From assembly GCA_963718575.1 (NCBI GenBank), contig OY970358.1, forward strand, positions 98,723 to 162,722: a stretch of 64,000 nt of DNA, given 5' to 3'. The stretch's first letter is position 1, and the number at the start of each line of letters is the position of its first letter. The notes under the pieces are model-generated. The model searched no databases. It saw nothing but the letters and a program-made list of their open reading frames with translations, and had not been told where the DNA came from. The translations under genes were made by a program, and so were the position numbers. This document shows positions 1 to 64,000 of this stretch, piece by piece. Origin of the DNA: an uncultured bacterium (GTDB lineage: Bacteria; Patescibacteriota; Minisyncoccia; UBA6257; 2-01-FULL-56-20).

Positions 1-294
1 CCTTTGGCGAAAGTAAGCAAGCTCTATGCCTACGCATATCCCGCGATTGAGGTTTATCTCGGCGTGTCGTACACTTTCCGCCTTTTCTCGCTCACGGTCG
101 CTGATTTCCTGACTGTCATCATCCTTGGCATCGCGACTGTCGGCGTTATCAACGTGTTGGACAGTGAAACGCCAGTGCAATGCGCCTGTCTTGGCGGATT
201 TTTCAGCATCCCGATCACATGGGTTACGTTTCTAGAAAATATCCTGATGATCGCCATGGCAGTCTCAATGCAGTTCGCCATTTGGAGAATCTAA
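1..294 (+). CDS. C-terminal fragment of a MauE/DoxX-like polytopic membrane protein (gene begins upstream of the window)
   Basis: The frame is open from the window edge. The protein is hydrophobic, with TM helices and a 'CACLGG' motif resembling the CGCFG motif of MauE-family proteins. Confidence 0.3.
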   Translation, partial: PLAKVSKLYAYAYPAIEVYLGVSYTFRLFSLTVADFLTVIILGIATVGVINVLDSETPVQCACLGGFFSIPITWVTFLENILMIAMAVSMQFAIWRI

Positions 295-300
295 AGAAAA

Positions 301-328
301 GAGCCCCGGACAGAATCGTCGGGGGCTC
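301..328. terminator. Bidirectional rho-independent terminator hairpin (gagccccggac-N6-gtcgggggctc)
   Basis: An 11-bp stem with one mismatch. A T-run follows on the minus strand (ctaaagaaaa on plus), directly downstream of minus-strand gene 347..967. Confidence 0.5.
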
Positions 329-346
329 GGTTATGAGATTGAAAAC

Positions 347-967
347 TTAGGCTGCCGCGCTGACGAGGACAAGCTCCTCGTCATGAACGACTGCCGGAAG
401 GGCGTGCAGCACGGCTCGCATGCGCCGCCACATGGTGAGTTGATCGGGTGTGACGTCCGTTCCGCGAATGGTCGGACGATATTCGATGTTTGTCCGGCCG
501 TAGGCATGGCGACGGGACTCGTTGAAAGCGCGAACCCAGTTCCGCCACGTGCCATCGGCATACTGTTCCGTGGTTACGCCGCCGCATCCGCAGTCCATTG
601 AGAACTCGACGCGACAGCCGTGGTTTCGTTCAGCCCAGTCGGAGGCCTTCTGCCACATGTAACTGCCGAGCGCGGTGTTCTCCATCCATTCGACGATGCC
701 GTCCATCTCGGGGATTTTAACCACCGTTCGTGGCTCGTCGGGATCGATGCCGGCGAAGGGAATATAACGGACGCCGCGCCGGTCAGGTTCAACGGAAAGG
801 ATTCCGGCGAAGAGAACGAGATCGGCGGTAAGCGGGACGCATCCGTCCACGCTCATCGCTTTGAGCATCCCTTCGAAATCAATACCCGGGAAGTGGCTTC
901 GCAGTATCGGAACGTCTTCCGCTACCGCTGGCCGTTCCCAGGGCTGGTTCCTCGTTTGTACGCACAT
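347..967 (-). CDS. hypothetical protein with a DCGCGG cysteine motif
   Basis: A 206-aa ORF whose terminator lies immediately downstream. It has no family I recognise. The neighbouring genes also carry Cys motifs. Confidence 0.3.
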   Translation of the reverse strand: MCVQTRNQPWERPAVAEDVPILRSHFPGIDFEGMLKAMSVDGCVPLTADLVLFAGILSVEPDRRGVRYIPFAGIDPDEPRTVVKIPEMDGIVEWMENTALGSYMWQKASDWAERNHGCRVEFSMDCGCGGVTTEQYADGTWRNWVRAFNESRRHAYGRTNIEYRPTIRGTDVTPDQLTMWRRMRAVLHALPAVVHDEELVLVSAAA

Positions 968-1044
968 AGGTTACTGCTCCTTTGCAAAGGATTGAGATCA
1001 GCTCATCTGACGACGAACTGCTCTAATCATACCGCATATAAAAA

Positions 1045-1069
1045 TTGCCCGCAGGGGTTCTGCGGGCAA
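1045..1069 (-). terminator. Intrinsic terminator (ttgcccgcag-GGGTT-ctgcgggcaa, then a T-run on the minus strand)
   Basis: A perfect 10-bp stem, with a U-tract after the stem on the minus strand. It lies 27 bp downstream of the stop of gene 1096..1461. Confidence 0.6.
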
Positions 1070-1095
1070 CGATAGGGGTGGCGTAGCAGCGTGTG

Positions 1096-1461
1096 CTACA
1101 TGTGCATGTGTGGGTCCATGTGCTCCATTGTTTTGTCGTTTCCTATCCACGGGAAGATGTGGTGCCGATGAGGATACCAGAGGGCGAGGACAACGACAGA
1201 GATTGCGACGACAATAATGCGGTTGGTTTTGTTCGTCTTTTTCCATCGCGAGAACGACCAGATAATACAGCCGATCGAGATGAGAAAAAGAAGCGGGACG
1301 AACTTGTGGATGTTCGCGGCGAACGCGGTTCCGATGCCGAGCGCCGAAAGCGCTATGGCGATCAAACACGGAACATGGGCGAGCAACGAGACGCCGACGA
1401 GACTCGCGCTCTTCGAGCAATCGCATCGGCCTTCGGGACACGTGCAGCAGGCGCAGGGCAT
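1096..1461 (-). CDS. small Cys-rich membrane protein (N-terminal CACCTCPEGRCDC, three predicted TM helices)
   Basis: The ORF is hydrophobic and followed by a strong terminator. It overlaps an alternative 175-aa ORF in another frame, and its function is unknown. Confidence 0.3.
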   Translation of the reverse strand: MPCACCTCPEGRCDCSKSASLVGVSLLAHVPCLIAIALSALGIGTAFAANIHKFVPLLFLISIGCIIWSFSRWKKTNKTNRIIVVAISVVVLALWYPHRHHIFPWIGNDKTMEHMDPHMHM

Positions 1462-1706
1462 TGACGGCTCCTTTCTCCTGGCGAGAGCTGGAATAAGTAT
1501 AAATGTTTTTAGAAATAAAAGTCATAACAGAGATGACCGTACTCGGAATCGGACCAATTTCAGGACAAAATTAAAGAAAATCGAAAATGAGAATGCAGGT
1601 TTTATGGGCTTAAAATAACGAAGAGTTCGATTGTAAGCGCAGCAGCCGACAGGATATAATGCAGTGCAAACTGGGTCGGGTCAAAACCCCGACTGTGGGT
1701 TGCTCG

Positions 1707-4676
1707 CTATTCCCTTAAATCGAATATCTTCTGGGCAACTAAATCGAACATTTTCTTCTCAATGTATTTTTTGAGTTCGGAATTTTCAGTCAACTGCTCC
1801 CATAGCTTTCGATCGCTCTCAAATTGATCATCCACCTTCTCGGTAAACACCCCTCCAAAATGTACCGATGCATTTTGCTTCGTATTGTTCGTGACCACGT
1901 TTTGCAACTCCTCATCCGAAGATAGCTCCTCCGTCATAGCGCCCAAAGTTTTTTGTTGCCCGACACCAAAATCAACACCCCACCGTTTATTAACGTCCTG
2001 AACGATTTTAGATAAAACATCCTCAATTTCTTGTGGGGGCGCTTCAGGAATTGGCTCGACTTGGCGCACATCTCCGGCATTGCCCTCTAAACGTATTTGC
2101 ATTTTTAGCTTTCGAACAACACGAACTGAATCAACATCCAGATAATCCAAGATTTCTATCAACGGCCGCCGAGGATCGCGCGGAAGTTTTTTAAGAAGAT
2201 ATTTGAGTAAGAGGTAAAGTTTTTCGTGAGAAATGTCTGAATAGCCAAGCACCTGCGCAATAAACGGATATCGCTTAACATAACTACTCGCGACGCTCAG
2301 GAATCTTCCATATTCATTCTCTACAACAATGCCCGAGTCATCATTTTTGTGATTTAGCAAAACAACCTTATCCGCAATTTCGTCGAGGAAGGCGTTGGCT
2401 TCTTTATGAATTTCTCTAGATTCCGGATCTAATAAGTCCGCGAACCGTTTGAGGACTTCTTCAGGAATCCGGAAAATCATAAAGAGTTCTCTGCGCAAAT
2501 CATTTAAGGAATTAATATCGGTCCCCTCCGATAAAATGGTGCTGGTATAGTAGGGCTCAAAAGACCGTTTTATATCGTCCGTCTCATTAACGAAATCGAG
2601 CACAAACACCTCATCCTTACCACGCGTAGTCCGGTTAAGTCTCGAAAGGGTTTGCACCGCCTGAACTCCAGAAAGTCTTTTGTCGACGTACATGGCACAG
2701 AGATAGGGTTCATCGAATCCGGTTTGAAATTTTTCTGCAACGATCAGAAAGCGATATTCCGGCTTTTTAAATTCTCTGGCCGTATTGTTTTCGGGGATAC
2801 CATCGTTTATAGAGGCTTCGGTATACGAAACCCCATCAATCTCTATCGTATCCGTAAAAGCCGCGAGAGTTTTATAGGGATAATTATTTTTTTGAAGATA
2901 AGCATCCAGTTCCAACTTATAGCGCACGGCAGCTTCGCGAGATGATGTGACTATCATCGCCTTCGATTCCCCGCGAAGAAGGCTGGAAATCGTGTTCTCA
3001 AAATGGCCAAGAATTACGTCTATTTTCTGCTGAAGTGCGACTTCGTGAAGATGCACATAATGCAATATCGCCGAAAGTGCGCGGCTTCGAGGAACCATAG
3101 GGTCTTGTGCCGCTTTTTTGATCAGCTTAAAGTAGGTCTTATATGTCGTGTAGTTGGTCAAAACGTCGACAATAAATCCCTCTTCAATCGCTTGACGCAT
3201 AGAATAAAGACTGAAGGGCTTAAACGATCCGTCATGCTCTTTCTCGCCAAAACGTTCCATAGTTTCATGGCGCGGTGTCGCGGTAAAAGCAAAATAGCTC
3301 AAGTTGTTCGGTTGCCTTCGACTGATGACTTGCTTTAATAGCCATCCTTCCGGGTCCTCATCGTTTCTTCCAATAACTTCGTGAACGGCACGTACTGTCT
3401 CTCCAGATTGCGAAGAATGAGCCTCATCGACAATCAAGGCAAAATGTTTTCCCGGCATGGACCCGATTGTATCTATGATATATGGAAATTTTTGTATCGT
3501 TGTCGTAATAATTTTCGCGCCTCCTTCTAAAGACTCTCTCAATTTACTGGACGTATCTTGATCGCCGACGGTGACGAGTACGCCAGGAGTTGAAGCAAAC
3601 GACCCTACCGTTTCCCTGAGTTGTTTATCCAAAATACGACGATCAGTAAGTACAAGCACCGTGTCGTAGACCTTCTTATTTTCCTCGGTGTGCAATTCTG
3701 CAAGACGATAGGCAAGCCATGCGATCGTCATGCTTTTGCCGCTCCCTGCACTATGTTGGATCAGATAATTTTTTCCGGCACCACTATGACGAGCCCCTCC
3801 CATCAAATCTTTCACTGTATGCCATTGATGATATCGTGGAAATACCTGAACCAGGACTCGATATTCCTTACCGTTTCGATCTTCTCTTACTTCAGTATAT
3901 GTGTGAACAAAAAATTGCAGCAAGTCGGACCAGTTATCGGGCGACCATGTTTCCTCCCACAAATAGTGGGTTTTATGCTTCTCTCCGGCTGGAGGGTTGC
4001 CCGCTCCATCTTTAAACCCCTTGTTAAATGGGAGGAAATAGGTCTGATCTTCTTTGAGATGAGTCGTGAGGTAAGCTTCGCTCGTATCGACGGCAAAGTG
4101 GGCTATGCATCGACGAAATGAAAAAAGTTTTTCGTCAGGATTGCGATCCGTGCGATATTGTCGCATCGCGTGATGAACATTCTGTCCCGTCAACTCATTT
4201 TTCAATTCTGCCGTCATAATAGGCAAACCATTCACAAAAACAACGAGATCGACGGACTGCTCCGTCAGGCGACTGAATTTCACTTGTCGCATAACCGACC
4301 AGATATTTTTCTTGAACAGGTCATTTATGTCGGGGTTTAATGAAGTCACTGGCCGGAAAAACATCATATGCAAGCGAACCGGGCCTTCTTCGATACCTTT
4401 CCGTAAAACATCAATCAAGCCGCGGCTTGAGATTTCAGCATCAATGCGTCGCGTCAATCTATCTTCGAGCGAGCCACCATACATATCGGTTAATTTTTCC
4501 ATTTCTTGCGGTTGGGATTTTTTCAAAAAATCAAAAATCAAACCAACATCAATGGAAAATTCTTTATTGTAGTCGGAATCTGCATCACGCATCCGATATC
4601 CATGCATGTTTGTCAAGGTATCGGCGATATAGCGCTCAAATGCCTCTTCCTTTAGATTTTTATGAATATTTGCCAT
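1707..4676 (-). CDS. hsdR: Type I restriction enzyme R subunit (HsdR), SF2 helicase/nuclease
   Basis: A 989-aa protein with Walker A (SAGSGKSMT) and a DEAH box (LIVDEAHSS), adjacent to hsdS and hsdM. The region is AT-rich compared with the flanks. Confidence 0.9.
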   Translation of the reverse strand: MANIHKNLKEEAFERYIADTLTNMHGYRMRDADSDYNKEFSIDVGLIFDFLKKSQPQEMEKLTDMYGGSLEDRLTRRIDAEISSRGLIDVLRKGIEEGPVRLHMMFFRPVTSLNPDINDLFKKNIWSVMRQVKFSRLTEQSVDLVVFVNGLPIMTAELKNELTGQNVHHAMRQYRTDRNPDEKLFSFRRCIAHFAVDTSEAYLTTHLKEDQTYFLPFNKGFKDGAGNPPAGEKHKTHYLWEETWSPDNWSDLLQFFVHTYTEVREDRNGKEYRVLVQVFPRYHQWHTVKDLMGGARHSGAGKNYLIQHSAGSGKSMTIAWLAYRLAELHTEENKKVYDTVLVLTDRRILDKQLRETVGSFASTPGVLVTVGDQDTSSKLRESLEGGAKIITTTIQKFPYIIDTIGSMPGKHFALIVDEAHSSQSGETVRAVHEVIGRNDEDPEGWLLKQVISRRQPNNLSYFAFTATPRHETMERFGEKEHDGSFKPFSLYSMRQAIEEGFIVDVLTNYTTYKTYFKLIKKAAQDPMVPRSRALSAILHYVHLHEVALQQKIDVILGHFENTISSLLRGESKAMIVTSSREAAVRYKLELDAYLQKNNYPYKTLAAFTDTIEIDGVSYTEASINDGIPENNTAREFKKPEYRFLIVAEKFQTGFDEPYLCAMYVDKRLSGVQAVQTLSRLNRTTRGKDEVFVLDFVNETDDIKRSFEPYYTSTILSEGTDINSLNDLRRELFMIFRIPEEVLKRFADLLDPESREIHKEANAFLDEIADKVVLLNHKNDDSGIVVENEYGRFLSVASSYVKRYPFIAQVLGYSDISHEKLYLLLKYLLKKLPRDPRRPLIEILDYLDVDSVRVVRKLKMQIRLEGNAGDVRQVEPIPEAPPQEIEDVLSKIVQDVNKRWGVDFGVGQQKTLGAMTEELSSDEELQNVVTNNTKQNASVHFGGVFTEKVDDQFESDRKLWEQLTENSELKKYIEKKMFDLVAQKIFDLRE

Positions 4677-4677
4677 G

Positions 4678-5913
4678 TTAGATTTTAATTTTTCCAGTCA
4701 CCGCAGCGTTAATCAGAGATGATCGATAGCTCTCAACTAATTGCCGCTGAGATTGAAATATCTCTACGGAGCGATTAATTTTCCCGCACCTCTCGTCAAG
4801 CAACTTAGCTATCGCCGTTTGTCTCGAGCGGCTCGGAACAGCTATAGGCAATGAACCCAGTCTGTATTCACCGATTCCGGGATAATTGACCCCGATTGAA
4901 TTTGCCATTACTTCGGCTAAGAAATCTTCGCTCTGGAGGGCCCAAAAAAGATAGTCACCATTGATCTGCCTTGGATGGAGGACAGCAAAACCAGTAGAAA
5001 ATACTCGGGGTCGATTTTTGTGGGTTATTTTTGCTATCGCCTTTAAATAAGTTCTCACCGTCGAAATAACCACATCCCCTTCCTCTGCCAATCGACGTGC
5101 GCGTGAAGGTGCGTCTGCAAATCTGTACAGTTGAGGGGGTTGGATTTTTCCCGTGCCATCAATATTGCCTATGTCTACATATTCGAACTCAAAATCAGGA
5201 TCGGTATTTTCAGGCAACGTTTTTTGATTTATATCAGCGATATATTTTAATTTTTTGACAGGGAATTTCTTCGAAATGTTTCGAGTTATAAGAGCGGCGC
5301 GATATTCGTTTAGCTTGTTGATTTGCAAGTTAATAAGCTCAAGGGTCTTGTCCAAAATTCTCGTACGATCTTCTAAAAAATTGCTGATTTTTTCCTGTGT
5401 GTTGATTGAAGGAACCAGGATCGGCAGATATTTCAATGCTTCGTATCCTATAGATTGGCGGACACCGCCACCCATACCATAAAATACTTTTGCGGTGTCA
5501 TAGGTATGTAATAAATAGTAAAGATAGCGAGAATCCAGTTTCTTCCTATTAACCCTTAGCCCAAGGTAGGCAGAAGTAATCATCCCCGCTTGTTTTACGA
5601 GGCCGACCCTCAAACTTTCGTGATCATTTTGTAAATCCGTCAGACGCAAGACTATATCGCCGGAATTTAGTGACTGATACGATTCGAACGACTCTGGCAA
5701 TAGGCCAAAATTTAGGTCAATGTTCCTTTGTATGATTTTCCCATAGCTCAGAGATAGAACATTCTCATTCTTGCTCGGATCGTTTTTAAGAATATTTTCA
5801 GCAGCCACCGTACGTAAAGGCAAAATCTCCCATTGATCACTGGGAATGTCCCCTACCCAAGCAATCTTGGAGGGTTTGTAATGTGTATATCCCGAATATC
5901 TTTGCCGTTTCAT
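4678..5913 (-). CDS. hsdS: Type I restriction-modification specificity subunit (HsdS), two target-recognition domains
   Basis: A 411-aa protein between hsdM and hsdR. It overlaps hsdM by 4 bp and has a bipartite TRD-like architecture. Confidence 0.75.
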   Translation of the reverse strand: MKRQRYSGYTHYKPSKIAWVGDIPSDQWEILPLRTVAAENILKNDPSKNENVLSLSYGKIIQRNIDLNFGLLPESFESYQSLNSGDIVLRLTDLQNDHESLRVGLVKQAGMITSAYLGLRVNRKKLDSRYLYYLLHTYDTAKVFYGMGGGVRQSIGYEALKYLPILVPSINTQEKISNFLEDRTRILDKTLELINLQINKLNEYRAALITRNISKKFPVKKLKYIADINQKTLPENTDPDFEFEYVDIGNIDGTGKIQPPQLYRFADAPSRARRLAEEGDVVISTVRTYLKAIAKITHKNRPRVFSTGFAVLHPRQINGDYLFWALQSEDFLAEVMANSIGVNYPGIGEYRLGSLPIAVPSRSRQTAIAKLLDERCGKINRSVEIFQSQRQLVESYRSSLINAAVTGKIKI

Positions 5914-7946
5914 ATCCCTGATTTTTTTAACAAATCACGTATTTCAACTTCACCGCTTTTTATCTCCTGCTCTATATCAGACAACTCTCTTGGATGCTCA
6001 TATTTATAAAAATATTTCGTGAACGGGATCTCGTATCCAACGATGCCCACCCGACCATCTTTTTCGTCACAGATCGAAGTATCTATCCACGCATCGGGTA
6101 CGTAAGGCTTTACTTCTCGAGTAAAATATTTGTCGATACTTTCTCCAAGCGGCACTCTTTCATAATCTTTGAGCTCATTATCTGGCTCAGAATTGCCAGC
6201 GCCATCCAAACAAACCTCCGCTCGCTCATCGCGTTTGCCGATAGTGTTTATAATCGCGTTGAGTTTTCGCTTCTGAAAAACGAGCTCAAGGTGGTCCGAT
6301 TCTTTCTTGAGTTTGGCGAGAAAATTGGGTCTATCCATAAAAACTTTTCCCTTAAGTGTCCTAACGATCTCAAATTCTGTGACGTCAAGCAAACCCTTAA
6401 GAAGTAATAAGGATTTTTCATCAACTTCAAACCTCAGCCGGAGGGGCCGCTGAATGGTAATTTCACGATAACCAAACTCGCTGACATTAAAGATTTTCGA
6501 ATATTTGCTAACTTTGAAATCACGATAGATAGTCAGTATCCGACCAATATCTTCGGTCGAAATTTCATAGCGTTTATGTCCCATATTTTTCCGCAAGGTA
6601 TGCCGGAAAGACCTTGCGTCAATAAGTTGAATTTTATCGCGCCGATCGGCGCTTTTCCGATTCGACAAGATCCATATGTAAGTGGCTATCCCCGTATTAA
6701 AAAATAATTGGTCAGGCAAAGCGACTATCGCTTTATCGAAATCATTTTCCATAATCCATCGCCTTATTTCACTTTCGCCCGATCCGGCATTGCCCGTAAA
6801 TAAAGGTGATCCGTTAAATATAACTCCGGCCACACTGCCACCTTCGGAACGCGGTTTGAATTTTGATACGATATGTTGCAGAAAAAGCAGTTGGCCGTCC
6901 GATATTCTGGGCAGTCCCGCTCCAAAACGCCCAGCAGATCCGCGTTCATGTTCGCGCTCAACCACTTCTTGGTCTTTTTTCCACTCTACGCCGTAGGGTG
7001 GGTTACAAATGACGTAGTCAAACTTCTTATCTGCATGCTGATCATTGGATAAGGTGCTTGCCTTGTCGTGCTCCCTGTCGCCACCCTTGATGTCATCAGC
7101 ATTTTCCCCCTTTAGTAACATATCCGCCTTACAAATTGCATAAGTTGCAGCGTTGAGCTCTTGGCCGAATAAATGAATCTTCGCATCTTTATTAAACTGA
7201 GTTTGAATATAATCTTTGCCGGTCGTAAGCATGCCGCCAGTTCCACAGGCCGGATCATACAACAACTTCACAATGCCAGGCTTCGATAGTTCTTTTTCTT
7301 CCCCGGCAAAAATCAGAGCCGTCATCAAACGCACAACGTCTCTCGGCGTATAGTGCTCTCCGGCGGTTTCGTTCGACTGTTCGGCAAACCGCCGAATCAG
7401 GTCCTCGAAAGCGAGGCCGATAACATGATTCGGCACCCGATCAGGGTGCAAATCGACCTTCTCGAATTCTTGCAGCACAAGATAGAGAATATTACTGCCC
7501 TCTAATCGTTCAAGCTGTTTTTCGAAATCAAATTTTTCTATAATTTCTTTGACATTATCCGAGAAGCCGTCGATATATCGACGAAGATTGCGAGCGATAT
7601 GTGCCGGATCTTCTAAGAGCTTCTTAAACGTGAACGGCGATATATTATAAAAATCGTAGCCGCTTGCGCGCCGTAGGATACGAAGGTTATGCACTTTCCC
7701 ATCCAGCTCGTTGAACTTTTCAAGAACCTTCTGTTTCGTTGGTTCAAGAGCGGCGTCCAATCTCTTGAGCACAGTCAGCGGCAGAATGACGTCTTGATAC
7801 TCGTGCGCTTTCCACGATCCGCGGAGGTGGTTGGCGATATTCCAGATTGTGTTCGAAATTTTACGATAGTTTTCTTCCATGAGGAAATCTTCAATCTGGA
7901 AACGGTTTATTAAATCTTTATTAAATTGTAGGTTCTTTGCCTTCAT
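5910..7946 (-). CDS. hsdM: Type I restriction-modification N6-adenine DNA methyltransferase (HsdM)
   Basis: Has an AdoMet motif (LYDPACGTGGML) and the catalytic NPPY motif (ICNPPYG), and spans 678 aa. Confidence 0.9.
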   Translation of the reverse strand: MKAKNLQFNKDLINRFQIEDFLMEENYRKISNTIWNIANHLRGSWKAHEYQDVILPLTVLKRLDAALEPTKQKVLEKFNELDGKVHNLRILRRASGYDFYNISPFTFKKLLEDPAHIARNLRRYIDGFSDNVKEIIEKFDFEKQLERLEGSNILYLVLQEFEKVDLHPDRVPNHVIGLAFEDLIRRFAEQSNETAGEHYTPRDVVRLMTALIFAGEEKELSKPGIVKLLYDPACGTGGMLTTGKDYIQTQFNKDAKIHLFGQELNAATYAICKADMLLKGENADDIKGGDREHDKASTLSNDQHADKKFDYVICNPPYGVEWKKDQEVVEREHERGSAGRFGAGLPRISDGQLLFLQHIVSKFKPRSEGGSVAGVIFNGSPLFTGNAGSGESEIRRWIMENDFDKAIVALPDQLFFNTGIATYIWILSNRKSADRRDKIQLIDARSFRHTLRKNMGHKRYEISTEDIGRILTIYRDFKVSKYSKIFNVSEFGYREITIQRPLRLRFEVDEKSLLLLKGLLDVTEFEIVRTLKGKVFMDRPNFLAKLKKESDHLELVFQKRKLNAIINTIGKRDERAEVCLDGAGNSEPDNELKDYERVPLGESIDKYFTREVKPYVPDAWIDTSICDEKDGRVGIVGYEIPFTKYFYKYEHPRELSDIEQEIKSGEVEIRDLLKKSGI

Positions 7947-9292
7947 TTTTCAATGATTTCTGACGCCGCCGCCAATCGCACCACCTTATCCTTGAATACC
8001 AGCCTACTCTTGAGGCACGCCAGCACTTCCCGTTTCTCTGTCACGGTACCCTCGGCAAGGAGATACTTCACGTAGTTCTTGATGTCGACCTCATCCATTT
8101 CGACTCGTTCCGGATTCGTTCCAAGGACGCTTCGCTGGAATTTGCGGAATCGCCCGACCTCTTCATCGAATTTGTGCTTGACGCCCAGCTCGTTCACGTC
8201 GATCTGATCGATGATGACGAGGAGCTGGCGGATGAGCTCATCCTCACGGATGTATCCGGCTTGGCACTTATGGTCGCGCGATCGTGTGCAGCCGTAGTAA
8301 ACGTACCGATGAGTGTTTCCATTTTTGAACTCCTTGAGTCTTTCATTCGCTGTGACGCCCGATCCACAGAGACCACACGCAATGAGCCGCGTGAAGGCAA
8401 ATTCCTTAGCTTCTCTGGCCATCTCTTTACGCTTCAACTGCGCGTTCGCTTTTTCAAAGAGTTCACGCGTTACAAGCGGCTCGTGCTTTCCCGTATAGAA
8501 ATTGCCGCTTTCTTTCGGATATTCGAGGATGCCGTAATAGAAGTGGTTTTGGATGATGAGATACACGTTGCCAAGCGTGAGATGATGATTATTTTTTGTT
8601 CTGAAATTCAGATCAAATTTGAGCCAATGGAATACCTTCATACCGCTCCATCCCTCATAGGCGAACTTCTCGAAGATCTGCTTGATGACGGGAGAGCGTT
8701 CCGGATCGACGAGAACTTGGCATTTGCGATCGCTCCTCTTTTCGTTGAGATAACCCGTCGGCGCGTGGCCGGGCCAAAGTCCCATCTCAAGTCGTGTTCG
8801 CAAGCCTCTTTTTACGTTGATCGATTTTTGATCATTTTCTAATTTTGCCTGCGAACACAGAATCATGAGCAGAAACTTCTCATTCGGATTATTCGTGAAT
8901 CGCTGGCTAAAGGTTCGTATCTCGGTGAGAAGTTTTTGATCCATGAGATCGACGAGCGATCCGAGATCTCCTGCGTTTCTGCTTAATCGATCCGGTGCCC
9001 ACGTAAGGATGCCAGTGTATCGCCCGCTCCGGATGTCCTTGAGGATCTCAGCAAAGACTGGGCGTTGGCCTGAGTCTTTCGCGGAATGTGACTCCCGCCT
9101 GATGTCCACGATCTGCAATCCCTCACGCTCGGCGAGCTGCAACATTTCTCGCACCTGACTATCGATACTCAAAACTTGTCGCTCTTCGCTCTCTGTACTT
9201 TTTCTCGCATAGAGGCAATACTTGACCTTTTCTGGGAGCGGCTGTGTCGTCGGGGTCCCCGCTGCCACGGACGCCATAGTTTGGTTTGTCAT
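7943..9292 (-). CDS. Large serine recombinase (resolvase catalytic domain + recombinase domain + zinc ribbon), LSR1
   Basis: The N-terminus (YCLYARKSTESEERQ..SIDSQ) carries the catalytic Ser/Arg motifs, and there is a C-terminal CxxC...C. Its stop overlaps the hsdM start (ATGA). Confidence 0.85.
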   Translation of the reverse strand: MTNQTMASVAAGTPTTQPLPEKVKYCLYARKSTESEERQVLSIDSQVREMLQLAEREGLQIVDIRRESHSAKDSGQRPVFAEILKDIRSGRYTGILTWAPDRLSRNAGDLGSLVDLMDQKLLTEIRTFSQRFTNNPNEKFLLMILCSQAKLENDQKSINVKRGLRTRLEMGLWPGHAPTGYLNEKRSDRKCQVLVDPERSPVIKQIFEKFAYEGWSGMKVFHWLKFDLNFRTKNNHHLTLGNVYLIIQNHFYYGILEYPKESGNFYTGKHEPLVTRELFEKANAQLKRKEMAREAKEFAFTRLIACGLCGSGVTANERLKEFKNGNTHRYVYYGCTRSRDHKCQAGYIREDELIRQLLVIIDQIDVNELGVKHKFDEEVGRFRKFQRSVLGTNPERVEMDEVDIKNYVKYLLAEGTVTEKREVLACLKSRLVFKDKVVRLAAASEIIEK

Positions 9293-9377
9293 AACTCAAA
9301 GGGGCCGCAACGGCACCCAGAAGTCCAGCCCCTCGAAAGCCTTGCAAAAGGCCCTTTAAAAGCTCTACAATCTCCCC

Positions 9378-10136
9378 ATGAATCCGGCGAATCTTCCCGC
9401 CCTCTATAACCTCATGGTGTCGCTAGTGCCTCCGGCAGTACTACTCGCAGTGCTCGCCTACTTCGTGCGCTTCTTTGGAAGAGTCATCGTTGATCAGAAA
9501 CCTTTTTGCGACGACCGCGATTGGGAGATAGAAGTCGCGGGAACTTTCTTCCTTCTCCTGCTTATAATTCTTCCGGCAGTACTCGGCGCGGTCGCGGCGT
9601 CATCGTGGGGCGGCCTCGGCACCGGCCATTGGATGCGTCTCGTTATCGTTCTCCTATTGATGTCTTGGCTTTTCATGATCAACGGCATTTTGGCCGAAAA
9701 ATTCTATGCGATAAAACTCCCTTTGGTCAATTTTTTCTTTATGTTTATTCCCCAAAAAGATCACGAAGCGCTCAAGAAGGACATGCTCACCTTCAATCGC
9801 TTTCTGCCGCTCTACGTTTTTTCCTTCATTTTCGCGTATATTTTCTCGCTGGAATACCATTCTGGAAGCGTTGCCTGGATTATCGTAACGGGAATCTTGC
9901 TTTTTATCAGCTTCATCCTCATGGCGCTCGATTTTTCGCTTCTCAAGGAACGACTGCCGCAAGTTGATATTCTTTTCATAGACAAAGATGAACCACCGAT
10001 CCGGGACGTGGCCCTTCTAAAAATAAATCAAGATAATGTGCGCATTATGGAAAAAGAGACAAAGCAGGTGATCATACTCAATAAAAGCCAGATCCGACGA
10101 ATAGAATATTTTCCACCGAAGGAATTGCAGGGATAA
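9378..10136 (+). CDS. polytopic membrane protein, hypothetical
   Basis: A 252-aa protein with 6 or more hydrophobic helices. It sits between two serine recombinases, upstream of a nuclease gene. Confidence 0.5.
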   Translation: MNPANLPALYNLMVSLVPPAVLLAVLAYFVRFFGRVIVDQKPFCDDRDWEIEVAGTFFLLLLIILPAVLGAVAASSWGGLGTGHWMRLVIVLLLMSWLFMINGILAEKFYAIKLPLVNFFFMFIPQKDHEALKKDMLTFNRFLPLYVFSFIFAYIFSLEYHSGSVAWIIVTGILLFISFILMALDFSLLKERLPQVDILFIDKDEPPIRDVALLKINQDNVRIMEKETKQVIILNKSQIRRIEYFPPKELQG

Positions 10137-10459
10137 TAAAAAAGAACAGCTCAGTCGGCTATTCTTTTGTTTCTCTCTTCCGAAATTACGATTCGATAAT
10201 TTTGTCCGCAGCCTTCTCAATTTTCCGTTCGCGCCACGCCCGTAGAATCGCCCCCGCGATGATGAGAGCGAAGATGGTGAGCGGTACTCCGCCGAAGATC
10301 AAGAGAATAATGATTGTTTCCATACGACACTGTTTTTTTGATATGCGACCTTTCACAACAATCAATGCCGCAATGGCGGGGCAAGTCCAGCGCCAAAAAG
10401 CATTGTCAAAACGGCCCAAAGCGTGATACCTTTGTAAGTAATTGAATATAAGATTGATC

Positions 10460-10610
10460 GCCTAAACCGCGCCTTCGCGTGGCATGGCATTACGCAGAAT
10501 CTCCCTTCCAGATACCAAACGCCACGTTTGGCGACTTCTGGAAGGGAGTCACTCCGAAAGGAGTGGGGCCGCAAGGCCTAAGCCAGCGTGGCGTTTTGTG
10601 TTCTGCAAAA
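10460..10610. promoter_or_regulatory. Highly structured non-coding element: ~48-bp imperfect palindrome (10501-10548), GAAA-tetraloop hairpin (10550-10565) and further inverted copies of AAACGCCACG
   Basis: Half-site ctcccttccaga...tctggaagggag surrounds ccaaacg-cca-cgtttgg. This segment lies inside the spurious 5' extension of ORF 10484. It is a candidate att site for the flanking serine recombinases, or an RNA leader. Confidence 0.45.
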
Positions 10611-10627
10611 CCCACGCCATCATTCCA

Positions 10628-11539
10628 ATGGCGATATATTCCATAGAAAACCATGCAGCAAAAAAAATCCCGGCCGTGAAGGTCGGGCTTGAGAAGGACG
10701 TGCAGAAAATATTCGAGAAAAACCTCGAGGAGATTTTAGACATCACATTCCTCGCGTCCGAATATCGGACGAGCTTCGGCGGCCGGATGGACACGCTCGG
10801 CATCGATCACAACGGCTCCCCAGTCATCATCGAATACAAACGCGGTCAGAACGATAGCGTCATCAACCAAGGCCTCTCGTATCTCCGATGGCTTTTAGAT
10901 CATAAGGCTGACTTCGAGGCGCTCACGCATCGTGCCAATATTGCGACCGCCATCGATTGGGCATCGCCGCGCGTGATCTGCGTTGCCGAGAGCTACAACA
11001 AATTCGATCTCGACACGGCCGATCTTCTGCCGATGGATATTGAGCTACTCCGTTACCGGATATATGAAAATAATATCCTCCTTGTTGAACCCGAGGTGCA
11101 ACGCAAGGTGAAAATATCAACGTCGGATATTTTCGAGAAGGCGGAGAAGCCTAAGGGCGAGTTCAGGGAAAAAATCCGACACAGCGTCGATGATCATCTG
11201 AAAACAGCGAGCCCGCAGACCCGTGAGCTTTTCGCCGCCGTCAGAGAAAAGATAACCGCCCTCGATGAATCCATTATCGAGGAATCAAAGGCAAAATACA
11301 TTGCCTATAAGCTGACGACGAACTTCGTGGACATCGTCGTCTACAAGGACTCGCTCAAGCTATTTTTGAATGTGCCGAGCGGCACGCTGATCGATTCCTC
11401 CGTGATCGCCCGAGATCTCACGAAGCCCAAGGCGATCGGCCACTGGGGCAACGGCGACTATGAAGTGAAGCTCGAACGCAACGAAGATATGGATGCCGTA
11501 ATGGGTTTGATTAAGCAGAGCTACGAATATAACAAATAA
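10628..11539 (+). CDS. PD-(D/E)xK (NucS/DUF91-like) nuclease domain protein with a C-terminal DUF5655-like domain
   Basis: Motif GGRMDTLGIDHNGSPVIIEYKRG (D..E.K). I place the real start at MAIYSIENH (10628) rather than the ORF-track start, because the upstream 48 codons are palindromic non-coding DNA. Confidence 0.6.
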   Translation: MAIYSIENHAAKKIPAVKVGLEKDVQKIFEKNLEEILDITFLASEYRTSFGGRMDTLGIDHNGSPVIIEYKRGQNDSVINQGLSYLRWLLDHKADFEALTHRANIATAIDWASPRVICVAESYNKFDLDTADLLPMDIELLRYRIYENNILLVEPEVQRKVKISTSDIFEKAEKPKGEFREKIRHSVDDHLKTASPQTRELFAAVREKITALDESIIEESKAKYIAYKLTTNFVDIVVYKDSLKLFLNVPSGTLIDSSVIARDLTKPKAIGHWGNGDYEVKLERNEDMDAVMGLIKQSYEYNK

Positions 11540-11550
11540 GTTTTTCGAGC

Positions 11551-12975
11551 ATGGCGAAAACCCGATCGGCCACGACGCAGGAAAATATCGCAGTTCGCTA
11601 CTGTCTCTATGCCCGTAAGTCGATGGAAGACGAGGAACGCCAAGCGCTTTCCATAGATTCGCAGCTTAACGAGATGCGGAAAATAGCGGAACGTGACGGT
11701 CTTATGGTTGCCATTGAAAAAATCGAATCGCATTCGGCCAAGGATTCCGGAACGCGTAAGGTGTTCAACCAGATGATCGGCGAGATCAAGGAAGGAAAGT
11801 ACAACGCGATCCTCACATGGAATCCCGACCGCTTGAGCCGTAACGCGGGAGACCTGGGTAAGCTCGTCGATCTCATGGATCAGCAACGGCTCTTCGAGAT
11901 TCGGACGTTCAACCAAAAATTCTCGAACACCCCTAACGAAAAGTTTCTGCTGATGATTTTGTGCAGTCAGGCGAAACTGGAAAACGACAACAAGCGCGAC
12001 AACGTCCAACGCGGCCTCCGGGCGCGGGCGCAAATGGGACTCTTCCCGACCTCGACTCCGATCGGCTATCTCACGTCGAACGACCGGAACCGGCCCTGCG
12101 AAAAGGACATCGATCCCGTGCGCGCGCCCGTCGTGAGGGAAATGTTCGAGAAGGTCGCCTACGAGCGTTACTCGTGCCATGACGTGCTCCGGTGGCTCGA
12201 GAAAATAAATTTCCGTTCGCCGAACAACAAGCTGGTGAGCCTGAGCACCGTGCAGAACATCCTGCGACGCACCTTTTATTACGGCCAGTACGAGTATCCG
12301 AGAGGCAGCGGAACGTGGTATCAAGGCATTCATACACCGATCGTCACGAAGGAATTGTTCGAACGCGCGCAGGAACAAATGGAACATTACAATCACGGCC
12401 ACGCGAAGGGGCGTAAGTCGACTCCGGAGTCGTTCGCCTTCCTCCGGCTCATCCGTTGCGGCAACTGCGGCGCGGGCATCACGGGTTCCGATACGTACAA
12501 GCATTTGAAAAACGGTAAGGTGCTCTTCTACCGCTATTACGCCTGCACGCAAGGCAAGAGCCGTTGGTGCCGGGAGCCCAGCATTAACGAAGTTGATCTC
12601 ATAGCGCAGCTTCTCGAAATGTTCGACCAGCTCGACATCGATCTCATAGGGACGAGGGCCCAGCTCGAGGCGGAGATCGAGAAATGGTACCGCATCGACG
12701 CCTTTGTGAGCGGCCAGCCCGTTCCGGAGCGGTCGCGGGAACGGAAGGAAATGGATTTGCGCGGATACGCGAAGGCGATATTCGAGGACGGGAGCGTCGA
12801 AGAACGAAGGGCGATGCTCCAGCATCTTAAGAGCCGCCTCATCCTCAAGGACAAGCACGTTTATCTCGACACCCTTCCGGCGGAAATAGCGGCAAAGGTT
12901 CCGCAGCCGCCCGAAGACGTGGAGAAAGATCCTCGGCTTGTGATCCGGCGCGGGCGGCGATTGCCGAAGGCATAA
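11551..12975 (+). CDS. Large serine recombinase, LSR2 (paralog of LSR1)
   Basis: YCLYARKSMEDEERQALSIDSQ... is about 60% identical to LSR1 over the catalytic and recombinase domains. A CxxC zinc ribbon (CGNCGAG) is present. The protein is 474 aa. Confidence 0.85.
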   Translation: MAKTRSATTQENIAVRYCLYARKSMEDEERQALSIDSQLNEMRKIAERDGLMVAIEKIESHSAKDSGTRKVFNQMIGEIKEGKYNAILTWNPDRLSRNAGDLGKLVDLMDQQRLFEIRTFNQKFSNTPNEKFLLMILCSQAKLENDNKRDNVQRGLRARAQMGLFPTSTPIGYLTSNDRNRPCEKDIDPVRAPVVREMFEKVAYERYSCHDVLRWLEKINFRSPNNKLVSLSTVQNILRRTFYYGQYEYPRGSGTWYQGIHTPIVTKELFERAQEQMEHYNHGHAKGRKSTPESFAFLRLIRCGNCGAGITGSDTYKHLKNGKVLFYRYYACTQGKSRWCREPSINEVDLIAQLLEMFDQLDIDLIGTRAQLEAEIEKWYRIDAFVSGQPVPERSRERKEMDLRGYAKAIFEDGSVEERRAMLQHLKSRLILKDKHVYLDTLPAEIAAKVPQPPEDVEKDPRLVIRRGRRLPKA

Positions 12976-12983
12976 ACAAGATC

Positions 12984-13658
12984 ATGGTATCCGACGAACG
13001 CATAAAAGAATTTAAGGTGATCCTCGAAAAAGAACGGGGCCTGGAGGTGACGTGGGAAGAAGCTGAGAAAGGCGCTTACCAGCTTGATGCACTCGCCAAC
13101 TTTATGTTCGACACGTGGCTCGAGGACGAGCGAAGAAAAAAGAAGCTGAAAGAATCCCCGAAAGGATTCTGCCTTGATGGTGTCGGCTATAGCTGCTTCA
13201 TCTGCGGCGACGGAACACCAAAAGATGGTAATTGGTACGACAAGTACGGCATCAAGTGCCTCGTCTGCCAGAAAGCCATCGACAAGAAAATAATTCCCGC
13301 GATGGCGGCAAAGCATCGGGACAGCTGGTATTCAAAATATGATTTGGAAAGCCGTTTCAACATCAAGTACCACGCGTTGAACCGTTTTATGAAGATGGGC
13401 GTCCTGAAGCCACGCATCGTTCCCGACGAGTCCGGCAGACCCCACTGCTATCTCTTTCTTATTAAAGATCAGAAAGACATACTGCCGCCGAAAAAACTGA
13501 CCGAATCAAAAATGGTGAGAGAAGTTAAGGACGGGAAAGAATATTTCCGTTCGTTGCCGTGGTACCGCTTCGTTGATCCATGGGAAGCGCTTAAAGGTTA
13601 TAAGATTATGGACCACATGCGTCCTAAACAGGAAGCCGAGATCGCTACCACTCCTTGA
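12984..13658 (+). CDS. hypothetical protein with CxxC...CxxC zinc-ribbon (possible RDF/regulator)
   Basis: CFICGD...CLVCQ motif. It starts 8 bp after the LSR2 stop. Function unknown. Confidence 0.4.
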   Translation: MVSDERIKEFKVILEKERGLEVTWEEAEKGAYQLDALANFMFDTWLEDERRKKKLKESPKGFCLDGVGYSCFICGDGTPKDGNWYDKYGIKCLVCQKAIDKKIIPAMAAKHRDSWYSKYDLESRFNIKYHALNRFMKMGVLKPRIVPDESGRPHCYLFLIKDQKDILPPKKLTESKMVREVKDGKEYFRSLPWYRFVDPWEALKGYKIMDHMRPKQEAEIATTP

Positions 13659-14112
13659 CGACGATCTCGCCTTTTTCGTAAGACACCCAAACCATCTTTG
13701 ATCCTTTTGGTTCAACATCTTTCAACGCCTCCGGAAGTTTTTCCAGCATTGTTTTAGTGTCGGATTCGTCCATTGGCAAGACGACGGTGACCTTCTCATA
13801 TTTTATGATGCGCTCGATTCTGGCATCCGGCTTTTTCTTTTTCAAATAATCCCAAAGCTTCGTTAGAGATTTTGTAAATGCTCCCCATAAAAGACCGTCG
13901 CGCAACCATCCCCAGAGACTGAAATCCGTGAAGATTAGTTTTATAACCTCGTATACTTCCGGCAGGCCGCTTTTTTCTATATATTGAAAAACTTCGGCGT
14001 CGAATTCCTGGTCATGAAAGATCTGGGCAACCTCTTCGCGCTCTTCGTCGGTAAGGCCCTTAATACTGATCTCTATTCGATTATTTTTTGGGACGGAATC
14101 CATTTCACTCAT
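13645..14112 (-). CDS. hypothetical protein (translationally coupled to the upstream DUF2779 nuclease gene)
   Basis: The start MSEMDSVP overlaps the DUF2779 stop (ATGA). The protein is acidic and I recognise no domains. Confidence 0.4.
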   Translation of the reverse strand: MSEMDSVPKNNRIEISIKGLTDEEREEVAQIFHDQEFDAEVFQYIEKSGLPEVYEVIKLIFTDFSLWGWLRDGLLWGAFTKSLTKLWDYLKKKKPDARIERIIKYEKVTVVLPMDESDTKTMLEKLPEALKDVEPKGSKMVWVSYEKGEIVVKEW

Positions 14113-15566
14113 TTTATTTCTTTTTCTAAATTCTCCAAAATCCGCACCATTGCCATCGTATCGAGACCACAATACGTAAGCATGTCGCTTTTGATTTTCT
14201 CTCTCTCGGCCAGAGGCGTTTTTGAATCAATAAGTCGCGGCCAAGTCACCGAAGCGGTTCCACCTTCCTGAATGGCAAGTTCCTTGTAGGACAGCTCGGG
14301 CACCATGACCGGGAGAACGGCCTTGATGGACGCGCTGCCGTGAAATCCCGCATCAACATATAACTTCTTCTTGAATATGACCATGAGATCATAAACGCGG
14401 CCGTTCACCGCGTCCATGAACTCCGCATATTCGGGATAGTATTGCCCTATCTCCTTATTCCTCGGCACCTCAAATGAGGCGTACCACACGATGACGGTCC
14501 CCTTCGTGCCGATATCTTTTTCGAGCTGCGCGACCATCGCCGGTATGGGATTTTCGTCCTTCTCTGCCAGAAATTCTTTTTGCTCGACTTTGGCATCAGG
14601 CGCTTTCTTCATATGCAGCGAATATTGAAACACAATCTTCTGCCACGGGCGCGTGCCGTCGAAGGGCGGTATGGGCGATGCGAACGTCTCATAGTCCAAG
14701 AAATAGATCGGGTACACGAGCGTCGCAAGCTCTTTCTTTATCACCGCAGCGTCCACTGTTTTTGCTACGGGTTTGTATCCGAGACCCCGGAGAAAGACCG
14801 GAGAGAACGAATTACCATCGAGTACTCCTTTCTGCAACAAGCTGAGGACGAATGCTGTCGGCCAATTCTTAACGTCTAGCTTTTTTGTTGGAGCTTGAGA
14901 AAGATAGGTCTCCAAATACTCGCACGAGCCGGTCTTTGAATTGCAAGAAAGGATGACGCGATTCTCTGGGTAATCTTTGATGGCGAGGATAACACGTGCG
15001 TCGGCTATACCTTCTTTGACCTCGGGTATCAGTTCACGTGCCTCTTCTGTGACGTCTTCGGTAATAAAAAGCTTTGCGAGTTCGATGTCCCCCTTTCGGA
15101 CATATTCGTTGTTCACGTGGATCAAATATGTCTTCCCCACTTTGATGCCTGCTTCTTCAAAACAAATGAGCTGGAACGCGACGTCGTGGAGATCTTCCGG
15201 CCGAACTTTGGTTGCACTCTTCACTTCGCGAATGTCGTAGACATCTGCCGTTGGGTCATAAGTCACGATGTCCGCGCGGCACGTAAGGCCGCTCTTCGTA
15301 ATGACGGTCGGCTGGAAAATAACCTTGGTCTTTTTGTCGAAGAGTTCCTTACTCTTGCGCCAACCCTCTTCGCCAAACTCAAAAGGCTCTACGCCATCTT
15401 TGAAGAGCTTCTTCGCGAGCGCATCCACCTTTTCGCCTTCCTGTTCATGAAAGAGTCCTGACGCCGAATGAGGCGGCATAAGATGTTTGCCCTTTCGTTC
15501 CATCCAAAGATAGCAGCCGCATTCCAGATAATTCTTATAATCGGTTTTGGTGAATAGTTCGGCCAT
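14109..15566 (-). CDS. Dual nuclease: N-terminal Cas4/RecB-like PD-(D/E)xK domain with Cys cluster plus C-terminal DUF2779 (RNase H-fold exonuclease-like)
   Basis: Has N-terminal cysteines (ECGCYLW... CNSKTGSCEY), a D..EVK motif (YDIREVKSATK), and the DUF2779 hallmark YFLDYETF...QYSLH. Confidence 0.6.
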   Translation of the reverse strand: MAELFTKTDYKNYLECGCYLWMERKGKHLMPPHSASGLFHEQEGEKVDALAKKLFKDGVEPFEFGEEGWRKSKELFDKKTKVIFQPTVITKSGLTCRADIVTYDPTADVYDIREVKSATKVRPEDLHDVAFQLICFEEAGIKVGKTYLIHVNNEYVRKGDIELAKLFITEDVTEEARELIPEVKEGIADARVILAIKDYPENRVILSCNSKTGSCEYLETYLSQAPTKKLDVKNWPTAFVLSLLQKGVLDGNSFSPVFLRGLGYKPVAKTVDAAVIKKELATLVYPIYFLDYETFASPIPPFDGTRPWQKIVFQYSLHMKKAPDAKVEQKEFLAEKDENPIPAMVAQLEKDIGTKGTVIVWYASFEVPRNKEIGQYYPEYAEFMDAVNGRVYDLMVIFKKKLYVDAGFHGSASIKAVLPVMVPELSYKELAIQEGGTASVTWPRLIDSKTPLAEREKIKSDMLTYCGLDTMAMVRILENLEKEIK

Positions 15567-15567
15567 T

Positions 15568-15792
15568 TCAATTAAAATTCTTCATTAATGTCGCTACTTT
15601 TTCACCTGCGTATTTCAAAATTTCCGGCGCACACTCCTTACAATAATTTTTCGATCCGAGACTATTCCTTTCGCGAATTAATAGGTGCGATTCTCCGGCC
15701 TGTATCTTGTGCTTTTTGGTCCTATGACACTTCCGCGACTTAATTGCCGTATCAATAGAAACATGAACGAGGATGTCCCTAGTTTGCGCCAT
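15568..15792 (-). CDS. small zinc-finger protein, hypothetical
   Basis: A 74-aa protein with KCHRTKKH...YCKEC. It overlaps the helicase stop by 14 bp. Confidence 0.3.
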   Translation of the reverse strand: MAQTRDILVHVSIDTAIKSRKCHRTKKHKIQAGESHLLIRERNSLGSKNYCKECAPEILKYAGEKVATLMKNFN

Positions 15793-17866
15793 GTTGTTTC
15801 TTTTGGGCTTCTTCGATGCGACTCTTTATTTCATCGCCAACTGCGTCGAGCTCCTCCATACCCGTCTCCGCCTGGGTTGCGGACAATGTGCTGCGTTTTT
15901 TCTTTTCTATTCCCGCTTTCCGGTTCACGCCAGACTGCACCATGCGGATTGCCGCAACAAGGTTCGCAGCGCCTCCGGCTTCCTGTGGGAGCAAGCGGCT
16001 CAGCTCAAAACCGCCTACTGATAAATTAAGATCTTTAAGAATCCGCGCGGCAACCGACTTCGGTCGATCGGCAAGCCGCTTGCGGGCCCCAATCCTCCGT
16101 TTTTGAGGCGATACGGGTATTATCTGCGGCGTGGCATCCAGTACTTCTTTTTGAGCTTCTTTCAATTTCGCCCTCAATTCGTCGCGCGTGAAAAATTTTC
16201 TGAACGGAACGCCCGCACCCGGCACAACGATATCCAAAATCTTGTCGATGATGCGATCGTCATTTGGATCAAGAAACGACTGTTTTACAAAATTGCTTAT
16301 GATCTCGTCGTGGACCATCATGTCTTTGTCGAAGCGGCGCGGTCGCCCGCCGCCACCACTGCCATCACCATCATCATCCTTGGTTGGTTGCTCTTCAAGC
16401 CATCGCCGAAACACCTCTTGGTCTTCAAGGTCGAATTCTCGGAAGTCACGCCAATTTCCATCATTATTGAGGCCGACGTGAGAAACCACATATCCGTGGT
16501 TCGCCGGATTGCTCGGATCGTCCTGAAACATGACCCGCATGATGCGTCCCACGAACTGGACATATGGGGAAAGGCTGCGGAACGGCCGGAAGATCGCCGC
16601 CACGCTGAGTGGCGGATGATCAAACCCCTCACCGAGCATCTGGACTTGCACGATACAGTCTATTTTTCCATCCTCCAGCTCCTGGAGAACTTTCTCCTGC
16701 TTGGTCGCATCCATCTCGCTATATATCTCGCGTGCGCTGACGTTCCGCTGTTCATAAAGCGTCCGGATCTGACGGGCGTGGTCGATGGAACAGGCCGCTG
16801 CGATGATCTGCTGTTTTTGCCCGGTCTTCGCTCGTAGCTCTCTCATGCGCTGGATGCTCGCGTCAACGATGTGGGCGTTACACTCGGGAGCAAGAGCAAC
16901 GCCATGACGAAACCATGATTCTTCTCGCAACTCCATAACTTCTTCCAAGGTGTGCCGCTTTGTGTCTCCTCTATAGGTGAAATAAATTTCCGAAGGCGCG
17001 ACATTGATCGAATGTATCTGCTTAATATACCCCGCAAGCATCGCTTTCGAATATGGGAAGCGGTACACGACTTCGCCGGTAACGCGCTGACCGTCGCTTC
17101 TGAACGGGGTTGCCGTCAAACTGGCAACTTTCGCCTCAGGGAATCGCTCAAAAACCTTCTTCCAACTTTCGGCCACATTGTGATGCCCTTCATCAACAAG
17201 AATCATGTCGAAGAAATTGGGAGGGAACTGCGGTAACCATCTGTCGGCAGAGCTCGCGAGCTGCTGGATATTCGTAACCACATACTGGCTTTCCGTGCAG
17301 TCATGTATGTTCGCATTCGGGCCATCGAGCAGCGCGACGAAGGGTCCATCGGCGAACGAAGAAAGAACTTTTGTTTTGCCAAGGAAGAATTTGGGATGTC
17401 CCACTTCAAGCGCCTCGTAGATACCTTTGCGTATCGTCGTATTCGGCGCGATCACCAAAACACGTCCCTGCGAGATTCCAAAAGGTAACGTAGCGATGAT
17501 GCCAGTTTTGCCGCATCCGACCGGAATTTGAATAATGGCGGGCGCACGATGCTTTTCGAAATATTCACGTACCGCTTTATGGGCTTCCCGTTGCGGCTCG
17601 CGAAGCCGCTCATTATTTTCTATGTCGGCGATGGACTTCACAAAAATATCCCCGGGATTGATCTGCTCGGCTCGCTTATATTCGAGGCGCAACGGCTCCA
17701 AGTCGGCGCGTTTATAATAACGGTAATCATTTCCCGGATGCCGCACCGATTTGAGCTTCCCTTCAGCATCCCATCGGCGAAGGGTCTGTGCAGATATACC
17801 CAGAAACCGAGCTGCCTGCTGGATAGTGAGATATTCTTTTTCCTGTTCGTTATCAGCCATACCCAA
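15779..17866 (-). CDS. MerR/excisionase-type HTH fused to DEAD/DEAH (ResIII-like) SF2 helicase with an uncharacterised C-terminal domain
   Basis: HTH (LTIQQAARFLGISAQTLRRWD), Walker A (PVGCGKTGI), DEGH (LVDEGHH), helicase C motifs, and a Gly-rich linker (GDGSGGGGRP). Confidence 0.7.
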   Translation of the reverse strand: MGMADNEQEKEYLTIQQAARFLGISAQTLRRWDAEGKLKSVRHPGNDYRYYKRADLEPLRLEYKRAEQINPGDIFVKSIADIENNERLREPQREAHKAVREYFEKHRAPAIIQIPVGCGKTGIIATLPFGISQGRVLVIAPNTTIRKGIYEALEVGHPKFFLGKTKVLSSFADGPFVALLDGPNANIHDCTESQYVVTNIQQLASSADRWLPQFPPNFFDMILVDEGHHNVAESWKKVFERFPEAKVASLTATPFRSDGQRVTGEVVYRFPYSKAMLAGYIKQIHSINVAPSEIYFTYRGDTKRHTLEEVMELREESWFRHGVALAPECNAHIVDASIQRMRELRAKTGQKQQIIAAACSIDHARQIRTLYEQRNVSAREIYSEMDATKQEKVLQELEDGKIDCIVQVQMLGEGFDHPPLSVAAIFRPFRSLSPYVQFVGRIMRVMFQDDPSNPANHGYVVSHVGLNNDGNWRDFREFDLEDQEVFRRWLEEQPTKDDDGDGSGGGGRPRRFDKDMMVHDEIISNFVKQSFLDPNDDRIIDKILDIVVPGAGVPFRKFFTRDELRAKLKEAQKEVLDATPQIIPVSPQKRRIGARKRLADRPKSVAARILKDLNLSVGGFELSRLLPQEAGGAANLVAAIRMVQSGVNRKAGIEKKKRSTLSATQAETGMEELDAVGDEIKSRIEEAQKKQHGAN

Positions 17867-17940
17867 GATTATACATCCTTACCTAAAATCAATGCAATAG
17901 GCAAAATAATGTAGAAAAAACATGGCTTTTAAAGAGCATG

Positions 17941-19410
17941 CTACATCTCCACGTACCCTATCTTCGGCAACCCGAGCCCGTGCATTTTGACCATCCCCCA
18001 TATTAACCAAACAAACGCGTCACAGAGATCGTCGTGTTTTTCGTTACCCAATCCAAAGATCTGCTGGAGTAATTGCTCGCAGCCGACGCGTGGGAATAAA
18101 ACCGTGCCGTTCTTTATATACGGCGCAATCACCTCGAGCCGCGTGCGCTTGTCTTTCATCGCCACCATGCGCTCAACGGAGAGCAATGCATTTTCCATCT
18201 CCTGCGCCACAGCTTCCCCGACGTTGTTCTGCTCGCAATAGAAGAGATGCATGCCGTCGTGATCCATCTTCTTCATGAACTTTATAAACTCCGCGAGCCG
18301 CACGTGCTCGTTATACGGGTTTGGCATGACGTAAAGCTTCGCCTGATCGCCGCCTTCAAAGAGGAATGCCTTGCCATCCACCATCGCCATGAAGTCGGCG
18401 GATTCTTTCTGTGATAACGCGCAGTCGATGCCGTGCCCAGTGAATCCCGCGTCGGTCACCACGTGATCGAGCCCTTTCTTGTCGGTATACGTCTCCGGCA
18501 ATGTATCGTAGTAGCGGATGTCTTCCGGCTTCACCACCTGATCGGCGGGCGGCACGATCTGCAACAAATATTCGCGGGAGAATGCCGTGGCTCCCACGAG
18601 CTCGGCTTGTTTCTTAATCGCCACGGCCGTCGGAAAGAGTGCGGGCCATGCGCAATGTTTTGCGAGCCCCGCGTAATCGGTGCCGCGATAATCCCCTGCA
18701 AGCCGATACTCAAGCACCTTGTCCATGCGATCCTTCATGCGGGCAAGGAGGCAATCGTCGTGGAGCAGGTTTCCGATAAGGACAAGCTTGCGCCGTTGGG
18801 GATCAAGCGCCGGGATTACCTCGTTCACGAGCCAGTTCTCGCTCTTATCGCGATTGCCCTGCGTCTTCACCCACTCCGTATCTTCGGGATCGTCAAGAAT
18901 GAGCAGTGAGGGACGCGCGTGGCCGTGTTTGATGCCACGGATCTTCTGCCCGCGCGACCTGGCAATGATGCGAACGCCGTTTGAGAGAAGGAGGTTCTGT
19001 TTCTGCCATTCTTCCCCTTTGATCTTCCACTCCTCAGGATCTTTCCCTTTCACGATGCCGAAGTCCGCCTTCAGGACAAAATTATTGTCGAGCTCGCGCT
19101 TGATGTTTGCGATCACCTGGCTCGATTGCGAGAATTTGTCGCCGACGAGCACGATGTACTGATACCGTTCGGGATGCACGAGCGCGGCCCAGAGCGGCAG
19201 CGCCAGGCTGCCGTAGAAACTCTTCGCGCTCTGGCGGAACCCCAATATTTCAAGGAACTCGCAGCTGTGATCGCCCAACGCATCCGCCATCTCTTTATGG
19301 AATCCGGCGGGCGGAAGCGAGAGGCCGTCCGCGAGATAGACCTGCGTGAATCCCCAGAGCGTCTTCGCCATCTCCCGCCGGACGTTATAATCTTCGAATT
19401 GGTGTTTCAT
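17941..19410 (-). CDS. terL: Phage terminase large subunit-like protein (ATPase + RNase H-like nuclease)
   Basis: Walker B (LLILDDPED), a C-terminal acidic nuclease motif (HDDLCDAF), size 489 aa, and a small upstream partner gene. Confidence 0.6.
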   Translation of the reverse strand: MKHQFEDYNVRREMAKTLWGFTQVYLADGLSLPPAGFHKEMADALGDHSCEFLEILGFRQSAKSFYGSLALPLWAALVHPERYQYIVLVGDKFSQSSQVIANIKRELDNNFVLKADFGIVKGKDPEEWKIKGEEWQKQNLLLSNGVRIIARSRGQKIRGIKHGHARPSLLILDDPEDTEWVKTQGNRDKSENWLVNEVIPALDPQRRKLVLIGNLLHDDCLLARMKDRMDKVLEYRLAGDYRGTDYAGLAKHCAWPALFPTAVAIKKQAELVGATAFSREYLLQIVPPADQVVKPEDIRYYDTLPETYTDKKGLDHVVTDAGFTGHGIDCALSQKESADFMAMVDGKAFLFEGGDQAKLYVMPNPYNEHVRLAEFIKFMKKMDHDGMHLFYCEQNNVGEAVAQEMENALLSVERMVAMKDKRTRLEVIAPYIKNGTVLFPRVGCEQLLQQIFGLGNEKHDDLCDAFVWLIWGMVKMHGLGLPKIGYVEM

Positions 19411-19418
19411 GACGTTCG

Positions 19419-19985
19419 TTATTTATCCCCCGGGGCGTCTGGGGAATCCGAAATGTTCAAACTCCCGGGGTCGTCCTTTCTTGTTTCTTCCTTCTTTTCG
19501 GTTGGCGCGGGCAACGGCGGTTTCGCTGATGGTTCGGTATCTTTCCATTTCTCTGTAACTGTGGGAGAGAAAACAACTTTGGTACGCGCTTTCTCTCCGA
19601 AAACATCGCCATCCTCGATCTGGTCCGACGCAAGAAGCATCTGGTAACGCATCTCGCTTATCTTCGCTATCGTATTGAGCGCCCCCAATCTGATCGAAGG
19701 GGTGATGGCATTATCGGTCGCGATGTACCATGCTCGCGCGAGCGCTTCACTCAGGTTGCCATCGTGTTCGGCAAGCGCCCGCTCCGCCGTCTGGCGACGC
19801 ACACGCTGAATCCGACGGAGGATGGCGATGTCGCGTAATCTCCCGATATAATTTTCGGTGACATTGTGAATTTCGTTCCGATTCAAGACCTTGATGAGCT
19901 CGACGACCGTGATCTCGGGATTTTGAATCCAAATTTTCCCGATTGTAGCGATGATAAATTCCCGCATGGCTTCTCCTCTGTTCAT
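19419..19985 (-). CDS. possible terminase small subunit / phage DNA-binding protein
   Basis: A 188-aa protein immediately upstream of terL, with a basic N-terminal helical region. The assignment rests on position only. Confidence 0.3.
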   Translation of the reverse strand: MNRGEAMREFIIATIGKIWIQNPEITVVELIKVLNRNEIHNVTENYIGRLRDIAILRRIQRVRRQTAERALAEHDGNLSEALARAWYIATDNAITPSIRLGALNTIAKISEMRYQMLLASDQIEDGDVFGEKARTKVVFSPTVTEKWKDTEPSAKPPLPAPTEKKEETRKDDPGSLNISDSPDAPGDK

Positions 19986-20202
19986 GTGATTAGGTGCCCC
20001 GTGGTTCAGGAGAAATAAAAAATCCCCTCGCGTTCGGGGTGGAACAGCGTGAAGCGTCCTAACTTATGTCAGGGCTTCAGTCGCGCATGAAAGAATTGAG
20101 CTGTAGTACCTTCTTGGTCATAACTCCATTATACAACGTTGTCATAATTTCATCTGTGGATTTCTCCGCCGCAAAAGTAAATCTTATGGGAAACAAAATA
20201 AT

Positions 20203-20224
20203 ATTACAAAATATATTTTGTAAT
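20203..20224. promoter_or_regulatory. Perfect 22-bp palindrome attacaaaatatattttgtaat in an AT-rich intergenic region
   Basis: The palindrome is exact. It lies 77 bp upstream of the DUF2188 gene, at the right edge of the phage-like module. Confidence 0.4.
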
Positions 20225-20300
20225 CTGTCCATTATTTTATATACCAATCCACCCCCCGATTTCTATTCCAAAATATGCCATCAGATGATACAGTTTAGGC

Positions 20301-20510
20301 ATGAGCAATAAGGACAGAATATACATAGAACGGCGTCCTGAGGGCGATTATGCGGTCAGGAAGGAGGACTCTGAAAGGGCCTCCGCTGTTGCCCCCACCC
20401 AGAAGGAAGCCATCGAAATAGCCCGGGAAATGAACCCCGGTATCGCCCCGGACGTTGAGCGCGTCCGATACACGAATCGCGGAAAGCCCGATCAATGGCG
20501 AAGGGCATAA
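20301..20510 (+). CDS. DUF2188 domain protein
   Basis: A 69-aa protein; the pattern YAVRKEDSERASAVAPTQKEAIEIAREM matches the DUF2188 consensus. Confidence 0.5.
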   Translation: MSNKDRIYIERRPEGDYAVRKEDSERASAVAPTQKEAIEIAREMNPGIAPDVERVRYTNRGKPDQWRRA

Positions 20511-20624
20511 GCCCCGAAAACCCGCAACTGGGACGGGTCTGATTTTCACATTTTCTGAATCCCCTAAAAATCCTTACACGGCTTGCAAAAGCCTTTAGTC
20601 TGTAATGGCGCCACACAGCAGAAC

Positions 20625-20653
20625 TTGACATTTCTATATATTTATATTAGAAT
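20625..20653 (+). promoter_or_regulatory. sigma70-like promoter TTGACA-N17-TAGAAT
   Basis: Consensus -35 with ideal 17-bp spacing, followed by the GGAGGG SD and an ATG at 20670. Confidence 0.5.
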
Positions 20654-20669
20654 CTGAGTGGAGGGTTTT

Positions 20670-20789
20670 ATGCAAGCCGAATATGCTCAACGTTCCGGAG
20701 AATCACATGCCGAGTGGCTTAATCGCATCTACGAGATGGCTCATGTCACTGCTGAAGAAAAGGGTGGTTGGAAATCGATTCAGAATTGA
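20670..20789 (+). CDS. small protein (39 aa) MQAEYAQRSGESHAEWLNRIYEMAHVTAEEKGGWKSIQN
   Basis: A consensus promoter and strong SD lie 8 nt upstream. It is not in the ORF track because it is shorter than 60 aa. Confidence 0.35.
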   Translation: MQAEYAQRSGESHAEWLNRIYEMAHVTAEEKGGWKSIQN

Positions 20790-20890
20790 TCGCCATCCTC
20801 CTCAACAACATGAAGGGCTTGCTCCCAAAACTGGGATAGTTCTCCCTTCCAACATAGCGGTGTTTCCCTACCCCAGGGAACGCCGCTTTT

Positions 20891-22576
20891 TTATTGAGCC
20901 TGCTTCTCCAAGTTTGCGAGTTCGGCTTCGAGCGTCTGGATCTCTGCGGTCAACAACGCCGTTGAAGATCCGGAAGAAACGCTTGTACCAGTAGAAAGTG
21001 CATTTAAAGCGCTCCTTGTCTTTGGACCAACCAGACCCCATCCTGCGCCGCCGGTGCACGCAATATTTTCCGCACATTGGAATTTTTCCACCGCATTTCG
21101 GGTAAGGTTACCGTAGAATCCGGTCGCATCAACCGAAGCAAGATAGCCATTTTGCACAAGAATTGATTGTAACGCACTCACTTGCGTATTACGCAGACCA
21201 TAATAGAGCGATTGGGTGATAGCAGGCAAAACGGATGAAGGCGCAGTAACCGTTGGAGTTGAAGTCGAAGGTGAAGCGACCACCGCGGGGGTTGTGACAA
21301 CCGGCGGCGGTAAGGTCGCCATAGGGGCGGGAGCGAATGCAGAAATAATGACGCTTGACGTTGCCGACATTCCGGAAACAGCACCGCTCACATCGCTCGC
21401 GGTCACGTTATACGAGTAAAGCGTTCCTGTCGCAAGCATCCCCGTGTCCGAATAATTCGTCGAAGAGACCGTCGCGATCTGGGTGCCATTGCGATATACC
21501 GTGTAGCCGGTAATGACAAGCGGGTCGATCGATTCCACCCACGTGAGAGCGACGCTCGAGGTCCCCGTTTGCGTCGCCGTCAATGCGTAGGGAGCTCCCG
21601 GTCCGTTGTACTGCAATATGGTCACGCTCACCGGAGATGATTCCATGGAGACATTTCCCGCTACGTCATATGCCGCTATTTGATAGCCATAGGTAAGACC
21701 CGTAGAAAGTCCGCTATCGGCATATGAAGGTACCGACGCACTCGCGATCTGAACACCGTTCCTAAACACCTGATATCCTGCAAGGCCGGACGGATCGGTC
21801 GAGCTTGCCCATGTGATATTTACGCTCCCGGCGCCGGCCTGTTGGACGGAAACTTTCGTCGGCGTGGTGGGCGGAATGGTGTCCACGACAACCGTCACGG
21901 TGGCAGACGATGGCGCTGAAATATTCTGTGCCGCGTCGTATGCAACGATCTTATACGTATAAGTGCCCTGCGGAACGGTGTCGGTTATCGAAGTGCCGGT
22001 GAACGCCGATGTGCTTGAAGTGATCGATATTCCGTTGCGATAGACGTAATACCCTGCGACCCCGATCGCGTCCGAAGATGGATTCCACGAAATGGTGAGC
22101 GTCACCGGGGTGTAAAAGGAATTTGTGGAAGTGGTTCCGGCGATCGTCACGCCGGACGGGGTCGTCGGCGGCGTGGTGTCCGCAATAAGCGTCACACCCG
22201 CCGGCGACGACAGTGCTGAAGTGATGCCGTTCGCGTCGTACGCAGCCACGGTATAACTATAGACACCGGGCGAAAGATCGCCGTCTACGATCGATGTCCC
22301 GGCAGTGGTCGCAATATTCGCGCCGTTACGATACACATAATATCCCTCGATGGTTCCCGATGTTTCGGTTGAAGCCGACCAGGAAACGGTGACTTGTTTC
22401 GGCGTATCCGAAGTCGTCGCGGTGAGTCCGGTCGGGGCAGAAGGCAACGTAACGGCAACTTGAGCGTTTACAACAGAATACCCGACCAGCATCGAGGCAA
22501 CCCCGGCGATAAAAATTAAAACAAAGAGTCCGTTTCTTGCTGACATAAGAACTTCATTATACTGCTTTTTATCCAA
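20891..22576 (-). CDS. Cell-surface protein: signal anchor, four fibronectin type III-like repeats, C-terminal peptidoglycan-binding domain and coiled coil
   Basis: Repeats of GYxVYRNG...Y.Y.V.AYD..GN.S occur four times, followed by a PG_binding_1-like segment (LRNTQVSALQSILVQNGYL...) and a terminal coiled coil. Confidence 0.7.
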   Translation of the reverse strand: MDKKQYNEVLMSARNGLFVLIFIAGVASMLVGYSVVNAQVAVTLPSAPTGLTATTSDTPKQVTVSWSASTETSGTIEGYYVYRNGANIATTAGTSIVDGDLSPGVYSYTVAAYDANGITSALSSPAGVTLIADTTPPTTPSGVTIAGTTSTNSFYTPVTLTISWNPSSDAIGVAGYYVYRNGISITSSTSAFTGTSITDTVPQGTYTYKIVAYDAAQNISAPSSATVTVVVDTIPPTTPTKVSVQQAGAGSVNITWASSTDPSGLAGYQVFRNGVQIASASVPSYADSGLSTGLTYGYQIAAYDVAGNVSMESSPVSVTILQYNGPGAPYALTATQTGTSSVALTWVESIDPLVITGYTVYRNGTQIATVSSTNYSDTGMLATGTLYSYNVTASDVSGAVSGMSATSSVIISAFAPAPMATLPPPVVTTPAVVASPSTSTPTVTAPSSVLPAITQSLYYGLRNTQVSALQSILVQNGYLASVDATGFYGNLTRNAVEKFQCAENIACTGGAGWGLVGPKTRSALNALSTGTSVSSGSSTALLTAEIQTLEAELANLEKQAQ

Positions 22577-22640
22577 AGATTCAGAATTATTTTCTGTGGA
22601 TAACTTCCCCCACGGGCATCACATATGATAAAATCAGTAT

Positions 22641-23279
22641 ATGAAAAAGAAGAGGGGCTCGGGGTTTACGCTCATCGAGCTGCTTGTTGTCATTGCCATC
22701 ATCGCCATTCTTGCCGTGGTGGTTATTCTGACCCTCAACCCCGGCGAGCTTTTACGCCAATCACGCGATTCGAACCGCATCTCCGATATGGCCACGTTGA
22801 AGAACGCGCTTGGAGAGTATACCGTCGATCAAAGCGTGATTGCAGGATTTACGCTGGGAACGACGACGGTCTGCTATAACTCCACGAACGGTTCATCGAC
22901 TTTTTATACCCCGAACGCCTCGGGAACGTGGGCCACAACAAGCAGTTGCGCTGCATGGTTTGCCTCCGGCCTTTCCACCGCTTCAACGAGCGGACGCGGC
23001 ATAAACGGCACCGGTTGGCTTCCGGTAGATTTTGCCTCAACCACCTCCGGATCTCCGATTGCCACACTGCCGGTCGACCCCCTGAACACCGATGGCACCG
23101 GGTCCACGAAATCGACCGGGGCATTCTTCTACGGATATATCAGCGGTGGCACAACGTATAAACTTTCGGCGTTCATGGAAAGCATCAAATTCTCGACCGC
23201 CGGATCAAACGATGTTGAGACCAACGACGGAGGGATTAATAACTACGTTTACGAACAAGGCTCAAACCTTGCGCTCTAG
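22641..23279 (+). CDS. Type IV pilin / pseudopilin (prepilin N-terminal cleavage-methylation domain)
   Basis: MKKKRGSGFTLIELLVVIAIIAILA is the classic G|FTLIEL class III signal. The rest of the protein is rich in Ser/Thr/Gly. Confidence 0.8.
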   Translation: MKKKRGSGFTLIELLVVIAIIAILAVVVILTLNPGELLRQSRDSNRISDMATLKNALGEYTVDQSVIAGFTLGTTTVCYNSTNGSSTFYTPNASGTWATTSSCAAWFASGLSTASTSGRGINGTGWLPVDFASTTSGSPIATLPVDPLNTDGTGSTKSTGAFFYGYISGGTTYKLSAFMESIKFSTAGSNDVETNDGGINNYVYEQGSNLAL

Positions 23280-24358
23280 CCGAGGAAATTCTTGATGCGC
23301 GCGGCAAGCTCCTCCTGAAGTTTCCTGTTCACTTTCTTTCCGGCAAGGAATAGAAAATTATAATCGGAGGGATAACCGGCGAGTTCCATAAAGCCCACAC
23401 CTTTCATTTTTTTGCCCCCGATCGTGCCCGTGATCGTTATAGGACCTTCCCAATAATTAATGGAGCCGAATATCATTTCCTGCTCGGCGATCATGGCAGA
23501 AGCGCGAAGAACAATATCTTTCCCGGGAATGGTGATTGTCCACGAAAGTGGATATTCCGCTTTTGTTGCTTTGCTTTTCCAGGTTTCACTGCCGGGAGAA
23601 AAGGTCGCATACCGAAGATGCGTCGCCGTACCGCGGGCATCGAGCATGTCGACGATCTGGTCCTTTCCTTTCCCGTCATCATATTCAACGCACATAATAT
23701 CGATGCCGCCGTCAAGCTGGATGGAAAACCATGTCCACTTGTCCTTCGCGTACGGCGTATCCGCCCACTGGTGATCCATCCATGATCGTCCCGTCACCGA
23801 ACTCCACGCACCTTCCGCGCCCGTACGGATCATGCCGGTCGTCTTAAGATCGGTGAGTGAATAATAAAAGCTTTCCCGACCGCGCACGGTGATGAATCCC
23901 TCTCCGCCCTCGAGCATCGGTTCTCTTTTTGATTCCAGTACAAGATCGAGCGTTTCGGTTTTGATATGGAATGTTCCCGGCGAGGTTTCCGCCATCTCAT
24001 GGGCCACAAAGCCGCCGGCGACGGAGACGGGATCGATATAATTCGCATAGAACTGCGGGCGCTTGAAACTATCGCGCGAAGCGAGCGAAATGTTCTGCAC
24101 GTCCTTTGCGCTTTTCCCCGCACCAAGATCCGCGAGCATCGAATGGGCAAACAATGCAAAACGTCCGGACTTCGTCCGCGCAAAAAGATTTTTGAAATAG
24201 GGAATTTTTACTTTGTCCACATTCGCGCGGAACAGGCAGTCCATGAACGCATACTGATTTCCTTTTTCGTCCATCAGATATCCATTGAAATACCACCATT
24301 CGATGACGGTATCGTGCGGCTGGACATCATCCGGAAACTGTATCGCCCGCGGCTTCAT
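23276..24358 (-). CDS. AttH/CrtC-like lipocalin-domain hydrolase family protein
   Basis: Contains EWWYFNG and GRSWMDHQW motifs, which are typical of the CrtC/AttH family. Confidence 0.5.
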   Translation of the reverse strand: MKPRAIQFPDDVQPHDTVIEWWYFNGYLMDEKGNQYAFMDCLFRANVDKVKIPYFKNLFARTKSGRFALFAHSMLADLGAGKSAKDVQNISLASRDSFKRPQFYANYIDPVSVAGGFVAHEMAETSPGTFHIKTETLDLVLESKREPMLEGGEGFITVRGRESFYYSLTDLKTTGMIRTGAEGAWSSVTGRSWMDHQWADTPYAKDKWTWFSIQLDGGIDIMCVEYDDGKGKDQIVDMLDARGTATHLRYATFSPGSETWKSKATKAEYPLSWTITIPGKDIVLRASAMIAEQEMIFGSINYWEGPITITGTIGGKKMKGVGFMELAGYPSDYNFLFLAGKKVNRKLQEELAARIKNFLG

Positions 24359-25020
24359 TAAAATAGTTTCGTCTCCCCCGTCGCGAGCGCGACGAATTCA
24401 ACGCCGTCCGACTTGAGAAAATTCTGGAGCATGGTCGCGACGAATCCTCCGAACCCCGGGACGATCATTCCGTCGTGCACGCCGAACGCGACGCGCGGCG
24501 TTACGGTCTTTGCAAAATCGATCGCCTCGCTGATCTTCATCCATGGTCCGGTGACGGGAAGTGCAAGCACATCGATCGGCCGCTTGGGATTGTGGAACGA
24601 ATCGCCGGGAAAATAGAATTTTCCGGCGACCATATAGCCGGTGTTCTCGACAAGCCCCATCGTGCCGTAGATCGTCGCGTGATCCTTTCCGAGGCCTTCG
24701 ATTAAAATGCCTCCGGCGCCGTTGATCGCACCCACCGTCGCGGATTGCGCATCACCCACCACTGTGCACGGAATATTCTTTTCCGCGAGAAGCTTTGCCA
24801 CCGCGCCATTACTTACCACCGTCGCCGTCGGATTGTTCTTTAACACCGCCTCGATCGATTCGATATGAAAATGATCCGCATGCTCGTGGGTGATCAGGAT
24901 GATATTGATGCCGGTCACCGCCTTGACCGGTTCCGTCGTGAACGTCCCCGGATCCGTAAGAACTCTTACCCCGTTCTCTTCCAGGACCAAACAGCAATGC
25001 CCGAGTTTTGTGATGTTCAT
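24358..25020 (-). CDS. MBL-fold metallo-hydrolase
   Basis: LITHEHADH (HxHxDH) motif, with the start chosen at MNITKLGHCC. The ORF-track N-terminal 80 aa are rejected. Confidence 0.7.
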   Translation of the reverse strand: MNITKLGHCCLVLEENGVRVLTDPGTFTTEPVKAVTGINIILITHEHADHFHIESIEAVLKNNPTATVVSNGAVAKLLAEKNIPCTVVGDAQSATVGAINGAGGILIEGLGKDHATIYGTMGLVENTGYMVAGKFYFPGDSFHNPKRPIDVLALPVTGPWMKISEAIDFAKTVTPRVAFGVHDGMIVPGFGGFVATMLQNFLKSDGVEFVALATGETKLF

Positions 25021-25056
25021 ATGTATATTATAACAGGAAAATGCTAATTTTATTTC

Positions 25057-25296
25057 ATGGCTTATTTCGTATACCTGCTGGAATGCGCGGATAAAAGCAT
25101 TTATACGGGGATCACTACGGACGTTGTGCGGCGGTTTGCCGAACATAAGGACGGTATCGGCTCGCATTATACCCGCGCGCATGGCGCAAAGAAAATGCTT
25201 TATATGGAAAAGCATGCGACGCGGAGCACGGCGCTCAAGCGCGAAGCGGAAATAAAGCACTGGACGCGGAGCAAAAAACTGGGGCTCATCGGCTGA
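25057..25296 (+). CDS. GIY-YIG nuclease family protein (YhbQ-like)
   Basis: YFVYLLECADKSIYTGITTDVVRRFAEH matches GIY-YIG motifs. The protein is 79 aa. Confidence 0.7.
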   Translation: MAYFVYLLECADKSIYTGITTDVVRRFAEHKDGIGSHYTRAHGAKKMLYMEKHATRSTALKREAEIKHWTRSKKLGLIG

Positions 25297-25322
25297 TAAA
25301 GTTCAGGCTGCGTTCAATGCTG

Positions 25323-26942
25323 TTACTTTCCTGCGTTCAATGCCGCGCGCGTGCCCGGGCCGACATAACCATACGTATTAATGTCGTTTGCCGCCTGATA
25401 TTTTTTCACTGCGGCTTGCGTAAGCGCGCCATAATAACCGGTAACCGGGCCGGTGAAATACCCGTCGGCGGTCAGGCGCTCTTGCAGCGCCGTCACCTGG
25501 GCATTCTGCGATCCGACGCCGAGAAATTCTGTAAAGTCGAAACCCGCAGAACCGTCGAGGTTGCCGGATGGAGCCGTGTTTCCCGCCGCCTGCGCCTCGA
25601 GCGCGGTCAGCTGGCTCTCAAGCGATGCAAGCTGGGAGGCGGTGACGGATGAATTAGTGTTGGTCGCAGCTGCCGTCGTCGGCGCATCAACCGTAAACGA
25701 TGAGATGGTAAGCGCCCCGCTCTGAATCCCTGATCCGTTTACGATCGCAATGCTGCATGAGCTGTAAGTGCCGTTCGGGAGCGCGTTAAACGTGATCGTG
25801 TTGGAGCCGATCACAGCGGAATCTGTCGGACTACTGCATCCACCGGCATACACAATCGTTCCCGGCTGATTAGTATAAAACGTATAGCTTGGCGTTGCGG
25901 ACGTTGTCGTCACCGGCACGGGCGTCACCTGCGAAACCGAGGCGGCCGTGGTGTATCCGCTTATGCTAAGGGATCGTTGCACGTCATACCCGGATGCCGG
26001 AGCGCTGACATTGCCGTATTGGTCGGTCAACGTCACGCCGCTGATCTGCAATGGTGTTGACTGGCTCGACTGGCCGGCGGCAAGAATATACGTAGCAACG
26101 TAGTTCAATCCATTATTCGTGGTCACCCACGAAAGCGGCACTCCATTATATGAACCAGTGACATGTCCGTTCGGCTCGGCGACGGCAGGAGTAAGCGTGA
26201 AGGTGATGGAGTCGCCGACATTTAAAACCCCCGCCGTGTTTGCGTTTGACGTGATGGAGGAGATTGCGGCGTTCCCCGTATTGCTCGATACCGTCCCGTT
26301 GCTGGTATAGGAAAACGAAATGTTGCTCTCATTATTGTTGTTATCCTCGATTGTAAACGTGACCGGGATCATCTCCATGGAGTCGCCGGACTGCATCGTG
26401 TAGTTTGCAGTATACGGCCCGGTGCCACTGCCGCTCACGGAAACCGAATGCCCGTCAATATTCATATCCAGCACGTTGACCTGCTCGTTGGTATTGAATG
26501 TCGCGGTAAGCGTATTGTTTGTCCCTGCAAACGAACCATTTCCATCATTTGACGAAAGGCCGAATCCCGTGATTGCAGGACCAATGGAACCCACAATATT
26601 CCATGTGGCACCGCCGAAGTATTGCTGATCGCTCACATCCTGCACGTTGGTGCCGATCGTGAGATAGCCCGTCGCACCCCCCGCTACGGAATTCTCCAAT
26701 GTGAGCGTGATCGTCGCAGTACCACTGCCGCTGACCGCAGTGACGGTATTTCCCGCATATGAACCGGTAAAATCAAAATAATCGCTGGGACTTGTGTAGA
26801 CCGGTTCGGAGTACATAACCGTGATGATATTCGGCCCGGTCAATTTGACGCTCTGAACGGTGGTCGCCGCAAAAGCACTTGGTGCGATGGCCGCAAAACC
26901 TATGACAACCAGCGGCAACAGTATAAAAAGTTTGGTCTTCAT
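25323..26942 (-). CDS. Secreted Ig-like repeat surface protein with C-terminal peptidoglycan-binding domain
   Basis: Signal peptide MKTKLFILLPLVVIGFAAIAPSAFA, a Thr/Ser-rich beta-repeat body, and a C-terminal PG_binding_1 segment (LQERLTADGYFTGPVTGYYGALTQAAVKKYQ). Confidence 0.7.
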   Translation of the reverse strand: MKTKLFILLPLVVIGFAAIAPSAFAATTVQSVKLTGPNIITVMYSEPVYTSPSDYFDFTGSYAGNTVTAVSGSGTATITLTLENSVAGGATGYLTIGTNVQDVSDQQYFGGATWNIVGSIGPAITGFGLSSNDGNGSFAGTNNTLTATFNTNEQVNVLDMNIDGHSVSVSGSGTGPYTANYTMQSGDSMEMIPVTFTIEDNNNNESNISFSYTSNGTVSSNTGNAAISSITSNANTAGVLNVGDSITFTLTPAVAEPNGHVTGSYNGVPLSWVTTNNGLNYVATYILAAGQSSQSTPLQISGVTLTDQYGNVSAPASGYDVQRSLSISGYTTAASVSQVTPVPVTTTSATPSYTFYTNQPGTIVYAGGCSSPTDSAVIGSNTITFNALPNGTYSSCSIAIVNGSGIQSGALTISSFTVDAPTTAAATNTNSSVTASQLASLESQLTALEAQAAGNTAPSGNLDGSAGFDFTEFLGVGSQNAQVTALQERLTADGYFTGPVTGYYGALTQAAVKKYQAANDINTYGYVGPGTRAALNAGK

Positions 26943-27058
26943 GGTGCTTACCTGACTCATTATACTACACGGAAGCGGAGAAAGGTGCACCGGGTCAATG
27001 CTCTATGGACAAACTCGCGATTTTTTTATTCGCCGGAACGGGCTGGCACGCCGGCGCC

Positions 27059-27928
27059 CTATACTATTTTCACTCCCTTCCCGGGATGCACATGATGGGT
27101 ATGTTCGGTCCGTCGGTGCGGATACACGAGGTGACCAAACCTGATCGCAAGGAAATAGGTTACAGCCGCAAGCGCCGCAATGTAGAACGACACCGGCCAG
27201 CTGGTGACGAGTGCGAGGAGCAGGCCGCCCCATGTGAAGGCGACGCCGAGCGCGACGGAAATGGCGATAGCCGAGAACGGCTTGCGCGTCAAGTGCTGTG
27301 CCGCCGCAGCAGGAGCGACGATCAGCGCAAACACAAGAAGCACTCCCACTACCTGGATCGCTTCGGCTACGGTGATCCCAAGGAGGAACATGAAGATGAT
27401 CGAAATCGCTTTGATTGGTACGCCGCGCGCTTCCGCGACCTCCGGATCGATCGAACTGAATAAGAGCGGACGAAAGATAGCGGCCAGAGCAATAAGCGTG
27501 GCGATGCCGAATATGACCGTGAGGATAATATCCGTCCTCGTGACGCTCAATATCGAACCAAAGAGCACGCTCACCGTCTCGCTCGACGAGTTGGTATAGA
27601 GTCGCAAGAAGAGCACGCCAAGGCCGAGCGCAAACGAAAGTATCATCCCAATTTCCACGTCACGGCCATGAATGCGCTTGCCGAGCGCGCCCATCCCGAG
27701 CGCTGCCGCGACCGTGAATCCCGACATGCCGAGCAATCCGCTTATGCCGAGCAATGCCGCGAGCGTCGCTCCCGCAAACCCCACATGTGAAAGTGCATGC
27801 GCGGCGAATGCCTGCGCACGGAGCACCACAAAATATCCCACGATCGCGGAAATGATCGCGATCAACGTTCCCGCCATGAATGCATTCTCTATGAATGACT
27901 GCTGTAATAATTGGATGAACGTGTCCAT
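27059..27928 (-). CDS. znuB: Metal (Zn/Mn) ABC transporter permease, ABC-3 family
   Basis: A 289-aa polytopic protein with a ZnuB/MntB-like sequence. It sits in an operon with the ATPase and substrate-binding protein genes. Confidence 0.8.
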   Translation of the reverse strand: MDTFIQLLQQSFIENAFMAGTLIAIISAIVGYFVVLRAQAFAAHALSHVGFAGATLAALLGISGLLGMSGFTVAAALGMGALGKRIHGRDVEIGMILSFALGLGVLFLRLYTNSSSETVSVLFGSILSVTRTDIILTVIFGIATLIALAAIFRPLLFSSIDPEVAEARGVPIKAISIIFMFLLGITVAEAIQVVGVLLVFALIVAPAAAAQHLTRKPFSAIAISVALGVAFTWGGLLLALVTSWPVSFYIAALAAVTYFLAIRFGHLVYPHRRTEHTHHVHPGKGVKIV

Positions 27929-27937
27929 GAAAAAATA

Positions 27938-28751
27938 TTATTTCCGTACGGTCAATAATCGCACCGGCAGATATGCCAGGAACGATATCGTCGCGATATA
28001 GAACGTGACCGGCCAGCTGCCCGTCGCCGCCAGGAATATCCCGAGCCATGTGTACGCGAGCGCGAGCGCGATTGAGGTCGCCACGGCGCCAAGCGGGTTG
28101 TGCACGATGCGCGTCGCCGTGGCGGCCGGGCCGACAAGCAGGGTGAAGATCAAAAGGACGCCGACCACCTCCACCGACATTGAGACTGCAATTGCGACGA
28201 GGATCAAGAAAATGATCCCCAGCGCACGCAACCGGCACGCCGCGCGCTTCCGCGACCTCCGGATCTACGGAGCTGAAGAGAAGCGGGCGAAAGATCGCCG
28301 CCAGCGCCACGATCGTCCCGATGCCGAATATCAGCGTGATAAGGACATCCGTATGACTGATCCCCAAAATCGTTCCGAACAAAATACTGTATGCCTGTTC
28401 CGCATAACCGTTATAGAGAGAGATGAAGAGCGCGCCGAATCCGAGCGAAAGCGTCATCACGATGCCGATATTGATATCCTCCTCGCGCAACTCTTTGCCA
28501 AAGACGCCGATCCCCGCGCCGGCGGCGATCGTGAATGCCAGCATCCCGAAGATCGGATCGATGCCGACGAGCAGCGCCGCAGCCGCGCCCGCAAAGCCGA
28601 TGTGCGAGAGCGCGTGGCCGGCGAAGGTGAGCCCCCTCGTGATCAAAAAATATCCAACGCATCCGCCGACGATCGCAACGATCGATCCGGCAAGGAATGC
28701 ATTTTGGATGAAAGAGTATTGGAAGATTGAGAACATTGGATTATGCGACAA
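27938..28751 (-). pseudogene. Second ABC-3 metal transporter permease paralog, disrupted by a frameshift near 28230
   Basis: The N-terminal 180 aa of ORF 27660..28751 and the 97-aa ORF 27938..28231 together form a ZnuB-like protein, with a frame change after EVAEARGVP. Confidence 0.6.
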
Positions 28752-28770
28752 ACGCCGCGAACAGTGTGCG

Positions 28771-29553
28771 CTACAGTTCCGCGCCGACCACGAAAACGTG
28801 CCCGCCGCTCCGTATCACTTCCACTTTCGTGTCGTAGAGCTTGGAAAGCGTTGCGCTCGTCACGATCTCATCCGGCGCGCCCATCGCACTATGTCCATGC
28901 GCCATGTAAAGCACGCGGTTCGCCGCCGGGAGGAGCGGATTGATATCGTGCGAAACGAGCATGATCGTCACGTCGCGATGCTTGGAGATCTTCGTGAGCA
29001 ACGAGATGATCTCCTGCGCATGGTTGATGTCAAGATTCGAAAGCGGCTCGTCGAGCAATAATATTTTCGGATCGGTGATGAGCGCCTGCGCAATGAGCAA
29101 TCGCTGCTGCTCGCCGCCCGAAAGATATCCCACCGCCGCATCGGCGAACTGGTATGCATCCACTTCTTTGAGCACCGCATCGATCCTTTCATCACGCGTG
29201 CGGCTGCCAAAACCGATCCCCCATTTATTTCCATCCAATCCGAAGCCCACCACGTCGCGCGCGCGCAGTGCCAGATCCGTCTCCAGCACGCGATGCTGCG
29301 GCGCGTAGCCGATCGCGCCGTCGCCGCGATGGGGAATACCGCCAAGCACGCGGATCTCGCCCTCCGTCGGTTTCAATAAGCCGAGGAGTAATTTGAAAAG
29401 GGTTGTTTTTCCCGCGCCGTTCGGTCCCAGGATGGCAACAAATTCCCCTTTCTGAACGTCAAAACTGACCGCGTTGAAGATCGTTCGGCCACCGAGTTCC
29501 ACCGTGACTCCGTCGAGTGAAATAACGCTGTTGTTATCCATTGCTTTTTGCAA
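28771..29553 (-). CDS. znuC: Metal ABC transporter ATP-binding protein
   Basis: Walker A (GPNGAGKTTL), ABC signature (LSGGEQQRL) and Walker B (ILLLDEP). Confidence 0.85.
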   Translation of the reverse strand: MQKAMDNNSVISLDGVTVELGGRTIFNAVSFDVQKGEFVAILGPNGAGKTTLFKLLLGLLKPTEGEIRVLGGIPHRGDGAIGYAPQHRVLETDLALRARDVVGFGLDGNKWGIGFGSRTRDERIDAVLKEVDAYQFADAAVGYLSGGEQQRLLIAQALITDPKILLLDEPLSNLDINHAQEIISLLTKISKHRDVTIMLVSHDINPLLPAANRVLYMAHGHSAMGAPDEIVTSATLSKLYDTKVEVIRSGGHVFVVGAEL

Positions 29554-30454
29554 GTGCCGCCTGGAGTGCGTTCAGTTCAGCCGTCATCCACGATTGATAG
29601 GTGTCGGCCGGCGGCATCGTCTCCGTCACCGGCACGACCGGAATACCGTTCGCAATGGCCTCATTCTGTAAATTCGTCGTGATCGGCGTCACCGTCTGGC
29701 TGTTATAGATCAGCACGCTGATCTTTTTCTGGATGATCTGCTGGTTTGCCGTGTTCACATCCTGCGCCGACGGATCGTTGCCTTCCGCGATGGCTTTTTC
29801 AAAATTGAACGGAGTGAGCACCCCAAGCCCCATCGGTTCGGTCTGATAGAGATAGATCGTCTCCGTGAGCCCCACCGCCGTGCCGGCATATTGCGTCCTA
29901 ATATCAGCCATCTCTGCCGTGATCGGCGCGAGCGAGGCGTTGAACGCGGCAAGGTTGCCTTGGAAGAGCGTCGCATCCGCCGGGTCGGTCTTTGCGAGTG
30001 CCGCCGCGATCGCCCCCGCGATCGCGGAAATATTGTCGATACCGTACCACACGTGCGGATTGTCCATCAGGACATCAGGCGCGATAGCACCAGCCGTGAG
30101 CACAATGCGGCTCGGATTCGGGGACGCGCCGAGGAGCTTGTCCATCCAGGTGTCATATTCAAGTCCGTTCTCGATGACGATGTTCGCATTTGTGATCGCA
30201 ATCCCGTCCTGCACGTCGGATTCATATTCATGCGGATCTATATTGGGATCGGAAAGAATGCTCGTCACGGAAACCTTGTTCCCGCCGATCTGTTGTGCAA
30301 TGTTACCATAAAAATCCTCCGCGGCGACCACTTTTATTGTGCCGGCGGAAGAACTTCCGGCCATTTGCCCATTTTTTAAAAAAATAAAAACAAAGGCTCC
30401 TGCGCCGATCACGGCCAAAACGATAATTAGTATCAAAAATGTTTTTCTCATCAC
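29534..30454 (-). CDS. znuA: Metal ABC transporter substrate-binding protein (TroA/ZnuA family)
   Basis: Has a signal peptide and is first in the znu operon. The HEYE(S)D...H metal-ligand region matches this family. Confidence 0.7.
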   Translation of the reverse strand: MMRKTFLILIIVLAVIGAGAFVFIFLKNGQMAGSSSAGTIKVVAAEDFYGNIAQQIGGNKVSVTSILSDPNIDPHEYESDVQDGIAITNANIVIENGLEYDTWMDKLLGASPNPSRIVLTAGAIAPDVLMDNPHVWYGIDNISAIAGAIAAALAKTDPADATLFQGNLAAFNASLAPITAEMADIRTQYAGTAVGLTETIYLYQTEPMGLGVLTPFNFEKAIAEGNDPSAQDVNTANQQIIQKKISVLIYNSQTVTPITTNLQNEAIANGIPVVPVTETMPPADTYQSWMTAELNALQAALAKSNG

Positions 30455-30488
30455 TATTCAGTATACGGCATAGAAATATAAGTAAAAA

Positions 30489-30517
30489 GGCCGTCCGGAG
30501 AAATTCTCCAGACGGCC
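30489..30517 (-). terminator. Intrinsic terminator hairpin ggccgtccggaga-AAT-tctccagacggcc followed by a T-run on the minus strand
   Basis: A 13-bp stem with one mismatch. Lies downstream of small gene 30548..30763. Confidence 0.5.
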
Positions 30518-30547
30518 CGGTTAGGATGATGCCTCATCACTCTTTGT

Positions 30548-30763
30548 TTAGCGCAAGACTTCATTCAAACGCGTTAAGCCTTGATCGTCCTTCCTAGACG
30601 CTGCTTCGGCGGCGAGCTTTCTTTTAGCCCGCATACGACTGCGCCGCTTTAGCCAAAAGGGAAAATTACCGATTAAAAGCCCCAGAATGGTCAGGATGGA
30701 CGCAATGATAAAAAAGCGTACCTCCGGCGGAATCTGATTGATTATCGCGTGCATTTGAAACAC
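30548..30763 (-). CDS. small membrane protein, hypothetical
   Basis: A 71-aa protein with one TM helix and a basic C-terminus. Its own terminator lies downstream. Confidence 0.3.
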   Translation of the reverse strand: MFQMHAIINQIPPEVRFFIIASILTILGLLIGNFPFWLKRRSRMRAKRKLAAEAASRKDDQGLTRLNEVLR

Positions 30764-30822
30764 CCCCTATATACTGGAGACATAATAGCACATAAACGTC
30801 TAGAAAGTCAACCCAGCAGGGA

Positions 30823-31521
30823 TTATTTCTTCTTCGGCGTCTTGATCACTCCAACCACCTTTCCGTTGATGGAAAAATCGTCATTCTCGTGGATGTGAAT
30901 CGCCGGAAAATCGTGCGTCGACTCGGACATAAGGAGGATCTGGTTGTTTTCCTTATCCACGTAATATTTTTTGATATTTGCCATACCCTCGATGACTGAG
31001 AGTACGATATCGTCGTTCATCGCCTCGCGATCCTCGCTGTCGATGATAACGTAGTCGCCATCCTCGATCTTTTTGCCGTTCACGTAGGCCATATTCATGG
31101 AAGGTCCATCCACTTTAAGCGCAAAGAGGCGGTGCGAGAGGCGCGGGCGCGCGACGAGCGTGCTCGATATGCGCAGATAGCCCTCGATGTTGGAATTTGC
31201 AAAAACCATCGCCGGCCCGGCATTCGCCGATCCTAAGATCGGGATCGAGAGAAGTTTAGCGTTTTTTAATATTCCCGCTACCGACGATTTTGACTGCTGC
31301 TTTATCGTGGTTATTGTGTGTTCCATTTTATTGATATGGAGGAATCCTCGTTTTTCCAGCTGTTGAAGGTGATGTTTTATCTTCTGCGGCGACGTCTCCC
31401 CTACGAACCCTCCGATCTCCCGCAGGGTGTAATTCCCCAGATTCTTCTTTTCCGCAACGCCAATAGTTTTTGTTGTATGGTATGCATAAGTAAAGTTTAT
31501 TCCTTTAATAATTACTGTCAA
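30823..31521 (-). CDS. lexA: LexA-like repressor (HTH + S24 peptidase)
   Basis: The HTH region is LREIGGFVGETSPQKIKHHLQQLEKRGFL. The S24 catalytic Ser is in VDGPSMNMA, GDYVII is present, and a Lys lies in ANIKKYY. Confidence 0.75.
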   Translation of the reverse strand: MTVIIKGINFTYAYHTTKTIGVAEKKNLGNYTLREIGGFVGETSPQKIKHHLQQLEKRGFLHINKMEHTITTIKQQSKSSVAGILKNAKLLSIPILGSANAGPAMVFANSNIEGYLRISSTLVARPRLSHRLFALKVDGPSMNMAYVNGKKIEDGDYVIIDSEDREAMNDDIVLSVIEGMANIKKYYVDKENNQILLMSESTHDFPAIHIHENDDFSINGKVVGVIKTPKKK

Positions 31522-31546
31522 GCGTAACTGTGGACAACCTTGACAG
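31515..31546. promoter_or_regulatory. Inverted repeat CTGTCAAG-N16-CTTGACAG overlapping a TTGACA -35 element; candidate LexA operator
   Basis: The repeat has perfect 8-bp arms. It lies in the lexA / PAP2 divergent region and overlaps the annotated lexA start codon. Confidence 0.35.
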
Positions 31547-31596
31547 CCTCACAGTGCCCTATAAAGGTGCTAAAATGATAGGAAATCAAACCGCCA

Positions 31597-32234
31597 ATGA
31601 AATATTTCAATTACCGGGGATTTTTCACCCGGGAACATGTTCGCTCATTCGTAAACGCCCTCATATTGCTCGCACTCGCCACCATCTTTCAATATTATGC
31701 GTCAGCGTACGTCAATCGCGTCCCCAGCAATTCGGTTGCGGATCTTTTCCTTAGCATCCTCCCGGTCGTTAATCTGAATTTGATCATCGTTGAAGGAGCG
31801 CTTGTGCGCCATCGCGCTCAGCTTTATCCTTATTGCGCGCAAAACCACAATATATGTTATTTACCTTAAAAGCGGCGGCGATATTCATCGCCACGCGGGC
31901 GGTGTTCATCGCGGTAACCCATATCGGCATCTATCCCGGCGGCATCAATCCCGACCCCACCGGCATTTTTGACCGCACCTACACCGGCCTCGGCCTGGAA
32001 GCGGGATTTTTCTTTTCCGGCCACACGGGACTCCCCTTCCTTATGGCGCTCATCCTGTGGGATGAAAAATTATGGCGCTATATTTATTTTGCGCTGTCCG
32101 TCATGTTCGGCATCGCCGTGCTCTTTGCCCACGTCCATTACACGATCGACGTCCTTGCAGCGCCGTACATGGCGTACGGCATCTATAAGATGTCACAATA
32201 TTTCTTCCCGGCGGACTTCAAGATGATCGACTGA
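31597..32234 (+). CDS. PAP2-superfamily membrane phosphatase-like protein (apparent frameshifts near 31790 and 31860)
   Basis: Shows PAP2 C2/C3 motifs (FFSGHTG and HVHYTIDV). The N-terminal TM region is read across three frames. Confidence 0.5.
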
Positions 32235-32546
32235 CGCGCGACGCGACTTAGCTTGTTTACCGAACACCCGGTCCGTCGCCTTGCAGATACCATTTGCCAT
32301 TGATTTCCACGATCGTTATCGTATCGCCCGACGCTGTTTTGCAAACACCGGAAGTCGTCGTGGTTGAGAGTAACTGCGTGCATCCCCGGAACGCGTAATA
32401 GTTATCAAACGTGCTGTGCGCTTTTTGTAGAAAAAGAAATTGCTCGAGTGCAAGGCCACCCGCAGCCACAATGAGGATCGCTATAAAGACCCAGACTACT
32501 TTTTGGTGCGAGATTTCATTTTTTTCAGATGGCGACGACGAAAAAC

Positions 32547-34076
32547 CTACCGGTGCGGGAAGCGCGAGCGCGATCCCGAATGACTCTCACCCGGTTTGCG
32601 CGGACCGCCGCTGAAACCGCCTGGTTTATGGAAAGGCTTGTGAGACGAACCGCTGCTTGAAGGTTTTAAACCGAATGCCGGGCGTCCGCCAAATGACGGC
32701 TTACTGCCGAACGCAGGCCGTGCCGAGCCGAATGCAGGCTTCGCGCTGCCATATGCAGGCCGATTGAACGCCGGGCGACGAGCAGGGCCGCCACTGCCGC
32801 CATATGCCGGCGGACGGGAGCCATGCATTGAGGTGCTATTGGTACTGCGTACGCCATGTGAAGTTCCTCCTGCCATGCCACGCCGATACGGCGTAATCTC
32901 GCGCGGAACGTACGCCTCTGCGCGCGCCGGCGGCAACTCCGGAGTCTTGGAAAGCGGCAGCTTCGTGCGCATCAGGCGCTCGATGCCATACACATCTCCG
33001 CGCTGATCGGGCGTGGCAAAGGAAATCGCATGGCCAACGGCGCCGGCGCGCCCGGTGCGGCCGATGCGATGCACGTAATCCTCCGGATTGTCCGGAAGGT
33101 CATAGTTGATGACGAGCTCGATGCCTTTTACGTCGATGCCGCGCGCGGCGATGTCCGTTGCGATAAGCACGCGATATTTGCCATTGCTGGAACCCGTCGA
33201 GCGCTTCACGGCGTTGGCTGAGCGAGCGGTTGGCGTGGAGTTCGGCTGCGGTGTGGCCGAGCGCGCGCACCGACGCGGCGATCTTCTTTGCGCCATGCTT
33301 CGTGCGCGAGAAGACGAGCACCGATCCGCGATAATCGTACAACAATTTTTCAAGCAAGCGCGATTTGTCCGTTTTTGGAAATAAAATAAAGCTCCTGGGT
33401 GATCTTTTCGATCGTCAGTGCCCGGCGGCGCGATCTCGATGCGCAACGGAAGCTTCATATACGACTGAGCAAGCGTAAGAATGCTCTGCGGCATCGTTGC
33501 GGAAAACAGCATCGTCTGCCGCTCGCGCGGAACGCCCGTCATGATGCGCTTGAGCTGCGGTGCAAATCCCATATCGAGCATCCGATCCGCCTCATCCAAG
33601 ACGAGCAATGTCAGTTTTATTCAAATTTAATGTCTTCTGCTGCATGTGATCCATGATCCGGCCCGGCGTACCGATGATGATCTGCGGCAGCCGGTGAATG
33701 GCCTGCACTTGGCGATAATTGGACTCTCCGCCCACAAAAGCGCCGTGCGGATGCCCAGAGGGCCGCCCACCTTGGCGATCGTTTCCTGCACCTGCAGGGC
33801 CAATTCCCGCGTCGGAAGGATAACAAGCCCGTGCTTCCCGCAAGTGCCGCCTGGATCAAAGGAATGCCAAATGCCAGCGTCTTGCCCGTACCCGTCTGAG
33901 CCAAGGCCCATCACATCCTTCCCTTCCAAGCCAACCGGAATAGCCTTCGCCTGGATCGGCGTCGGTGTCGTAAACCCCAATTTATCGAGAATAGACAAAA
34001 TATTGGGCGCGATGCCCAATCCATAAAAACCTTGACCTGAAGTTGAAGTTGTTTCCATATGCGCTAACCATAACAC
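32547..34076 (-). CDS. DEAD-box ATP-dependent RNA helicase with Gly/Ala/Pro-rich basic C-terminal tail; at least four apparent frameshifts
   Basis: The Q motif, motif I (AQTGTGKT), Ia (PTRELA), Ib (GTPGR), II (DEAD), III (SAT), V and VI ([10 protein letters not shown]) are all present but spread across three frames. Confidence 0.75.
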
Positions 34077-34140
34077 ACGAAGCCCATAATAGCTATCTTT
34101 TTATAATATGGTTAATATTAAAAAGGGATGGGAGGTTAAC

Positions 34141-34224
34141 AATGGATGAGGATGAATCCAACAAAATCAACGAATTGATAGAGAGGTACAACTGGACAGA
34201 GAAGATCAGGCGCAGCGATTTCTG
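34141..34224 (+). CDS. small ORF (27 aa) MDEDESNKINELIERYNWTEKIRRSDF
   Basis: A strong SD (GGGAGG) lies 7 nt upstream, and a hairpin plus T-run sits about 100 bp downstream. It is speculative. Confidence 0.25.
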
Positions 34225-34519
34225 ACTGAATTTAAGCGATGTCAGAGAAATGCCGCCCCGCGTGTGGAGGCAGCCGGTCAGCAGACCGGAACGCCGTTCT
34301 TTCAAAAGCCCATACAACAGCGAACCCTCCTCTCGGGTCGAAAGCGAGGGAGGGTTTGCTCTATTTATGCATGATGTATTTTTTGTTCCTTTTTTATCTC
34401 CGCCCTAACGGCGGTTCATATGAGTGGTGTTAATTATTTTTTGCGACCTTTATTCCTATCGCGCCGGCAGTTCATCGCGACCGGTTCATCAATTAGTACA
34501 ATGCCCCGACTTCTTTATT

Positions 34520-35203
34520 TCACTGATAATCCTCTATGGTTTCCACGCCCGCCGCATCGATCGTGGCAGTTGCCACGTTCCGGCCGAAAACGATCACATA
34601 ATCCCCGGGGTCGATCTGGCCCAGTTCCGACGAAGCGGCGGGAATGAGGAACACGGTCGATGTCTGACCGAACGGATTCTTGATGATAAAACTGCTTGTG
34701 GCGAGCAGCGTCACCTGACCGCGATACATCCCGTTCATTGGAGTGGTCTCGAACTCATATACGCCCTCTACCATCGGAAATTGGTTGCGTGAAGCATACC
34801 GGAATATCCCCCCGTGGATGGAACTCGCCGAGAGAAAAAAGCACGCGAGCGAGATGACGATAACAAGGATCAAAAGCGTGTAAAGGAACGGCTGATGATA
34901 GACAATCGCGTAACGCCGAAGAAGAATCCACATAATAAGGATGAGCGCAAGCGAAAGCAGTAACAGACTCCACGGCAAGGATTCCAGGAAGACGCCCCAC
35001 CCGACCGGGCCGAAATTCGTCGCAAACAATCCACCATTTTCCTGGAGAGCAAAAATAATGAACGTGACGAAGAATAAGATAAGGCAGAACAATAACACCG
35101 CGCCGAGGATAACAAACATCGCCCTCGCCACAAAATAGCGTCGAGGACGCATCTTGGTGCCGGCATTTTTTATAAGATTAATGACTTTGTCGCTGTCTTT
35201 CAT
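34520..35203 (-). CDS. membrane protein, probable anti-sigma factor partner of the upstream ECF sigma
   Basis: It is 5 bp downstream of the sigma factor gene, has three TM helices and a C-terminal extracytoplasmic domain. Confidence 0.45.
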   Translation of the reverse strand: MKDSDKVINLIKNAGTKMRPRRYFVARAMFVILGAVLLFCLILFFVTFIIFALQENGGLFATNFGPVGWGVFLESLPWSLLLLSLALILIMWILLRRYAIVYHQPFLYTLLILVIVISLACFFLSASSIHGGIFRYASRNQFPMVEGVYEFETTPMNGMYRGQVTLLATSSFIIKNPFGQTSTVFLIPAASSELGQIDPGDYVIVFGRNVATATIDAAGVETIEDYQ

Positions 35204-35207
35204 TTTT

Positions 35208-35789
35208 TTATCCTTTTACGATCTTTTTCAGCATCGCCCTTCCCCGCTGTAACCGCACGCCGACCGTAGATATGGGAATATGTAAAATATCGGCGATCTC
35301 CCGATAATCCATATCCTCGAAATAATACAACACGAGCGGCTCTTTGTATTTCTCGCTCAGCTTACTAAGAGAATGATCGAGCATCCCCTTGACCTCCGCT
35401 TTATTGAACCCATCATCAGCCGTCTCCTTCGCCACGAGGTGAGGGAAAAGCACATCAAAATCAAAAACAGAAACATTATTCCGCTCCTTTTGCCGCTTCT
35501 TGATGTTGTTCACAAACTCGTTATGGGCGATCCGATAGATCCATGGCGAAAAGCGACGGCTGACATCGAAGCTCTTGATGTTCACATATGCTTTTATAAA
35601 GATCTCCTGGACGAGATCTTTTCCTTCATCTCCGTCAAAGAAGAACCGCTTGGCATACCGGGTCATCTTTGGCTCATATCGCTCAACGAGTATGCGGAAC
35701 GACTCGATGTCGCCTTTCTGCACCTGTATGGCAACCTCCTCGTCGTTCTGTTCGGATAGTTCGGGCATAATGATTGTGGCTGCCTGCAT
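35208..35789 (-). CDS. ECF-type RNA polymerase sigma-70 factor
   Basis: Region 2 (DLVQEIFIKAYVNIKSFD) and region 4 (YREIADILHIPISTVGVRLQRGRAMLKKI). Confidence 0.85.
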   Translation of the reverse strand: MQAATIIMPELSEQNDEEVAIQVQKGDIESFRILVERYEPKMTRYAKRFFFDGDEGKDLVQEIFIKAYVNIKSFDVSRRFSPWIYRIAHNEFVNNIKKRQKERNNVSVFDFDVLFPHLVAKETADDGFNKAEVKGMLDHSLSKLSEKYKEPLVLYYFEDMDYREIADILHIPISTVGVRLQRGRAMLKKIVKG

Positions 35790-35933
35790 AGTTACTACAC
35801 AAAAATCGGCGAGTTATTTCACGTTTCCTTCATCTTACCAACCCGTCGATGAAAATACGATGAAGAACGCGATATAGGTGCCTTTTTTATTGTTAAATAC
35901 GCATTAAACCTTTAAACTAATAGCATATTTGCC

Positions 35934-36344
35934 ATGAACTCCACAGCGACCGAAAAGCAGAAAAAAGAGCTGCGCCGGATCAAAATTGCGATCATCGTAA
36001 TGCTCGCTATTTGTGCCGCACTTGGTGCGTTTGTCTACTGGCAAGGCCTGCCGCCGGCGCCACATCTCTACGACTCGCTCGCCAAGTGCATCGCGCAGAG
36101 CAGCACCACGTTCTATGGCGCATTCTGGTGCCCTCATTGCGAGGCACAAAAGACCAAGTTCGGCACCGGGGCGCAATACTTGCCATACGTCGAATGCTCG
36201 CTGCCGAGCGGATCCGGGCAAACGCAGGTGTGCATCGATCACGATATCGTGCAATATCCGACATGGGTCTTTTCCGATGGCTCGCGCCTGGTGGGCGTGC
36301 AAACGCCGCAGACGTTGGCCGCAAAGACCGGATGTGCGCTGTGA
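35934..36344 (+). CDS. Membrane-anchored thioredoxin-fold protein with CPHC active site (BdbA/DsbA-like)
   Basis: N-terminal TM anchor and a FWCPHCEAQK motif. It is paired with a DsbB/BdbC-like gene. Confidence 0.6.
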   Translation: MNSTATEKQKKELRRIKIAIIVMLAICAALGAFVYWQGLPPAPHLYDSLAKCIAQSSTTFYGAFWCPHCEAQKTKFGTGAQYLPYVECSLPSGSGQTQVCIDHDIVQYPTWVFSDGSRLVGVQTPQTLAAKTGCAL

Positions 36345-36373
36345 TATAATTAATTTACTTTTAATCCTTAACC

Positions 36374-36944
36374 ATGACCCCCGTCGTTCAAGCCGTCACC
36401 AATTTCCTTTCGCTTGGCACCATCGCGTCCGATCTATTGGTGTTATGTTTGTTTGTCATACTCCTTACCCCGCTCGACGTCACCGGCTGGGGAAAGAAAG
36501 TGATAAAGTTCTTCGGCAACTATGCGATCCTGCTTTCATTCCTTGTTGCTCTTGGATCGGTCGTCGGCAGCCTGTTCTACTCCGAATATGCGCACTTCGC
36601 GCCATGCGAGCTTTGTTGGATCCAGCGCGGGCTGCTTTACACGCAGGCCGTGATATTATTCCTCGCGCTGTTTGCACGTAAGGAAGAGAACGTGCGCAAA
36701 TTCCACGCCTGGACACAAAAGGCGTGCCTCGATCCTCTCGGGGATCGGATTTCCGATCGCGGCCTACCATATGTACCTCCAACTCGGCGGCGGCGTGATC
36801 GTCCCCTGCTCCGCGGTCGGCCCAAGCTGTTCATACGTTTATTTCCTCCAGTACGGTTATGTGACCATCCCCACGATGTCACTCACCGCGTTCGCGCTCA
36901 TACTGGCATTCATGCTTCTGCGAAAACCCACCACTGCAGATTGA
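36374..36944 (+). CDS. DsbB/BdbC-family disulfide bond formation protein (apparent frameshift near 36700)
   Basis: The first Cys pair (PCELCWIQR) is in frame 2 and the second (PCSAVGPSC) in frame 3. The TM topology matches BdbC. Confidence 0.6.
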
Positions 36945-36960
36945 TAGGTGCGGCTCACGG

Positions 36961-38079
36961 CTATACCAATTCGATTTCCACTATCTCGGATTTCGTGCCA
37001 AGTCGTAAAGGTGGTCCCCAGGTGCCGACACCGCTTGAGGTGAACACTTGCATGGCGTCCAGCCGCTTTAGACCATAATCAAAGCCTTTATAGATCTGCC
37101 AGGTAAAGAACATGAGCGGGAATATCTGACCGCTATGCGTATGCCCGGAAAGATCGAGCGATATCCCCGCTTCGCCGGCGACATCAAGGTCGCTCGGCTC
37201 GTGCTTAAGCAGGATGCTTGGCCGTGCGCGACTGACACCGACACGTTGCAACGTGCTTCGGAAATCTTCCCTCTTATGAGATGACCGGTAGTCGACGCCG
37301 ATAAGATCAATACCGCCGCCGATGTCAACCTTTTTATCATCCAACACCGTGACGCCGGCAGCACGGATTGCGGCAAGCGCACGCGGGATATCGTGGAGAT
37401 AATATTCGTGGTTGCCGGTGATGAAGTACGTTCCGCCCGCGGGACGCAAACCATGCAACGGCGCGATCAGCTTTTCTTCGTCGCAGGCGACGCCGTCGTA
37501 AAGATCGCCGCCGATCAGCACGATATACGGCTGGAGCGGGTGTATTTTCTTTATCACGCGGGCGACAAACGCCTGTCGATAGATATTCCCAAGCTGGAAA
37601 TCGCTGACGAACACAATCCTTTTATTTCTCCAAAAATCAGCGCTAAATCCGGGGATCTGGGAAAGTTTAACTTTGATGCTTGTTATCCTCGGCCACTGGC
37701 TGTTGATCGTGCCATAAAGATGGATAAGGAATAGCGCGCCGAAACAGATCGTGCCAACGAGCGCCGGAGATACATAGATGTTGTGCGTATAGAAAATCCC
37801 AATGGTGAAATAGAATATCACTGCGCCGCCGAAGAGAAAATGCACGAGTCCGAACCAGTATGCCGAGAACGCGTAATACCAATCCACCAGTGCCCCTTTA
37901 TAAAAATGCGAGAGGGCCGAGGCGGAAACGAACGTGAGCGCGAGAAGAATGAACAATACCTTCAACCAAATACCGCCGATGCCGAACGCCGCGGCAAGCG
38001 TCGCATACACCGCGAGATGCACAAATACGAGCAATACTTCAAAAACGATGAAGCCGGCGATAAGTCGTGAGGTTGTCAT
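36961..38079 (-). CDS. Membrane-anchored calcineurin-like metallophosphoesterase
   Basis: Five N-terminal TM helices, then GDLYDG, GNHEYY and GHTHSGQ motifs. Confidence 0.8.
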   Translation of the reverse strand: MTTSRLIAGFIVFEVLLVFVHLAVYATLAAAFGIGGIWLKVLFILLALTFVSASALSHFYKGALVDWYYAFSAYWFGLVHFLFGGAVIFYFTIGIFYTHNIYVSPALVGTICFGALFLIHLYGTINSQWPRITSIKVKLSQIPGFSADFWRNKRIVFVSDFQLGNIYRQAFVARVIKKIHPLQPYIVLIGGDLYDGVACDEEKLIAPLHGLRPAGGTYFITGNHEYYLHDIPRALAAIRAAGVTVLDDKKVDIGGGIDLIGVDYRSSHKREDFRSTLQRVGVSRARPSILLKHEPSDLDVAGEAGISLDLSGHTHSGQIFPLMFFTWQIYKGFDYGLKRLDAMQVFTSSGVGTWGPPLRLGTKSEIVEIELV

Positions 38080-38084
38080 GGCTG

Positions 38085-39578
38085 TTATTCGGCGACCACG
38101 TGATGTTGCGCGTTGATCGCTTCGCGTGGAACATTGATGAGCAATGCGGTAAACGATCCGACAATGACGATGATCGCAGCCACCTCGAAGACCGTGGCAT
38201 ACCCCGCCACCTGGGCCTTCAGGATAATGAGGCTCGTGAACTGCTCCATAAGTTTTATACCGGTGCCGTTCAAAACGCTTTGCCGTGCGATTGAAAATAC
38301 ATTCCCGTTGATGGAATTATCGAGCAGGGTGCTGAAAATCGCCACGCCGAACGCGCCGGAGATGTTGCGCACAAGGGCGAGGATCGCGGACGCCTCACCG
38401 ATCTCATCCTGTGGCACAACGACCGCAACGAGGTTGGTGCGTTGCGCCATGCCGAACCCAAGCGAGAACGCCATGACGCACATCGGAATGATGATATCGA
38501 GCGCCGTGGAGCGCGGGTCGATATACGAGAGCAAAAGGATCCCGAAGCCACAGAAAAACGTGCTGATGAATATAACGTAGCTCGGCTTTACCTTGCCGAT
38601 CAGGCGTCCCCCGAGCGGCGCGGCAATCATGAGGGATATGGCGAGGGGGATAAACAGATAACCGGTCTGCGTGGCATCATATCCCAAAAACGTTTCTGCA
38701 AAGATCGGGATAAGGAAGATCGCGCCGATGAGCGCCATGAAAACGATAAAATTATTAAGGAGTGTATAAACGAAGGCCGGGATCTTGAAAAATTTGAAAT
38801 CCACGATCGGTTCTGCCTGTCGCATTTCAATCTCGTAGAACAGGACGCTGAAAAGAATGGTGCCGACATAGCACGCAACGCTCGCAAGCGATGCCCATCC
38901 CCATGTCTGTCCCTGATCGAGTACGAGCGTGAGCGTGAAGAGCGCGGCGCCGAGCGAGCTCGCTCCCCACCAGTCGAACTTTGCACTGCGCACCTTTCCT
39001 ACCGATTCATCGATGAATGTGATGGCGAGAAACAGCCCGATGATGCCGAGCGGAATATTAATGAAGAACACCGCGCGCCAGTTGAAGTTATCGATGAGCG
39101 GGCCGCCGATGAGAGGTCCAAACACGGACGCCACGGCGAATGCCGCTGACCAGATGCCGAGCGCCTGTGCGCGCTCTTTCATGTCGGTGAATGTGATGGC
39201 GAGGATCGCCATCGCGGTCGGATAATCGGCAGACACCGCAAATCCTTGAATGATACGGAATACGATCATCGACGGCAGATTCCATGCAACGGCGCAAAGC
39301 GCTGAAGCGATGATAAAGCCGATAAAACCGATCAAATATATTTTCTTGCGTCCGGCGGTGTCTCCCAGTTTTCCCCAGACCGGAACGAACACCGCGTTCG
39401 CCAAAATATACGCCGTGGAGATCCACGCCGCGTCCGTTACGCTGATGCTAAAATCACCGATGATCTTAGGCAGGGCGAGATTGACCACCGTCTGGTCAAG
39501 ACGACCTAAAAAAGTTCCGAAGATGACGGTGCCGAGCACCCACCAGCGAAGATTGCTCTTGGCCCCGGTTTCCGGCAT
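38085..39578 (-). CDS. MFS transporter, DHA2 (EmrB/QacA, 14-TMS) family
   Basis: The N-terminus LGTVIFGTFLGRLDQTVVNLALPKI is typical of EmrB. The protein is 497 aa. Confidence 0.85.
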   Translation of the reverse strand: MPETGAKSNLRWWVLGTVIFGTFLGRLDQTVVNLALPKIIGDFSISVTDAAWISTAYILANAVFVPVWGKLGDTAGRKKIYLIGFIGFIIASALCAVAWNLPSMIVFRIIQGFAVSADYPTAMAILAITFTDMKERAQALGIWSAAFAVASVFGPLIGGPLIDNFNWRAVFFINIPLGIIGLFLAITFIDESVGKVRSAKFDWWGASSLGAALFTLTLVLDQGQTWGWASLASVACYVGTILFSVLFYEIEMRQAEPIVDFKFFKIPAFVYTLLNNFIVFMALIGAIFLIPIFAETFLGYDATQTGYLFIPLAISLMIAAPLGGRLIGKVKPSYVIFISTFFCGFGILLLSYIDPRSTALDIIIPMCVMAFSLGFGMAQRTNLVAVVVPQDEIGEASAILALVRNISGAFGVAIFSTLLDNSINGNVFSIARQSVLNGTGIKLMEQFTSLIILKAQVAGYATVFEVAAIIVIVGSFTALLINVPREAINAQHHVVAE

Positions 39579-39582
39579 ATCG

Positions 39583-40234
39583 CTATTGTGTATACACCCA
39601 GATGCGTGCCGACATGCCGTTCTTCAGTTGCGGATACTGCGTCGGATCGAATCGCACATACACCGCGAACTGGTTCGTCGGACGTTCGTCAGAGATATTG
39701 AACACCACGTCGCTTTGCTCCGACGTTGGTGCCACCTCATCCACGACCCCCTTGAACACCTGCGAGCCGAACGCATCGACCGTGAAGGTCGCCGGGTCAC
39801 CGACCCGGACGTTCGATAGCCCTTTGTTCTCGTCGAGATTGCCCACCACGCGAAGCTGGGTCGGGTCGATCATCGTCGCTACCGTCCCCTGACCGGTCAG
39901 CGTGTTCATATACTGGCCAATATTGTTATCCGTGGTGACGATCTCGCCGGCGGTCTGCGATTCCACAACCTCATTGCCCACGAGCGCCACCCGGCTCGTT
40001 CGCCGTCACGGTGTCCCCTGGGTTTACATAGAGCGCCTGCAACACGCCGGAATTCGTCGGCGAAAGATTGATAAGCGGCGCCTGGATCTGCGAAAGATCG
40101 ATGTACACCGTCTTCGAGGCGACGTAATAATAAATTCCCGCACCAACGCCGCCGATGATGATAAGCGCGCCGATGACCCAGACGATGATCTTCCCGCGAT
40201 TGCCGGCTGAAGCTTTTTTTTCGTTTTCAGGCAT
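39583..40234 (-). CDS. Short HlyD/EmrA-like membrane fusion protein (apparent frameshift near 39985)
   Basis: The 87-aa N-terminal ORF (TM + PGDTVTANEP) and the 135-aa C-terminal ORF join as one protein if a single base is removed. Confidence 0.55.
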
Positions 40235-40239
40235 GGTGA

Positions 40240-41739
40240 TTAAAAGTTACTTATTGTTTCTCCGACGCTCAATCCGGAAGTGATCTCCGTTGTGCTCGCA
40301 CCCACGATTCCGATCGTCACCGGCTGTTGCATGGTGGTCTTTCCATCTGGCACAACGACGAAATAATCATTGCCATTATTGATCACAAAATTGCTCGGCA
40401 CGATGATCACGTTATCATGTTCCGCCTCTATGATATGCACATTCCCTGTCATACCATCCTTTATCTGACCGTTAGAATTCTCAAAATGGAGCGTCACGAG
40501 ATACGCCGCAGAACCATTCACCTGCGTCTCCGCCGCATCCACGGTGGTGACGGTCGCCGGGAAAGCCGTTCCCGTGCCGAACGCGTCGAGCGTCACGTCC
40601 GCGGCATCGCCGGGTCGTACGTTTGCCACGTCCTTTTCCGAAACATATGCCTGGATCTTCAAACCGCCCTCATTGATGAGCGACATCATCGGTGTGCCGG
40701 GCGAGACCACCTGGCCGACCTGCGCCGTCAGATCCTGCACGGTTCCCGAGAACGGTGCCACAAGCGATGCATTATTGAGCGCCACCTGCGCGCTTGTGAG
40801 CGCCGCCTGCGCCTGTGCCACCACCGCCTGCTGCGCCTCGATCGCCTGGGGCGTCGATCCCGCCTGCGCGAGCGATAGGACGTTCTGCGCTGCAGTGAGC
40901 GCAGATTGATCGCCGGAAACGGCACTGATGGAAGCCTCTATCTCCGCGCGGGCAGTGGCTACATCGGCTTTATATTGCGCGAGCGTGGCGGCGGGCACTG
41001 TCGTATTCGGCGTTGCTCCATTTACTGCGAGCGCAATGGTATCGATATACGATTGGATTTGCGAAAGATTGCTTGCCGCCGTTCCGGCAAGGGTCGCCGG
41101 ATCGAAACCGGTGCTCGTCGCATTCAACGCCGTATACCATGCCGTAAGTGACGCACCGATCTGTAACCATTGCCCCTGAATATTATTTACGGTTTGTGAA
41201 TCGCTGTCCGGCACAAGGAAGGTCGGATTGTTGCTTTGCGGGTTGGAAAACATATTGTCGAGCTGATTGCGCACCGCGTCGTCGGATGCACTGTACGCGT
41301 TCCCGACCGCGATGCCGAGCGACTGATCCGCGCTCGTGACGGCGCTCTCATCGATCGTGATCTGCTGAGGTCGCGTCCCGCTCGCGAGTTGATCCAATTG
41401 CGCCTGCGCGGCGGCGAGACCGGCATTCGCCTGTTGTACCGCAGCGTTCAACTGCGCAGAGTCAAGGTCGGCGAGAACCGTCCCGGCGGAAACCTGGCTC
41501 CCTTCGCTCACGTATACATGCGCGATCTGGCCGCCTTCCTGGAATGACATCATTGCGCTGTTTTCCGCGAGCACACTGCCCGGCTCATCAACCGATTCGA
41601 TCACATTCCCTTTTCCCACCGTTATAGAACCGAATGCCGGGGGCGTCGCAGTGCTGATATACCAGTACGCCGCACCGCCCGCGGCGAGCAGCACAAGAAT
41701 GCCGACTACAATGTAATTTTTTATGAAAAATGCTTTCAT
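40240..41739 (-). CDS. Efflux periplasmic adaptor (HlyD/MFP family) with long Ala/Gln-rich coiled coil
   Basis: N-terminal TM anchor, then biotinyl-lipoyl-like, coiled-coil and beta-barrel segments, over 499 aa. Confidence 0.75.
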   Translation of the reverse strand: MKAFFIKNYIVVGILVLLAAGGAAYWYISTATPPAFGSITVGKGNVIESVDEPGSVLAENSAMMSFQEGGQIAHVYVSEGSQVSAGTVLADLDSAQLNAAVQQANAGLAAAQAQLDQLASGTRPQQITIDESAVTSADQSLGIAVGNAYSASDDAVRNQLDNMFSNPQSNNPTFLVPDSDSQTVNNIQGQWLQIGASLTAWYTALNATSTGFDPATLAGTAASNLSQIQSYIDTIALAVNGATPNTTVPAATLAQYKADVATARAEIEASISAVSGDQSALTAAQNVLSLAQAGSTPQAIEAQQAVVAQAQAALTSAQVALNNASLVAPFSGTVQDLTAQVGQVVSPGTPMMSLINEGGLKIQAYVSEKDVANVRPGDAADVTLDAFGTGTAFPATVTTVDAAETQVNGSAAYLVTLHFENSNGQIKDGMTGNVHIIEAEHDNVIIVPSNFVINNGNDYFVVVPDGKTTMQQPVTIGIVGASTTEITSGLSVGETISNF

Positions 41740-41750
41740 GGGCGTTGGTA

Positions 41751-42182
41751 TTACGAGTTATTTTTTATTATTTTCCCGAGTACGGCGACAAAATGCGTTC
41801 GCTCGGAGGGAGTAAGGATGCTGAACGTCTTCTTGAGTTCGCTGATCTTTTTTGCCATTCCACGCTCGAGAAGCTGTTTTCCTTTTGCCGTCATGGTCAC
41901 CCTCACCGATCGGCGGTCGTTCTGATCCATCACTCGCGCGAGCAGTTTTGCCTTCACGAGGGTATCGATGAGCAATGTCGCCGCCGGCGGCGTCACATGA
42001 AAGTTCTTCGCCACCTCGCGCATATGGGGCTTCCCCGCATCCTTCACATACTTGAGCGTCTCGAACTCCAGCATCGTACATTGCCCGGTGCCGATATTCT
42101 TCTGCATCTTATCGCGCATAAGCCGCCCCATGATGAACATGTGCGAGACAAGATCCTCCATGGTTGCCTGTTTTTGTGCCAT
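41751..42182 (-). CDS. MarR-family transcriptional regulator
   Basis: Has a winged-HTH MarR signature (GQCTMLEFETLKYV...VTPPAATLLIDTLVKAKLLARV...DRRSVRVTMTAKG). Confidence 0.8.
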   Translation of the reverse strand: MAQKQATMEDLVSHMFIMGRLMRDKMQKNIGTGQCTMLEFETLKYVKDAGKPHMREVAKNFHVTPPAATLLIDTLVKAKLLARVMDQNDRRSVRVTMTAKGKQLLERGMAKKISELKKTFSILTPSERTHFVAVLGKIIKNNS

Positions 42183-42334
42183 TGATGAATACTCCCACGC
42201 TATATTTAAAAATATAACTATTAGGTTACTTAACTATTTTAACGCCGCGCGATGGACGGCGTCAACCTGTGGATAACACGGAAGCGTACTATTGAAAACC
42301 GGGCTCCCTCGACGGGACGTGAATTCCTAAGATA

Positions 42335-44260
42335 TTAATAATTTCCCTGCTTTGCCTCCCTTACCAACCCCTCGATAAGGAAATCGATGTCGATGGACGC
42401 CACGCCCACCACTTTGTCTGCGCCGCCATAGTACACAAAAAGCTGATGCCGGAGAACGACCGCGCCGCACGGGAAGACGACATTGTTCACGATCCCCTGT
42501 TTTTCGTATGCAGGAGTGGGTTCGAGCAACGGATCGTGCGTACGATACAAGATCTTTGACGGATCCTTGAGGTCGAGGAGGGCGGCCCGGACGTTATAAT
42601 GCCCCGTGCGCTTGGAAATGCCGTGATACAACAGCAGCCAGCCATACCGCGTCTCAATCGGCGGCGCCGAGATGCCGATACGCTTGGAATCCCATGCGGT
42701 GTCGCGCGGGCGCATCAGGACCTCACCGCCCAGAAATTTTCCATTTTTAAATTCAAGATCATCCACGCGATCGATCCAAATCTCGGAACCAAGCCGGTGG
42801 AGAAAGACATATTTTCCGCCGATCTTCTTTGGGAATACCGCGGCATCCTTATCATCCATATTTGGCGGCGAGATAAGGATCGGCGCGGCCCATTTCCAGC
42901 GATGGTTCGTAAAATCATCCGCCGCGATGGAAGTGAACGCCACCCGCGGCGGATCAATGCCGTCGTATGCCGTGTAGCACATATAGATCCGGTCGCCGAT
43001 ACGCGTGATGCGCGGATCCTCACAGCCGGAATTGCCGCCCGGAACTTTCTTCTGCTCGAAATCGAGGCACGGAGCGTAGACCGGGTCGGTCAGCCGCTCG
43101 GTGATGTCCACGCCATCCGGCGATGACGCGTAGCCGATGACGGATGTGTTGTCCCCCGACATCGCGCGGTAAAGGATGTGCACCTTGCCGCCTTCGTAGA
43201 TCGCGGCGGGATTGAACGTAGCCTGCGACTCCCACGCGTGTTCCGGCATCGGCGCGATGATGGGATTCCCCTCAAATCGCTGCAGTTGGCGCTTTGCGGT
43301 GAACACCAGCTGTTCCAATAAGTCGTTTTTTTTGAATGTGGCCACACATGAAGTTGTATCCGTCGCGCCGTAATAGACGTACACGTCGGTGCCGCGTATC
43401 AGCGCGCCCGACGGGAACACGATGTGCGGCACACGGCCATAGAACTCATACTCTTCCTGCGGCACGATGAACGGGCGCTTCACTTCGCCGACGATCTTTT
43501 GCGGATCATCGAGGTCCAGCAACGCCGCCTGGATGCCGAATATCGGCGGCGGCGCAAAGTAGTTATAGATATAGGAGTAAAAGATGAGCCAGCCATCTTT
43601 TGTTTTGAGCGGGGTCGAACCAACCTCGATCTGGTCCTTTTCATTCTGCTCGACGAGAAGTTCGTGGTCGCCAAAGTGCGCATACCACTCATCCCAATAT
43701 TCCTTGGACCACATCTGTTCGACGGTATCAAAAAACGCGATGGCGATCTTTGCCGGCGGCCGATCGGTGTTCACCGTAATGAGCGCAGCGATCTTTCCGC
43801 CGATGCGTTCCGGGAAAAGCGTCATCGCCTTTGCGTTGAACGGAGTCACGAGATGCTTCTCGTCGATCGCTTTGAGATCTTTCGTGATCGCGACGGCCAC
43901 TTTAATGCCGTCCGCGGAAAAATCGGAGACGGCGGTGTAAAAAATATAATAGCGCCCCTCGAAGAACGTGACGCGTGGATCCTCGCACCCGTACCGCTCC
44001 CACGGTTCGCTGGGCGCGACGAGCTGGGTATGTTCGCCGCTGAAATTGACCGGATTTTTGCCCGTCACATGGCCGATGCTCGAGATCTCAACTTCGTTTC
44101 CATTCGCGCTCGTCTTCGCGCCTGCGGCGCGGAAAAGCATATGTACGATACCCTTCCCGTCTTCCACCACCGACGGATTGAACGCAGCCACCGACTCCCA
44201 CGCCAACGACGTGTCCGGAATGAGTATCGGATTTTCGGATGATCGCTTAGCTCCGGCCAT
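42335..44260 (-). CDS. Tandem two-domain GH130 (DUF377) glycoside phosphorylase/hydrolase-like protein
   Basis: Two repeats of the GH130 core (WESVAAFNPSVV...LFRA and WESQATFNPAAI...LYRA), over 641 aa. Confidence 0.65.
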   Translation of the reverse strand: MAGAKRSSENPILIPDTSLAWESVAAFNPSVVEDGKGIVHMLFRAAGAKTSANGNEVEISSIGHVTGKNPVNFSGEHTQLVAPSEPWERYGCEDPRVTFFEGRYYIFYTAVSDFSADGIKVAVAITKDLKAIDEKHLVTPFNAKAMTLFPERIGGKIAALITVNTDRPPAKIAIAFFDTVEQMWSKEYWDEWYAHFGDHELLVEQNEKDQIEVGSTPLKTKDGWLIFYSYIYNYFAPPPIFGIQAALLDLDDPQKIVGEVKRPFIVPQEEYEFYGRVPHIVFPSGALIRGTDVYVYYGATDTTSCVATFKKNDLLEQLVFTAKRQLQRFEGNPIIAPMPEHAWESQATFNPAAIYEGGKVHILYRAMSGDNTSVIGYASSPDGVDITERLTDPVYAPCLDFEQKKVPGGNSGCEDPRITRIGDRIYMCYTAYDGIDPPRVAFTSIAADDFTNHRWKWAAPILISPPNMDDKDAAVFPKKIGGKYVFLHRLGSEIWIDRVDDLEFKNGKFLGGEVLMRPRDTAWDSKRIGISAPPIETRYGWLLLYHGISKRTGHYNVRAALLDLKDPSKILYRTHDPLLEPTPAYEKQGIVNNVVFPCGAVVLRHQLFVYYGGADKVVGVASIDIDFLIEGLVREAKQGNY

Positions 44261-45500
44261 TGGTATGCACCGTACTCAGGTTACTTTCAGGTGCAAGTTT
44301 CGGCGTGCCGTAGGTCTTCAGTTCATACAGGAACTTTTCCACATTGGCTATCGCGACGCACGTCACCGAATCGGCACCGCCGTAGTATACATAAAGTTCG
44401 CCGTCTTTTATGATCGCACCGCAGGAATAAATGACCCCCGCTTTGAATCCCTGGTTCTCATAGCTGAAATCCGGCTCAAGGATCGGTGTGCGCGAACGAT
44501 ATACCACCTTTGTCGGATCGTTGAGGTCGAGAAGCATCGCCCCAAGCTTGTAGCGATTAGGGTCGCGAATATCCATAGCATGATACAGTAGCAGCCATCC
44601 ATCCTTTGTTTTGAGGGGCGGCGGCCCCGCTCCGCGGATCCAGCTATCCCACGCGCCGGTGTTTGAAATGCGGTTATATTTGCTCTTGATGACCGCCTCT
44701 TCTTCGTCAAAATCATCGGGGTCGTCGAAATAGTCCACCAATATGTTCGGCGAGATACTATGAAGAATGGCAAATTTCCCGTGGATCTTTTCCGGAAACA
44801 ACACCCAATTTTTATGTATCTCCCCCGGCGGCGAGATCATCGCCGGATGTTTCCACTTCCAATTCTTTTTCAAAAAATCCTCGACGCCGATCGAGGACAG
44901 CGCCATACGAATGGAACCCCAGCCGTCAAATGCAGTGTACGTGAGATAGATCGTGTCGTCGATCAGTGTCAGGCGCGGATCCTCGCAGCCGCCATTCCAT
45001 CCGCCGCCCGAAAAATATGCGGGGCTCAGCATCTTCTGATCTTCCTTTGGCGTCGTGCTCCTGATGGTGAACGGCCGGAACGCGGGTTCGTCCGATCGGT
45101 CTTTGAACGAAACGCCGTCATCGCTCGCCGCATACCCGAGCACCGAAACATCATCACCACCGATCGCGCGATATAGAAGATGCACGCGACGGTCCGCATA
45201 GACCGCACCGGGATTGAACGTGGCCTTCATCTCCCAATAATTCCCTTCGCGCGGTTCGATGATTGGATTGCTCTTATGGCGCTCAAGCTGGTGTATCTGT
45301 TTTTCAAGAACGATCGGTTTAGCGCGCCGTACGATGCGAAGCAATCGCTTCTGCCGCTCTGCACGCGAAGAAACAGTCTTTTTTGCCTTTGTGGTTGAAT
45401 TTTTCTTGATCGGTGCGGTTTTGCGCAATGATTTCCCCGTTTGAAGCCCTTGCTTTTTTTTGATCACTTTTTTTAATGGCATGCGAAGAGTGCTTTCCAA
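44247..45500 (-). CDS. GH130 (DUF377) family protein with Lys-rich N-terminal extension
   Basis: WEMKATFNPGAVYADRRVHLLYRAIGGDDVSVLGYAAS. It is a paralog of the upstream gene. Confidence 0.65.
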   Translation of the reverse strand: MESTLRMPLKKVIKKKQGLQTGKSLRKTAPIKKNSTTKAKKTVSSRAERQKRLLRIVRRAKPIVLEKQIHQLERHKSNPIIEPREGNYWEMKATFNPGAVYADRRVHLLYRAIGGDDVSVLGYAASDDGVSFKDRSDEPAFRPFTIRSTTPKEDQKMLSPAYFSGGGWNGGCEDPRLTLIDDTIYLTYTAFDGWGSIRMALSSIGVEDFLKKNWKWKHPAMISPPGEIHKNWVLFPEKIHGKFAILHSISPNILVDYFDDPDDFDEEEAVIKSKYNRISNTGAWDSWIRGAGPPPLKTKDGWLLLYHAMDIRDPNRYKLGAMLLDLNDPTKVVYRSRTPILEPDFSYENQGFKAGVIYSCGAIIKDGELYVYYGGADSVTCVAIANVEKFLYELKTYGTPKLAPESNLSTVHTNGRS

Positions 45501-45683
45501 GATACGCCGAAGGAGCCGACGACCTGTTCGCGGCGAACCCTATTCATATTATATAACGTTCTTTCCGGCCGTCGAATTGGTGCTGTGGATAAATAGCCAT
45601 GGTCTTTTATCGAAATTTTGTTTCGCACAATCATCGCACGCGTATAATGCCGTGCTATGGGACAATATATAACAATCTGTTTT

Positions 45684-45714
45684 AAAAAATCTCCGCGCTT
45701 GCGGAGATTTTTTA
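45684..45714. terminator. Bidirectional intrinsic terminator aaaaaATCTCCGCgcttGCGGAGATttttt
   Basis: A perfect 8-bp stem flanked by an A6 run and a T6 run. Confidence 0.7.
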
Positions 45715-45721
45715 AAACATT

Positions 45722-46169
45722 ATTGCCCCGTGGCGGCACCGGCACCACCTCCCCCGCCATATCCACTGGTCGTACCGGTCCGAACCTGGATCGTCTGCCG
45801 CGGTAAGACTTCCGTCGGAATTGGTGGTCCCTGCCACCATCACATTCGTCCCACGGCAAGCGTGTTCGGAGAAACGGTCGTCGGCTCCGTCACCGGCGTC
45901 GAGCTGGCATAGAGCACCACCTCCGAATTACCGTTCGGAAGCTGGAGCGTCATGCTGCCGCTGCCGAAGGAGAGGATCTGCCCGGTCGTGAAACCGCCTC
46001 CGGTGGCTCCGCCCGCCAGTCTGCGCGTAGATGAACCAAACGCTCCCGCGCCTCCGGCAAATGCCGAACGTACGCTGCTCGCTGCGGCCGCCTTTCCCCA
46101 GAAATATCCGCCGCCCAACGCAATGAGCGCCACCACCACCCACACAATATGCACTAAATATTTTTTCAT
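45722..46169 (-). CDS. small secreted Gly-rich protein (signal peptide); the C-terminal part probably continues to 45722 through two apparent frameshifts
   Basis: MKKYLVHIVWVVVALIALGG is a signal anchor. The reading frame continues in other frames and ends at a TAA just before the terminator. Confidence 0.35.
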
Positions 46170-46197
46170 TATATTTTTAATTTATTTTTCGACTTTT

Positions 46198-47404
46198 TAT
46201 TCATATCTCAATGCCTCGATCGGATTGAGGCCGGCAGCTCGCCGTGCTGGATAATAGCCAAAAATGATCCCGATCGCCGCCGAAACAAAGAACGCGAGCA
46301 GGATGTACGGAATGGACACGCTTGTGGCGACACCGGTGACGATGGATATCGTCAATGGCGGCAAGCCAACCCAGAATGATACCTACCAGTCCTCCGCCGA
46401 ACGTGAGCATCACGGATTCGGCAAGGAATTGGAGGGTGATGTCCTGCTTCTTCGCGCCGATCGCCTTGCGTAATCCGATCTCCCGCGTGCGCTCGGTGAC
46501 GGTCGTAAGCATCATGTTCATGATGCCGATGCCGCCGACGACGAGCGAGATCGCCGCGATCGCGGCGAGGAGCGTCGTAAACGTGCCGGTGACGCTCGAC
46601 GCGGTGGAAACGATGCTCGCCTGGTTCAGCACGGTAAAGTCGGCCTGCGTGCGGATTTGCGATATTGTGCCGCTGAAGCAGGAGCGTCGTAATGTCGTTC
46701 TGCACCTGCGTCATCGCCTGCTGGGTCGATGCCTCAACATCAACTTCCGTCAAATATGCGCTGCTTCCCAAAAGATAGTGCTGGTCGGCAGAGAGCGGCA
46801 CATAGATCATGTCATCCTGATTACTGAACCCACTCCCTCCTTTTGCAACCGTCACGCCGATCACCGTAAAAATATTCCCGTTGATCCGGATCTGCTGACC
46901 GATCGCCATATCCGGCGTCGCGCTCGCATCGACGCTCGGTGCAAAGAGGTTCTGTAATACCGTCGGACCGATGACGGCAACGAGGTTCGAATCGGTGACA
47001 TCCTGGTCGGTAAAGAAACTCCCGTCGGAGACCTGAAGATCGCGTACCTGTTCATACGCCGGCGTCGTCCCCATAATGCTCGTATTGGCGTTGTTCGCCT
47101 TATAGACCACCTGATAGCGGCCGCTGATCTCCGGCGCGACTGCTTCCACATTGTTGACCGACGCGATAGCCGTCGCATCGTCGGGGGTCAGCGTCTGTGC
47201 GCTTCCCGCCGCGGCGCGGACACCCGAGCCAAACGTCGCCTGCGCACCCGGTGTCACCATCACCAAATTTGCGCCGAGTGAATCGACGCTCGCCTGGATG
47301 GATGCCTGCGATCCCTGCCCGACGGCGACGAGCGCGATCACGGACGCGATACCGATCACAATGCCAAGCATCGTCAAACCGGACCGCACTTTATTGACGG
47401 TCAC
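46198..47404 (-). CDS. MacB/FtsX-family ABC transporter permease (at least two apparent frameshifts)
   Basis: N-terminal MacB periplasmic domain ([23 protein letters not shown]) and a C-terminal FtsX domain ending ...[23 protein letters not shown], which I translated by hand from a third frame. Confidence 0.7.
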
Positions 47405-47429
47405 CGCGCTCTAGGTTTCCTCCAAAAGG

Positions 47430-48173
47430 TCACGTGTTGTCATGGGGTATGTCTTTTTCGTTACGCGCGAGGCGCTTTTTATGGTTTTTCTCGTCGGTCA
47501 TAATATTGCCGTCACGGATATGGATGATGCGGTCCGCGTGCTCCGCCACGTACGGTTCGTGCGTAATGAGCACTACCGTCTTCCCTTGCGTCATATTGAG
47601 ATTCTGAAATGTGTGCAGCACGATCTCGCCGGTCTTAGAATCCAGATTTCCCGTCGGTTCGTCGGCAAGGATGAGTGCGGGGTTGTTCACGAGCGATCGC
47701 GCGATCGCCACGCGTTGCATCATACCTCCCGAGATCTGATTGGAATGATATCCCCAGAATGCCTCGGGGAACGCGGCATCGGTGAGCGCTTTTTTTGCGA
47801 TCACCTCGCGTTCTTCCTTCGGCATATTCGCGTAGATGAGCGGCAACGAAACGTTACGCAACACGCTCGTGCGCGGGAGCAGGTTGAAGGCCTGGAATAC
47901 GAATCCGATCTTTTCGCGGCGGATGTCCGCCAGCTCCTCGTCCGAAAGTTTCGAAACATCCTTGCCATCTAAAAAGTATTCTCCGCTCGTCGGCGTATCA
48001 AGTGCGCCGAGAATATGCATGAGGGTCGATTTGCCGGAGCCGGACGGCCCCATGATCGCGACGAACTCGCCTTCCTTTATGGAAAAGGTGATGCCCTTCA
48101 GGACCACCACCATGGTCTCCCCTATTCCATATGCTTTTTTAATATCCTTACATACGATGATATCCTTTTCCAT
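47430..48173 (-). CDS. ABC transporter ATP-binding protein (MacB/LolD-type)
   Basis: Walker A ([10 protein letters not shown]), signature ([15 protein letters not shown]) and Walker B ([12 protein letters not shown]). The start is taken at MEKDIIV. Confidence 0.85.
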
Positions 48174-48186
48174 GCGGTGATTGTTG

Positions 48187-50037
48187 TTATCCCCCCGCCC
48201 CAACGCGCGTGAAACCGCCGCCTCCGCCGACCCTTGCGCCCGCGCCTCCGCCAAGAAGCTGAAGTGCGCTCGTACCACCGGTTGTTGCCGTTTTTGTAGC
48301 AGTCGTTGATTTTATCGTCTGCACGATGATCTGATCGCCGACGTTCACGCCGGAATCGATCTCCGTCATGGTGTCGTTCGCAAGGCCGATGGTGACCGGG
48401 ACCTGCTTGGTTGCGGGAAGGACGATCCCGCCGTTCGCACTCGATGCGAGATCCGCCGCAGAGACCGGGGTCGACGGCTCAAGAATGTACGAACCACTCC
48501 CCGCAGTCACCACCGCCGCGTTCGGCACGGCGATCACATTCTGATCCACTTGCGTCACAATATTTGCCGTCACGCTCATGCCTGATTTGACCTGATTCGT
48601 GCTTGAGGTGTCCGCAGGCTGGGAAAAACCGATCTGCACATTATAGCTCACGACCCCCTGACTGACCGTTCCCACCGGGCTGATCTGCACGACCGTCCCC
48701 GCAAGGGAAAGGCTGGGAAGCGCGTCAAAGGTAAGCGTCGCCGGATCGCCGAGCGCGACTTTCGCCGCGTCGATCTCGTTCAACGTCACCGCCGCGACCT
48801 GGCCGTCGCCGACGATCGTCACCGCGTTGGAGCCCGGCGTCTCGCCGACGGTGGCGGTGATCGCGGAAACGACCCCCGAGATCGGCGCCGTCACGGATGT
48901 GTACGCAAGATTTTGCTGAGCGGTCGTCAGATTATTTTGTGCAGTTTGGACACTGATCTGCTGGCCGAGCAATGTGGTGGCCGTGGGTCCGGCAAGCGTC
49001 TCGGCAAGGGTCTCGCTTGCCTGCTCCAGAGAAGTTCTGGGAGTTCACGATGTTATTCTTATCACTCGCAATCTGGGTGATGGTGCTCTGGATGCCTGAC
49101 AGCCTGACTGGTCATTGTGGTCGTATAAGTGGAGAAATTCGATTTGCAAGCGTGGTGGTAATCGCAGGGAGAGGCTGAGTGTTATCTCCGCCAGATGGAT
49201 AATTTGTCACGATATAGTTGAAGAAGTCTTTTCCCGCCTTTACGGTTGCACTGATCGTCTCTGCGGTATTGTATGTTTCAGTAAATAACGCATCCAATGT
49301 TTGCGGGACTTGAAGTTGCGCTTGCCGCATGATAATCAGCAAGGTTCTGTTGATATTGCGGCCGTAGCGCATGACGTATTCCGCCTGTAAGTTAGTGTCA
49401 TAGGGAAGCACCCCCGCCCGAAGATAGTCCGGCATAAGACTGACAAATGCATCAGGATCATTTTGGGATTTATTGATATCGTTACCTTCCACAAAATCCT
49501 GCAATCCCACCATCACGGTCTGTAAGTTCACAAACGTCGGACCTAAATTATTGAAACCGCCTGATAATCGTTTATGAGCGAGGTGGAGGCATTCGCCGCT
49601 GACTGCTCCCCTGTCGTAACGGCGGCCTCTTGCTGTAACAGCGTCGTGGTCGCAACCTGATCGGTCTCCTGCGGCGGAAAGCTGTGCCTGCTCAAGCGCA
49701 AGCTGGGCTTGCGCAAGCGCCTGCTGTCTCGTTCGTCGGATCAAGCTGAACAAGCAACTGCCCCGCATTCACGTGCTCGCCGACGGTCACCGGGATGGAG
49801 GTGACCGTCTCGGAAACCTTCGGGGTCACGTCGATCGTGGTACCCGCCTGCACCTGGCCGGTGGCGGAAACGGAGGAGACGATCGTTCCATCGGTCGCGT
49901 CCTCCACGACATATTTCGTGACGGCCGTGCGCCGTATTCGCAGCCGCTATACCAATAATACCCGCCGCCCACAAACAACGATCACAACGATGCCCGTGAT
50001 AATCTTATGCGCCCGCATTTTTTTTATGAAATTGCCG
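48187..50037 (-). CDS. MacA-like periplasmic adaptor (multiple apparent frameshifts)
   Basis: An N-terminal TM (MNMFGNFIKKMRAHKIITGIVVIVV), a lipoyl-like segment and a C-terminal beta-barrel with a Gly-rich tail, scattered over three or more frames. Confidence 0.55.
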
Positions 50038-50058
50038 AACATGTTCATGAAAATATAA

Positions 50059-50525
50059 TAGGTTAATTTGAGGTCGACGATGATGTTGAAAGGATGCGGA
50101 TAAAGTGGGCCTCAATCTGACCGACGCTGTTCGGTTCGCCGATCACCGCGATCTGATCGCCTACCGCGACATCCGCGATCGTGACATTGCTGTCGCCGCT
50201 CGCGAATGACCGTTCCGGAAGATACCGCCACCGATTGCTCGTTATCCTGCTGGTCCTTTACCGAAATCGTGGAGGTTCCGACATCGATGACCGTCCCCAC
50301 GACGCCATGGATGGCGACCTGCATCGGGCGGCCATCGTTCCCAGCGGACCACTGCGGCACTGCCCCGTAAAAATTCCTAAAATAATTTTTCTCAAATCCC
50401 GCGGCAAACCCCGCACGCTCGTATCCGACGGCGATGCCCAAGCCGAACACCACAAAAAGGACGATCAGGCCGCCCAATATCCACAGTACCGCGCGCACCG
50501 TCTTTGATTCTAAAAAATTGCTCAT
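50059..50525 (-). CDS. membrane-anchored hypothetical protein (apparent frameshift near 50112)
   Basis: The N-terminal TM ORF continues in another frame as ...DQIAVIGEPNSVGQIEAHFIRIL..., which I translated by hand. Confidence 0.4.
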
Positions 50526-50624
50526 GATAATCTATTACTTCACCGCAAAAAACCTTGCGGTGCGACCGCCATGGAACAAGCGATGTCTCGTCGATAAGCG
50601 CCGCCATGGACCAGATCGCGAACA

Positions 50625-50960
50625 TCACGCCGCCAAAAGCAACGCGGTGGTGAAGATCGGGAATGATTCCATGATCGAAAATGCGAAATCGGGGAAGTTG
50701 GCCGCCATCGAAGAGAAATCCGAAAACATGAGCGAGGCGATCTGGAAGAATCCCGACTGCGAAAGGCTCGCGATAAGGTTGACATATCCCGCCACCGCGA
50801 TGCCCACCGAAACGCCGAACACGCACGCCGAGGCGGCGATCTTCGCGCCGAGAATGCGCCGTTCGCGACTGCCGATGCGCAATAAGATCTTCTCCGTCAA
50901 GCCGGCCGGCGGCTCGGGGGTCTTGAGGGTGGAAAAAAGTTTTTCGTAGTTATGGTTCAT
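50625..50960 (-). CDS. membrane protein, possible anti-sigma factor (downstream of the ECF sigma)
   Basis: It starts 34 bp after the sigma factor stop and has a cytoplasmic N-terminus followed by a TM helix. The C-terminus may continue in another frame. Confidence 0.35.
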   Translation of the reverse strand: MNHNYEKLFSTLKTPEPPAGLTEKILLRIGSRERRILGAKIAASACVFGVSVGIAVAGYVNLIASLSQSGFFQIASLMFSDFSSMAANFPDFAFSIMESFPIFTTALLLAA

Positions 50961-50993
50961 GGGAATACGGGTAATTACCTCTCAATATACGAA

Positions 50994-51681
50994 TCACCTG
51001 CCGTGTTTAGGTGCTTCTGCGAGCAACTTCCGAAGCTGGATAAGCGCCCGGCGATGCTTGCTCTTGATGGTATCGATCGGCTCCTGGAGCGCATCCGCAA
51101 TCTCCCGAAACTTCAGATGTTCGGTATAGCGCAAGCAAAAGAACGCTCCGATAGGAGGGACTAAGCTCCGGCCAGTACGCCTTCGAGATCGGCCTTGGTC
51201 TGTTTTCGTTGGAGCAGTTCATCCGGCAGGTCGGGGCTCTCAACATACGGCGCAAGGAACGTATCGAGGTCGGTCATCCCCTTCCTCAATTTTTGAGAAT
51301 AAGACCGCCTTCTTTCTTTTTGATGGCGTCGAGCGCGGTGTTCTTCGCGATCGTGAGCAGCCATGTTTTGAAATTTTTTCCGTGATCGAACTTTTTGATG
51401 TTCTTCCATACTTTTATGAAAACATCCTGCACGATATCATTCGCGGCGTCGGCGTTGCCCACATAGCGATAGGTAAATTTATAGACCATCGGCATGTGCC
51501 GGTCCACAAGCGCCGCGAATGAATCGCCGTCGCCTTTCAAGAACGCCGCGCACAAGGACGGCGTCGTCGTCGGCCGCATGCGTCGTGCGCACTTCGAACA
51601 ACGCTCTTTTCGGGATTTGCTCCGGAGACGATGCAGATGACGCGTCAAGATAATGGTATGTATCATAGGGTTACTTTTCAT
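50994..51681 (-). CDS. ECF-type sigma-70 factor (two apparent frameshifts between regions 2 and 4)
   Basis: Region 2 (DIVQDVFIKVWKNIKKFD) is in one frame and region 4 (EHLKFREIADALQEPIDTIKSKHRRALIQLRKLL) in another. Confidence 0.65.
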
Positions 51682-51690
51682 TCTATCTCA

Positions 51691-52144
51691 TTATCGTCCG
51701 CGACCATAGAGGCCGACCAGCTCCGCGGTTGCGATCGTATGTTTTTCTATTTCTTTCCGGAGCGCCGCCGCGGGCGCTCCTTCGGGGAGATCGAGGACCG
51801 CGTCAAGCGCGTAAAGCTGGAAATGGTAATGATGCGGCGCATCGTTGGGCGGCGGGCACGGGCCGAAGTATATCGTCTTCTGCGCGCCATTCTCTCCTTC
51901 AACGCTTCCCGGCGGAATACTCTCTTCTTTTATGATCATCGTTCGCGGGTCGATGTTCCACACCGTCCAGTGCGTGAATCCGCCCGGCGACGGCGCATCC
52001 GGGTCGTGCAACATAAGCGCCAGGCTTTGCGCCTCCGCCGGAACATTCTGTATCAAAAGCTCGGGGTTCATATCCCCGCCATCGCACGTGAACTTTCTCG
52101 GGAATCATGCCCCCGTCGTCAAATGAAGAACTTGTGATGATCAT
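51691..52144 (-). CDS. YbhB/YbcL (PEBP/RKIP) family protein (apparent frameshift near 52080)
   Basis: DPDAPSPGGFTHW and GPCPPPNDAPHHYHFQLYALD motifs. The N-terminal 17 aa are in another frame. Confidence 0.65.
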
Positions 52145-52185
52145 GCCGTATCGGTGGTTAATACCCTATTATAGGTGAAAAAGTT

Positions 52186-52701
52186 TCATTTGTCGGCCAG
52201 AAACTCGCCATATTCCTTCTTTAGGAATGCCGCATCGCGAGGCTTTGTGACACCCGGATAGCGCCAGGCGCTGATCACCTTCCTCGCGCCGACGACGTCC
52301 TGCACCATCACCCAGATCTCCTGCGTCCAGGATTCTTTCCTGCCGTCCATCTTCATTGAGACCGGCTGCATCATCGCCACCGTCTTCGGCGCAACGCCCT
52401 CCTCCACTCGCTTCGGCGAATGAAGCACGTGCCGTACGCGCGACGAAGTCAGACGATAATGGTTCATCTTTGCCCGCGCGTGGAGCGTCCATTGCAGCTG
52501 GGCGGGGTTTTTGAGAAATGACATCCATCCCATTATACCGCGTCGGGCATTAAAATGAGGTAAAAAAAATCCGGACGCCAACGAAGACGTCCGGTCTTGA
52601 AGAATAGAGTCATCCACAACACTTCCTTGAAATTCCCGGTGGTTTGAGAAATCGTTTGTATACCCGGTATACGCCATAGATCGCCGCCGCACCGCCCGCA
52701 A
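52186..52701 (-). CDS. hypothetical protein
   Basis: A 171-aa ORF, with a possible internal start at MGWMSF. I recognise no domains. Confidence 0.3.
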   Translation of the reverse strand: MRAVRRRSMAYTGYTNDFSNHREFQGSVVDDSILQDRTSSLASGFFLPHFNARRGIMGWMSFLKNPAQLQWTLHARAKMNHYRLTSSRVRHVLHSPKRVEEGVAPKTVAMMQPVSMKMDGRKESWTQEIWVMVQDVVGARKVISAWRYPGVTKPRDAAFLKKEYGEFLADK

Positions 52702-52958
52702 TAAGCAAAAGGGCGAATAATGAGGAGCGGAGGGTAACTTGATGATCGGGGACCAGGCATGAACTTAATATCCCCCAAAGAAATATCATCGGGACGATCC
52801 GGAATAAAAATCGCAATGAATCCAAAACGGTGGTCGGTTGTTGCTTTTCGTAATGCTTCAAAATTCCTCCAGAGCGAGTGAGATGATTACTGCGGTTGGT
52901 ACCACCCACTAGTACGCCATCGGGGGTGATTATGTTTCATCCTCCCCAAAGCCAAAAG

Positions 52959-53948
52959 CTATGCGCTGTTCCGAGCGATGAGTTTCTTGAATTCCTCCAC
53001 CATCGGCACCTGCTCCGGCTCCACACCGTACATCTTCGCGCTATAATAGGCGGTCCAATCGGCAAGGTTGAGCGCGTTAAATATTTTATTGAGCTCGGTC
53101 TTGCCCTGAAGCAAGATGATTTCGGTTTTGAATCCGCGATCGCGATACAGCTTTTCGAGCACATTCATGCGCTTGATGATGCGCCGATCGTCGCCCGCGT
53201 CCTTCAAAAAGATAAAGTGAAAATTGCGCGAGAGCGGCAGTGTCTTTGTCTTTACATCAAACCCCGTCATCTCGTTGTGGTTCAGCTCCGGAACGATATT
53301 ATAGAATGCCGGGATCTTGCTCGTCTCGTTGAACTTGATCTTCCAGTTGCATGCGAGCGCCGCGTTGCGCGTGGATGCATAGATGATCGGCATATTGCCA
53401 AAAATACGCCGCGCGAGATCCTTCCCGCGGAGCTCTTCGCGCGACGGATGCAATTGCGTCGCGAGCAGCTTCGATTCCGCGAGCAGGTTCTTTTCGCCCA
53501 TCAGCGCGAGCATCGCTTTCATGCTCACGCCCGTTGCCATGCGCGGCTGAAGATGCATATCGGGAAGCCGCACATACGGGATCTTTGCTTTGTCCGCCAT
53601 TGAAAGCAACTTTCCCTTCGAGGCGATGGCAGCCATTGAAAGCTTCTTCGTCTTCGCCACGGCGAACGCATCGAGCGTCTCTTCCGTACTGCCGGAATAC
53701 GAACTCAAAATGATCAGGCGATCCTTGAGATCTTTCTCCGCGAGCGGCGGCATGCCGTAGTTGGACCACACGATGATATCGATCTCCGGATGCCACGCTT
53801 TAATGATATCGGCCGCCAAATGCGATCCGCCCATGCCCACAACCACAAATTTGCCAAACTTCTTGAGTTTGGCGGCGTTCTCGATGGCTGGCTCAAAATC
53901 GAACTGTTTACCGTAGTTTTTTATATCCTCGGGAATCATAACCTCCAT
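52959..53948 (-). CDS. Bifunctional phosphoglucose/phosphomannose isomerase (SIS domain)
   Basis: FVVVGMGGSHLAADII and overall archaeal-type PGI/PMI architecture, over 329 aa. Confidence 0.75.
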   Translation of the reverse strand: MEVMIPEDIKNYGKQFDFEPAIENAAKLKKFGKFVVVGMGGSHLAADIIKAWHPEIDIIVWSNYGMPPLAEKDLKDRLIILSSYSGSTEETLDAFAVAKTKKLSMAAIASKGKLLSMADKAKIPYVRLPDMHLQPRMATGVSMKAMLALMGEKNLLAESKLLATQLHPSREELRGKDLARRIFGNMPIIYASTRNAALACNWKIKFNETSKIPAFYNIVPELNHNEMTGFDVKTKTLPLSRNFHFIFLKDAGDDRRIIKRMNVLEKLYRDRGFKTEIILLQGKTELNKIFNALNLADWTAYYSAKMYGVEPEQVPMVEEFKKLIARNSA

Positions 53949-54024
53949 TATACGCTATTTGGGGGATTTTGGGTGCTTTGGTCATTAACTAGTCAAAATA
54001 AGAAATTTGTATCTTAATATTTTT

Positions 54025-54450
54025 TTAGTTCTTCGAAATCGGAACTATAACTCCTTCTAATATTTTTTGAATATTCTTAATATCGCTTTCATAATTCTGA
54101 CTTCCGTTTATATCAGCCGTCTGCTTGGCAAGTTTTTTTATTTCTTCAGGAGAGCAAGTAATCATATATCCATTCACAATGCAAAAAAGATATAAAACAA
54201 TAATGGAACTCCGTTTATTCCCATCTATAAAGTGATGATTTTTACAAACCTTATATAGGACATGAGCTGCTTTATGATGAATCTCATCATTATAATGATC
54301 GAATTTTAATAATTCTAAGGTATTAGATACCGTATTAACCCACTCCCCGTCTATAAGTGGCAAATATTCATGCAAAAAAATAGTGGGGTCCTCAAGGTAT
54401 TCTCCCCACCATTTTAATGTTTCCTTATCTGGATAAATCCATTTACTCAC
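54025..54450 (-). CDS. doc: Doc/Fic-family toxin (death-on-curing)
   Basis: Fic motif HHFIDGNKRSS. It overlaps the upstream antitoxin gene by 8 bp. The region is AT-rich. Confidence 0.75.
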   Translation of the reverse strand: MSKWIYPDKETLKWWGEYLEDPTIFLHEYLPLIDGEWVNTVSNTLELLKFDHYNDEIHHKAAHVLYKVCKNHHFIDGNKRSSIIVLYLFCIVNGYMITCSPEEIKKLAKQTADINGSQNYESDIKNIQKILEGVIVPISKN

Positions 54451-54649
54451 GAGAAAGATCTTTAATCACTCCAGAAAATTTTCTGGAAAAATCTTTAGCG
54501 CTAATCTCCAAAAGCCTTCGCCTTCCTTCGTGATCCAAATCGGTGAAGCGTTTCGAAGAAAGGGCAAAAAGCTCTTTTTTCTCTGCCTTATCCAGTGCTA
54601 TACCCCCTGGACGTCTATTAATTCCTATAAATTTGAGGAGTTTCTTCAT
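54443..54649 (-). CDS. Phd-type antitoxin partner of Doc
   Basis: A 68-aa protein overlapping the doc start, as expected for a toxin-antitoxin operon. Confidence 0.5.
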   Translation of the reverse strand: MKKLLKFIGINRRPGGIALDKAEKKELFALSSKRFTDLDHEGRRRLLEISAKDFSRKFSGVIKDLSRE

Positions 54650-54748
54650 GTCTCTTTATATGTATTACTATAACATAAAGTTTCAGATTTATCCATGGAT
54701 GCAATATCTCTATCATATCAATCTCCGCCATCTTTGATTTCTCATTTT

Positions 54749-55690
54749 TTATTTCTTCCCCTGATCAATCGCGTGCCCACCGAACCGGTTCCGTAATGCA
54801 GACAACACCTTCCCGATATAGCTCGGCGATTTTTTTGAGCGGACGCGGAATTTGAATGAGTCCTCGATGACGGGCACGGGCACTTTGAACTTTTTGCCGG
54901 TTTTGACCGTCCACTCGCCTTCTCCGGTGTACGCAACGGAACCGGAAACAGATTTAAGATCCTGGCCATAGATCTTGTACGCATCCTCCAACCATCCCAC
55001 GAGGCGCGACTCGATCACGCTGCCGCGATTGTAGACGTTCGCCACCTGTTCGAGATCCAGCTTGAACGGCGATTTCTTCATGATGGCAAAACCTTCGCCG
55101 AGCGACTGCATCATGCCGTACTCGATGCCGTTGTGCACCATTTTTACGAAGTGGCCCGCGCCTGCGGAACCGAAGTACGAATAACCGCCCGGCACGGAGA
55201 GATCGCGGAAGAGCGGCTCTAGGCGTTGGAACATTGCGCGATCACCGCCGATCATAAGCGATCCTCCGTTGCGCGCGCCCGACGGTCCGCCGGAAAATCC
55301 GACGTCCATAAAGTGAATGCCGCGCTTTTTGAGCAGCTTCGCGCGGCGGACAGAATCCTCATAGAACGCATTCGCCGCATCGATCACGATGTCGCCCTTT
55401 TTTAAATGTTGCACGATGCCATCTTTGCCAAACAATAAATCGTCATTCCCCTTTCCGGCGGTGATCATAAGCCAGATGATGCGCGGCGTCTTCAGCTCTG
55501 TCACGAGCTCTGCGTGCGTGAATACGCCCTGGATTCCCTCTTTTTGGATCATCGTCGACCGGCTCGGGAGAACGGTTCGACGCGACGACGCGCCAGCCCT
55601 TCTCGTGCAACTGTCGCGCGACGTTCGCGCCCATCTTTCCCAGGCCAAAGATGCCGATCTCGCGGCGGAGCGCGAGGTGCGCGCTGCCGG
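54749..55690 (-). CDS. gnd: 6-phosphogluconate dehydrogenase (decarboxylating, short NAD-type form); the N-terminal Rossmann segment is read in the zwf frame
   Basis: GAGHFVKMVHNGIEYGMMQ core. The IGIFGLGKMGANVARQL N-terminus lies in the zwf frame, upstream of an A5/A4 homopolymer shift. Confidence 0.7.
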   Translation of the reverse strand, partial: PAARTSRSAARSASLAWERWARTSRDSCTRRAGASSRRTVLPSRSTMIQKEGIQGVFTHAELVTELKTPRIIWLMITAGKGNDDLLFGKDGIVQHLKKGDIVIDAANAFYEDSVRRAKLLKKRGIHFMDVGFSGGPSGARNGGSLMIGGDRAMFQRLEPLFRDLSVPGGYSYFGSAGAGHFVKMVHNGIEYGMMQSLGEGFAIMKKSPFKLDLEQVANVYNRGSVIESRLVGWLEDAYKIYGQDLKSVSGSVAYTGEGEWTVKTGKKFKVPVPVIEDSFKFRVRSKKSPSYIGKVLSALRNRFGGHAIDQGKK

Positions 55691-55699
55691 CTTTGCCCG

Positions 55700-57218
55700 C
55701 GCCGCCCGCCGCCGCATCTGCGTTCTCCGGCGGATCGATCAGCACACTCGCCTCCGCGACAACCGCCTCCGAATCCGGCGCGTAGTACCGCAACGGCACG
55801 AGGCCTTTTGCCCACCCTTTTACGATCGGATCCACAAAGTGCCACATCGCGGCGATCTCACGGCTCGAGACGAACAGCGTCTGATCACCGTTGATGCAAT
55901 CGAGCAACAGCCGTTCGTACTCTTCCGTGTACTGCGACTTATGGCCGCCTTCGCGCAGGTTGAGGTTGAACACGCGCTCTTCCATCTTCATCGTAAGCCC
56001 CGGCTTCTTTACCCAAAAGTGAATCGTGATACTCTCGTGCGGATCCTGACGGAACGTGATGGTGTTTTTGAAGTGCATCGGCACGTTTGTGCCTGGTTCC
56101 CCGGCACCGTACAACGCGCATAAACATGGCTGGTCGTGTTTGAAGACCACTTCCACCTCCGTTACCTCTTCGTCGCGCTTTGGATCGATGATGCGCTTGC
56201 CCGCCTCTATGAAAATCGGCACGCCGTTCCAGCGCGGATGTTTCAGCTCAAGCGCCACCTTGAAGTACGTCTCCACGGTGGACTTTGAATCGACGCCTTT
56301 GATGCCGCGATAGCCGTCGTACTGCGCGCGGAACGTTTTCTTGGACATCTCGGACGGCGTGATCGGCTTGATCGTCTCGAGGAGTGCGGCGCGGGCATCG
56401 CGGATCGACTTCGCGGACATATCGCGTGGCTGATCCATCGCGACGAGCGCGATCATCTCGAGCAGGTGATTCTGCCCGACGTCGCGCAGTGCGCCCACGC
56501 TTTCATAGAACGGTCCGCGATCCTCCGCCCCCACGTTCTCGAGCTCACGCACGTAGATCTTTTCGATCAGCTCGCGCCCCCAGTTATCCTCGAAAAGATT
56601 ATTGAAGAAGCGGAAGGTTAAAATGTTTTGCAATGTTTCTTTCGCCAAATAATGATCAATGCGATAGACCTGCTCTTCTTTGAATAGCCGCGCGATGCGC
56701 TCGTCGAGCGCCTTCGCGCTCTTCTCGTCACTGCCGAACGGTTTCTCCACCACGACGCGCGTCCAGCCGCCGGCGCCCGCATCGCAAAGCTCCGTCAGCC
56801 GCGCCTTGTGGATATTCGTAAAGATCTCATCATAGAATTGCGGAGGAACGGAAAGATAGAACAGTTTGTTCGAACACGCGCCGTGTTCGTCATCGATCTT
56901 TGTGAGCGCATCGCCGAGCGCCACATAATCCGCATATGCGGCGAATGTGAGCTTATGATACACCACTGTTTTCAAGAACGACCTAATCGACGCGGGCGAG
57001 GCATCTTTTACCTTCACTTCCAAGATCGCCTGAATATGCCGCTTAAGGTCTTCATCCGTCCAATCGCGCCGCGAGATACCGACCATGCGGAAGTGCGGAG
57101 GTAATAGTCCTTTCTCATGAAGGTTGAACAGCGCCGGCGCGATCTTCTTTGTCATCAGGTCGCCCGTGACGCCGAGCACGACAAACGTGGTCGGTAGAGA
57201 TGATTTTTGATTGGTCAT
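55700..57218 (-). CDS. zwf: Glucose-6-phosphate 1-dehydrogenase
   Basis: FVVLGVTGDLMTKK NADP motif and the RIDHYLAKE active-site motif. The 3' boundary is uncertain because there is no stop before the gnd N-terminus. Confidence 0.8.
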
Positions 57219-57253
57219 AATTTATATATATTAACTCTAAATGGGCGGGAATG

Positions 57254-57320
57254 GGAATGCGGGATACTCCTTTCGGGAACCATTCATCTGCTGGTTTCCG
57301 AAAGGAGTATCCCGCATTCC
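57254..57320. repeat. 28-bp inverted repeat (1 mismatch) with 11-nt spacer: ggaatgcgggatactcctttcgggaacc / ggtttccgaaaggagtatcccgcattcc
   Basis: It lies immediately after the response-regulator stop and 36 bp upstream of the zwf start. No U-tract follows on the minus strand. Confidence 0.6.
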
Positions 57321-57989
57321 CTACCCTTCTATTTTATAGCCATAGCCGTGCACGGTTTTGATAAGTTTCTGCTCGTGGCCTTCGTCTATCTTTGCCCGGA
57401 GGAAGCGCACATGGACGTCCACCGTGTTCGTGAACGGATCGGCGTTCATATCCCACACGTGTTCCAAAATCATCCCGCGCGTAAGAGTAGTACCCGCGTT
57501 GCGCATGAAATATTCCAACAGCGTGAATTCTTTGCGATTCAGTTTTATATCAACGCCCGCGCGCGTGACGGTGTGCGCGAGCGTGTCGAGCTCGAGATCC
57601 GCGATCGCAAGCTTCGGCCCGGTCAGCTTTTTCTCGCGGCGCAAGAGCGCGCGGACGCGGGCGAGCAGCTCCGCCACGAAGAACGGCTTCGTCAGATAAT
57701 CATCCGCGCCAAGATTGAGAGCCTCTATCTTTGTATGTGCGTCGTTCACAATGGATAACATGATGATCGGAAACGTCCTGCCCTTCGCGCGGATCGCTTC
57801 GCAGATATCCATGCCGCTCTCGCCGTTCCCGAGGTTGATGTCGAGGATTGCGAGATCATACGGATTGACCTTTGCCCACATAAGCCCCTTCGTGCCCGTC
57901 TCCGCCCAATCGACCGTGAAGTGTTCGACCTTAAGCCCGTTTATGATGAACTGCGCTATCTCCCGCTCGTCCTCGACTAATAGTATTTT
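57321..57989 (-). CDS. OmpR/PhoB-family response regulator (no cognate kinase adjacent)
   Basis: MKILLVEDE receiver domain with the Asp in AILDINLG, and a winged-helix output domain (LTRGMILEHVWD...TVDVHVRFLRAKI). Confidence 0.85.
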   Translation of the reverse strand, partial: KILLVEDEREIAQFIINGLKVEHFTVDWAETGTKGLMWAKVNPYDLAILDINLGNGESGMDICEAIRAKGRTFPIIMLSIVNDAHTKIEALNLGADDYLTKPFFVAELLARVRALLRREKKLTGPKLAIADLELDTLAHTVTRAGVDIKLNRKEFTLLEYFMRNAGTTLTRGMILEHVWDMNADPFTNTVDVHVRFLRAKIDEGHEQKLIKTVHGYGYKIEG

Positions 57990-58104
57990 CATACCTCCAC
58001 CATACACCGCCGACATTAAAAATATATTAAAGAAATTATCAAGGATAGATAAAGAAAAAGCGCTCCAATTGAGCGCTTTTTCTTTATCTATAATTACTAT
58101 TTTC

Positions 58105-58623
58105 CTACTGCCCGCTCGATGTCGACACCGAAAGCAGCGTCACGGTGAAGTGAAGCGTCGCGTTCGGAGGGATCACGGAGCCTGCGCCTTGTGCGCCATA
58201 ACCGAGCGTCGGAGGAATCGTAAGCTCGCGCGTACCGCCAATCTTCATGCCGAGAACGCCTTCGTCCCATCCTTTAATGACCTGTCCCGCACCGAGAACA
58301 AAGCTGAACGGCGTGCGTCCCGGTTTCAACGAGCTGTCGAAGACCGTGCCGTCATCCAGCGTGCCGGTGTAGTTCACCGTCACCGTTTGACCAACCTGCG
58401 CGACCGCGCCCGTTCCGATCACATCGTCTTTTATCACCAATCCATCCATGGTTGTTATTGATTGCCCTGCCACAGTCGGCTGCGGCGCAGGAGCGTTAGT
58501 TGTTGTTGAGTTTGTCGTCGCCGTTGCCTGCGGCTGTGTGAGCGTATTCGCGTACCACGCCCCCACTCCGATGATCGCCGCCGCGATTACTACGTAGACT
58601 GCAAGTAAAATGCCTTTTTTCAT
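58105..58623 (-). CDS. FKBP-type peptidyl-prolyl cis-trans isomerase, secreted/membrane-anchored
   Basis: VNYTGTLDDGTVFDSS...FVLGAGQVIKGWDEGVLGMKIGGTRELTIPP, plus an N-terminal signal. Confidence 0.8.
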   Translation of the reverse strand: MKKGILLAVYVVIAAAIIGVGAWYANTLTQPQATATTNSTTTNAPAPQPTVAGQSITTMDGLVIKDDVIGTGAVAQVGQTVTVNYTGTLDDGTVFDSSLKPGRTPFSFVLGAGQVIKGWDEGVLGMKIGGTRELTIPPTLGYGAQGAGSVIPPNATLHFTVTLLSVSTSSGQ

Positions 58624-58669
58624 GATTATTTAAGATATTTTTGCGCTATCAATCTTGCACCGCGCTGCA

Positions 58670-58993
58670 CTACGAGATCTTCGCGCCCGGAGGGACTTCG
58701 CCCTCGGGGAGAAACAGCACGGGCGAGCCGTCCTCGCCGTGCGCGGCGAGCAGCATCCCGTTCGATTCCATGCCCATCATCATTCGCGGGTCAAGGTTGG
58801 CGATGATCACCACGCTCTTGCCCACGATATCCTCCGGCGCATACGCCTTTGCGATGCCCGAAAGGATCTGGCGCGGCGCGGGCTCGGCGATGTCGACCTG
58901 AAGCTTCAGCAGCTTCTCCGAACCCTCCACGCGCTCCGCGGAAACTATTTTACCGACCCGCAGGTCGGACTTTTGAAACTCGTCTATGGTCAT
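58670..58993 (-). CDS. CsaA-like tRNA-binding domain protein
   Basis: DLRVGKIVSAERVEGSEKLLKLQVD...NGMLL matches the EMAP/MetRS C-terminal tRNA-binding fold. The start is taken at MTIDEF. Confidence 0.65.
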   Translation of the reverse strand: MTIDEFQKSDLRVGKIVSAERVEGSEKLLKLQVDIAEPAPRQILSGIAKAYAPEDIVGKSVVIIANLDPRMMMGMESNGMLLAAHGEDGSPVLFLPEGEVPPGAKIS

Positions 58994-59080
58994 CAGAGGT
59001 GATTGTAACAAGAAAAAAATATTTTGAAAAGAAAAGGGGTGGATGCGACGCATCGCATCCACCCCGAAATACTGCATGAT

Positions 59081-60205
59081 TCACTGGAGCATTTCCGACC
59101 CTAACGGTTGCTCTTCAACGGATATTACATCCGTCGAAATTGCTTCGGCTGTTTGCGGCATAAGAATCGGAGAAGGCCGCACTCCCGCCAACCTGACGAA
59201 CACCCGCCCCTTCTGAGGGAAAGAAACGCGCCGCGGCGGATTTTTGTGAAGGACCGCTTGAATGATATTTGCGAGCCGCTCCAACGAAAGCAATGTTGGG
59301 GCGACAGCGTGCGATTCCAAACCATTCATGATTGCCCGCGCGTTCTCGTGAAAGAACCACGCTGGACATTCGTCAATGGTACCTTCGGCGCATCCCTGAC
59401 TCGCCGTCAGAGGAAATGGGGCTTGTGATGGCTTGAGACGATATTGCTCGCACATCTCTGCGATACGTATCGCCCGCACCACCGGAGCCAGTTCAATGTT
59501 GAGGCGTCGATCGGTCTGAATGATGACATTGCCACCACTCTTCATCCACAACACGATGCCGGCCTTCTTGTAGCGAGCGAACTTTCCAAACTCGCTTGAA
59601 TCGGAATGGCCGTACACAAAATTAATCCGCCTTCCAGAATCATCCTTGATTGTTACTTTTCCCGCATTCTGATAATCCTGGATGGTCCCCTCTGAGAAGT
59701 TGGCGCCACGTTGATACATCGCGCCGTAGATCGAGAACGCCCACGCAAGAACGACCTGATCTCTATCGATGCCGCCCGTATCCGATGCCCACAACGCCTT
59801 AATGAGCGCTGGCAGTTCAAATGAACCTCCGCCCTGCTCGATATCCCTGCTGAGGGTGAATTTGAGCAGCGGCTTCAGAATGCTGTCATCATCGAGCGAA
59901 AGCGCCTCGGCAACGAGCGTTGCTGCACAGTGACCCGGCTTTCTTCCGCCAGTTGGCAAATGCTCATCGAAAGGACCGAAGCCCATACCGATCACGATCG
60001 TTCTGTCTTTCACGAGAAGGTCTTCCCATGTTCTTCCGACCGGAATGCAATCCCAAAATACGATTTTTGCCGTGTTGGCTCCGGGGAAATATGAAACTCC
60101 GCCGAAGGTTTGTAGAATGTAAGCAGCTAGCAACTCGTCATTATGAGCATGCCGATGGAGGGCAATTGCTTCAATACGCAGGTTCAACATTTCCCCGAGA
60201 TCCAT
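59081..60205 (-). CDS. MYG1/UPF0160-like metal-dependent hydrolase (tentative)
   Basis: HRHAHNDELLAAYIL and IGMGFGPFDEH resemble the MYG1 His/Asp motifs. I hold this weakly. Confidence 0.3.
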   Translation of the reverse strand: MDLGEMLNLRIEAIALHRHAHNDELLAAYILQTFGGVSYFPGANTAKIVFWDCIPVGRTWEDLLVKDRTIVIGMGFGPFDEHLPTGGRKPGHCAATLVAEALSLDDDSILKPLLKFTLSRDIEQGGGSFELPALIKALWASDTGGIDRDQVVLAWAFSIYGAMYQRGANFSEGTIQDYQNAGKVTIKDDSGRRINFVYGHSDSSEFGKFARYKKAGIVLWMKSGGNVIIQTDRRLNIELAPVVRAIRIAEMCEQYRLKPSQAPFPLTASQGCAEGTIDECPAWFFHENARAIMNGLESHAVAPTLLSLERLANIIQAVLHKNPPRRVSFPQKGRVFVRLAGVRPSPILMPQTAEAISTDVISVEEQPLGSEMLQ

Positions 60206-60317
60206 AATGCTCCTTCTGGACGTAAATGTCCTTGATTCAGTTGAGTTCCGACCATAAAAAAATCGACCGGATACTGCGGATAATTATACATATATTCCAA
60301 TAAAAGTCAATAGCATC

Positions 60318-63012
<2,695 letters not shown>

Positions 63013-63062
63013 TTTTTGCGAGCATTATTTCTCACTCGCAGAATCGCATGATAAAAAATAAA

Positions 63063-63086
63063 ACACCCCGGCGATCGCCGGGGTGT
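63063..63086 (-). terminator. Intrinsic terminator: 24-bp perfect palindrome acaccccggcgatcgccggggtgt followed on the minus strand by UUUAUUUUUU
   Basis: Lies downstream of hpf and the micro-ORF on the minus strand. Confidence 0.7.
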
Positions 63087-63096
63087 TTTAGAGACT

Positions 63097-63150
63097 ATGC
63101 TCTCTTCTTCTTCGCTACTTTCTTCTTCGCTTTCTTTTTTGCTGCCATGG
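63097..63150 (-). CDS. micro-ORF (17 aa) MAAKKKAKKKVAKKKRA
   Basis: Sits between hpf and its terminator, with an AAGAAA 8 nt upstream of the ATG. It may be fortuitous. Confidence 0.15.
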
Positions 63151-63304
63151 TAATAATTATTTCTTAATTTATCGGGTTGCGACCACTCCGATCTATTAAC
63201 TCCAGTATAGCAAACTGATTTTTCGTTTTTTGAAAAATCTGTGGATAACTTTTTATTTAGGCCTTCAAGAAAAAAATGCCGCACGATGTCGTACGGCATA
63301 AAAA

Positions 63305-63646
63305 TCATTTTTCCCGTTCCGTTTCCGTCGAAGGAGAATGCTTTGTTTTATATTTTTGTATCTCCATGTGTAACTTGTTGCGCACTTCATCGATCGCTTT
63401 GCGAATATCGGATGCCGATGCTTCGCCGCGCAGGACCGCGCCGGGCAGTTCAAGATCGCCCGCCGCCATGAACACCTCTTCCCCTTTCCGATGATGCTCG
63501 GTCGTCCGGGAGACCTCCAGGTGCAGTTCCACCTCTCCCTTCCTTTCATACGGCTCCACAAACTTGGCCAGCGGCGCAAGCTTCCCCTCTATATATGTCT
63601 CTAGCGGCGGGGTCACGTCCAGGCTCTTTTTTATGGTTATGTTCAT
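63305..63646 (-). CDS. hpf: Ribosome hibernation promoting factor (HPF/RaiA, short form)
   Basis: MNITIKKSLDVTPPLETYIEGKLAPLAKF...ELHLEV...DIRKAIDEVRNKL. The start is taken at MNITIK. Confidence 0.75.
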   Translation of the reverse strand: MNITIKKSLDVTPPLETYIEGKLAPLAKFVEPYERKGEVELHLEVSRTTEHHRKGEEVFMAAGDLELPGAVLRGEASASDIRKAIDEVRNKLHMEIQKYKTKHSPSTETEREK

Positions 63647-63653
63647 AGTTTTA

Positions 63654-64000
63654 TTATAACAATTGTACCTCCTCTTCCAAAGGAATGCCGAACTTTTTAC
63701 GGACCTCCGCCTTCGCAAGCACGATGAGATTCATGACATCCGTCGATCCGGCGCCGAGCACGTTCACGATAAAGTTGGGATGCTTCGGCGAGATCATCGC
63801 GCCCCCGGTCGAGACGCCGCGCAATCCGGATTCGGAGATGAGTTTCGCCGCGGAGATCACCGGAAACGGATCGGTCTTCACGCTGAAATTTGATCCGCGC
63901 AACGCAAGCGACAATTCGCCGATCGCTTTCTTGTATTGCGCGCTCCCCGCTTTGTGCACCGCGAGCACCGGGACGTTCTTGAAGATGCTGCCGATGTTCG
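63654..64000 (-). CDS. murB: UDP-N-acetylenolpyruvoylglucosamine reductase (MurB), C-terminal part; the gene continues beyond the window
   Basis: GGAMISPKHPNFIVNVLGAGSTDVMNLI...FGIPLEEEV matches the MurB C-terminal domain. Confidence 0.6.
   Translation of the reverse strand, partial: NIGSIFKNVPVLAVHKAGSAQYKKAIGELSLALRGSNFSVKTDPFPVISAAKLISESGLRGVSTGGAMISPKHPNFIVNVLGAGSTDVMNLIVLAKAEVRKKFGIPLEEEVQLL

What the first reader, a model, noticed from the sequence alone, without database searches (positions are those of the whole stretch)
1707..9292. Type I RM operon headed by, and translationally coupled to, a large serine recombinase; RM genes compositionally AT-rich
LSR1, hsdM, hsdS and hsdR are co-directional with 4-bp ATGA/TCAT overlaps (LSR1 stop / hsdM start, and hsdM / hsdS). 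The hsd genes are visibly AT-richer than the recombinase and the rest of the window. I see only one hsdS and no inverted hsdS fragments, so phase-variable shuffling is unlikely. A more likely reading is that the RM system is cargo of an LSR-mobilised island. A serine recombinase as the first cistron of an RM operon is unusual.
Basis: partly seen in the sequence, partly recalled or inferred. Interest (0 to 1): 0.55.

Follow-up and report, generated by a model that had tools for sequence, protein, structure and literature searches.

The report
Restriction system carried by tRNA-targeting island
A complete Type I restriction-modification operon sits as swappable cargo between a serine integrase gene and the tRNA-derived end of an integrated mobile island, one member of a very large and apparently little-described island family of candidate-phyla-radiation bacteria.

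Summary
LSR1 (7943-9292), hsdM (5910-7946), hsdS (4678-5913) and hsdR (1707-4676) are co-directional on the minus strand. The ORFs show ATGA overlaps at LSR1/hsdM and hsdM/hsdS. The hsd block has GC 0.436 against 0.54 for the host part of the window and 0.505 for LSR1.

- LSR1 belongs to a huge family, mostly in Patescibacteria. In 98 of 98 informative loci the nearest downstream tRNA gene is convergent with the LSR gene. It lies 78-186 nt away in minimal elements and 0.65-9.4 kb away when cargo intervenes.
- In this genome a degenerate copy of the tRNA-Gln 3' end lies 32 nt after the hsdR stop (1625-1675). The hsd operon therefore fills the integrase-to-att cargo slot.
- A 90%-identical LSR carries different cargo, with the breakpoint 26 nt before the LSR stop.
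- The nearest hsd operons elsewhere are headed by a small HTH gene, not by an LSR.
- Many family members share a ParB-methylase/TerS/TerL/LSR core without capsid genes.
- The LOOT RNA motif accompanies them.

No inverted hsdS copies exist, so phase variation is excluded. [quoted passage not shown]

The parts
1625..1675 (-). att-type scar. It is a degenerate copy of the 3' end of tRNA-Gln(ttg) (1625-1649, 21/25 identical) plus a 12/12 flank motif CCCAGTTTGCAC (1664-1675), at the same spacing as beside the intact tRNA-Gln, which lies about 650 nt beyond the window start.
   Evidence: The 51-mer taken from beside the real tRNA matches here at 37/51. This is the best of 128,000 positions; background is 12.8 +/- 3.1 and the next best is 29. 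The intact tRNA is at L001 11595-11667 and L238 18588-18660.
1675..1693 (-). Hairpin GTCGGG-GTTTTGA-CCCGAC just after the hsdR stop. It is a possible operon terminator.
   Evidence: Read from the sequence. The consensus scan did not call it. Minimal family members have a strong terminator at the same relative position.
1707..4676 (-). hsdR, Type I restriction subunit (989 aa). The D-x13-ELK nuclease motif, GSGKS and DEAH are present.
   Evidence: Pfam, PADLOC REase_I, and the sequence itself.
4678..5913 (-). hsdS, specificity subunit (411 aa, two target-recognition halves). It is the only copy.
   Evidence: PADLOC Specificity_I with two matched stretches. No repeats.
5910..7946 (-). hsdM, m6A methyltransferase (678 aa as the long ORF). 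The DPACGTGG and NPPY motifs are present. A likely alternative start is at 7880 (M23) with a GAGGA Shine-Dalgarno.
7943..9292 (-). LSR1, large serine recombinase, the integrase of the element. The catalytic motif YARKS is intact. The last 9 codons are unique to this copy.
   Evidence: Pfam, PHROG integrase phrog_95 at E=3e-63, family alignment, C-terminal comparison.
9293..9352 (-). Conserved LSR upstream region with a promoter-like motif GCTGGACTTCT-N-CCGTTGCG.
   Evidence: 81% identity to L002 up to position 9352. The motif family CTGGACT..GGTTGCGTCAT occurs in 93 of 163 loci. It is kept in the LSR-deleted L245.
9378..10136 (+). 252-aa multi-pass membrane protein with no family assignment. 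It is an insertion relative to L002.
10459..10579 (+). LOOT RNA motif (Rfam RF03000). Its 5' end faces LSR1 and it forms the leader of the next gene.
   Evidence: 54.9 bits against a gathering score of 46.4. Compensatory changes against L002. It recurs beside LSR genes.
10484..11539 (+). DUF5655 / PADLOC candidate defence gene PDC-S18. The match starts at residue 46, so the true start is probably near 10619.
11551..12975 (+). LSR2, a second large serine recombinase. It is about 50% identical to the LSR1 family (46-54% against the fetched homologues) and in the opposite orientation to LSR1.
14109..17866 (-). Defence-like pair: a MerR-HTH/ResIII helicase (15779-17866) and a DUF2779 Cas4-like nuclease (14109-15566). 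The same gene types follow the 71%-identical LSR in L003.
17941..19985 (-). Terminase large subunit-like gene (17941-19410) preceded by a 188-aa ORF in the TerS position. This is the conserved core module of the family.
   Evidence: phrog_38 at E=1e-62. TerL homologues lie upstream of the LSR in 40 of 151 loci.
4..1461 (.). Metal-related module between the att scar and the real tRNA-Gln: the HMA/MauE C-terminal part (4-294, +), a 206-aa protein (347-967, -) and a Cys-rich 121-aa membrane protein (1096-1461, -).
   Evidence: Nucleotide homology to relatives L086-L089 stops at 1475-1510.

Best explanation
LSR1-hsdMSR is the tRNA-proximal end of an integrated mobile island.

LSR1 is the island's integrase. 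It belongs to a very large family, mostly in Patescibacteria, whose members insert next to or into the 3' part of tRNA genes, with the integrase gene as the last core gene before the att site.

The Type I RM operon is a cargo cassette in the slot between the integrase stop codon and the att site. It came from a lower-GC donor. Its ancestors were HTH(controller)-hsdM-hsdS-hsdR operons. Here the controller gene is gone, and the operon sits directly behind the LSR ORF.

The operon is probably transcribed from the conserved LSR promoter, and it starts by ATGA coupling, by an internal SD-led start at 7880, or both. This step is inferred. Steady co-expression is tolerable because a large serine integrase alone does not excise; attL x attR recombination needs a directionality factor. 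That point rests on established knowledge of Bxb1 and phiC31-type LSRs, not on a test here.

The RM system would protect the host and stabilise the island.

The 2.3-kb metal module lies between the scar at 1625-1675 and the intact tRNA-Gln. This fits a later integration at the same tRNA that pushed the LSR1 element inward.
For: Family and tRNA targeting
- LSR1 homologues number more than 8000 at E<=1e-10. The top 120 are 63-100% identical to LSR1, all but the top three at 63-71%, and the ones that carry a source name are mostly Patescibacteria/CPR. The genome loci fetched with the family alignment are likewise mostly CPR.
- Among 190 distinct LSR genes, 98 have a tRNA downstream. In 98 of 98 it is convergent with the LSR gene. 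Only 5 loci have any tRNA upstream.
- The distance is 78-186 nt in 19 loci and 0.65-9.4 kb in 79 loci.
- Minimal elements share a fixed layout: terminator, then the arm CTCGGGTC..CGATAAAAAATTGTCT, then the tRNA 3' end.

This genome
- tRNA-Gln(ttg) lies convergent, 8.6 kb after LSR1.
- A degenerate repeat of its 3' end and flank lies 32 nt after the hsdR stop. It matches 37/51, z about 7.8, and is the top hit of the whole window.

Mobility of relatives
- L003 and L004 carry the same element at 99.97% identity, comprising TerL, LSR, helicase, WYL and DUF2779. Their flanks beyond tRNA-Gln are unrelated, and the identity breaks inside the tRNA.
- L003 occupies the same tRNA-Gln/sodA/fmt/def locus as the window genome, but with a different element.

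Cargo swapping
- The 90%-identical LSR in L002 is followed by HTH-MTase genes. Homology to the window ends at 7971, 26 nt before the LSR1 stop.

Origin of the cassette
- The closest hsd operons (HsdM 74-75% identical) are HTH-hsdM-hsdS-hsdR in ordinary chromosomal contexts. Their nucleotide homology to the window begins at about 7877, beside the M23 start codon at 7880.

Composition and synteny
- The hsd block is compositionally foreign.
- Synteny with 80%-identical relatives stops at 1475-1510.

Recurrence
- hsd genes sit directly beside the LSR in about 13 of 151 loci, in several orientations.
Against: - The distal end of the element, the second att junction, was not found in the window.
- No excised circle, empty site or presence/absence polymorphism was seen. 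All four metagenome contigs with this HsdM show the same arrangement.
- The scar is only 72% identical over 51 nt, and its 14-nt spacer differs.
- A generic search for second tRNA-end copies found them in only 4 of 99 loci. The crossover position, in the T-loop region, therefore rests on few cases.
- The LSR-hsdM junction is also conserved in the distant relative L245. The pairing is thus older than a very recent capture, which sits awkwardly with the strong compositional contrast.
- Promoter and terminator scans gave nothing above chance, so co-transcription is inferred.
Confidence: 0.8

Rival explanations
1. Tandem neighbour. The hsd operon is not cargo of the LSR1 element. It would be a separate integrase-less element, or a remnant, that integrated at the same tRNA after the LSR1 element, as is proposed here for the metal module.
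For: Sequential integration at one tRNA clearly happens in this family and at this locus. There is a scar at 1625-1675 with a further module before the real tRNA. Tandem core modules occur on single contigs. The hsd block differs in composition from LSR1.
Against: There is no room for an att junction between LSR1 and hsdM, because the ORFs overlap. The only tRNA-like scar lies after hsdR. The LSR tail-hsdM junction is conserved in L245. In L003/L004 the cargo between the LSR and the tRNA travels with the LSR at 99.97% identity.
Confidence: 0.1
2. Functional operon. The recombinase is a working partner or regulator of the RM system, for example a domesticated recombinase controlling hsd expression, rather than a mobility gene.
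For: The two are tightly joined by an ATGA overlap with no terminator between them. The same junction sequence and HsdM N-terminal extension persist at 65% HsdM identity in L245.
Against: In L245 the LSR is reduced to a 12-codon mini-ORF while hsdM and hsdS are intact and hsdR runs to the end of the contig. Close LSR relatives head unrelated cargo. The closest hsd operons lack any LSR. The family's invariant link is to tRNA genes, not to RM.
Confidence: 0.06
3. Phase-variable Type I system. The recombinase shuffles hsdS target-recognition domains.
For: Recombinase genes beside hsd loci are the hallmark of such systems. This rests on general knowledge of the pneumococcal ivr locus and Mycoplasma hsd loci.
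Against: There is a single hsdS. No partial hsdS copies and no inverted repeats occur in or near the operon. Known systems mostly use tyrosine recombinases.
Confidence: 0.02
4. Decayed prophage. TerS/TerL and the LSRs are leftovers of a degraded temperate phage, and the RM operon merely landed in the wreck.
For: A terminase large subunit-like gene is present. IMG/VR lists 67 contigs with this LSR family as viral.
Against: The same capsid-less core (ParB-MTase, TerS, TerL, LSR) recurs in dozens of loci, including tandem copies about 13 kb apart. No portal or capsid genes were seen in the sampled flanks. The rest of the window is ordinary host DNA. This points to a stable element type, not random decay.
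Confidence: 0.1

Closest known systems
Tycheposons and tRNA-associated genomic islands of Prochlorococcus (Hackl et al., bioRxiv 10.1101/2020.12.28.424599)
   Same: Both are site-specific integrative elements that insert at tRNA genes and carry cargo. In both, partial tRNA copies separate successive elements, and newcomers push older elements away from the tRNA. Some tycheposons are PICI-like and carry terS.
   Different: 910 of 937 tycheposons use tyrosine recombinases. Here the integrase is a large serine recombinase, the hosts are Patescibacteria, and the core includes TerL and a ParB-methylase. The hallmark replication genes of tycheposons were not seen.
SCC elements of staphylococci (Ccr large serine recombinases), some of which carry hsdR/S/M (own knowledge)
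   Same: Both are LSR-mobilised chromosomal islands with a Type I RM system as cargo next to the recombinase genes.
   Different: SCC elements integrate at the 3' end of rlmH (orfX), not at tRNA genes. They have no terminase or ParB-methylase module, and the lineage is unrelated.
Phage satellites with their own packaging genes (PICIs; PLEs of Vibrio cholerae use an LSR integrase, PMC6002521)
   Same: Both are small islands with an integrase, a repressor-like gene (LexA/S24 type in many relatives), terminase genes, no capsid genes and anti-phage cargo.
   Different: Helper dependence, induction and packaging are untested here. PICIs usually carry TerS only, whereas these elements also carry TerL. 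No replication module was identified.
C-protein-controlled RM operons
   Same: The closest relatives of this hsd operon are headed by a 70-74-aa HTH_3 gene placed 5 nt before hsdM.
   Different: In the window the HTH gene is absent and the LSR ORF occupies that position.
Phase-variable Type I RM loci with an adjacent recombinase
   Same: A recombinase gene lies adjacent to hsd genes.
   Different: There are no duplicated hsdS segments and no inverted repeats. The recombinase is an LSR integrase with a tRNA target.

Membership tests
Type I restriction-modification system | HsdM with an N6-adenine methyltransferase fold and motifs I and IV | tested here: met
   HsdM_N and N6_Mtase domains. PADLOC MTase_I at E=2e-257. 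DPACGTGG and NPPYG are present in the translation.
Type I restriction-modification system | HsdS with two target-recognition domains | tested here: met
   PADLOC Specificity_I with two matched stretches covering residues 7-213 and 216-405.
Type I restriction-modification system | HsdR with a PD-(D/E)xK nuclease and an SF2 motor | tested here: met
   HSDR_N, SWI2_SNF2/ResIII and T1R_D3 domains. D..ELK, GSGKS and DEAH are present in the sequence. PADLOC REase_I.
Type I restriction-modification system | Active methylation of a bipartite motif, and restriction | not testable with these tools
   This needs SMRT or ONT methylome data or plaque assays.
Large serine recombinase (integrase type) | An N-terminal resolvase domain with a catalytic Ser, a recombinase domain and a zinc ribbon | tested here: met
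   All three Pfam domains are above threshold. The YARKS motif is invariant across 22 homologues. PHROG integrase phrog_95.
Large serine recombinase (integrase type) | Element bounded by attL and attR at a specific target | tested here: inconclusive
   The tRNA-proximal junction is supported. The distal junction was not found.
Phase-variable (inverting) Type I RM locus | Two or more hsdS genes or fragments with inverted repeats | tested here: not met
   There is one hsdS and no inverted or direct hsd repeats in 1-24 kb.
SCC-type element | Integration at the rlmH/orfX 3' end by Ccr recombinases | tested here: not met
   The target is a tRNA gene in 98 of 98 informative loci. No rlmH is adjacent.
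Prophage | Capsid, portal and tail genes | tested here: not met
   Only terminase-like genes were found in the island. Window positions above 20.9 kb carry host genes. None of the relatives' flank genes submitted to PHROG or Pfam matched a capsid, portal or tail family, but only a subset was scanned, not an exhaustive set.
Phage satellite (PICI-like) | Integrase, repressor and packaging gene(s) without a full structural module | tested here: met
   The family shows LSR, a LexA/S24-like gene, TerS and TerL. The window has TerL and an ORF in the TerS position, but no LexA-like gene was identified.
Phage satellite (PICI-like) | Helper-phage-dependent induction and packaging | not testable with these tools
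   This needs culture or virome read evidence.
Tycheposon-like tRNA island | Integration at a tRNA, with partial tRNA copies between successive elements | tested here: met
Tycheposon-like tRNA island | Tycheposon hallmark genes (tyrosine recombinase, replication module) | tested here: not met
   The integrase is an LSR. No primase or polymerase was seen in the island.

The most novel reading that the evidence does not exclude
The ParB-methylase/TerS/TerL/LSR elements would be a previously undescribed, very abundant family of tRNA-targeting, capsid-less, phage-satellite-like islands of Patescibacteria. They would serve as the main vehicles for exchanging defence systems (Type I RM, PDC-S18, helicase-nuclease pairs, Shedu) and metal-resistance genes. 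The orphan LOOT RNA motif would be the 5' leader of their cargo operons. In addition, the LSR promoter and the stop-start junction would be reused to drive captured RM operons. This arrangement survives loss of the integrase, as in L245 where the LSR is reduced to a 12-codon upstream ORF.
Probability: 0.35. Interest if true: 0.75.

Novelty: new variant of a known kind. Interest (0 to 1): 0.55.

Why it matters
Patescibacteria (CPR) have tiny genomes and are thought to carry few mobile elements and few classical defence systems. This locus is one example of a single, highly conserved integrase family found in hundreds of species-level genomes. About 60-70% protein identity is kept across the radiation. 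The family targets tRNA genes and carries interchangeable defence and metal-resistance cargo right next to its att site.

Three consequences follow.
- It gives a concrete, testable route for gene flow in these uncultured bacteria.
- It gives a likely genomic home for the orphan LOOT RNA.
- It offers a set of natural LSR/att pairs that target conserved tRNA sequence, which could interest genome engineers.

For the narrow finding, it explains why a recombinase appears to head an RM operon. The RM cassette lost its own controller gene and was placed behind the integrase.

Tried and rejected
- Repeat search for hsdS fragments or flanking direct repeats in 1-24 kb found nothing beyond chance.
- An exact look-up of the 449-aa LSR1 found nothing, because the recorded gene uses a start 5 codons downstream.
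- An empty-site test through the 206-aa flank protein failed. Relatives share only 1-1510 and then differ, and their right-hand genes (YibE_F, Fur, Cmk, GatB) are absent from the window, so no clean empty site exists.
- The metagenome scan for closer LSR1 relatives returned only homologues at 68% identity or less.
- The search for the distal att copy did not succeed. Local alignment of both proximal copies against the whole window found nothing. A 16-mer hit at 58.76 kb lies inside a coding region and has no Rfam support. Two TCCCAGTT sites at 20.5 and 20.8 kb are at the expected place and on the expected strand, but are not significant.
- A T-arm pattern search for tRNA fragments near LSR2 found none.
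- A generic search for second tRNA 3'-end copies found them in only 4 of 99 loci.
- The sigma-70 promoter and terminator scan was at chance level.
- I tested whether the unique LSR1 tail derives from the C-terminus of the lost HTH gene. The resemblance is not convincing.
- The text describing LOOT in Weinberg et al. 2017 could not be retrieved.
- The organism name of the source genome could not be obtained.

Full report
**1. What is in the sequence**

Four long ORFs lie head to tail on the minus strand.
- 7943-9292, 449 aa: Resolvase, Recombinase and Zn_ribbon_recom, that is, a large serine recombinase (LSR1).
- 5910-7946, 678 aa: HsdM_N and N6_Mtase.
- 4678-5913, 411 aa: Methylase_S.
- 1707-4676, 989 aa: HSDR_N, SWI2_SNF2/ResIII and T1R_D3.

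PADLOC models call the last three MTase_I (E=2e-257, full length), Specificity_I (two halves) and REase_I. The translations show DPACGTGG and NPPYG in HsdM. HsdR carries D-x13-ELK, GSGKS and DEAH. LSR1 carries the YARKS nucleophile motif.

The junctions were read base by base.
- LSR1/hsdM: GAAAAATGAAGG, an ATGA overlap.
- hsdM/hsdS: GATATGAAACGG, an ATGA overlap.
- hsdS/hsdR: TAA-C-ATG.

There is one hsdS, and no repeat of hsd sequence occurs anywhere in 1-24 kb.

**2. Composition**

| Region | GC | GC3 |
|---|---|---|
| hsd block | 0.436 | 0.42-0.46 |
| LSR1 | 0.505 | 0.60 |
| Window 21-64 kb | 0.54 | not computed |

The 6.2-kb chunks of window 21-64 kb range from GC 0.509 to 0.56. The tetranucleotide distance of the hsd block from the host part is 0.379, against 0.126 +/- 0.018 for host chunks of the same size. 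The RM genes are foreign not only to the host but also to the recombinase that precedes them.

**3. The recombinase family**

LSR1 has more than 8000 homologues at E<=1e-10. All but the top three of the 120 listed are 63-71% identical to it. The ones that carry a source name come mostly from Patescibacteria/CPR, with Caldisericia and WS5 also named. The genome loci fetched with the family alignment are likewise mostly CPR.

I fetched about 230 loci: genomes, metagenomes and IMG/VR. Three regularities emerged.

(a) A tRNA gene lies downstream.
- Of 190 distinct LSR genes, 98 have a tRNA downstream within the fetched DNA. In all 98 the nearest one is on the opposite strand, so its 3' end faces the 3' end of the LSR gene.
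- Only 5 loci have any tRNA upstream, in a similar amount of sequence.
- The tRNAs are Ser (51), Gln (20), Trp (12), Asp, Asn, Tyr, Arg, Glu and Lys.
- The distance falls into two classes. In 19 loci it is 78-186 nt. In 79 loci it is 0.65-9.4 kb, with nothing in between.
- In the short class the spacer has a fixed layout: a strong terminator, a conserved arm (CTCGGGTC ... CGATAAAAAATTGTCT), then the tRNA 3' end.
- This is the signature of an integrase whose element sits on the 3' side of a tRNA gene. The long class has genes inserted between the integrase and the att site.

(b) A conserved co-directional module lies upstream.
- The module is a ParB-domain N6/N4 DNA methylase, a small-terminase-like protein, a large-terminase-like protein (phrog_38, E down to 3e-80) and then the LSR.
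- It is seen in 57, 42 and 40 of 151 loci respectively, although many contigs are short.
- LexA/S24-type repressor-like genes often lie further upstream.
- I saw no portal or capsid genes. Single contigs carry two full core modules about 13 kb apart.

(c) The DNA next to the LSR is hypervariable.
- It includes many defence-type genes (ResIII helicases, N6_N4 and EcoRI methylases, HsdR, GmrSD, Shedu) and metal-resistance genes (P-type ATPases, HMA, multicopper oxidases).
- 148 Pfam families occur among 112 proteins.
- Type I hsd genes lie directly beside the LSR in about 13 of 151 loci, in several arrangements. hsdM is divergent 60-209 nt upstream in nine loci. hsdR is divergent in two. Others are downstream, as in the window.

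**4. The element end in this genome**

Contigs L001 and L238 are the same genome as the window and extend beyond its start. They show tRNA-Gln(ttg) convergent with LSR1, 8.6 kb after its stop codon, followed by sodA, fmt and def.

I searched the window with the 141 nt around the tRNA 3' end. This gave two collinear hits at 1664-1675 (12/12) and 1625-1649 (21/25), with exactly the spacing seen beside the tRNA. As one gapless 51-mer this scores 37/51. It is the best of 128,000 positions; background is 12.8 +/- 3.1 and the runner-up scores 29.

The copy contains the acceptor 3' strand, the T-stem 3' strand and the T-loop of the tRNA, and it diverges right after the T-loop. It begins 32 nt after the hsdR stop, just past a hairpin (1675-1693). 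An att-type junction therefore lies immediately after hsdR, and the hsd operon fills the integrase-to-att slot.

Between this scar and the real tRNA lies a 2.3-kb metal-related module: a Cys-rich membrane protein, a 206-aa protein and HMA/MauE. Relatives at about 80% nucleotide identity share that module but nothing beyond window 1475-1510. This layout is what the tycheposon model describes: a later integration at the same tRNA pushes the older element inward.

**5. Evidence that such elements move, and that the cargo moves with the integrase**

- L003 and L004/L005 carry the same element (TerL-like, 71%-identical LSR, MerR, 1591-aa helicase, WYL, DUF2779) at 99.97% identity over 10.5 kb.
- Their flanks beyond tRNA-Gln are unrelated. 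The first mismatches fall inside the tRNA, at the anticodon loop.
- L003's flank (tRNA-Gln, sodA, fmt, def) is the same locus as in the window genome, at about 68% nucleotide identity. The same attB is therefore occupied by a different member of the family in a related host.
- The 90%-identical LSR of L002 is followed by HTH-methylase genes instead of hsd. Nucleotide homology with the window runs from 60 nt upstream of the LSR start to 26 nt before its stop (9352-7971) and then ends. The last 9-10 codons differ.

**6. Where the hsd cassette came from, and the meaning of the overlap**

The nearest HsdM relatives (74-75% identical) sit in HTH_3(70-74 aa)-hsdM-hsdS-hsdR operons in ordinary chromosomal surroundings. 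Their homology with the window begins at about 7877, beside the start codon of window residue M23 (7880). 24 of the 27 homologues aligned start at that position, and a GAGGA lies 7 nt upstream of it. The cassette thus lost its controller-type gene and was placed behind the LSR.

The long hsdM ORF that overlaps the LSR stop may nevertheless be used. In L245 (HsdM 65% identical) four features are retained.
- The same junction, ATTGAGAAATGA.
- An open 22-codon extension of the same length.
- The conserved LSR promoter-like motif (GCTGGACTTCT..CCGTTGCG).
- The 5' hairpin of LOOT, on the other strand.

In L245 the LSR itself is reduced to a 12-codon ORF, MSNTIHKCAIEK, which joins the first and last few codons of an LSR. 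This shows two things. The RM system does not need the recombinase. And the LSR promoter and stop-start junction serve as the entry to the hsd operon.

The promoter-like motif (CTGGACT, then about 18 nt, then GCGTCATYAAT) is present upstream of the LSR in 93 of 163 loci. Co-transcription is inferred; the generic promoter and terminator scan was uninformative.

**7. The rest of the island**

Upstream of LSR1 (higher coordinates) lie the following.
- A 252-aa membrane protein.
- LOOT RNA.
- A DUF5655/PDC-S18 candidate defence gene.
- A second LSR, about 50% identical to the LSR1 family.
- A MerR-helicase and a DUF2779 nuclease, the same gene types as in the L003 cargo.
- The TerL-like gene, with a 188-aa ORF in the TerS position.

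From about 20.9 kb on the genes are ordinary host genes: MFS, HlyD/MacB, GH130, G6PD and SecA. The island is therefore about 19 kb.

I could not locate its distal junction. I also cannot say whether LSR2 marks a nested or an inverted second element.

**8. Verdict**

The recombinase is an integrase, the RM operon is its cargo, and the apparent operon is a consequence of where the cargo slot lies.

The kind of thing is known: site-specific islands at tRNA genes carrying defence cargo, and LSR-mobilised islands with Type I RM such as SCC elements.

The variant looks new to me. It is a serine-integrase family that targets tRNA genes across Patescibacteria, with a terminase/ParB-methylase core, LOOT RNA and a cargo slot between the integrase and att. 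I found no paper describing it in two literature searches.

Mobility of this particular copy, its expression and its activity are inferred, not shown.

Noticed in passing
window 10459-10579 (+); L002 196-318 (-); about 30 other loci: The Rfam LOOT RNA motif (RF03000, listed as an sRNA of unknown role) is physically linked to this LSR family. It lies 100-250 nt upstream and divergent, or directly downstream and co-oriented, or left of the ParB-MTase/TerS/TerL core. In the loci where it lies directly beside the LSR gene, its 5' end faces that gene. It is followed by varied cargo genes (PDC-S18, Ltp lipoprotein, OB-fold and membrane proteins). The window and L002 copies differ by compensatory changes in the long hairpin.
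   Followed up: partly
window 11551-12975 (+): A second intact large serine recombinase (LSR2, 474 aa) is about 50% identical to the LSR1 family. It is divergent from LSR1 and placed 11 nt after the PDC-S18 gene. No tRNA or tRNA fragment was found downstream of it. LSR2-like genes elsewhere are often frameshifted and convergent with an LSR1-type gene (L188).
   Followed up: partly
L245 1-300: This is an LSR-deleted derivative of an LSR-hsdMSR element. A 12-codon mini-ORF joins the first and last codons of the LSR. It is still preceded by the LSR promoter motif and still overlaps hsdM by ATGA.
   Followed up: yes
window 17941-19985 (-); L054 6766-9923 and many loci: A capsid-less core of ParB-domain DNA methylase, TerS-like and TerL-like genes lies directly before the LSR. 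It often has a LexA/S24-type gene upstream and sometimes occurs in tandem on one contig. It resembles phage satellites. IMG/VR lists such contigs as viral.
   Followed up: partly
window 998-1525 (-) versus 1096-1461 (-): The 175-aa ORF that public gene callers report here looks spurious (Arg-rich, no family). The likely real gene is the 121-aa Cys-rich membrane protein in another frame of the same (minus) strand (MPCACCTCPEGRCDC...). It is conserved at 79-85% in relatives.
   Followed up: partly
upstream of LSR genes in many loci, e.g. L008, L017, L024, L029, L044: Tandem GTTNCCAAC(A) repeats (for example GTTGCCAACACGTTGCCAACA) lie 60-100 nt upstream of the LSR start in about 48 of 163 loci. 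They may be an operator or an arm-type binding site. They are absent from the window copy.
   Followed up: no
L003 2484-2515: A perfect 32-nt palindrome (CCAGATTCTGGACGTCCAGAATCTGG) lies 57 nt upstream of the 71%-identical LSR, and it overlaps the CTGGAC promoter-like motif.
   Followed up: no
window 20526-20533 and 20829-20836 (-): Two TCCCAGTT sites lie on the same strand as the CCCAGTTTGCAC motif of both att-proximal copies, in the gap between the TerS-position ORF and the first host gene. They are a candidate distal junction but are not statistically supported.
   Followed up: partly
window 11521-12858 (-): A 445-aa GTG ORF lies antisense to LSR2. It is almost certainly a shadow ORF of the GC-rich LSR2 gene.
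   Followed up: no

What the first reader, a model, noticed from the sequence alone, without database searches (positions are those of the whole stretch)
7943..12975. Two paralogous large serine recombinases in divergent orientation (a CcrAB-like pair, or two abutting integrative elements)
LSR1 and LSR2 share about 60% identity across the catalytic and recombinase domains. They are 2.2 kb apart, each pointing into a different cargo block (the RM system versus the phage-like module). This could be two independent elements integrated side by side at a hotspot. It could also be a cooperating recombinase pair as in SCC elements.
Basis: inference. Interest (0 to 1): 0.5.

Follow-up and report, generated by a model that had tools for sequence, protein, structure and literature searches.

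The report
Two serine recombinases flanking LOOT RNA
Two real, related but separate large serine recombinase genes sit back-to-back around a small structured RNA gene (LOOT) in a roughly 21-kb defence island of an uncultured Patescibacteria genome. They look like two separately acquired integrase modules rather than a cooperating CcrAB-like pair.

Summary
LSR1 (7943-9292, -) and LSR2 (11551-12975, +) are complete large serine recombinases, divergent, with starts 2258 bp apart. They are 50% identical overall and 58% over the catalytic and recombinase domains.

Both belong to one very large LSR family found almost only in Patescibacteria (CPR). More than 100 foreign proteins are closer to LSR1 (63-90%) than LSR2 is. 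A tree puts the two in separate clades.

Of 161 related loci, 150 carry one LSR, so a CcrAB-like obligate pair is not supported.

LOOT is physically linked to this LSR family, with a strict orientation rule in 26 of 80 genome loci.
- LSR1 shows the family-typical layout: a conserved leader motif and a divergent LOOT.
- LSR2 belongs to a small clade fixed in a LOOT, DUF5655 (PADLOC PDC-S18), LSR operon.

Close relatives keep LSR1, LOOT, DUF5655, LSR2 and TerL but swap the cargo in three slots.

Best reading: a mosaic defence and phage-remnant island next to tRNA-Gln, built from two LSR modules at a LOOT hub. No att sites were identified.

The parts
1707..7946 (-). Type I restriction-modification operon: hsdR 1707-4676, hsdS 4678-5913, hsdM 5910-7946. 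It is cargo lying directly downstream of LSR1.
   Evidence: Pfam and PADLOC REase_I, Specificity_I and MTase_I, the last at E 2e-257. GC is 0.42-0.44 against 0.54 for the surrounding genome. The closest relatives carry different cargo here: N6_N4 methyltransferases in L100, Dcm and Vsr in L086.
7943..9292 (-). LSR1: a large serine recombinase of the main Patescibacteria clade.
   Evidence: Three LSR domains. phrog_95 integrase, E 3e-63. Ser32 aligns with Ser22 in the YLRRS motif of SPbeta SprA/YokA. Homologs at 90%, 88% and 71% identity, plus more than 100 at 63-70%.
9289..9352 (.). Leader motif copy A, immediately upstream of the LSR1 start codon. It is a candidate recombinase-binding or regulatory site.
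   Evidence: An nhmmer profile built from 26 family loci matches here. The same motif lies directly upstream of the LSR in 62 of about 85 loci. This stretch is conserved at 81% in L100 up to position 9352.
9353..10345 (.). Variable 993-bp segment holding ORF252 (9378-10136, +; predicted membrane protein) and a small ORF on the - strand (10186 to about 10323).
   Evidence: It has no homology to the 350-bp segment at the same place in L100. It is flanked by direct repeats A and B: alignment score 51, against 17.9 +/- 3.4 (maximum 33) in shuffles.
10346..10404 (.). Leader motif copy B, in direct orientation relative to copy A. It carries a vestigial start codon (CAT changed to CAC) and lies just upstream of the LOOT promoter.
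   Evidence: nhmmer E 0.012, repeat alignment, and 86.5% conservation in L100.
10459..10579 (+). LOOT small RNA gene (Rfam RF03000). A sigma-70-like promoter lies upstream, and a hairpin follows at about 10584-10619.
   Evidence: 54.9 bits against a gathering score of 46.4. In 54 family instances 91% of cells are paired, with 671 double-change cells against 193 in shuffles. The promoter and hairpin were read from the sequence.
10628..11539 (+). Gene for a DUF5655 / PD-(D/E)xK-like protein (PADLOC PDC-S18, a candidate defence gene). The likely true start is ATG 10628, not 10484.
   Evidence: Pfam DUF5655, E 7.5e-13. PADLOC PDC-S18, E 1e-94. Homologs at 75-84% identity occur only in L086, L091 and L092, always between LOOT and an LSR2-clade gene.
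11551..12975 (+). LSR2: a large serine recombinase of a small sister clade, placed in an operon after LOOT and DUF5655.
   Evidence: Three LSR domains. It belongs to a 16-leaf clade that excludes LSR1. It has no leader motif; only 11 bp separate it from the DUF5655 stop.
12984..13658 (+). ORF224, conserved together with LSR2 in L088.
   Evidence: 81% DNA identity up to position 13612. No Pfam, PHROGs or PADLOC match.
13645..17866 (-). Variable cargo slot: a 175-aa ORF, a DUF2779 Cas4-like nuclease (14109-15566), a 74-aa ORF, and a MerR-HTH helicase (15779-17866).
   Evidence: Pfam and PADLOC matches to Cas4, PbeA, mREase_IV and mad1. L088 has Peptidase_M78/HTH and ThiF genes in this slot instead.
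17941..19985 (-). Large terminase (17941-19410), preceded by a 188-aa ORF (19419-19985). This is a phage-derived backbone module.
   Evidence: phrog_38, E 1e-62. 70% DNA identity to L088. TerL homologs are present in 63 of 174 family loci.

Best explanation
**What it is.** LSR1 and LSR2 are two intact large serine recombinases from different sub-lineages of one Patescibacteria-wide LSR family. They lie in a mosaic island of about 21 kb that holds defence genes and phage remnants. The island abuts a tRNA-Gln gene just left of the window and ends near 20.3 kb.

**Two modules joined at the LOOT RNA gene.**
- Module 1 is the family-typical unit: LSR1, its conserved leader motif, and a divergently transcribed LOOT. 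In this genome a type I RM operon is fused downstream of LSR1.
- Module 2 is a compact unit of about 2.5 kb: LOOT promoter, LOOT, DUF5655/PDC-S18, LSR2. It recurs in different genomic contexts.

**How it most likely works (inferred, not shown).** Each enzyme acts on its own att sites. It carries out conservative integration and excision of DNA segments around the LOOT hub. This would account for the cargo replacement seen between relatives. The island would then have grown by accretion of LSR-borne modules, not through a heteromeric two-recombinase machine.

**Shown versus inferred.** Shown: gene identity, family membership, LOOT linkage, the modular conservation pattern, and the rarity of pairs. 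Inferred: recombinase activity, independent action, and which sites are used.
For: **Both genes look functional.** Both have the complete three-domain LSR architecture. The serine in their YARKS motif aligns with Ser22 in the YLRRS motif of SprA.

**The DNA-binding parts have diverged.** Identity is 39-44% in the recombinase and zinc-ribbon parts, against 69% in the catalytic domain. This is expected for enzymes with different site preferences.

**They belong to a huge family, in separate clades.**
- More than 8000 hits each. 543 genome loci were confirmed as encoding a relative, and the 80 kept are almost all titled as Patescibacteria-lineage MAGs.
- LSR1 is 63-90% identical to many foreign proteins but only 50% to LSR2.
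- In the NJ tree LSR2 sits in a 16-leaf clade and LSR1 in another. Their common ancestor spans 177 of 230 leaves.

**Pairs are rare.** 150 loci have one LSR, 10 have two and 1 has three.

**LOOT is linked to the LSR with a fixed polarity**:
- In 7 loci LOOT starts within about 100 nt after the LSR stop, on the same strand.
- In 19 loci LOOT lies upstream and divergent.
- LSR1 obeys this rule; LSR2 does not.

**Each module has its own signature.**
- The leader motif precedes main-clade LSRs in 62 loci, including the LSR1-like genes of L086, L090 and L006. It does not precede LSR2-clade genes.
- The LOOT, DUF5655, LSR2-clade order is conserved in the window, L086, L091 and L092, with different flanks on both sides.

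**Relatives keep the backbone and swap the cargo.**
- L100 and L088 come from the same sample and carry 90% and 84% homologs. They keep LSR1, LOOT, DUF5655, LSR2, ORF224 and TerL but replace three cargo slots.
- L101 (71% LSR1 homolog) has different cargo against the same host flank of tRNA-Gln-like sequence, SodFe, fmt and def.
- In L086 the LSR2 homolog is close to LSR2 but the partner LSR is not close to LSR1.
Against: - No att site was identified for either enzyme, and no empty site or circular junction was recovered.
- LSR1 and LSR2 are each 6-8 kb from the island ends. Neither sits at an element terminus as integrases usually do.
- In the three closest lineages (window, L100+L088, L086), and in an analogous locus L116, a main-clade LSR lies on the 5' side of LOOT and a second LSR on the 3' side. 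This could mean that a two-LSR backbone is itself the inherited unit.
- For L091 and L092 the 5' side of LOOT holds 9 kb or more of cargo up to the end of the fetched DNA. A distant partner LSR cannot be excluded there.
- The adjacency of L100 and L088 is inferred from two contigs that both end inside DUF5655.
Confidence: 0.55

Rival explanations
1. One composite element has a two-LSR backbone and a division of labour. One recombinase, perhaps LSR2, moves the whole island. The other, LSR1 with its leader site next to LOOT, captures or exchanges cargo segments.
For: - LSR1, LOOT, DUF5655, LSR2 and TerL are co-conserved at 70-90% in L100 and L088 while the cargo differs.
- The same layout, LSR then LOOT then x then LSR, is seen in L086 and, with a different second-LSR lineage, in L116.
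- Direct repeats of the LSR1 leader motif flank a swapped segment in both the window and L100.
Against: - 150 of 161 loci manage with one LSR.
- L091 and L092 show the LSR2 module with no second LSR within 10 kb.
- The partner LSRs do not co-diverge in L086.
- No terminal att sites were found.
Confidence: 0.25
2. The LSR, its leader with the GTTGGTAAC 9-mer, and LOOT form a serine-recombinase docking platform, functionally like an integron. Integrase-less cargo circles, mostly defence genes, would be inserted there. The window would hold such a platform (LSR1) next to a second one.
For: - The 9-mer (one mismatch or fewer) sits upstream of the LSR start in most loci. Approximate distance read from the hit coordinates: 60-150 nt.
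- Where cargo separates LOOT from the LSR, a second copy in the same orientation lies 61-114 nt upstream of LOOT, mostly 90-106 nt, in 11 of 25 loci. Binomial P = 3e-14.
- L066 has three copies delimiting two segments.
- The cargo in this position is RM and other defence genes.
- Where LOOT follows the LSR directly, no 9-mer copy lies upstream of LOOT. The 9-mer is therefore not simply a LOOT promoter element.
Against: - Long site duplications are significant only in the window and L100.
- 9-mer variants do not match within a locus in L065, L085 and L007.
- The window's own copies do not contain GTTGGTAAC.
- A shared operator for divergent promoters would explain much of the pattern.
- RNAalifold found no consensus structure in the leader, and no recombination product was observed.
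Confidence: 0.15
3. A CcrAB-like pair: two LSRs that must act together, as a heteromeric complex or on the two different ends, to move one element.
For: There are two paralogous LSRs in one island. The pairing recurs in the closest relatives.
Against: - The genes are divergent, not a co-oriented adjacent operon.
- Single-LSR loci predominate.
- The two fall in separate clades without co-divergence.
- Other double-LSR loci have other geometries: convergent in L006, L090 and L141, and a tandem triple in L030.
Confidence: 0.03
4. One or both enzymes are domesticated invertases or resolvases that switch expression (phase variation) of LOOT, the RM operon or DUF5655, rather than moving DNA between replicons.
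For: - LSR1 appears translationally coupled to hsdM (ATGA overlap).
- One source annotates family members as 'DNA invertase Pin-like'.
- The gene order around LOOT differs between loci.
Against: - No inverted repeats bracket a promoter or hsdS.
- Copies A and B are direct, not inverted.
- The same contig sequence is found in several samples with no inverted variant.
- These are three-domain LSRs, not small invertases.
Confidence: 0.05

Closest known systems
SPbeta prophage integrase SprA (YokA), and the A118 and TP901-1 serine integrases
   Same: They share the three-domain architecture: catalytic N-terminal domain, recombinase domain and zinc ribbon. The serine in the query's YARKS motif aligns with Ser22 in SprA's YLRRS motif. 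The SprA alignment covers residues 28-379 of LSR1.
   Different: The relationship is only distant (E 1e-11 to 1e-10; A118 and TP901-1 at 1e-5 to 1e-7). The window proteins belong to a Patescibacteria-specific family with an unusually conserved catalytic domain and the motif YARKSxExEERQxLSIDSQ. No recombination directionality factor or att sites are known for it.
CcrA/CcrB of staphylococcal SCC elements
   Same: Two paralogous large serine recombinases on one genomic island that carries accessory cargo.
   Different: By established knowledge, ccrA and ccrB are adjacent, co-oriented and always found together. Here the genes are divergent and in separate operons, usually occur singly, and do not co-diverge.
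Accretion of integrative elements at one hotspot (tandem islands, CIME-type composites)
   Same: Several integrase-bearing modules lie side by side at one chromosomal locus next to a tRNA gene. The cargo is mosaic and differs between close relatives.
   Different: Classical accretion gives co-oriented integrases and repeated att sites at module borders. Here the LSRs are divergent. Only one pair of direct repeats (copies A and B) was found, and it flanks a 1-kb segment rather than a whole module.
Phage satellites with defence hotspots and a regulatory small RNA (P4-like elements, PICIs)
   Same: An integrase together with packaging genes (TerL; ParB-methylase and a small-terminase-like gene in sister loci). 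There are no capsid or tail genes. Defence cargo is variable and a small RNA gene lies next to the integrase.
   Different: The integrase is a serine recombinase rather than a tyrosine recombinase. The host is Patescibacteria. No helper phage, replication module or regulatory role for LOOT has been shown. This resemblance rests on recalled knowledge and was not tested.
Integrons
   Same: A recombinase gene has a conserved site just upstream. Variable cargo is inserted on that side, and short conserved sequences repeat at the cargo borders in some loci.
   Different: There is no IntI tyrosine recombinase and no attC-type folded sites. The cargo consists of multi-gene operons with their own promoters. 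The evidence for insertion at the site is indirect.

Membership tests
Large serine recombinase (LSR) | N-terminal resolvase-type catalytic domain with the nucleophilic serine | tested here: met
   PF00239 at E 6e-20 (LSR1) and 1e-20 (LSR2). Ser32 of LSR1, in its YARKS motif, aligns with Ser22 in SprA's YLRRS motif. LSR2 has the same YARKS motif.
Large serine recombinase (LSR) | Recombinase domain (PF07508) followed by a zinc ribbon (PF13408) | tested here: met
   Both proteins score above the curated cut-offs for both domains.
Large serine recombinase (LSR) | Coiled-coil motif within the zinc-ribbon domain; defined attP and attB sites; recombination activity | not testable with these tools
   No structure was predicted. 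No att sites were identified. Activity needs an experiment.
CcrAB-type recombinase pair (SCC) | Two LSR genes adjacent and co-oriented in one operon | tested here: not met
   The genes are divergent and 2258 bp apart. Three genes and an RNA gene lie between them.
CcrAB-type recombinase pair (SCC) | The two paralogs consistently co-occur and co-evolve across elements | tested here: not met
   150 of 161 loci carry a single LSR. In L086 the partner's distance to LSR1 is 0.30, against 0.16 between LSR2 and its homolog.
CcrAB-type recombinase pair (SCC) | Both proteins are required for excision and integration | not testable with these tools
   This needs a recombination assay.
LOOT RNA (Rfam RF03000) | Score at or above the Rfam gathering threshold over the full model | tested here: met
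   54.9 bits against 46.4, covering model positions 1-121 of 121.
LOOT RNA (Rfam RF03000) | Helices supported by compensatory changes | tested here: met
   In 54 sequences 91.3% of cells are paired, 38 of 40 pairs show double changes, and the covariation score is 0.83 against 0.20 in shuffles and 0.13 or less with slid partners. The alignment was fitted to the model, which favours the structure somewhat.
Type I restriction-modification system | HsdR, HsdM and HsdS genes in one operon | tested here: met
   Pfam and PADLOC REase_I, MTase_I and Specificity_I.
Complete prophage | Structural genes (portal, capsid, tail) and lysis genes in addition to terminase and integrase | tested here: not met
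   Only TerL and a helicase match PHROGs among the island ORFs scanned. In sister loci Pfam shows that housekeeping or defence genes follow directly after LOOT.
Integron | IntI tyrosine recombinase with attI, and cassettes bounded by attC | tested here: not met
   The recombinase is a serine enzyme. No consensus folded site was found in the leader. Only a functional analogy remains open.

The most novel reading that the evidence does not exclude
The conserved trio of LSR gene, upstream leader site (with the GTTGGTAAC 9-mer in most relatives) and LOOT RNA could be a Patescibacteria-specific platform for capturing and exchanging cargo, run by a serine recombinase. It would be a functional analogue of an integron, or a satellite defence hotspot. 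LOOT would be a dedicated RNA component, acting as regulator or cofactor. The window would then show two such recombinase units sharing one LOOT.
Probability: 0.15. Interest if true: 0.85.

Novelty: new variant of a known kind. Interest (0 to 1): 0.5.

Why it matters
Taken alone, two integrase genes in one genomic island are ordinary.

The context is what adds value. This LSR family is very large (thousands of proteins, at least 543 species-level genomes) and is found almost only in Patescibacteria. It is physically coupled to LOOT, an RNA of unknown function, and to a conserved leader site. It also marks islands in which restriction and other defence systems are exchanged between close relatives.

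If the coupling is functional, three things follow:
- LOOT would get its first genomic context.
- There would be a route by which these reduced-genome bacteria acquire defence genes.
- There would be a new, compact and highly conserved group of LSRs with predictable sites, of possible use for genome engineering.

The library searches found no paper describing this. That is absence of evidence within this library only.

Tried and rejected
- **Repeats.** I searched for direct and inverted repeats in 1-24000. Only short, chance-level matches appeared.
I aligned the LSR1 upstream region against 900-1720 and 19986-20900 and read 19960-20920. The only match is a 16-of-18 stretch inside promoter-like sequence, so I rejected it.
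- **Repeats at the cargo slot between ORF224 and TerL**, in the window and in L088. None scored above the shuffles.
- **An empty site.** I looked up both flanking proteins. Every contig found carries the island or ends within or beside it.
- **Contig ends clustered inside DUF5655** (10536, 10953, 10956, and 10985 twice; L100 and L088 also end there). I considered these a possible recombination junction. I rejected that as the simplest reading. The 30-mer at 10956-10985 is unique in the window. It encodes part of a segment (DWASPRVICVA) that is identical in all four DUF5655 homologs. Sharing between co-occurring strains would therefore explain the assembly breaks.
- **LOOT as a leader or guide for a fixed partner gene.** The gene 3' of LOOT is highly variable across 49 loci, so I rejected this.
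- **An RNA structure in the LSR leader.** RNAalifold predicted no pairs.
- **Long site duplications flanking cargo as a general rule.** They are significant only in the window and L100.
- **Weinberg 2017.** LOOT appears only in supplements that are not held in the library.
- **A wider sample of LSR2-clade loci.** The metagenome scan returned mostly main-clade loci.


Full report
**1. Checking the observation**

ORF listing shows 7943..9292 (-, 449 aa) and 11551..12975 (+, 474 aa). Both proteins have the full large-serine-recombinase domain set: Resolvase, Recombinase and Zn_ribbon_recom, all above the curated cut-offs. LSR1 also matches the PHROGs integrase family phrog_95 at E 3e-63.

BLASTP gives 50% identity over 426 residues, E 3e-151. 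Split by domain, identity is 68.6% in the catalytic domain, 43.6% in the recombinase domain and 38.9% in the zinc-ribbon and C-terminal part. Over residues 23-292 it is 57.8%.

The genes are divergent and their starts are 2258 bp apart. LSR1's stop overlaps the hsdM start (ATGA) and is followed by hsdS and hsdR. LSR2 is followed by ORF224 and then by convergent genes ending in a large terminase (phrog_38, E 1e-62).

Ser32 of LSR1 sits in a YARKS motif and aligns with Ser22 in the YLRRS motif of SPbeta SprA. LSR2 has the same YARKS motif.

**2. What lies between the two genes**

Rfam finds a LOOT RNA (RF03000) at 10459-10579 (+). It scores 54.9 bits against a gathering score of 46.4 and covers the full model.

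The ORF listed as 10484..11539 overlaps LOOT. Its probable true start is the in-frame ATG at 10628, which gives a 303-aa protein (sequence read). All three homologs are called at 302-303 aa. This protein carries DUF5655 and matches the PADLOC defence candidate PDC-S18 at E 1e-94.

LSR2 starts 11 bp after its stop. The + strand unit is therefore: LOOT promoter, LOOT, DUF5655, LSR2, ORF224.

**3. The family**

Each LSR has more than 8000 database hits.

A scan of one genome per species confirmed 543 stretches encoding a relative. The 80 loci kept are almost all titled as MAGs of Patescibacteria lineages such as Paceibacteria, Saccharibacteria, Parcubacteria and Moranbacteria.

- LSR1 has homologs at 90%, 88% and 71%, and more than 100 at 63-70%.
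- LSR2 has a small set at 61-84% and is otherwise about 50% identical to everything, including LSR1.

A neighbour-joining tree of 230 sequences places LSR2 in a 16-leaf clade with P0002-P0011 and the LSRs of L086, L088, L090, L091 and L092. LSR1 sits elsewhere, with L100/P0122/P0123 and L101/P0124. Their last common node spans 177 of the 230 leaves. The two are old paralogs at family level, not a local duplication.

The closest solved structures are only distant: SprA at E 1e-11, then A118 and TP901-1.

**4. Co-occurrence**

Within 10 kb either side of the LSR, 72 of 80 genome loci hold one family member. Over all 161 loci with an LSR ORF, 150 have one, 10 have two and one has three.

Double loci have varied geometry:
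- convergent and abutting (L006, L141)
- convergent and 4 kb apart (L090)
- a tandem triple (L030)
- divergent around LOOT (window, L086, L116)

For the LSR2 clade:
- L086 (79%) repeats the window's layout with other cargo.
- L100 and L088 come from one sample and carry 90% and 84% homologs. They very probably repeat the layout too, although they are two contigs that both end inside DUF5655.
- L091 and L092 (61-63%) show no second LSR within 10 kb.
- In L086 the LSR2 homolog is close to LSR2 (distance 0.16), but the partner is no closer to LSR1 than an average family member (0.30).

This is not the pattern of an obligate, co-evolving pair.

**5. LOOT is linked to the LSR family**

I built a covariance model from the window copy and refined it once. 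It finds LOOT in 26 of the 80 genome loci, in three more LSR2-clade loci plus L090, and in 25 of 71 metagenome and viral loci, one of them a duplicate locus.

In the genome set the polarity is strict. In seven loci LOOT starts within about 100 nt after the LSR stop, on the same strand. In nineteen it lies upstream on the opposite strand. In both cases the 5' end of LOOT faces the LSR gene. Distances, read from the hit coordinates, run from about 100-230 nt upstream of the LSR to about 10 kb.

LSR1 follows this rule: LOOT is divergent and 1167 bp from its start. LSR2 does not. LSR2-clade genes are always downstream of LOOT on the same strand.

The 54 instances give 91% paired cells and 671 double-change cells against 193 in shuffles. 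LOOT is therefore a real structured RNA. Each copy has its own promoter-like sequence upstream (read). The gene 3' of LOOT is highly variable: exported SNase-like nucleases, NucS/PD-(D/E)xK nucleases, small membrane proteins and methylases. LOOT is thus not tied to one partner gene.

**6. A conserved leader motif**

Read antisense to the LSR, most loci show this order: the start codon, then AATGACGCAAC, a short covarying inverted repeat around GGAGTCCAG, and finally GTTGGTAAC. An nhmmer profile finds this leader directly upstream of the LSR in 62 of about 85 loci. These include the LSR1-like genes of L086, L090 and L006, but no LSR2-clade gene. RNAalifold predicts no consensus RNA structure for it. 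A DNA site (recombinase site or operator) therefore seems at least as likely as an RNA element.

The 9-mer also recurs 61-114 nt upstream of LOOT, mostly 90-106 nt, in 11 of 25 loci where cargo separates LOOT from the LSR (P = 3e-14). It is absent upstream of LOOT where LOOT directly follows the LSR.

The window has two direct copies of the leader:
- Copy A, 9289-9352, next to LSR1.
- Copy B, 10346-10404, next to the LOOT promoter.

Their alignment scores 51 against 17.9 +/- 3.4 in shuffles. Neither copy contains the GTTGGTAAC 9-mer. The 993 bp between them has no homology to the 350 bp at the same place in L100, while both copies are conserved there. This is the only place in the window where a repeat pair brackets a swapped segment. 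Comparable long duplications are not general in the family.

**7. The island and its cargo**

Clustering the neighbours of the 80 genome loci shows recurrent partners:
- a ParB-N/methyltransferase, a small HTH protein and a large terminase
- type I RM in about 15 loci
- type III RM, C5 methylases and reverse transcriptases

TerL homologs occur in 63 of 174 loci. None of the ORFs scanned matched capsid, portal or tail families. In L039, housekeeping genes (IspH, IspG) follow about 1.2 kb after LOOT.

In the window the cargo is:
- type I RM, at GC 0.42-0.44 against 0.54 for the genome
- PDC-S18
- a Cas4-like DUF2779 nuclease
- a MerR-HTH helicase resembling PbeA and type IV restriction enzymes

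On the left, contigs carrying the same flank continue through a 206-aa gene and an HMA/MauE gene to tRNA-Gln, SodFe, fmt and def. L101 has an LSR 71% identical to LSR1 and entirely different cargo, yet it ends at the same SodFe-fmt-def flank, with a tRNA-Gln-like sequence before it. The island therefore starts about 640 bp left of window position 1 and runs to roughly 20.3 kb.

**8. Interpretation**

The evidence fits a mosaic island assembled from LSR-borne modules around a LOOT hub. LSR1 is the ordinary family integrase. LSR2 belongs to a rarer lineage fixed behind LOOT and DUF5655. The stronger divergence of the DNA-binding domains suggests different site preferences.

I rate independent action of the two enzymes as most likely (0.55). 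A two-LSR backbone with division of labour is the main rival (0.25), because the closest relatives keep both genes.

A cassette-docking role for the LSR, leader and LOOT region is the most novel reading not excluded (0.15). This reading overlaps the first two rather than excluding them, so the confidences listed in this report are not meant to add to one.

A CcrAB-like obligate pair (0.03) and a phase-variation invertase role (0.05) are poorly supported.

None of the recombination steps is shown. No att site, empty site or circular junction was recovered.

**9. Literature**

Full-text searches found no paper linking Patescibacteria or CPR with serine-recombinase islands, and none on LOOT function. 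LOOT appears only as a structure example in PMC7657543. Its original description is in supplements of PMC5737381 that are not held in the library.

Noticed in passing
window 10459-10579 (+): A LOOT RNA (Rfam RF03000) lies between the two LSR genes. It is physically linked to this LSR family with a strict polarity, in 26 of 80 genome loci and 25 of 71 metagenome and viral loci.
   Followed up: yes
window 9289-9352 and 10346-10404: Two direct copies of about 60-80 nt of the conserved LSR leader motif flank a 993-bp segment. That segment is replaced by 350 bp of unrelated sequence in the closest relative, L100. Copy B has a vestigial LSR start codon (CAT changed to CAC).
   Followed up: yes
loci L006-L190; for example L072 at 2221 and 9901, L066 at 4596, 6925 and 8604: The 9-mer GTTGGTAAC (one mismatch or fewer) sits at a fixed distance upstream of most family LSR genes. 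When cargo separates LOOT from the LSR, it also sits 61-114 nt upstream of LOOT, mostly 90-106 nt. It is sometimes present as two copies 11 bp apart. The window's copies A and B lack this 9-mer.
   Followed up: partly
window 10628-11539 (+): The DUF5655 protein matches the PADLOC defence candidate PDC-S18 (E 1e-94). It is more conserved between lineages (75-84%) than the LSR2 that follows it (61-79%).
   Followed up: partly
window 10536-11295: Contigs from at least five independent assemblies end inside the DUF5655 gene, at 10536, 10953, 10956 and 10985 (twice). L100 and L088 end at the equivalents of 10773 and 11295. The 30-mer at 10956-10985 is unique in the window and encodes part of a segment invariant in all four homologs. 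This probably reflects sharing between co-occurring strains, but a population-level junction is not excluded.
   Followed up: partly
L094 11609-11681 (about 640-710 bp left of window position 1): The island abuts the 3' end of a tRNA-Gln(ttg) gene, followed by SodFe, fmt and def. L101 has different cargo against the same flank. ARAGORN did not call the tRNA-like sequence in L101.
   Followed up: partly
window 1707-7946: The type I RM operon has a much lower GC (0.42-0.44) than LSR1 (0.505) or the genome (0.54), although the hsdM start overlaps the LSR1 stop. This suggests recently acquired cargo fused to the recombinase gene.
   Followed up: no
window 17941-19985; loci such as L010, L039, L045, L057, L073: A large terminase, with a ParB-N/methylase and a small HTH protein in sister loci, recurs next to the LSR in 63 of 174 loci. 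No capsid, portal or tail genes accompany it. This resembles a phage satellite or a remnant.
   Followed up: partly
L030 6143-14767: Three family LSR genes lie in tandem, about 3.5 kb apart, each with its own leader motif.
   Followed up: no
L116 2356-11359; L128 8693-11299: The order LOOT, then a downstream gene, then an LSR on one strand also occurs with LSRs outside the LSR2 clade. L116 also has a divergent main-clade LSR on the other side of LOOT, an independent analogue of the window's layout.
   Followed up: partly
window 10584-10619: An imperfect hairpin (GCGTGGCGTTTTG ... CAAAACCCACGC) lies directly after LOOT and before the DUF5655 start. It has no U-tract.
   Followed up: no
window 54001-55000: A sharp local drop in GC (0.379 against about 0.54) with strongly negative GC skew. 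It lies far from the finding.
   Followed up: no

What the first reader, a model, noticed from the sequence alone, without database searches (positions are those of the whole stretch)
9293..11539. Recombinase-bracketed cassette: membrane protein + PD-(D/E)xK/DUF5655 nuclease preceded by a ~150-bp palindromic, hairpin-rich element
Two paralogous large serine recombinases face outward from a 2.2-kb cassette. The cassette carries a 6-TM protein and a NucS-like PD-(D/E)xK nuclease with a DUF5655-like tail. Immediately upstream of the nuclease gene lies a 48-bp imperfect palindrome (10501-10548) with a ccaaacg-cca-cgtttgg core. A perfect GAAA-tetraloop hairpin and inverted copies of AAACGCCACG follow. 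The ORF caller translated this segment as a false N-terminus. The architecture resembles att sites of large serine recombinases. Alternatively it could be a structured RNA leader. A membrane protein + nuclease pair next to a type I RM system is a typical context for abortive-infection or defence candidates.
Basis: partly seen in the sequence, partly recalled or inferred. Interest (0 to 1): 0.68.

Follow-up and report, generated by a model that had tools for sequence, protein, structure and literature searches.

The report
LOOT RNA leader before nuclease gene
The hairpin-rich element is a copy of LOOT, a known structured RNA of unknown function, and it most likely acts as a switch-like leader for a candidate defence nuclease gene inside a mobile element, not as a recombination site.

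Summary
The hairpin-rich element (10457-10597, + strand) is a full-length LOOT RNA (Rfam RF03000, 54.9 bits against a cut-off of 46.4). LOOT is an orphan structured RNA known mainly from metagenomes. It is not an att site.

In 102 relatives every helix covaries and carries G·U pairs, so selection acts on the + strand RNA. Three features lie outside the Rfam model:
- A 15-bp helix joins the tip of the long hairpin to a 3' tail followed by a U-run. It excludes the local tip stem.
- LOOT has its own -10 box and a conserved 5' leader.
- An ORF starts about 40 nt after the tail, and its start region can be sequestered (here CGCCAU:AUGGCG).

LOOT is therefore most likely a cis-acting switch-type leader; this is inferred, not shown.

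The nuclease starts at 10628 (303 aa). It has a NucS-like PD-(D/E)xK fold plus DUF5655 and matches the untested PADLOC candidate PDC-S18. LOOT precedes it in 5 of 6 orthologue groups.

LOOT loci are about 15-fold enriched for large serine recombinases. Some also hold terminase, ParB-methylase and DGR genes. The membrane protein is not a conserved partner. All parts belong to known kinds.

The parts
7943..9292 (-). Large serine recombinase recL (449 aa).
   Evidence: It has Resolvase, Recombinase and Zn_ribbon_recom domains and matches phrog_95 integrase at E 3e-63. Orthologues at 59-61% identity sit in the same upstream, divergent position in L367-371 and L376.
9378..10136 (+). Membrane protein of 252 aa, about 5-6 TM segments. 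It is not part of the conserved module.
   Evidence: Only a sub-threshold EbsA hit. No PADLOC or PHROG hit. No homologue in any fetched locus.
10140..10168 (.). Terminator-like hairpin between the membrane gene and the small opposite-strand ORF.
   Evidence: Stem of 11 pairs followed by a T-run.
10186..10323 (-). Small ORF of 45 aa with one hydrophobic segment, divergent from LOOT. Unconfirmed as a gene.
   Evidence: ORF list. No homologue in related loci.
10403..10448 (+). Promoter-like region and 5' leader of LOOT: TTGTCA (10403-10408), the conserved CGTGATACCTT (10422-10432) and the leader motif TAATTGAATA (10439-10448).
   Evidence: The block is conserved between the window, L366 and L363. 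Across LOOT loci, 77 of 105 have a -10-like hexamer at -45..-8, against 11 and 23 in control windows. The leader motif occurs in 55 of 105, against 2 in controls. The window's own hexamers are weak and the simple scan did not call them.
10457..10597 (+). LOOT RNA with its 3' tail. P1 10459-10489 (internal loop UAAAC/GCAU). P2 10501-10548, with tip 10515-10531. P3 10550-10565 (GAAA loop). P4 10567-10578 (GCAA loop). Tail 10583-10597.
   Evidence: Rfam RF03000 matches 10459-10579 at 54.9 bits (cut-off 46.4). My model R1 matches 10457-10597 at 71.8 bits, E 3e-19, and it is the only hit in the window. Covariation of all helices is shown.
10517..10531 (+). Region 1: the 5' strand and loop of the P2 tip. 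It pairs either locally (tip stem) or with the tail.
   Evidence: In the window, 14 of the 15 long-range pairs form. Duplex energy is -27 kcal/mol, against -7.5 for the local tip hairpin. Family-wide, the long-range helix is 89.6% paired with 11 pairs showing double changes. The local stem also covaries.
10583..10604 (+). Region 3: tail CCAGCGUGGCG followed by the U-rich run UUUUGUGUUCU.
   Evidence: In 74% of LOOTs at least 6 of the 9 bases after the helix are T.
10606..10620 (+). Region 4: CAAAACCCACGCCAU. It pairs either with the tail (hairpin 10586-10617) or with the start codon.
   Evidence: The 3:4 hairpin has -18 kcal/mol and the 4:5 hairpin -7.6. The 4:5 hairpin appears in the fold when 1:3 is forced. 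Both pairings are kept in the nuclease-linked LOOTs L363, L366, L367 and L372.
10628..11539 (+). Nuclease gene (303 aa). N-terminal NucS-like PD-(D/E)xK domain with D55, E69 and K71; C-terminal DUF5655. The start region AUGGCG (10628-10633) is region 5.
11551..12975 (+). Large serine recombinase recR (474 aa), 11 nt after the nuclease stop and probably in the same transcription unit.
   Evidence: Domains and phrog_95 at E 8e-66. The same order, nuclease then recombinase with a gap of 8-15 nt, occurs in L363-365 and L366. DNA similarity to L366 runs from window 10358 to 12872.
17941..19410 (-). Terminase large subunit homologue. It marks the wider region as phage-derived or mobile.
   Evidence: phrog_38 at E 1e-62; Terminase_6C just below its Pfam cut-off (22.0 against 22.6 bits). 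Homologues lie next to LOOT in 11 other loci.

Best explanation
The element is a LOOT RNA (Rfam RF03000). It is the 5' part of a transcription unit that continues into the nuclease gene and probably into the second recombinase gene.

I propose that it works in cis as a structural switch built from a chain of competing helices.
- State A: the long hairpin P2 is fully closed, including its tip (1:2). The 3' tail then pairs with the next segment (3:4, 10586-10617), and the start codon is free.
- State B: the tip of P2 pairs with the tail (1:3, 14-15 bp, followed by a U-run). This could stop transcription. In read-through RNA it releases segment 4, which pairs with the start codon (4:5, CGCCAU:AUGGCG), so translation is off.

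The conserved body would be the sensing part. It consists of P1 with its invariant internal loop, the P3 GAAA loop and the P4 GNRA loop. The input signal is unknown.

The whole unit sits in a cargo position next to large serine recombinase genes in mobile elements of Patescibacteria. At that position, different LOOT copies lead very different genes.

Shown: the family identity, the helices and their covariation, the mutual exclusivity of 1:2 and 1:3, the promoter-like box, the spacing to the ORF, and the linkage to the nuclease and to recombinases.
Inferred: that the RNA switches, that it acts in cis, and the direction of the effect.
For: Identity: the Rfam match is above threshold, and 12 of 12 related loci tested also pass the Rfam threshold.

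RNA, not DNA:
- In 102 sequences 91% of cells are paired, and 46 of 52 pairs show changes on both sides.
- None of 500 shuffles, and none of the slid controls, comes near these values.
- G·U pairs occur in every helix.

New long-range helix:
- 15 pairs, 89.6% paired, with compensatory pairs such as 89-257 (CG 52, UA 29, UG 12) and 93-255 (GC 65, CG 21, AU 7).
- RNAalifold finds it unprompted.
- It holds at 91% in the 14 LOOTs that were collected with no requirement on the tail.
- It shares its 5' strand with the local tip stem, which also covaries.
- A T-rich run follows in 74% of copies.

Own promoter and leader.

Coupling to the downstream gene:
- An ATG-started ORF begins 15-75 nt after the tail in 72% of loci, against 20% at random positions.
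- In 19% of loci the 3' arm of P2 is strongly complementary to the ribosome-binding region (at or below -14 kcal/mol, against 1.9% for mismatched pairs).
- In the nuclease-linked copies a different platform is conserved, the 3:4 and 4:5 hairpins ending on the AUG.
- A conserved body with varied platforms is the usual anatomy of cis-regulatory RNAs (established knowledge).

Linkage:
- LOOT ends 20-37 nt before the nuclease ATG in 5 of 6 orthologue groups.
- The block of promoter, LOOT, nuclease and recombinase is conserved against L366.
Against: - No experiment or transcript data exist; the direction of regulation and the signal are guesses.
- Rfam files LOOT as an sRNA gene.
- The genes that follow LOOT have no common function. 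That is unusual for a ligand-sensing riboswitch.
- The long-range helix crosses the lower stem of P2, so it is a pseudoknot. It may simply be a permanent part of the fold that also forms the 3' end of a free RNA.
- The window's own copy lacks the strong match between the P2 arm and the ribosome-binding site (-7.5 kcal/mol, within the control range).
- The 4:5 hairpin is only 6 bp. Its 3' arm is coding sequence (Met-Ala), so its conservation is weak evidence.
- The window's promoter hexamers are poor.
Confidence: 0.55

Rival explanations
1. LOOT is a free-standing small RNA. The tip-tail helix plus the U-run is its terminator, and the RNA acts in trans or on its own transcript. It could work as an antisense or immunity-type regulator like C4 of phages P1/P7 or CI of P4, or as a structured RNA with some other role. 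The nuclease gene merely lies behind it in a hotspot.
For: Rfam types LOOT as an sRNA. The long-range helix is followed by a T-rich run in 74% of copies. Downstream genes vary widely. The hypervariable P2 arms, matched in a subset by a copy over the next gene's ribosome-binding site, recall the a'/a2 pairing of C4 RNA (my knowledge of Citron and Schuster 1990, not checked here). In L278 the sequence before the ATG equals the P2 arm of a different LOOT class.
Against: The ORF start sits at a fixed short distance. The window's subfamily has conserved alternative helices that reach the AUG. A helix whose 5' strand lies about 70 nt upstream is not a canonical terminator.
Confidence: 0.27
2. The palindrome is a DNA site (attP, attB or an inversion site) for the flanking large serine recombinases, and the 2.2-kb interval is a recombinase-bracketed cassette.
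For: A 48-bp imperfect palindrome has the size of a serine-integrase att site. LOOT is strongly linked to such recombinases: 32 of 124 LOOT loci against 4 of 238 other loci. In several loci it lies within 33-177 nt of the recombinase gene.
Against: The arms change freely between loci with compensation and G·U pairs, including two nearly invariant U·G pairs that would be A·C on the other strand. GNRA-loop hairpins and a promoter are part of the conserved unit. About two thirds of LOOT loci with at least 3 kb of upstream flank have no recombinase nearby. There is no second half-site and no bounding repeats in the window. There are only 11 nt between the nuclease stop and recR, which leaves no room for a right-hand site.
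Confidence: 0.04
3. The nuclease is not a defence protein. It is an accessory factor of the adjacent serine recombinase, controlling excision or direction as XisH/XisI do for XisF in the Anabaena fdxN element. LOOT would then gate a nuclease-integrase operon.
Confidence: 0.12

Closest known systems
LOOT RNA (Rfam RF03000; Weinberg et al. 2017, PMC5737381)
   Same: The window copy matches the full model (positions 1-121) above the curated score. It has the same six helices, the GAAA and GNRA loops, and the P1 internal loop.
   Different: Nothing differs in the core. The Rfam model stops after P4. The 3' tail helix, the U-run, the promoter and leader, and the platform reaching the ORF start lie outside it. 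I found no description of them in any searchable paper.
Riboswitch and attenuator leaders with translational or terminator platforms
   Same: A conserved, tertiary-structured body lies right after a promoter. Mutually exclusive helices share a strand, a U-run follows one of them, the start region is sequestered in the other state, and the platforms differ between copies.
   Different: No ligand is known. The controlled genes share no pathway. The candidate terminator helix is long-range and crosses P2.
C4 antisense RNA of phages P1/P7 and CI RNA of P4 (from my own knowledge)
   Same: All are small structured RNAs encoded in the leader of the unit they control, in mobile elements. In a subset of LOOTs a variable segment is matched by a copy over the next gene's ribosome-binding site.
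   Different: There is no sequence or structure relation, and Rfam's C4 families did not match. The matching copy occurs in only about 19% of LOOTs and is absent in the window.
PADLOC candidate PDC-S18; NucS and Shedu-type PD-(D/E)xK nucleases
Integron attC cassettes
   Same: Both are structured, strand-specific, sequence-variable palindromes next to a recombinase gene, followed by variable cargo.
   Different: The recombinases here are serine, not tyrosine. There are no cassette arrays: 2 of 100 loci have a second LOOT. The element precedes its ORF, has a promoter, and carries RNA-type tetraloops.

Membership tests
LOOT RNA (RF03000) | Score at or above the Rfam gathering score, over the whole model. 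| tested here: met
   54.9 bits against 46.4, model positions 1-121 of 121, E 1.4e-7 for the whole window.
LOOT RNA (RF03000) | Six helices supported by covariation. | tested here: met
   On 102 sequences every helix has pairs with changes on both sides, and 91% of cells are paired. The window forms them all.
LOOT RNA (RF03000) | GNRA tetraloops on the 3' hairpins, and the conserved P1 internal loop. | tested here: met
   GAAA at 10556-10559 and GCAA at 10571-10574. GCCUAAAC and GCAUGGC are invariant in the alignment, but partly by the way loci were collected. That P1 is a tetraloop receptor is a resemblance to the 11-nt receptor recalled from memory and was not tested.
Large serine recombinase | Resolvase catalytic domain, Recombinase domain and zinc ribbon domain. 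| tested here: met
   All three are above the Pfam cut-offs in both proteins. Both match phrog_95 integrase.
Serine-integrase att site | An imperfect inverted repeat whose sequence is kept among related recombinases and read as double-stranded DNA. | tested here: not met
   The P2 arms differ among nuclease-linked loci whose recombinases are 59-62% identical to those of the window, while pairing is preserved. G·U pairs are strand-specific.
Serine-integrase att site | A partner site, or junction repeats at the element ends. | tested here: not met
   No further copy of the half-site above chance. No bounding repeats. Only the window was searched, so a distant attB cannot be excluded.
PD-(D/E)xK nuclease (NucS-like) | Restriction-endonuclease-like fold with the D...(D/E)xK motif. 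| tested here: met
PADLOC PDC-S18 (candidate defence gene) | Match to the family HMM. | tested here: met
   E 1.1e-94, residues 2-301 on profile positions 22-322 of 365.
PADLOC PDC-S18 (candidate defence gene) | Protection against phage. | not testable with these tools
   No paper in the library reports a test.
Riboswitch | A conserved aptamer plus an expression platform with mutually exclusive helices. | tested here: inconclusive
   The mutually exclusive helices 1:2 and 1:3 both covary, and platforms reach the RBS or AUG. Switching itself is not shown.
Riboswitch | A specific ligand and a coherent set of regulated genes. | tested here: not met
   The downstream genes are heterogeneous: 65 of 99 have TM segments, and others are nucleases, zinc-ribbon proteins or methylases. 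Ligand binding is not testable here.
Two-gene abortive-infection pair (membrane protein + nuclease) | Conserved co-occurrence of the two genes. | tested here: not met
   The membrane protein has no homologue in any locus, including the 14 loci with nuclease orthologues.

The most novel reading that the evidence does not exclude
LOOT is a new class of cis-acting sensor RNA, riboswitch-like and with varied expression platforms. It gates accessory and defence-type cargo genes, and in this locus a nuclease-integrase operon, at an integrase-adjacent hotspot of mobile elements in Patescibacteria. It would respond to a signal still to be found.
Probability: 0.3. Interest if true: 0.8.

Novelty: new member of a known kind. 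Interest (0 to 1): 0.5.

Why it matters
LOOT has sat in Rfam since 2017 as an orphan RNA with no organism context, no partner genes and no proposed role. This locus and about 120 relatives give it four concrete properties:
- It has its own promoter.
- It ends in a helix that competes with part of its core.
- It is placed about 40 nt before very diverse genes, many of them membrane proteins or nucleases.
- It is strongly linked to serine integrases and, in some loci, to other phage or mobile-element genes.

That turns a catalogue entry into testable hypotheses about how mobile elements of the candidate phyla radiation control their cargo. It also warns annotators that LOOT is routinely translated as a false N-terminus of the gene behind it.

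Tried and rejected
- The first collection scans with GCCTAAACN{12,22}GCATGGC were too loose. A tighter pattern gave about 105 true LOOTs in the metagenome scan.
- The viral-contig scan for the nuclease found nothing.
- PHROGs has no family for the nuclease or the membrane protein.
- The PDB sequence search gave no meaningful hit.
- The half-site search and the repeat search gave nothing that could bound a cassette.
- ORFs from 19.4 to 39.6 kb show no phage structural module beyond the terminase, so I do not call the region an intact prophage.
- The supplement of the 2017 paper that describes LOOT is not held, so the discoverers' own comments could not be read.
- A possible closing helix between the 5' leader (ACAA) and the post-tail UUGUG was considered. 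I dropped it because both sides are conserved and nothing can be tested.
Full report
**What is there.** Window 7.9-13.0 kb holds the following features:
- a large serine recombinase gene on the minus strand, recL (7943-9292);
- a 252-aa membrane protein gene (9378-10136, +);
- a terminator-like hairpin (10140-10168);
- a small opposite-strand ORF (10186-10323);
- a 300-nt non-coding stretch;
- a nuclease gene ending at 11539;
- a second recombinase gene, recR (11551-12975, +), 11 nt after the nuclease stop.

The two recombinases are 50% identical. The region 10440-10640 folds far better than shuffles (-91 kcal/mol, z = -7.2).

**Identity of the element.** A scan of the whole window against Rfam gives one hit above threshold. 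LOOT RNA (RF03000) matches 10459-10579 on the + strand at 54.9 bits against a gathering score of 46.4, over the full model. LOOT comes from the 2017 Weinberg/Breaker screen of metagenomic intergenic regions (PMC5737381). In the searchable literature it appears only in database and method papers, with no function proposed. Rfam types it as an sRNA.

**Relatives.** Pattern scans gave about 16 LOOTs in species genomes and 3 in viral contigs. The named genomes are Parcubacteria, Levybacteria, Uhrbacteria, Saccharibacteria and other Patescibacteria. A further 105 or so came from metagenomes, many of them groundwater. I aligned 107 of them (A1) and built a covariance model (R1). The window holds only one copy. 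I then realigned 102 copies to the model (A2). All 12 loci that I re-tested with Rfam pass its curated threshold.

**RNA or DNA.** On A2, 91% of cells form standard pairs, against 68% in shuffles. Of 52 pairs, 46 show changes on both sides. No shuffle and no slid control comes close. G·U pairs occur in every helix. Two nearly invariant U·G pairs would be A·C mismatches on the other strand. P3 carries an almost invariant GAAA loop and P4 a GNRA loop. P1 has an invariant internal loop (CCUAAAC/GCAUGG) that resembles the 11-nt GAAA-tetraloop receptor. That last point is from memory and untested. Selection therefore acts on a folded + strand RNA, not on a double-stranded protein-binding palindrome.

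**A helix outside the Rfam model.** RNAalifold on the plain alignment unexpectedly paired the tip of the long hairpin P2 with a segment 3' of P4. Counted on A2, this helix has 15 pairs and 89.6% paired cells, and 11 pairs have compensatory changes. It is not an artefact of my search pattern, which required GGCGG in the tail. In the 14 LOOTs collected with no condition on the tail, 91% of cells pair. In the window, 10517-10531 pairs with 10583-10597 in 14 of 15 positions, through six changes relative to the consensus. The helix uses the same 5' strand as the local tip stem of P2, which also covaries. The two cannot coexist. The long-range helix also crosses the lower stem of P2. A T-rich run follows it in 74% of copies.

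**Promoter and downstream gene.**
- A -10-like hexamer lies 8-45 nt upstream of P1 in 77 of 105 loci, against 11 and 23 in control windows.
- A conserved leader motif (ACAAUUnAAU) occurs in 55 of 105 loci, against 2 in controls.
- In the window these signals are weaker, but the block is conserved with L366 and L363.
- An ATG-started ORF begins 15-75 nt after the tail (median 40) in 72% of loci, against 20% at random positions.
- The ORFs are very diverse. Of 99, 65 have a hydrophobic segment. Others are zinc-ribbon proteins, small and large nucleases, or methylases.

**Links from the RNA to the start of the ORF.** In about 19% of loci an exact copy of the 5' arm of P2 lies directly before the ATG, so the 3' arm of P2 can cover the ribosome-binding region. 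The duplex energy is at or below -14 kcal/mol in these loci, against 1.9% of mismatched pairs. The window lacks this feature.

The window and the other nuclease-linked copies have a different platform. The tail also pairs with the next segment (3:4, 10586-10617, -18 kcal/mol). The 3' end of that segment, CGCCAU (10615-10620), pairs with the start codon AUGGCG (10628-10633, -7.6 kcal/mol). When the tip-tail helix is forced, the start-codon hairpin appears in the minimum-energy fold. About half of all LOOTs have a 3:4-type hairpin. This chain of competing helices (1:2, 1:3, 3:4, 4:5) is the basis of the switch model. It is inferred from sequence only.

**The nuclease.**
- Homologues at 65-84% identity are 301-303 aa, so the gene starts at 10628. 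The 351-aa database version (P0001) translates LOOT as a false N-terminus.
- It has DUF5655.
- It matches PADLOC candidate PDC-S18 over its full length at E 1e-94.
- D55, E69 and K71 are invariant.
- No tested function is on record.

**Is LOOT tied to this gene?** In six orthologue groups sampled, LOOT ends 20-37 nt before the ATG in five (L363-365, L366, L367-371, L372-373, L376). It is absent in one (L374-375), where a small HTH gene precedes the nuclease. A related nuclease family shares the N-terminal domain (hhalign probability 95%). It follows LOOT in five other loci, including a viral contig.

**Recombinases and context.**
- A large serine recombinase gene lies in 36 of 107 LOOT loci.
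- By tblastn the figure is 32 of 124 LOOT loci against 4 of 238 non-LOOT loci. At least one of those four (L342) is a LOOT locus that my list missed. The control loci come from other taxa, so the roughly 15-fold enrichment is a rough figure.
- Among loci with at least 3 kb of upstream flank, about one third have a recombinase gene there.
- The gene is usually upstream and divergent (26 loci). In 6 loci it is upstream on the same strand, ending 33-62 nt before LOOT in five of them. In 5 loci it is downstream on the same strand.
- Other recurrent neighbours are a terminase large subunit, a ParB-methylase fusion, a small HTH protein, and DGR reverse transcriptase with Avd.
- The window has a terminase homologue at 17941-19410 but no further structural genes.
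- recL-type and recR-type orthologues keep their respective positions in other loci, and L366 has both.
- The block of promoter, LOOT, nuclease and recR is conserved at the DNA level against L366, from 10358 to 12872.
- The membrane protein and the 45-aa ORF have no homologue anywhere in the data.

**Verdict.** The element is a known RNA family member and the nuclease a known candidate family. The recombinases are ordinary serine integrases of a mobile region. The att-site idea fails its tests, and the RNA-leader idea holds. What the analysis adds concerns the orphan LOOT RNA: its 3' extension, its competing helices, its promoter, its coupling to the next gene, and its link to integrase-bearing mobile elements. 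Whether it is a cis-acting switch (my preferred reading, about 0.55) or a free small RNA (about 0.27) needs transcript mapping and mutational tests.

Noticed in passing
window 10468-10483 and 12398-12413: The P1 hairpin of LOOT (CGCGCCTTCGCGTGGC) is 15 of 16 complementary to a stretch inside the recR coding sequence (GCCACGCGAAGGGGCG) on the same strand (I14). LOOT RNA could in principle pair with recR mRNA. It may be chance.
   Followed up: no
window 1707-7946: A type I restriction-modification set (989-aa, 411-aa and 678-aa ORFs, all on the minus strand) abuts recL. The subunit assignment is my reading of the translations; none was scanned against a family library. Type I R-subunit homologues also lie near LOOT in L244, L306 and L320, and next to the nuclease in L363 and L366.
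   Followed up: partly
window 14109-15566 and 15779-17866: A DUF2779 protein with weak Cas4-like matches, and a 695-aa helicase with an N-terminal MerR/excisionase-like HTH (PADLOC type IV restriction and PbeA-like matches), lie between recR and the terminase gene.
   Followed up: no
L002 3616-3758(+) and 4278-4414(-); L292 788-934 and 1965-2108: Two loci carry two LOOT copies, convergent in L002 and tandem in L292. L292 also has a P1-only fragment followed by unrelated sequence.
   Followed up: no
L002, L244, L361, L351, L305, L153: Diversity-generating retroelement genes (reverse transcriptase plus bAvd) lie within a few kb of LOOT. In L002, L244 and L361, LOOT directly follows the ORF next to them, which I take to be the DGR target gene.
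   Followed up: partly
L278, about 20-34 nt after the LOOT tail: The sequence before the ATG (TCCATCCAAGG) equals the P2 5' arm of a different LOOT class (L002, L244, L265, L361), not that of its own LOOT. This hints at module shuffling or cross-regulation.
   Followed up: no
L367 982-1068; L109 3376-3462; L351 8819-8903; L324 2489-2706: tRNA genes lie 1-3 kb from LOOT or the recombinase gene in three loci, which could mark integration sites. A group I intron lies about 0.9 kb from LOOT in L324.
   Followed up: no
upstream of LOOT in L314, L315, L320, L334, L278, L243: A second conserved block (…TGGACGC.AAGGTCGAT…) sits about 35-55 nt before P1, in the spacer towards a divergent recombinase gene. 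It could be an operator or part of the recombinase promoter.
   Followed up: no
window 10484-10627 and database protein P0001: Gene callers translate LOOT as an N-terminal extension of the nuclease (351 aa instead of 303). P0007 (349 aa, checked in L366, where LOOT overlaps the called gene) shows the same artefact. Other over-long homologues such as P0022 (345 aa) and P0046 (363 aa) probably do too but were not checked.
   Followed up: yes

Follow-up and report, generated by a model that had tools for sequence, protein, structure and literature searches.

A LOOT RNA and a terminase pair without a portal gene at the ends of a possible satellite-like island in Patescibacteria

Genes and RNA on the recombinase side

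The window (the whole stretch of DNA analysed, 64 kb of an 881-kb genome) carries a candidate island in a Patescibacteria chromosome, which would extend over ~9.5 kb from position 10459 to position 19985. The borders are inferred rather than mapped, since searches for att sites, flanking repeats, circular contigs and an island-free site found none; eight contigs from eight different samples share an identical TerS-DUF2188 junction, and the island appears to be fixed in the sampled population. Every gene listed in the first-pass annotation, which gave the span as 11551-19985, is present at its coordinates; the left limit had to be moved to ~10459, as a LOOT RNA and a PDC-S18 gene precede the large serine recombinase (LSR). 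Beyond the island, the window consists of ordinary chromosomal DNA (SecA, G6PD, transporters). Two LSRs and a restriction-modification (RM) system make the neighbourhood a mosaic; a block of LSR1 and a Type I RM system adjoins the island, and with LSR1-type elements close by it is hard to tell which recombinase mobilises which DNA.

One end of the island family is an inward-reading operon headed by the LOOT RNA; in the window its order is LOOT, PDC-S18, LSR and a Zn-ribbon protein, all on the plus strand. The PDC-S18/DUF5655 protein with a NucS-like N-terminal domain (10628..11539) is encoded by the first gene of this operon. Its ORF opens at 10484 and the true start is probably M49 at 10628; the PADLOC PDC-S18 match (3.5e-95) aligns from residue 46, and Pfam DUF5655 is matched at 7.5e-13. 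Homologues of 303 aa lie upstream of an LSR in loci L118 (72% identity) and L121 (70%); L004 shares the C-terminal tail at 87.5% identity. The first-pass call of a large serine recombinase for the next gene, LSR2 (11551..12975), is borne out by the Pfam domains Resolvase, Recombinase and Zn_ribbon_recom and by a match to phrog_95 integrase (8e-66). LSR2, presumed to be the integrase of the island, has relatives in L004 (84%), L200 (79%) and L007 (58%). The 224-aa Zn-ribbon protein that follows (Zn224; 12984..13658) has no family match in profile searches; it shares 83% identity with the first 217 aa of the product of the gene following the LSR in L004, and a homologue is missing from L200. Zn224 belongs to the backbone and accompanies LSR2; that it serves as a directionality factor or regulator is a guess.

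The LOOT RNA itself (Rfam RF03000; 10459..10579, plus strand) was found by cmscan with the full model covered (54.9 bits versus a gathering score of 46.4, E 5e-8). It reads inward at the LSR-side end, ~49 nt ahead of the probable start of PDC-S18, and LOOT is also present upstream of an inward-reading operon in L118, L007, L006, L121, L207 and L211. Our own RNA model R1, built from six fetched island copies, matched only its six source loci and none of the ~180 phage/prophage loci (2.8 Mb); the independent Rfam model had earlier picked up five of the six copies, the window copy among them. A pattern scan of IMG/VR together with R1 added four further copies, giving ten island loci in all. In the alignment of these 10 copies 87.5% of cells are paired and double changes occur at 23 of 29 pairs, values matched in 0 of 500 shuffles; G-U pairs are plentiful. 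The LOOT-led operon converges on a portal-less large terminase subunit (TerL) in seven loci, and the TerLs facing LOOT represent three different families; that of L211 is GpA-type. In L119 LOOT and TerL are on the same strand, and in L006 the interval from LOOT to TerL contains no LSR. Most likely, LOOT controls the LSR-side operon, either as its 5′ leader or as a small RNA. The Rfam entry describes it as an sRNA only, and a literature search gave no published genomic context or function; the window copy conforms to the family in being full length, above the gathering score and strongly covarying, and differs in that LOOT here marks the LSR-side end of terminase-carrying islands.

The terminase end and its relatives

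The opposite end of the island family is an inward-reading TerS-TerL pair without portal, capsid or tail genes. The window TerL (17941..19410, minus strand), which is not followed by a portal gene, matches the ‘terminase large subunit’ family phrog_38 at 1.2e-62, as the first-pass assignment of a large terminase subunit would have it, and its Pfam Terminase_6C match falls slightly below the cut-off. The Walker A and B motifs and the acidic residues of the nuclease are invariant in alignment A1, and TerL appears to be intact. The portal-less TerLs as a group have intact ORFs and are under purifying selection, with dN/dS of 0.07-0.24, figures that are rough because the dS values are saturated.

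For the putative small subunit TerS (19419..19985, minus strand), the first-pass assignment did not gain HMM support: there was no match in Pfam, PHROG, NCBIfam or PDB, and a single-sequence structure model was poor. Yet in ~65 related phage loci the ORF immediately preceding TerL is a phmmer match to this protein (E 1e-11 to 1e-3). The TerS stop is 8 nt ahead of the TerL start and the gene sits at the outer end of the island; its putative identity is drawn from this position and weak homology.

Full-length TerL relatives of 38-51% identity with enough flanking sequence have a portal homologue 0.4-3 kb downstream in essentially all cases (metagenomes: 47 of 49 loci; genomes and IMG/VR: every locus whose flank reaches 2.5 kb or more), and the LSR is absent from all of these loci. 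Seven TerL clusters of 52-100% identity (the window, L004, L006, L007, L119, L121 and L122) have no portal within 3.9-17 kb, and most have an LSR nearby. The portal-less TerLs make one neighbour-joining (NJ) clade, which also includes one true phage, L005. The reported absence of portal, capsid and tail genes holds across the 64-kb window, where no structural gene was found; 8173 ORFs from ~180 related phage loci, compared with the window, hit only TerL, TerS and a few host genes, SecA and ABC transporters among them.

Comparison of the window with L004 (TerL 74% identity, LSR 84%) separates the ends from the middle. DNA homology covers 11295-13612 on the LSR side (the PDC-S18 tail, LSR and Zn224) and 17942-19368 on the terminase side (TerL), starting exactly at the TerL stop codon, while the middle of L004 is wholly different (ThiF, HTH_3 + M78 and others). 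Since L004 keeps both ends and replaces all between, the ends can be regarded as backbone and the middle as swappable cargo. Some related loci are damaged: L118 has a frameshifted DUF2779 gene, a fragmented MmeI gene and LSR fragments, L121 a truncated LSR, and L032-L034 truncated TerL fragments.

One could argue that TerS and TerL are relics of a prophage decayed in an integration hot spot, with the LSR, LOOT and cargo as unrelated neighbours. The mosaic character of the locus, with its two LSRs and RM system, the clear decay at L118, L121 and L032-L034 and the apparent fixation of the island would all agree with this scenario. Nevertheless, the TerLs of seven divergent clusters are full length, with catalytic residues kept and dN/dS (roughly estimated) well below 1; independent deletions would all have had to break off precisely at the TerL stop codon; LOOT accompanies portal-less TerLs of three unrelated families; and the backbone genes of the two ends vary in concert when the window and L004 are compared. 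Prophage decay is, in our judgement, quite unlikely.

Two independent cargo cassettes

The cargo of the window consists of two independent cassettes, both on the minus strand: an HTH-helicase gene with a gene for a 74-aa Zn-ribbon protein, and a DUF2779 nuclease gene with a gene for a 155-aa protein. The first-pass call of a MerR-HTH SF2 helicase passes the HMM tests. The protein (15779..17860) has the Pfam domains MerR, HTH_17, ResIII and Helicase_C, i.e. a MerR/excisionase-type HTH joined to a RadD/XPB-like SF2 helicase, and its best PDB sequence match is RadD (2.7e-13). The helicase has relatives in >120 clusters at 60-89% identity, with source names including Acidobacteria, Planctomycetes and Gammaproteobacteria; in other loci it adjoins DarTG, IS3 and a tyrosine integrase. 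The gene for the 74-aa Zn-ribbon protein (15568..15792) shares 14 nt with the end of the helicase gene and stops a single base short of the DUF2779 start codon. A 48%-identical Zn ORF directly follows the ~78%-identical helicase in L201 and L202-L204, and this small protein, the conserved partner of the helicase, is the sole neighbour kept by the ~78%-identical relatives.

The DUF2779 protein (485 aa; 14109..15566) matches Pfam PF11074 at 9e-38, with weak PADLOC Cas4 profile matches (~5e-6) in its N-terminal part. An AF2 model (pLDDT 94.8) has Cas4 8d3l_I as its best PDB match; MGME1 and AddB are also among the top matches, and a DinG entry scores lower (E 6e-3). Residues D99, E114 and K116, and D291, E293, D393, Y465 and D469, are invariant. 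The protein is predicted to combine an N-terminal Cas4-like PD-(D/E)xK domain with a C-terminal DEDD-type 3′-5′ exonuclease-like domain. This combination, described at first as a fusion, turned out to be the normal architecture of the family, common to >1200 full-length homologues and already published (PMC3985635, PMC13621843). Like UU173 / MMSYN1_0389-type members, the window protein has the Cas4-like PD-(D/E)xK domain and the 3′-5′ exonuclease-like RNase H fold; the difference is that its gene is mobile-island cargo. Homology at the DNA level is confined to the ORF (84% nt in L200, 77% nt in L118), and since it ends at the ORF borders the gene is evidently exchanged as a single-ORF cassette. 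Uniform housekeeping synteny, raised earlier as a possibility, is not seen; the relatives occupy variable island contexts, and the genes that follow DUF2779 in them encode different proteins. The last gene of the operon, for the 155-aa protein (13645..14112), was correctly described as translationally coupled, its start overlapping the DUF2779 stop by 4 nt (ATGA); the protein has no homologue in any fetched locus.

The first-pass annotation had also considered that the helicase, the Zn-finger protein and the Cas4/DUF2779 nuclease make one new anti-phage system. The four genes are indeed translationally coupled in one operon in the window, both cassettes are found elsewhere in defence-island-like contexts, and the helicase has weak PADLOC matches to restriction-type helicases. 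Still, relatives of each cassette occur without the other: the closest DUF2779 relatives (90%, 80%, 74% and 57% identity) lack such a helicase in their vicinity, the ~78%-identical helicase relatives keep the Zn protein without DUF2779, and nucleotide homology stops at the DUF2779 borders. A joint system is therefore highly improbable, and a new kind of phage satellite fits the locus better.

Relation to phage satellites and a possible life cycle

We give about even credence to the window island being a terminase-only, satellite-like element of a ~4-10 kb Patescibacteria island family. This reading, in substance the capsid-less terminase-carrying element proposed at the outset, is favoured by the recurrence of portal-less TerS-TerL in seven TerL clusters, by conserved ends around a swapped middle and by the specific association of LOOT with such islands. 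Patescibacteria MAGs contain prophages in which a related TerL is accompanied by a portal, so candidate helpers exist in the phylum. On the other hand, contigs of the related phages are ~45-55 kb, far above the 9.5-kb island, which counts against a satellite; no gene for capsid-size redirection is evident in the island. The failure to find att sites, flanking repeats, circular contigs or an island-free site weighs in the same direction, as do the missing conserved replication module and the divergent arrangements in L119 and L006.

PICIs, including SaPIs, are similar in being integrated islands of ~10 kb that have an integrase near one end, encode a TerS of their own, carry accessory and defence genes and lack genes for virion structure (core features as in PMC10085698). 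PICIs lack TerL and usually have tyrosine integrases, Stl/AlpA-type regulators and a primase-replicase, whereas the window island, in the phylum Patescibacteria, combines a LOOT RNA with a large serine recombinase and a complete TerL, and no replication module conserved across island members was found. The cfPICIs, the only described satellite family with TerL in the core alongside TerS (PMC10085698), encode capsid, portal, protease and head-tail connectors, none of which the window island has. The PLEs of Vibrio cholerae, like marine VEIMEs and tycheposons, count as satellite-type elements; they lack capsid genes, can employ a serine recombinase and in some cases have TerS homologues and RM or Abi cargo. 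No TerL has been reported and no LOOT RNA is known in them, and they have no sequence relationship to the island backbone. For VEIMEs, concatemer-sized DNA was reported and capsid remodelling was considered uncommon (PMC9618062).

The terminase might instead be retained for the benefit of the host or the island, outside a satellite life cycle. In one version, headful packaging into the capsids of a co-infecting phage begins in situ from TerS-TerL at the outer edge, with lateral transduction of the cargo, LSR2 and the adjacent LSR1 and Type I RM block; in another, the terminase interferes with packaging by an invading phage and is thus a defence. The outer-edge TerS-TerL does point inward over the cargo toward the LSR1-RM block (window, L007), and the L118 TerL likewise points inward beside other island genes. 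The cargo and the genes around it resemble defence genes (Type I RM, PDC-S18, Abi_C, Ymh and, close to the helicase cassette, DarTG), the lack of an island-free site agrees with this view, and experimentally demonstrated lateral transduction of defence islands beside phage or PICI att sites (PMC12829572) is a precedent. Against it, both ends travel together with the LSR while the cargo is swapped, which points to a self-contained mobile unit and not to a launcher fixed in the chromosome, and no known PADLOC defence system includes a TerL. We consider such a benefit unlikely, though it overlaps the satellite model and sequence alone cannot separate the two.

Under the satellite model, the LSR would integrate and excise the island. 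On infection by a helper phage whose TerL is of the same lineage, the island TerS would recognise island DNA, and the island TerL would dock on helper procapsids and fill them with island DNA, probably in concatemeric form or by headful packaging from the TerS end. The island may thus spread in helper virions, as phage satellites do, and its cargo genes would probably act in defence or nucleic-acid conflict.

Gene content of the island and its terminase

The ORF map and HMM scans recovered every gene listed in the first-pass annotation. On the plus strand, the island's large serine recombinase, LSR2 (11551–12975), contains Resolvase, Recombinase and Zn_ribbon_recom domains, all above the Pfam cut-offs, and matches phrog_95 at 8e-66; it is followed by a gene for a 224-aa Zn-ribbon protein (12984–13658, plus strand) without a family match. 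The minus strand encodes, in the direction of transcription, a 188-aa putative TerS (19419–19985), TerL (17941–19410), a MerR-HTH/ResIII/Helicase_C helicase assigned by HMM scan (15779–17860), a 74-aa Zn protein taken from the ORF map (15568–15792), a 485-aa DUF2779 protein (14109–15566; PF11074 at 9e-38, with weak N-terminal matches to PADLOC Cas4 profiles) and a 155-aa protein from the ORF map with no assignment (13645–14112). The successive spacings from TerS to the 155-aa gene are 8 nt, 80 nt, a 14-nt overlap, 1 nt and a 4-nt overlap, which fits a single operon. In a scan for promoters and terminators, promoter-like motifs were as numerous as expected from shuffled sequence, and on the minus strand no signal parted TerL from the helicase. 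No island gene matched a primase or replicase in Pfam, PHROGs or NCBIfam; the sole HTH is fused to the helicase, a gene missing from sister islands.

The assignment of TerL in that annotation holds. The protein matches phrog_38 at 1.2e-62 across residues 12–479, NCBIfam psiM2_ORF9 at 3e-6 and Pfam Terminase_6C at 22.0 bits, just under the cut-off of 22.6. In an alignment of TerLs from phages and from loci lacking a portal gene, residues G57-K63-S64, D173-D174-E176, D329 and D460-D461, i.e. the Walker A/B ATPase motifs and the acidic residues of the RNase H-like nuclease, are invariant. The TerS assignment obtained no HMM confirmation, but it gained support from position and homology. TerS matched nothing in Pfam, PHROGs, NCBIfam or PDB, either alone or as a 30-sequence profile, and its single-sequence AF2 model (pLDDT 59) was too poor for a structure search; its stop codon lies 8 nt ahead of the TerL start in the same orientation, and in phmmer it matched the ORF immediately preceding TerL in ∼65 related phage loci (E-values 1e-11 to 1e-3).

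TerL has hundreds of relatives, from which we fetched 27 genome, 80 IMG/VR and 80 metagenome loci, each flanked by 10 kb (handles starting with L denote fetched loci, with identities given relative to the window). When 8173 ORFs from ∼180 related-TerL loci were compared with the window by tblastn, the only matches in the 64 kb were TerL and TerS, apart from a small number of host genes. In those relatives the portal is readily found: of the loci with 38–51% TerL identity and adequate flank, practically all (among them 47 of the 49 metagenome loci having >3.5 kb downstream) encode a protein homologous to the portal-MuF protein of L005, a phage contig, 0.4–3 kb downstream from the TerL gene. The genome and IMG/VR loci without a portal are contigs ending too early or truncated TerL fragments, while the two metagenome loci without one, L121 and L122, are the closest relatives (54–55%). 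None of the portal-bearing phage-type loci of 38–51% identity contains the large serine recombinase of the island.

Seven TerL clusters (52–100% identity) have no portal within 3.9–17 kb: those of the window, L004 (74%), L006 (64%), L121 (55%), L122 and L007 (both 54%) and L119 (52%). In this identity range the sole true phage is L005 (60%), and in a rough NJ tree the portal-less TerLs together with L005 make one clade, apart from the phage TerLs. With no portal homologue either in the window or in the six sister loci, there is no sign of an ordinary, complete prophage. A decayed prophage is also a less likely explanation, since the TerLs are intact and under selection: all portal-less TerLs are full-length ORFs that keep the ATPase and nuclease residues, and their pairwise dN/dS values are 0.07–0.24, rough figures given that dS is saturated. 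IMG/VR scans with TerL, DUF2779 and helicase as single proteins found no close viral relatives, and the nearest TerLs of isolated phages are ∼25% identical or less.

Conserved ends, exchangeable middle and island borders

Comparison with sister locus L004 separates the island into parts. The PDC-S18 protein is 87.5% identical (over the part present on the contig), LSR2 84%, the 224-aa Zn-ribbon protein 83% and TerL 74%; DNA homology is limited to blocks 11295–13612 and 17942–19368 of the window, the second of which begins exactly at the TerL stop codon. The middle of L004, unrelated to that of the window, encodes a ThiF-family protein, HTH_3 and Peptidase_M78 domains and several unassigned proteins. 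The same region carries an ASCH protein in L007, a DinG-like helicase with a 272-aa protein in L006, Hypoth_Ymh and a PD-(D/E)xK nuclease in L121 and L122, and Abi_C, DUF2130, DnaB_C and DUF2779 in L119. As the ends are shared and the middle differs among relatives, we consider the ends a conserved backbone and the middle a cargo slot. Borders that resemble deletions and fall precisely on the TerL stop codon likewise speak against prophage decay.

Separate metagenome assemblies of the window locus (L002/L226, L228 and L003/L229) yielded contigs that stop 130–160 bp past the TerL stop; breaks exactly at the cargo boundary hint at cargo heterogeneity within populations. A decayed sister island is seen at L118 (10001–19263), where a frameshift divides DUF2779, four fragments remain of an MmeI-type RM gene and an LSR1-like gene is broken up. 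Evidently, the islands turn over through erosion besides cassette exchange.

Within the cargo, the DUF2779 protein scores 129.8 bits against PF11074 (cut-off 23.3), and its AF2 model (pLDDT 94.8) has Cas4 (8d3l_I, E-value 5e-5) as the best Foldseek hit in PDB, followed by MGME1, SSO0001 and AddB. Residues D99, E114 and K116, the D...E-x-K motif of the Cas4/RecB-type PD-(D/E)xK fold, are invariant, as are D291, E293, D393, Y465 and D469. Of the cysteines that might hold a four-cysteine Fe-S cluster like that of Cas4 and AddB, C16 and C215 are invariant and C135 and C208 nearly so; the usual CxxCx5C pattern is missing. The fusion itself is not new: >1200 full-length homologues share the Cas4-like plus DUF2779 architecture (some listed also with PF01930), Majorek et al. 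(2014) assigned DUF2779 to the 3′–5′ exonucleases and noted its co-occurrence with DUF83 (PMC3985635), and a 2026 paper presents MMSYN1_0389 as a Cas4-like and exonuclease fusion (PMC13621843). Pfam and PADLOC scans of the neighbours found no cas genes near the DUF2779 gene.

As an alternative to a satellite, it had been suggested that helicase and nuclease make up one anti-phage system. We reject a joint system because the relatives of each occur without the other. The nearest DUF2779 relatives reside in other islands that lack this helicase: L200 (90%), L118 (80%, frameshifted), L115–L117 (74%) and L119 (57%), the nucleotide homology to L200 and L118 ending at the ORF borders. The helicase has >120 clusters at 60–89% identity, from sources whose names cover several phyla. 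Together with a 74–77-aa Zn-ribbon protein it constitutes a conserved two-gene cassette (window 15568–17860, minus strand; L201 7521–9804; L202 6653–8946), whose copies in a Pyrinomonadaceae (Acidobacteria) MAG and another contig are ∼78% (helicase) and 48% (Zn protein) identical to those of the window and have DarT-NADAR/DarTG, IS3 and a tyrosine integrase as neighbours, with neither DUF2779 nor TerL nearby. The PADLOC v2 matches of helicase and nuclease were weak and partial (mREase_IV 7e-16, PbeA 4e-14). PADLOC v2 does not contain the cassette, which may represent a defence or MGE module not yet described.

The surroundings are mosaic and belong to a Patescibacteria chromosome. On the left, the island adjoins a minus-strand block (1707–9292) made up of Type I RM genes hsdR, hsdS and hsdM (1707–7946) and a second large serine recombinase, LSR1 (7943–9292), ∼50% identical to LSR2. 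The 3′ end of LSR1 overlaps the hsdM start by 4 nt, so that LSR1 appears co-transcribed with a complete Type I RM (hsdM-hsdS-hsdR). LSR1-like genes elsewhere are followed by a Dcm methylase (L007) or lie near an hsdM-like gene (L223). LSR1 and the RM genes may constitute an element of their own that meets the terminase island head to head, and adjacent LSR1-type elements blur the island boundaries. Between the two recombinases are a membrane protein gene and then a PDC-S18/DUF5655 gene ending 11 nt before LSR2; its match to the PADLOC profile PDC-S18 (E-value 3.5e-95) is to a candidate system and does not imply a role in defence.

To the right of 20.9 kb the chromosome is ordinary, with genes for an fn3/PG-binding protein, a pilin, MFS and ABC transporters, GH130, G6PD and SecA, the latter 64–70% identical to the SecA regions of two fetched loci, one of them a Patescibacteria MAG; the host assignment was drawn from this SecA similarity. 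In the G6PD ORF (55443–57218, minus strand) a C-terminal stretch is similar to the N-terminal end of the NAD-binding domain of 6-phosphogluconate dehydrogenase, which may reflect a gene fusion or read-through to the gene that follows. A gene for a 69-aa DUF2188 protein (20301–20510, plus strand; PADLOC candidate PDC-S16 at 3e-9) is situated between TerS and the first unambiguous host gene. All eight contigs with the exact flanking DUF2188 protein carry the island, hence no empty site was seen among them. A repeat search over 9200–20900 gave only short, chance-like matches and no att candidates, the att cores of large serine recombinases being too short for such a search, and none of the fetched contigs had the terminal overlaps of a circular form.

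The LOOT RNA

When the sequences preceding PDC-S18 in three loci were aligned, a conserved segment stood out that contains hairpins with GNRA loops and substitutions compensating one another. In Rfam this segment corresponds to LOOT (RF03000), located at 10459–10579 (plus strand) in the window and scoring 54.9 bits, above the gathering threshold of 46.4. Further Rfam matches are in L118 (9748–9869, minus strand), L007 (6923–7034, minus), L006 (5635–5756, minus) and L119 (2690–2810, plus). A covariance model built here from the fetched LOOT copies added L121 (19552–19666, minus strand), and a pattern scan of IMG/VR filtered with this model added L207 (2421–2538, minus), L211 (8399–8516, plus), L222 and L223. 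With this model no further LOOT was detected in the remainder of the window, nor any in the 2.8 Mb of ∼180 phage and prophage loci. Among the sampled loci, LOOT is confined to islands of the kind that carries a large serine recombinase and a terminase, an association that is a further argument against a decayed prophage.

Across ten LOOT copies 87.5% of cells pair and 23 of the 29 pairs have double changes; none of 500 shuffles reached the observed values, and slid controls collapse. The frequent G-U pairs argue for a strand-specific RNA. We considered LOOT as a palindromic DNA site of the recombinase, which is disfavoured by the many strand-specific G-U pairs and the GNRA loops.

LOOT is always situated 40–120 nt upstream of a co-oriented gene. 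The long PDC-S18 ORF opens at 10484, inside LOOT, which covers its first 96 nt; the start is thus most likely M49 at 10628, with the first 48 codons probably untranslated. This start agrees with the 303-aa homologues and with the start of the PDC-S18 profile alignment (gene callers give 351 aa).

A LOOT-led operon converges on a portal-less TerL in the window, L006, L007, L118, L121, L207 and L211, and in L207 a NucS-like gene alone is placed between LOOT and TerL; L119 and L006 depart from the canonical LOOT–TerL layout. In L222 the operon led by LOOT encodes an RM system and faces an ORF with weak resemblance to TerS. The TerLs of L118 and L207 are from a family sharing just 31% identity with the window TerL, and the TerL facing LOOT in L211 is of the GpA type. 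That LOOT recurs beside TerLs from three families suggests that terminases were acquired more than once, from different helpers. The 12.8-kb IMG/VR contig L211 looks like tandem terminase islands: it carries two unrelated TerLs (69–1385 and 11242–12732, both minus strand), one 31% identical to that of the window, with ParB-MTase, TerS and a large serine recombinase upstream, and the GpA-type one facing the LOOT-led operon. Our literature searches did not find a published genomic context of LOOT.

Relation to known satellites and a possible life style

To our knowledge, almost nothing is known of phage satellites, or of mobile elements generally, in ultra-small Patescibacteria (CPR). The island resembles PICIs in being small and integrated, in having its own TerS but no structural genes, and in the position of the integrase at one end. 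In contrast to PICIs, which lack TerL and typically use a tyrosine integrase, it has TerL and a large serine recombinase; no primase-replicase module was found in it, and its only HTH that could correspond to a Stl/AlpA/MerR-type regulator is part of the cargo helicase. TerL is shared with cfPICIs, whose capsid, portal and head-tail connector genes are missing here (PMC10085698), while among PLEs and marine VEIMEs, too, there are serine recombinases and cargo of the RM or Abi type (PMC9618062). According to a census of satellites, the known ones either borrow the TerL of the helper (PICI, PLE and P4) or also build capsids (cfPICI) (PMC10085698). Literature searches found no description of satellites with TerS and TerL but without capsid genes.

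The data support the initial view of the locus as a capsid-less, satellite-like island and extend it with new borders, a backbone-and-cargo structure and LOOT as a hallmark. Most simply, the locus is explained as a mobile island that has two functional ends and, between them, a slot for cargo. Such an island would supply the complete terminase, and a helper phage would supply capsids and tails. LSR2 would excise the island, whose TerS-TerL would then act at a pac or cos site; a unit of 9.5 kb would need concatemers for packaging. In a close variant, the inward-pointing terminase launches lateral transduction of the cargo along with the adjacent LSR1–RM block; transfer of defence islands by lateral transduction has been shown experimentally in other bacteria (PMC12829572).

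Tentatively, and with somewhat less than even confidence, we propose that the satellite-like islands make up an unrecognised, terminase-only class of satellites in Patescibacteria and possibly other phyla. In this class a LOOT-led operon (often NucS-like/PDC-S18 plus a large serine recombinase) would converge on a portal-less TerS-TerL repeatedly captured from different phage lineages, with a swappable slot for defence cargo in between and with LOOT serving as a regulatory or packaging RNA.

A satellite bringing the complete packaging enzyme alone would be a new strategy of hijacking, and would imply docking of its TerL on a foreign portal. The layout of conserved ends and swappable middle offers a natural slot for finding new defence genes, with the pair of HTH-helicase and Zn protein and the DUF2779 nuclease as candidates. 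Because LOOT is linked tightly and specifically to the islands, the role of this structured RNA can be tested directly; if the terminase-only class is real, it would give the orphan Rfam motif its first biological context.
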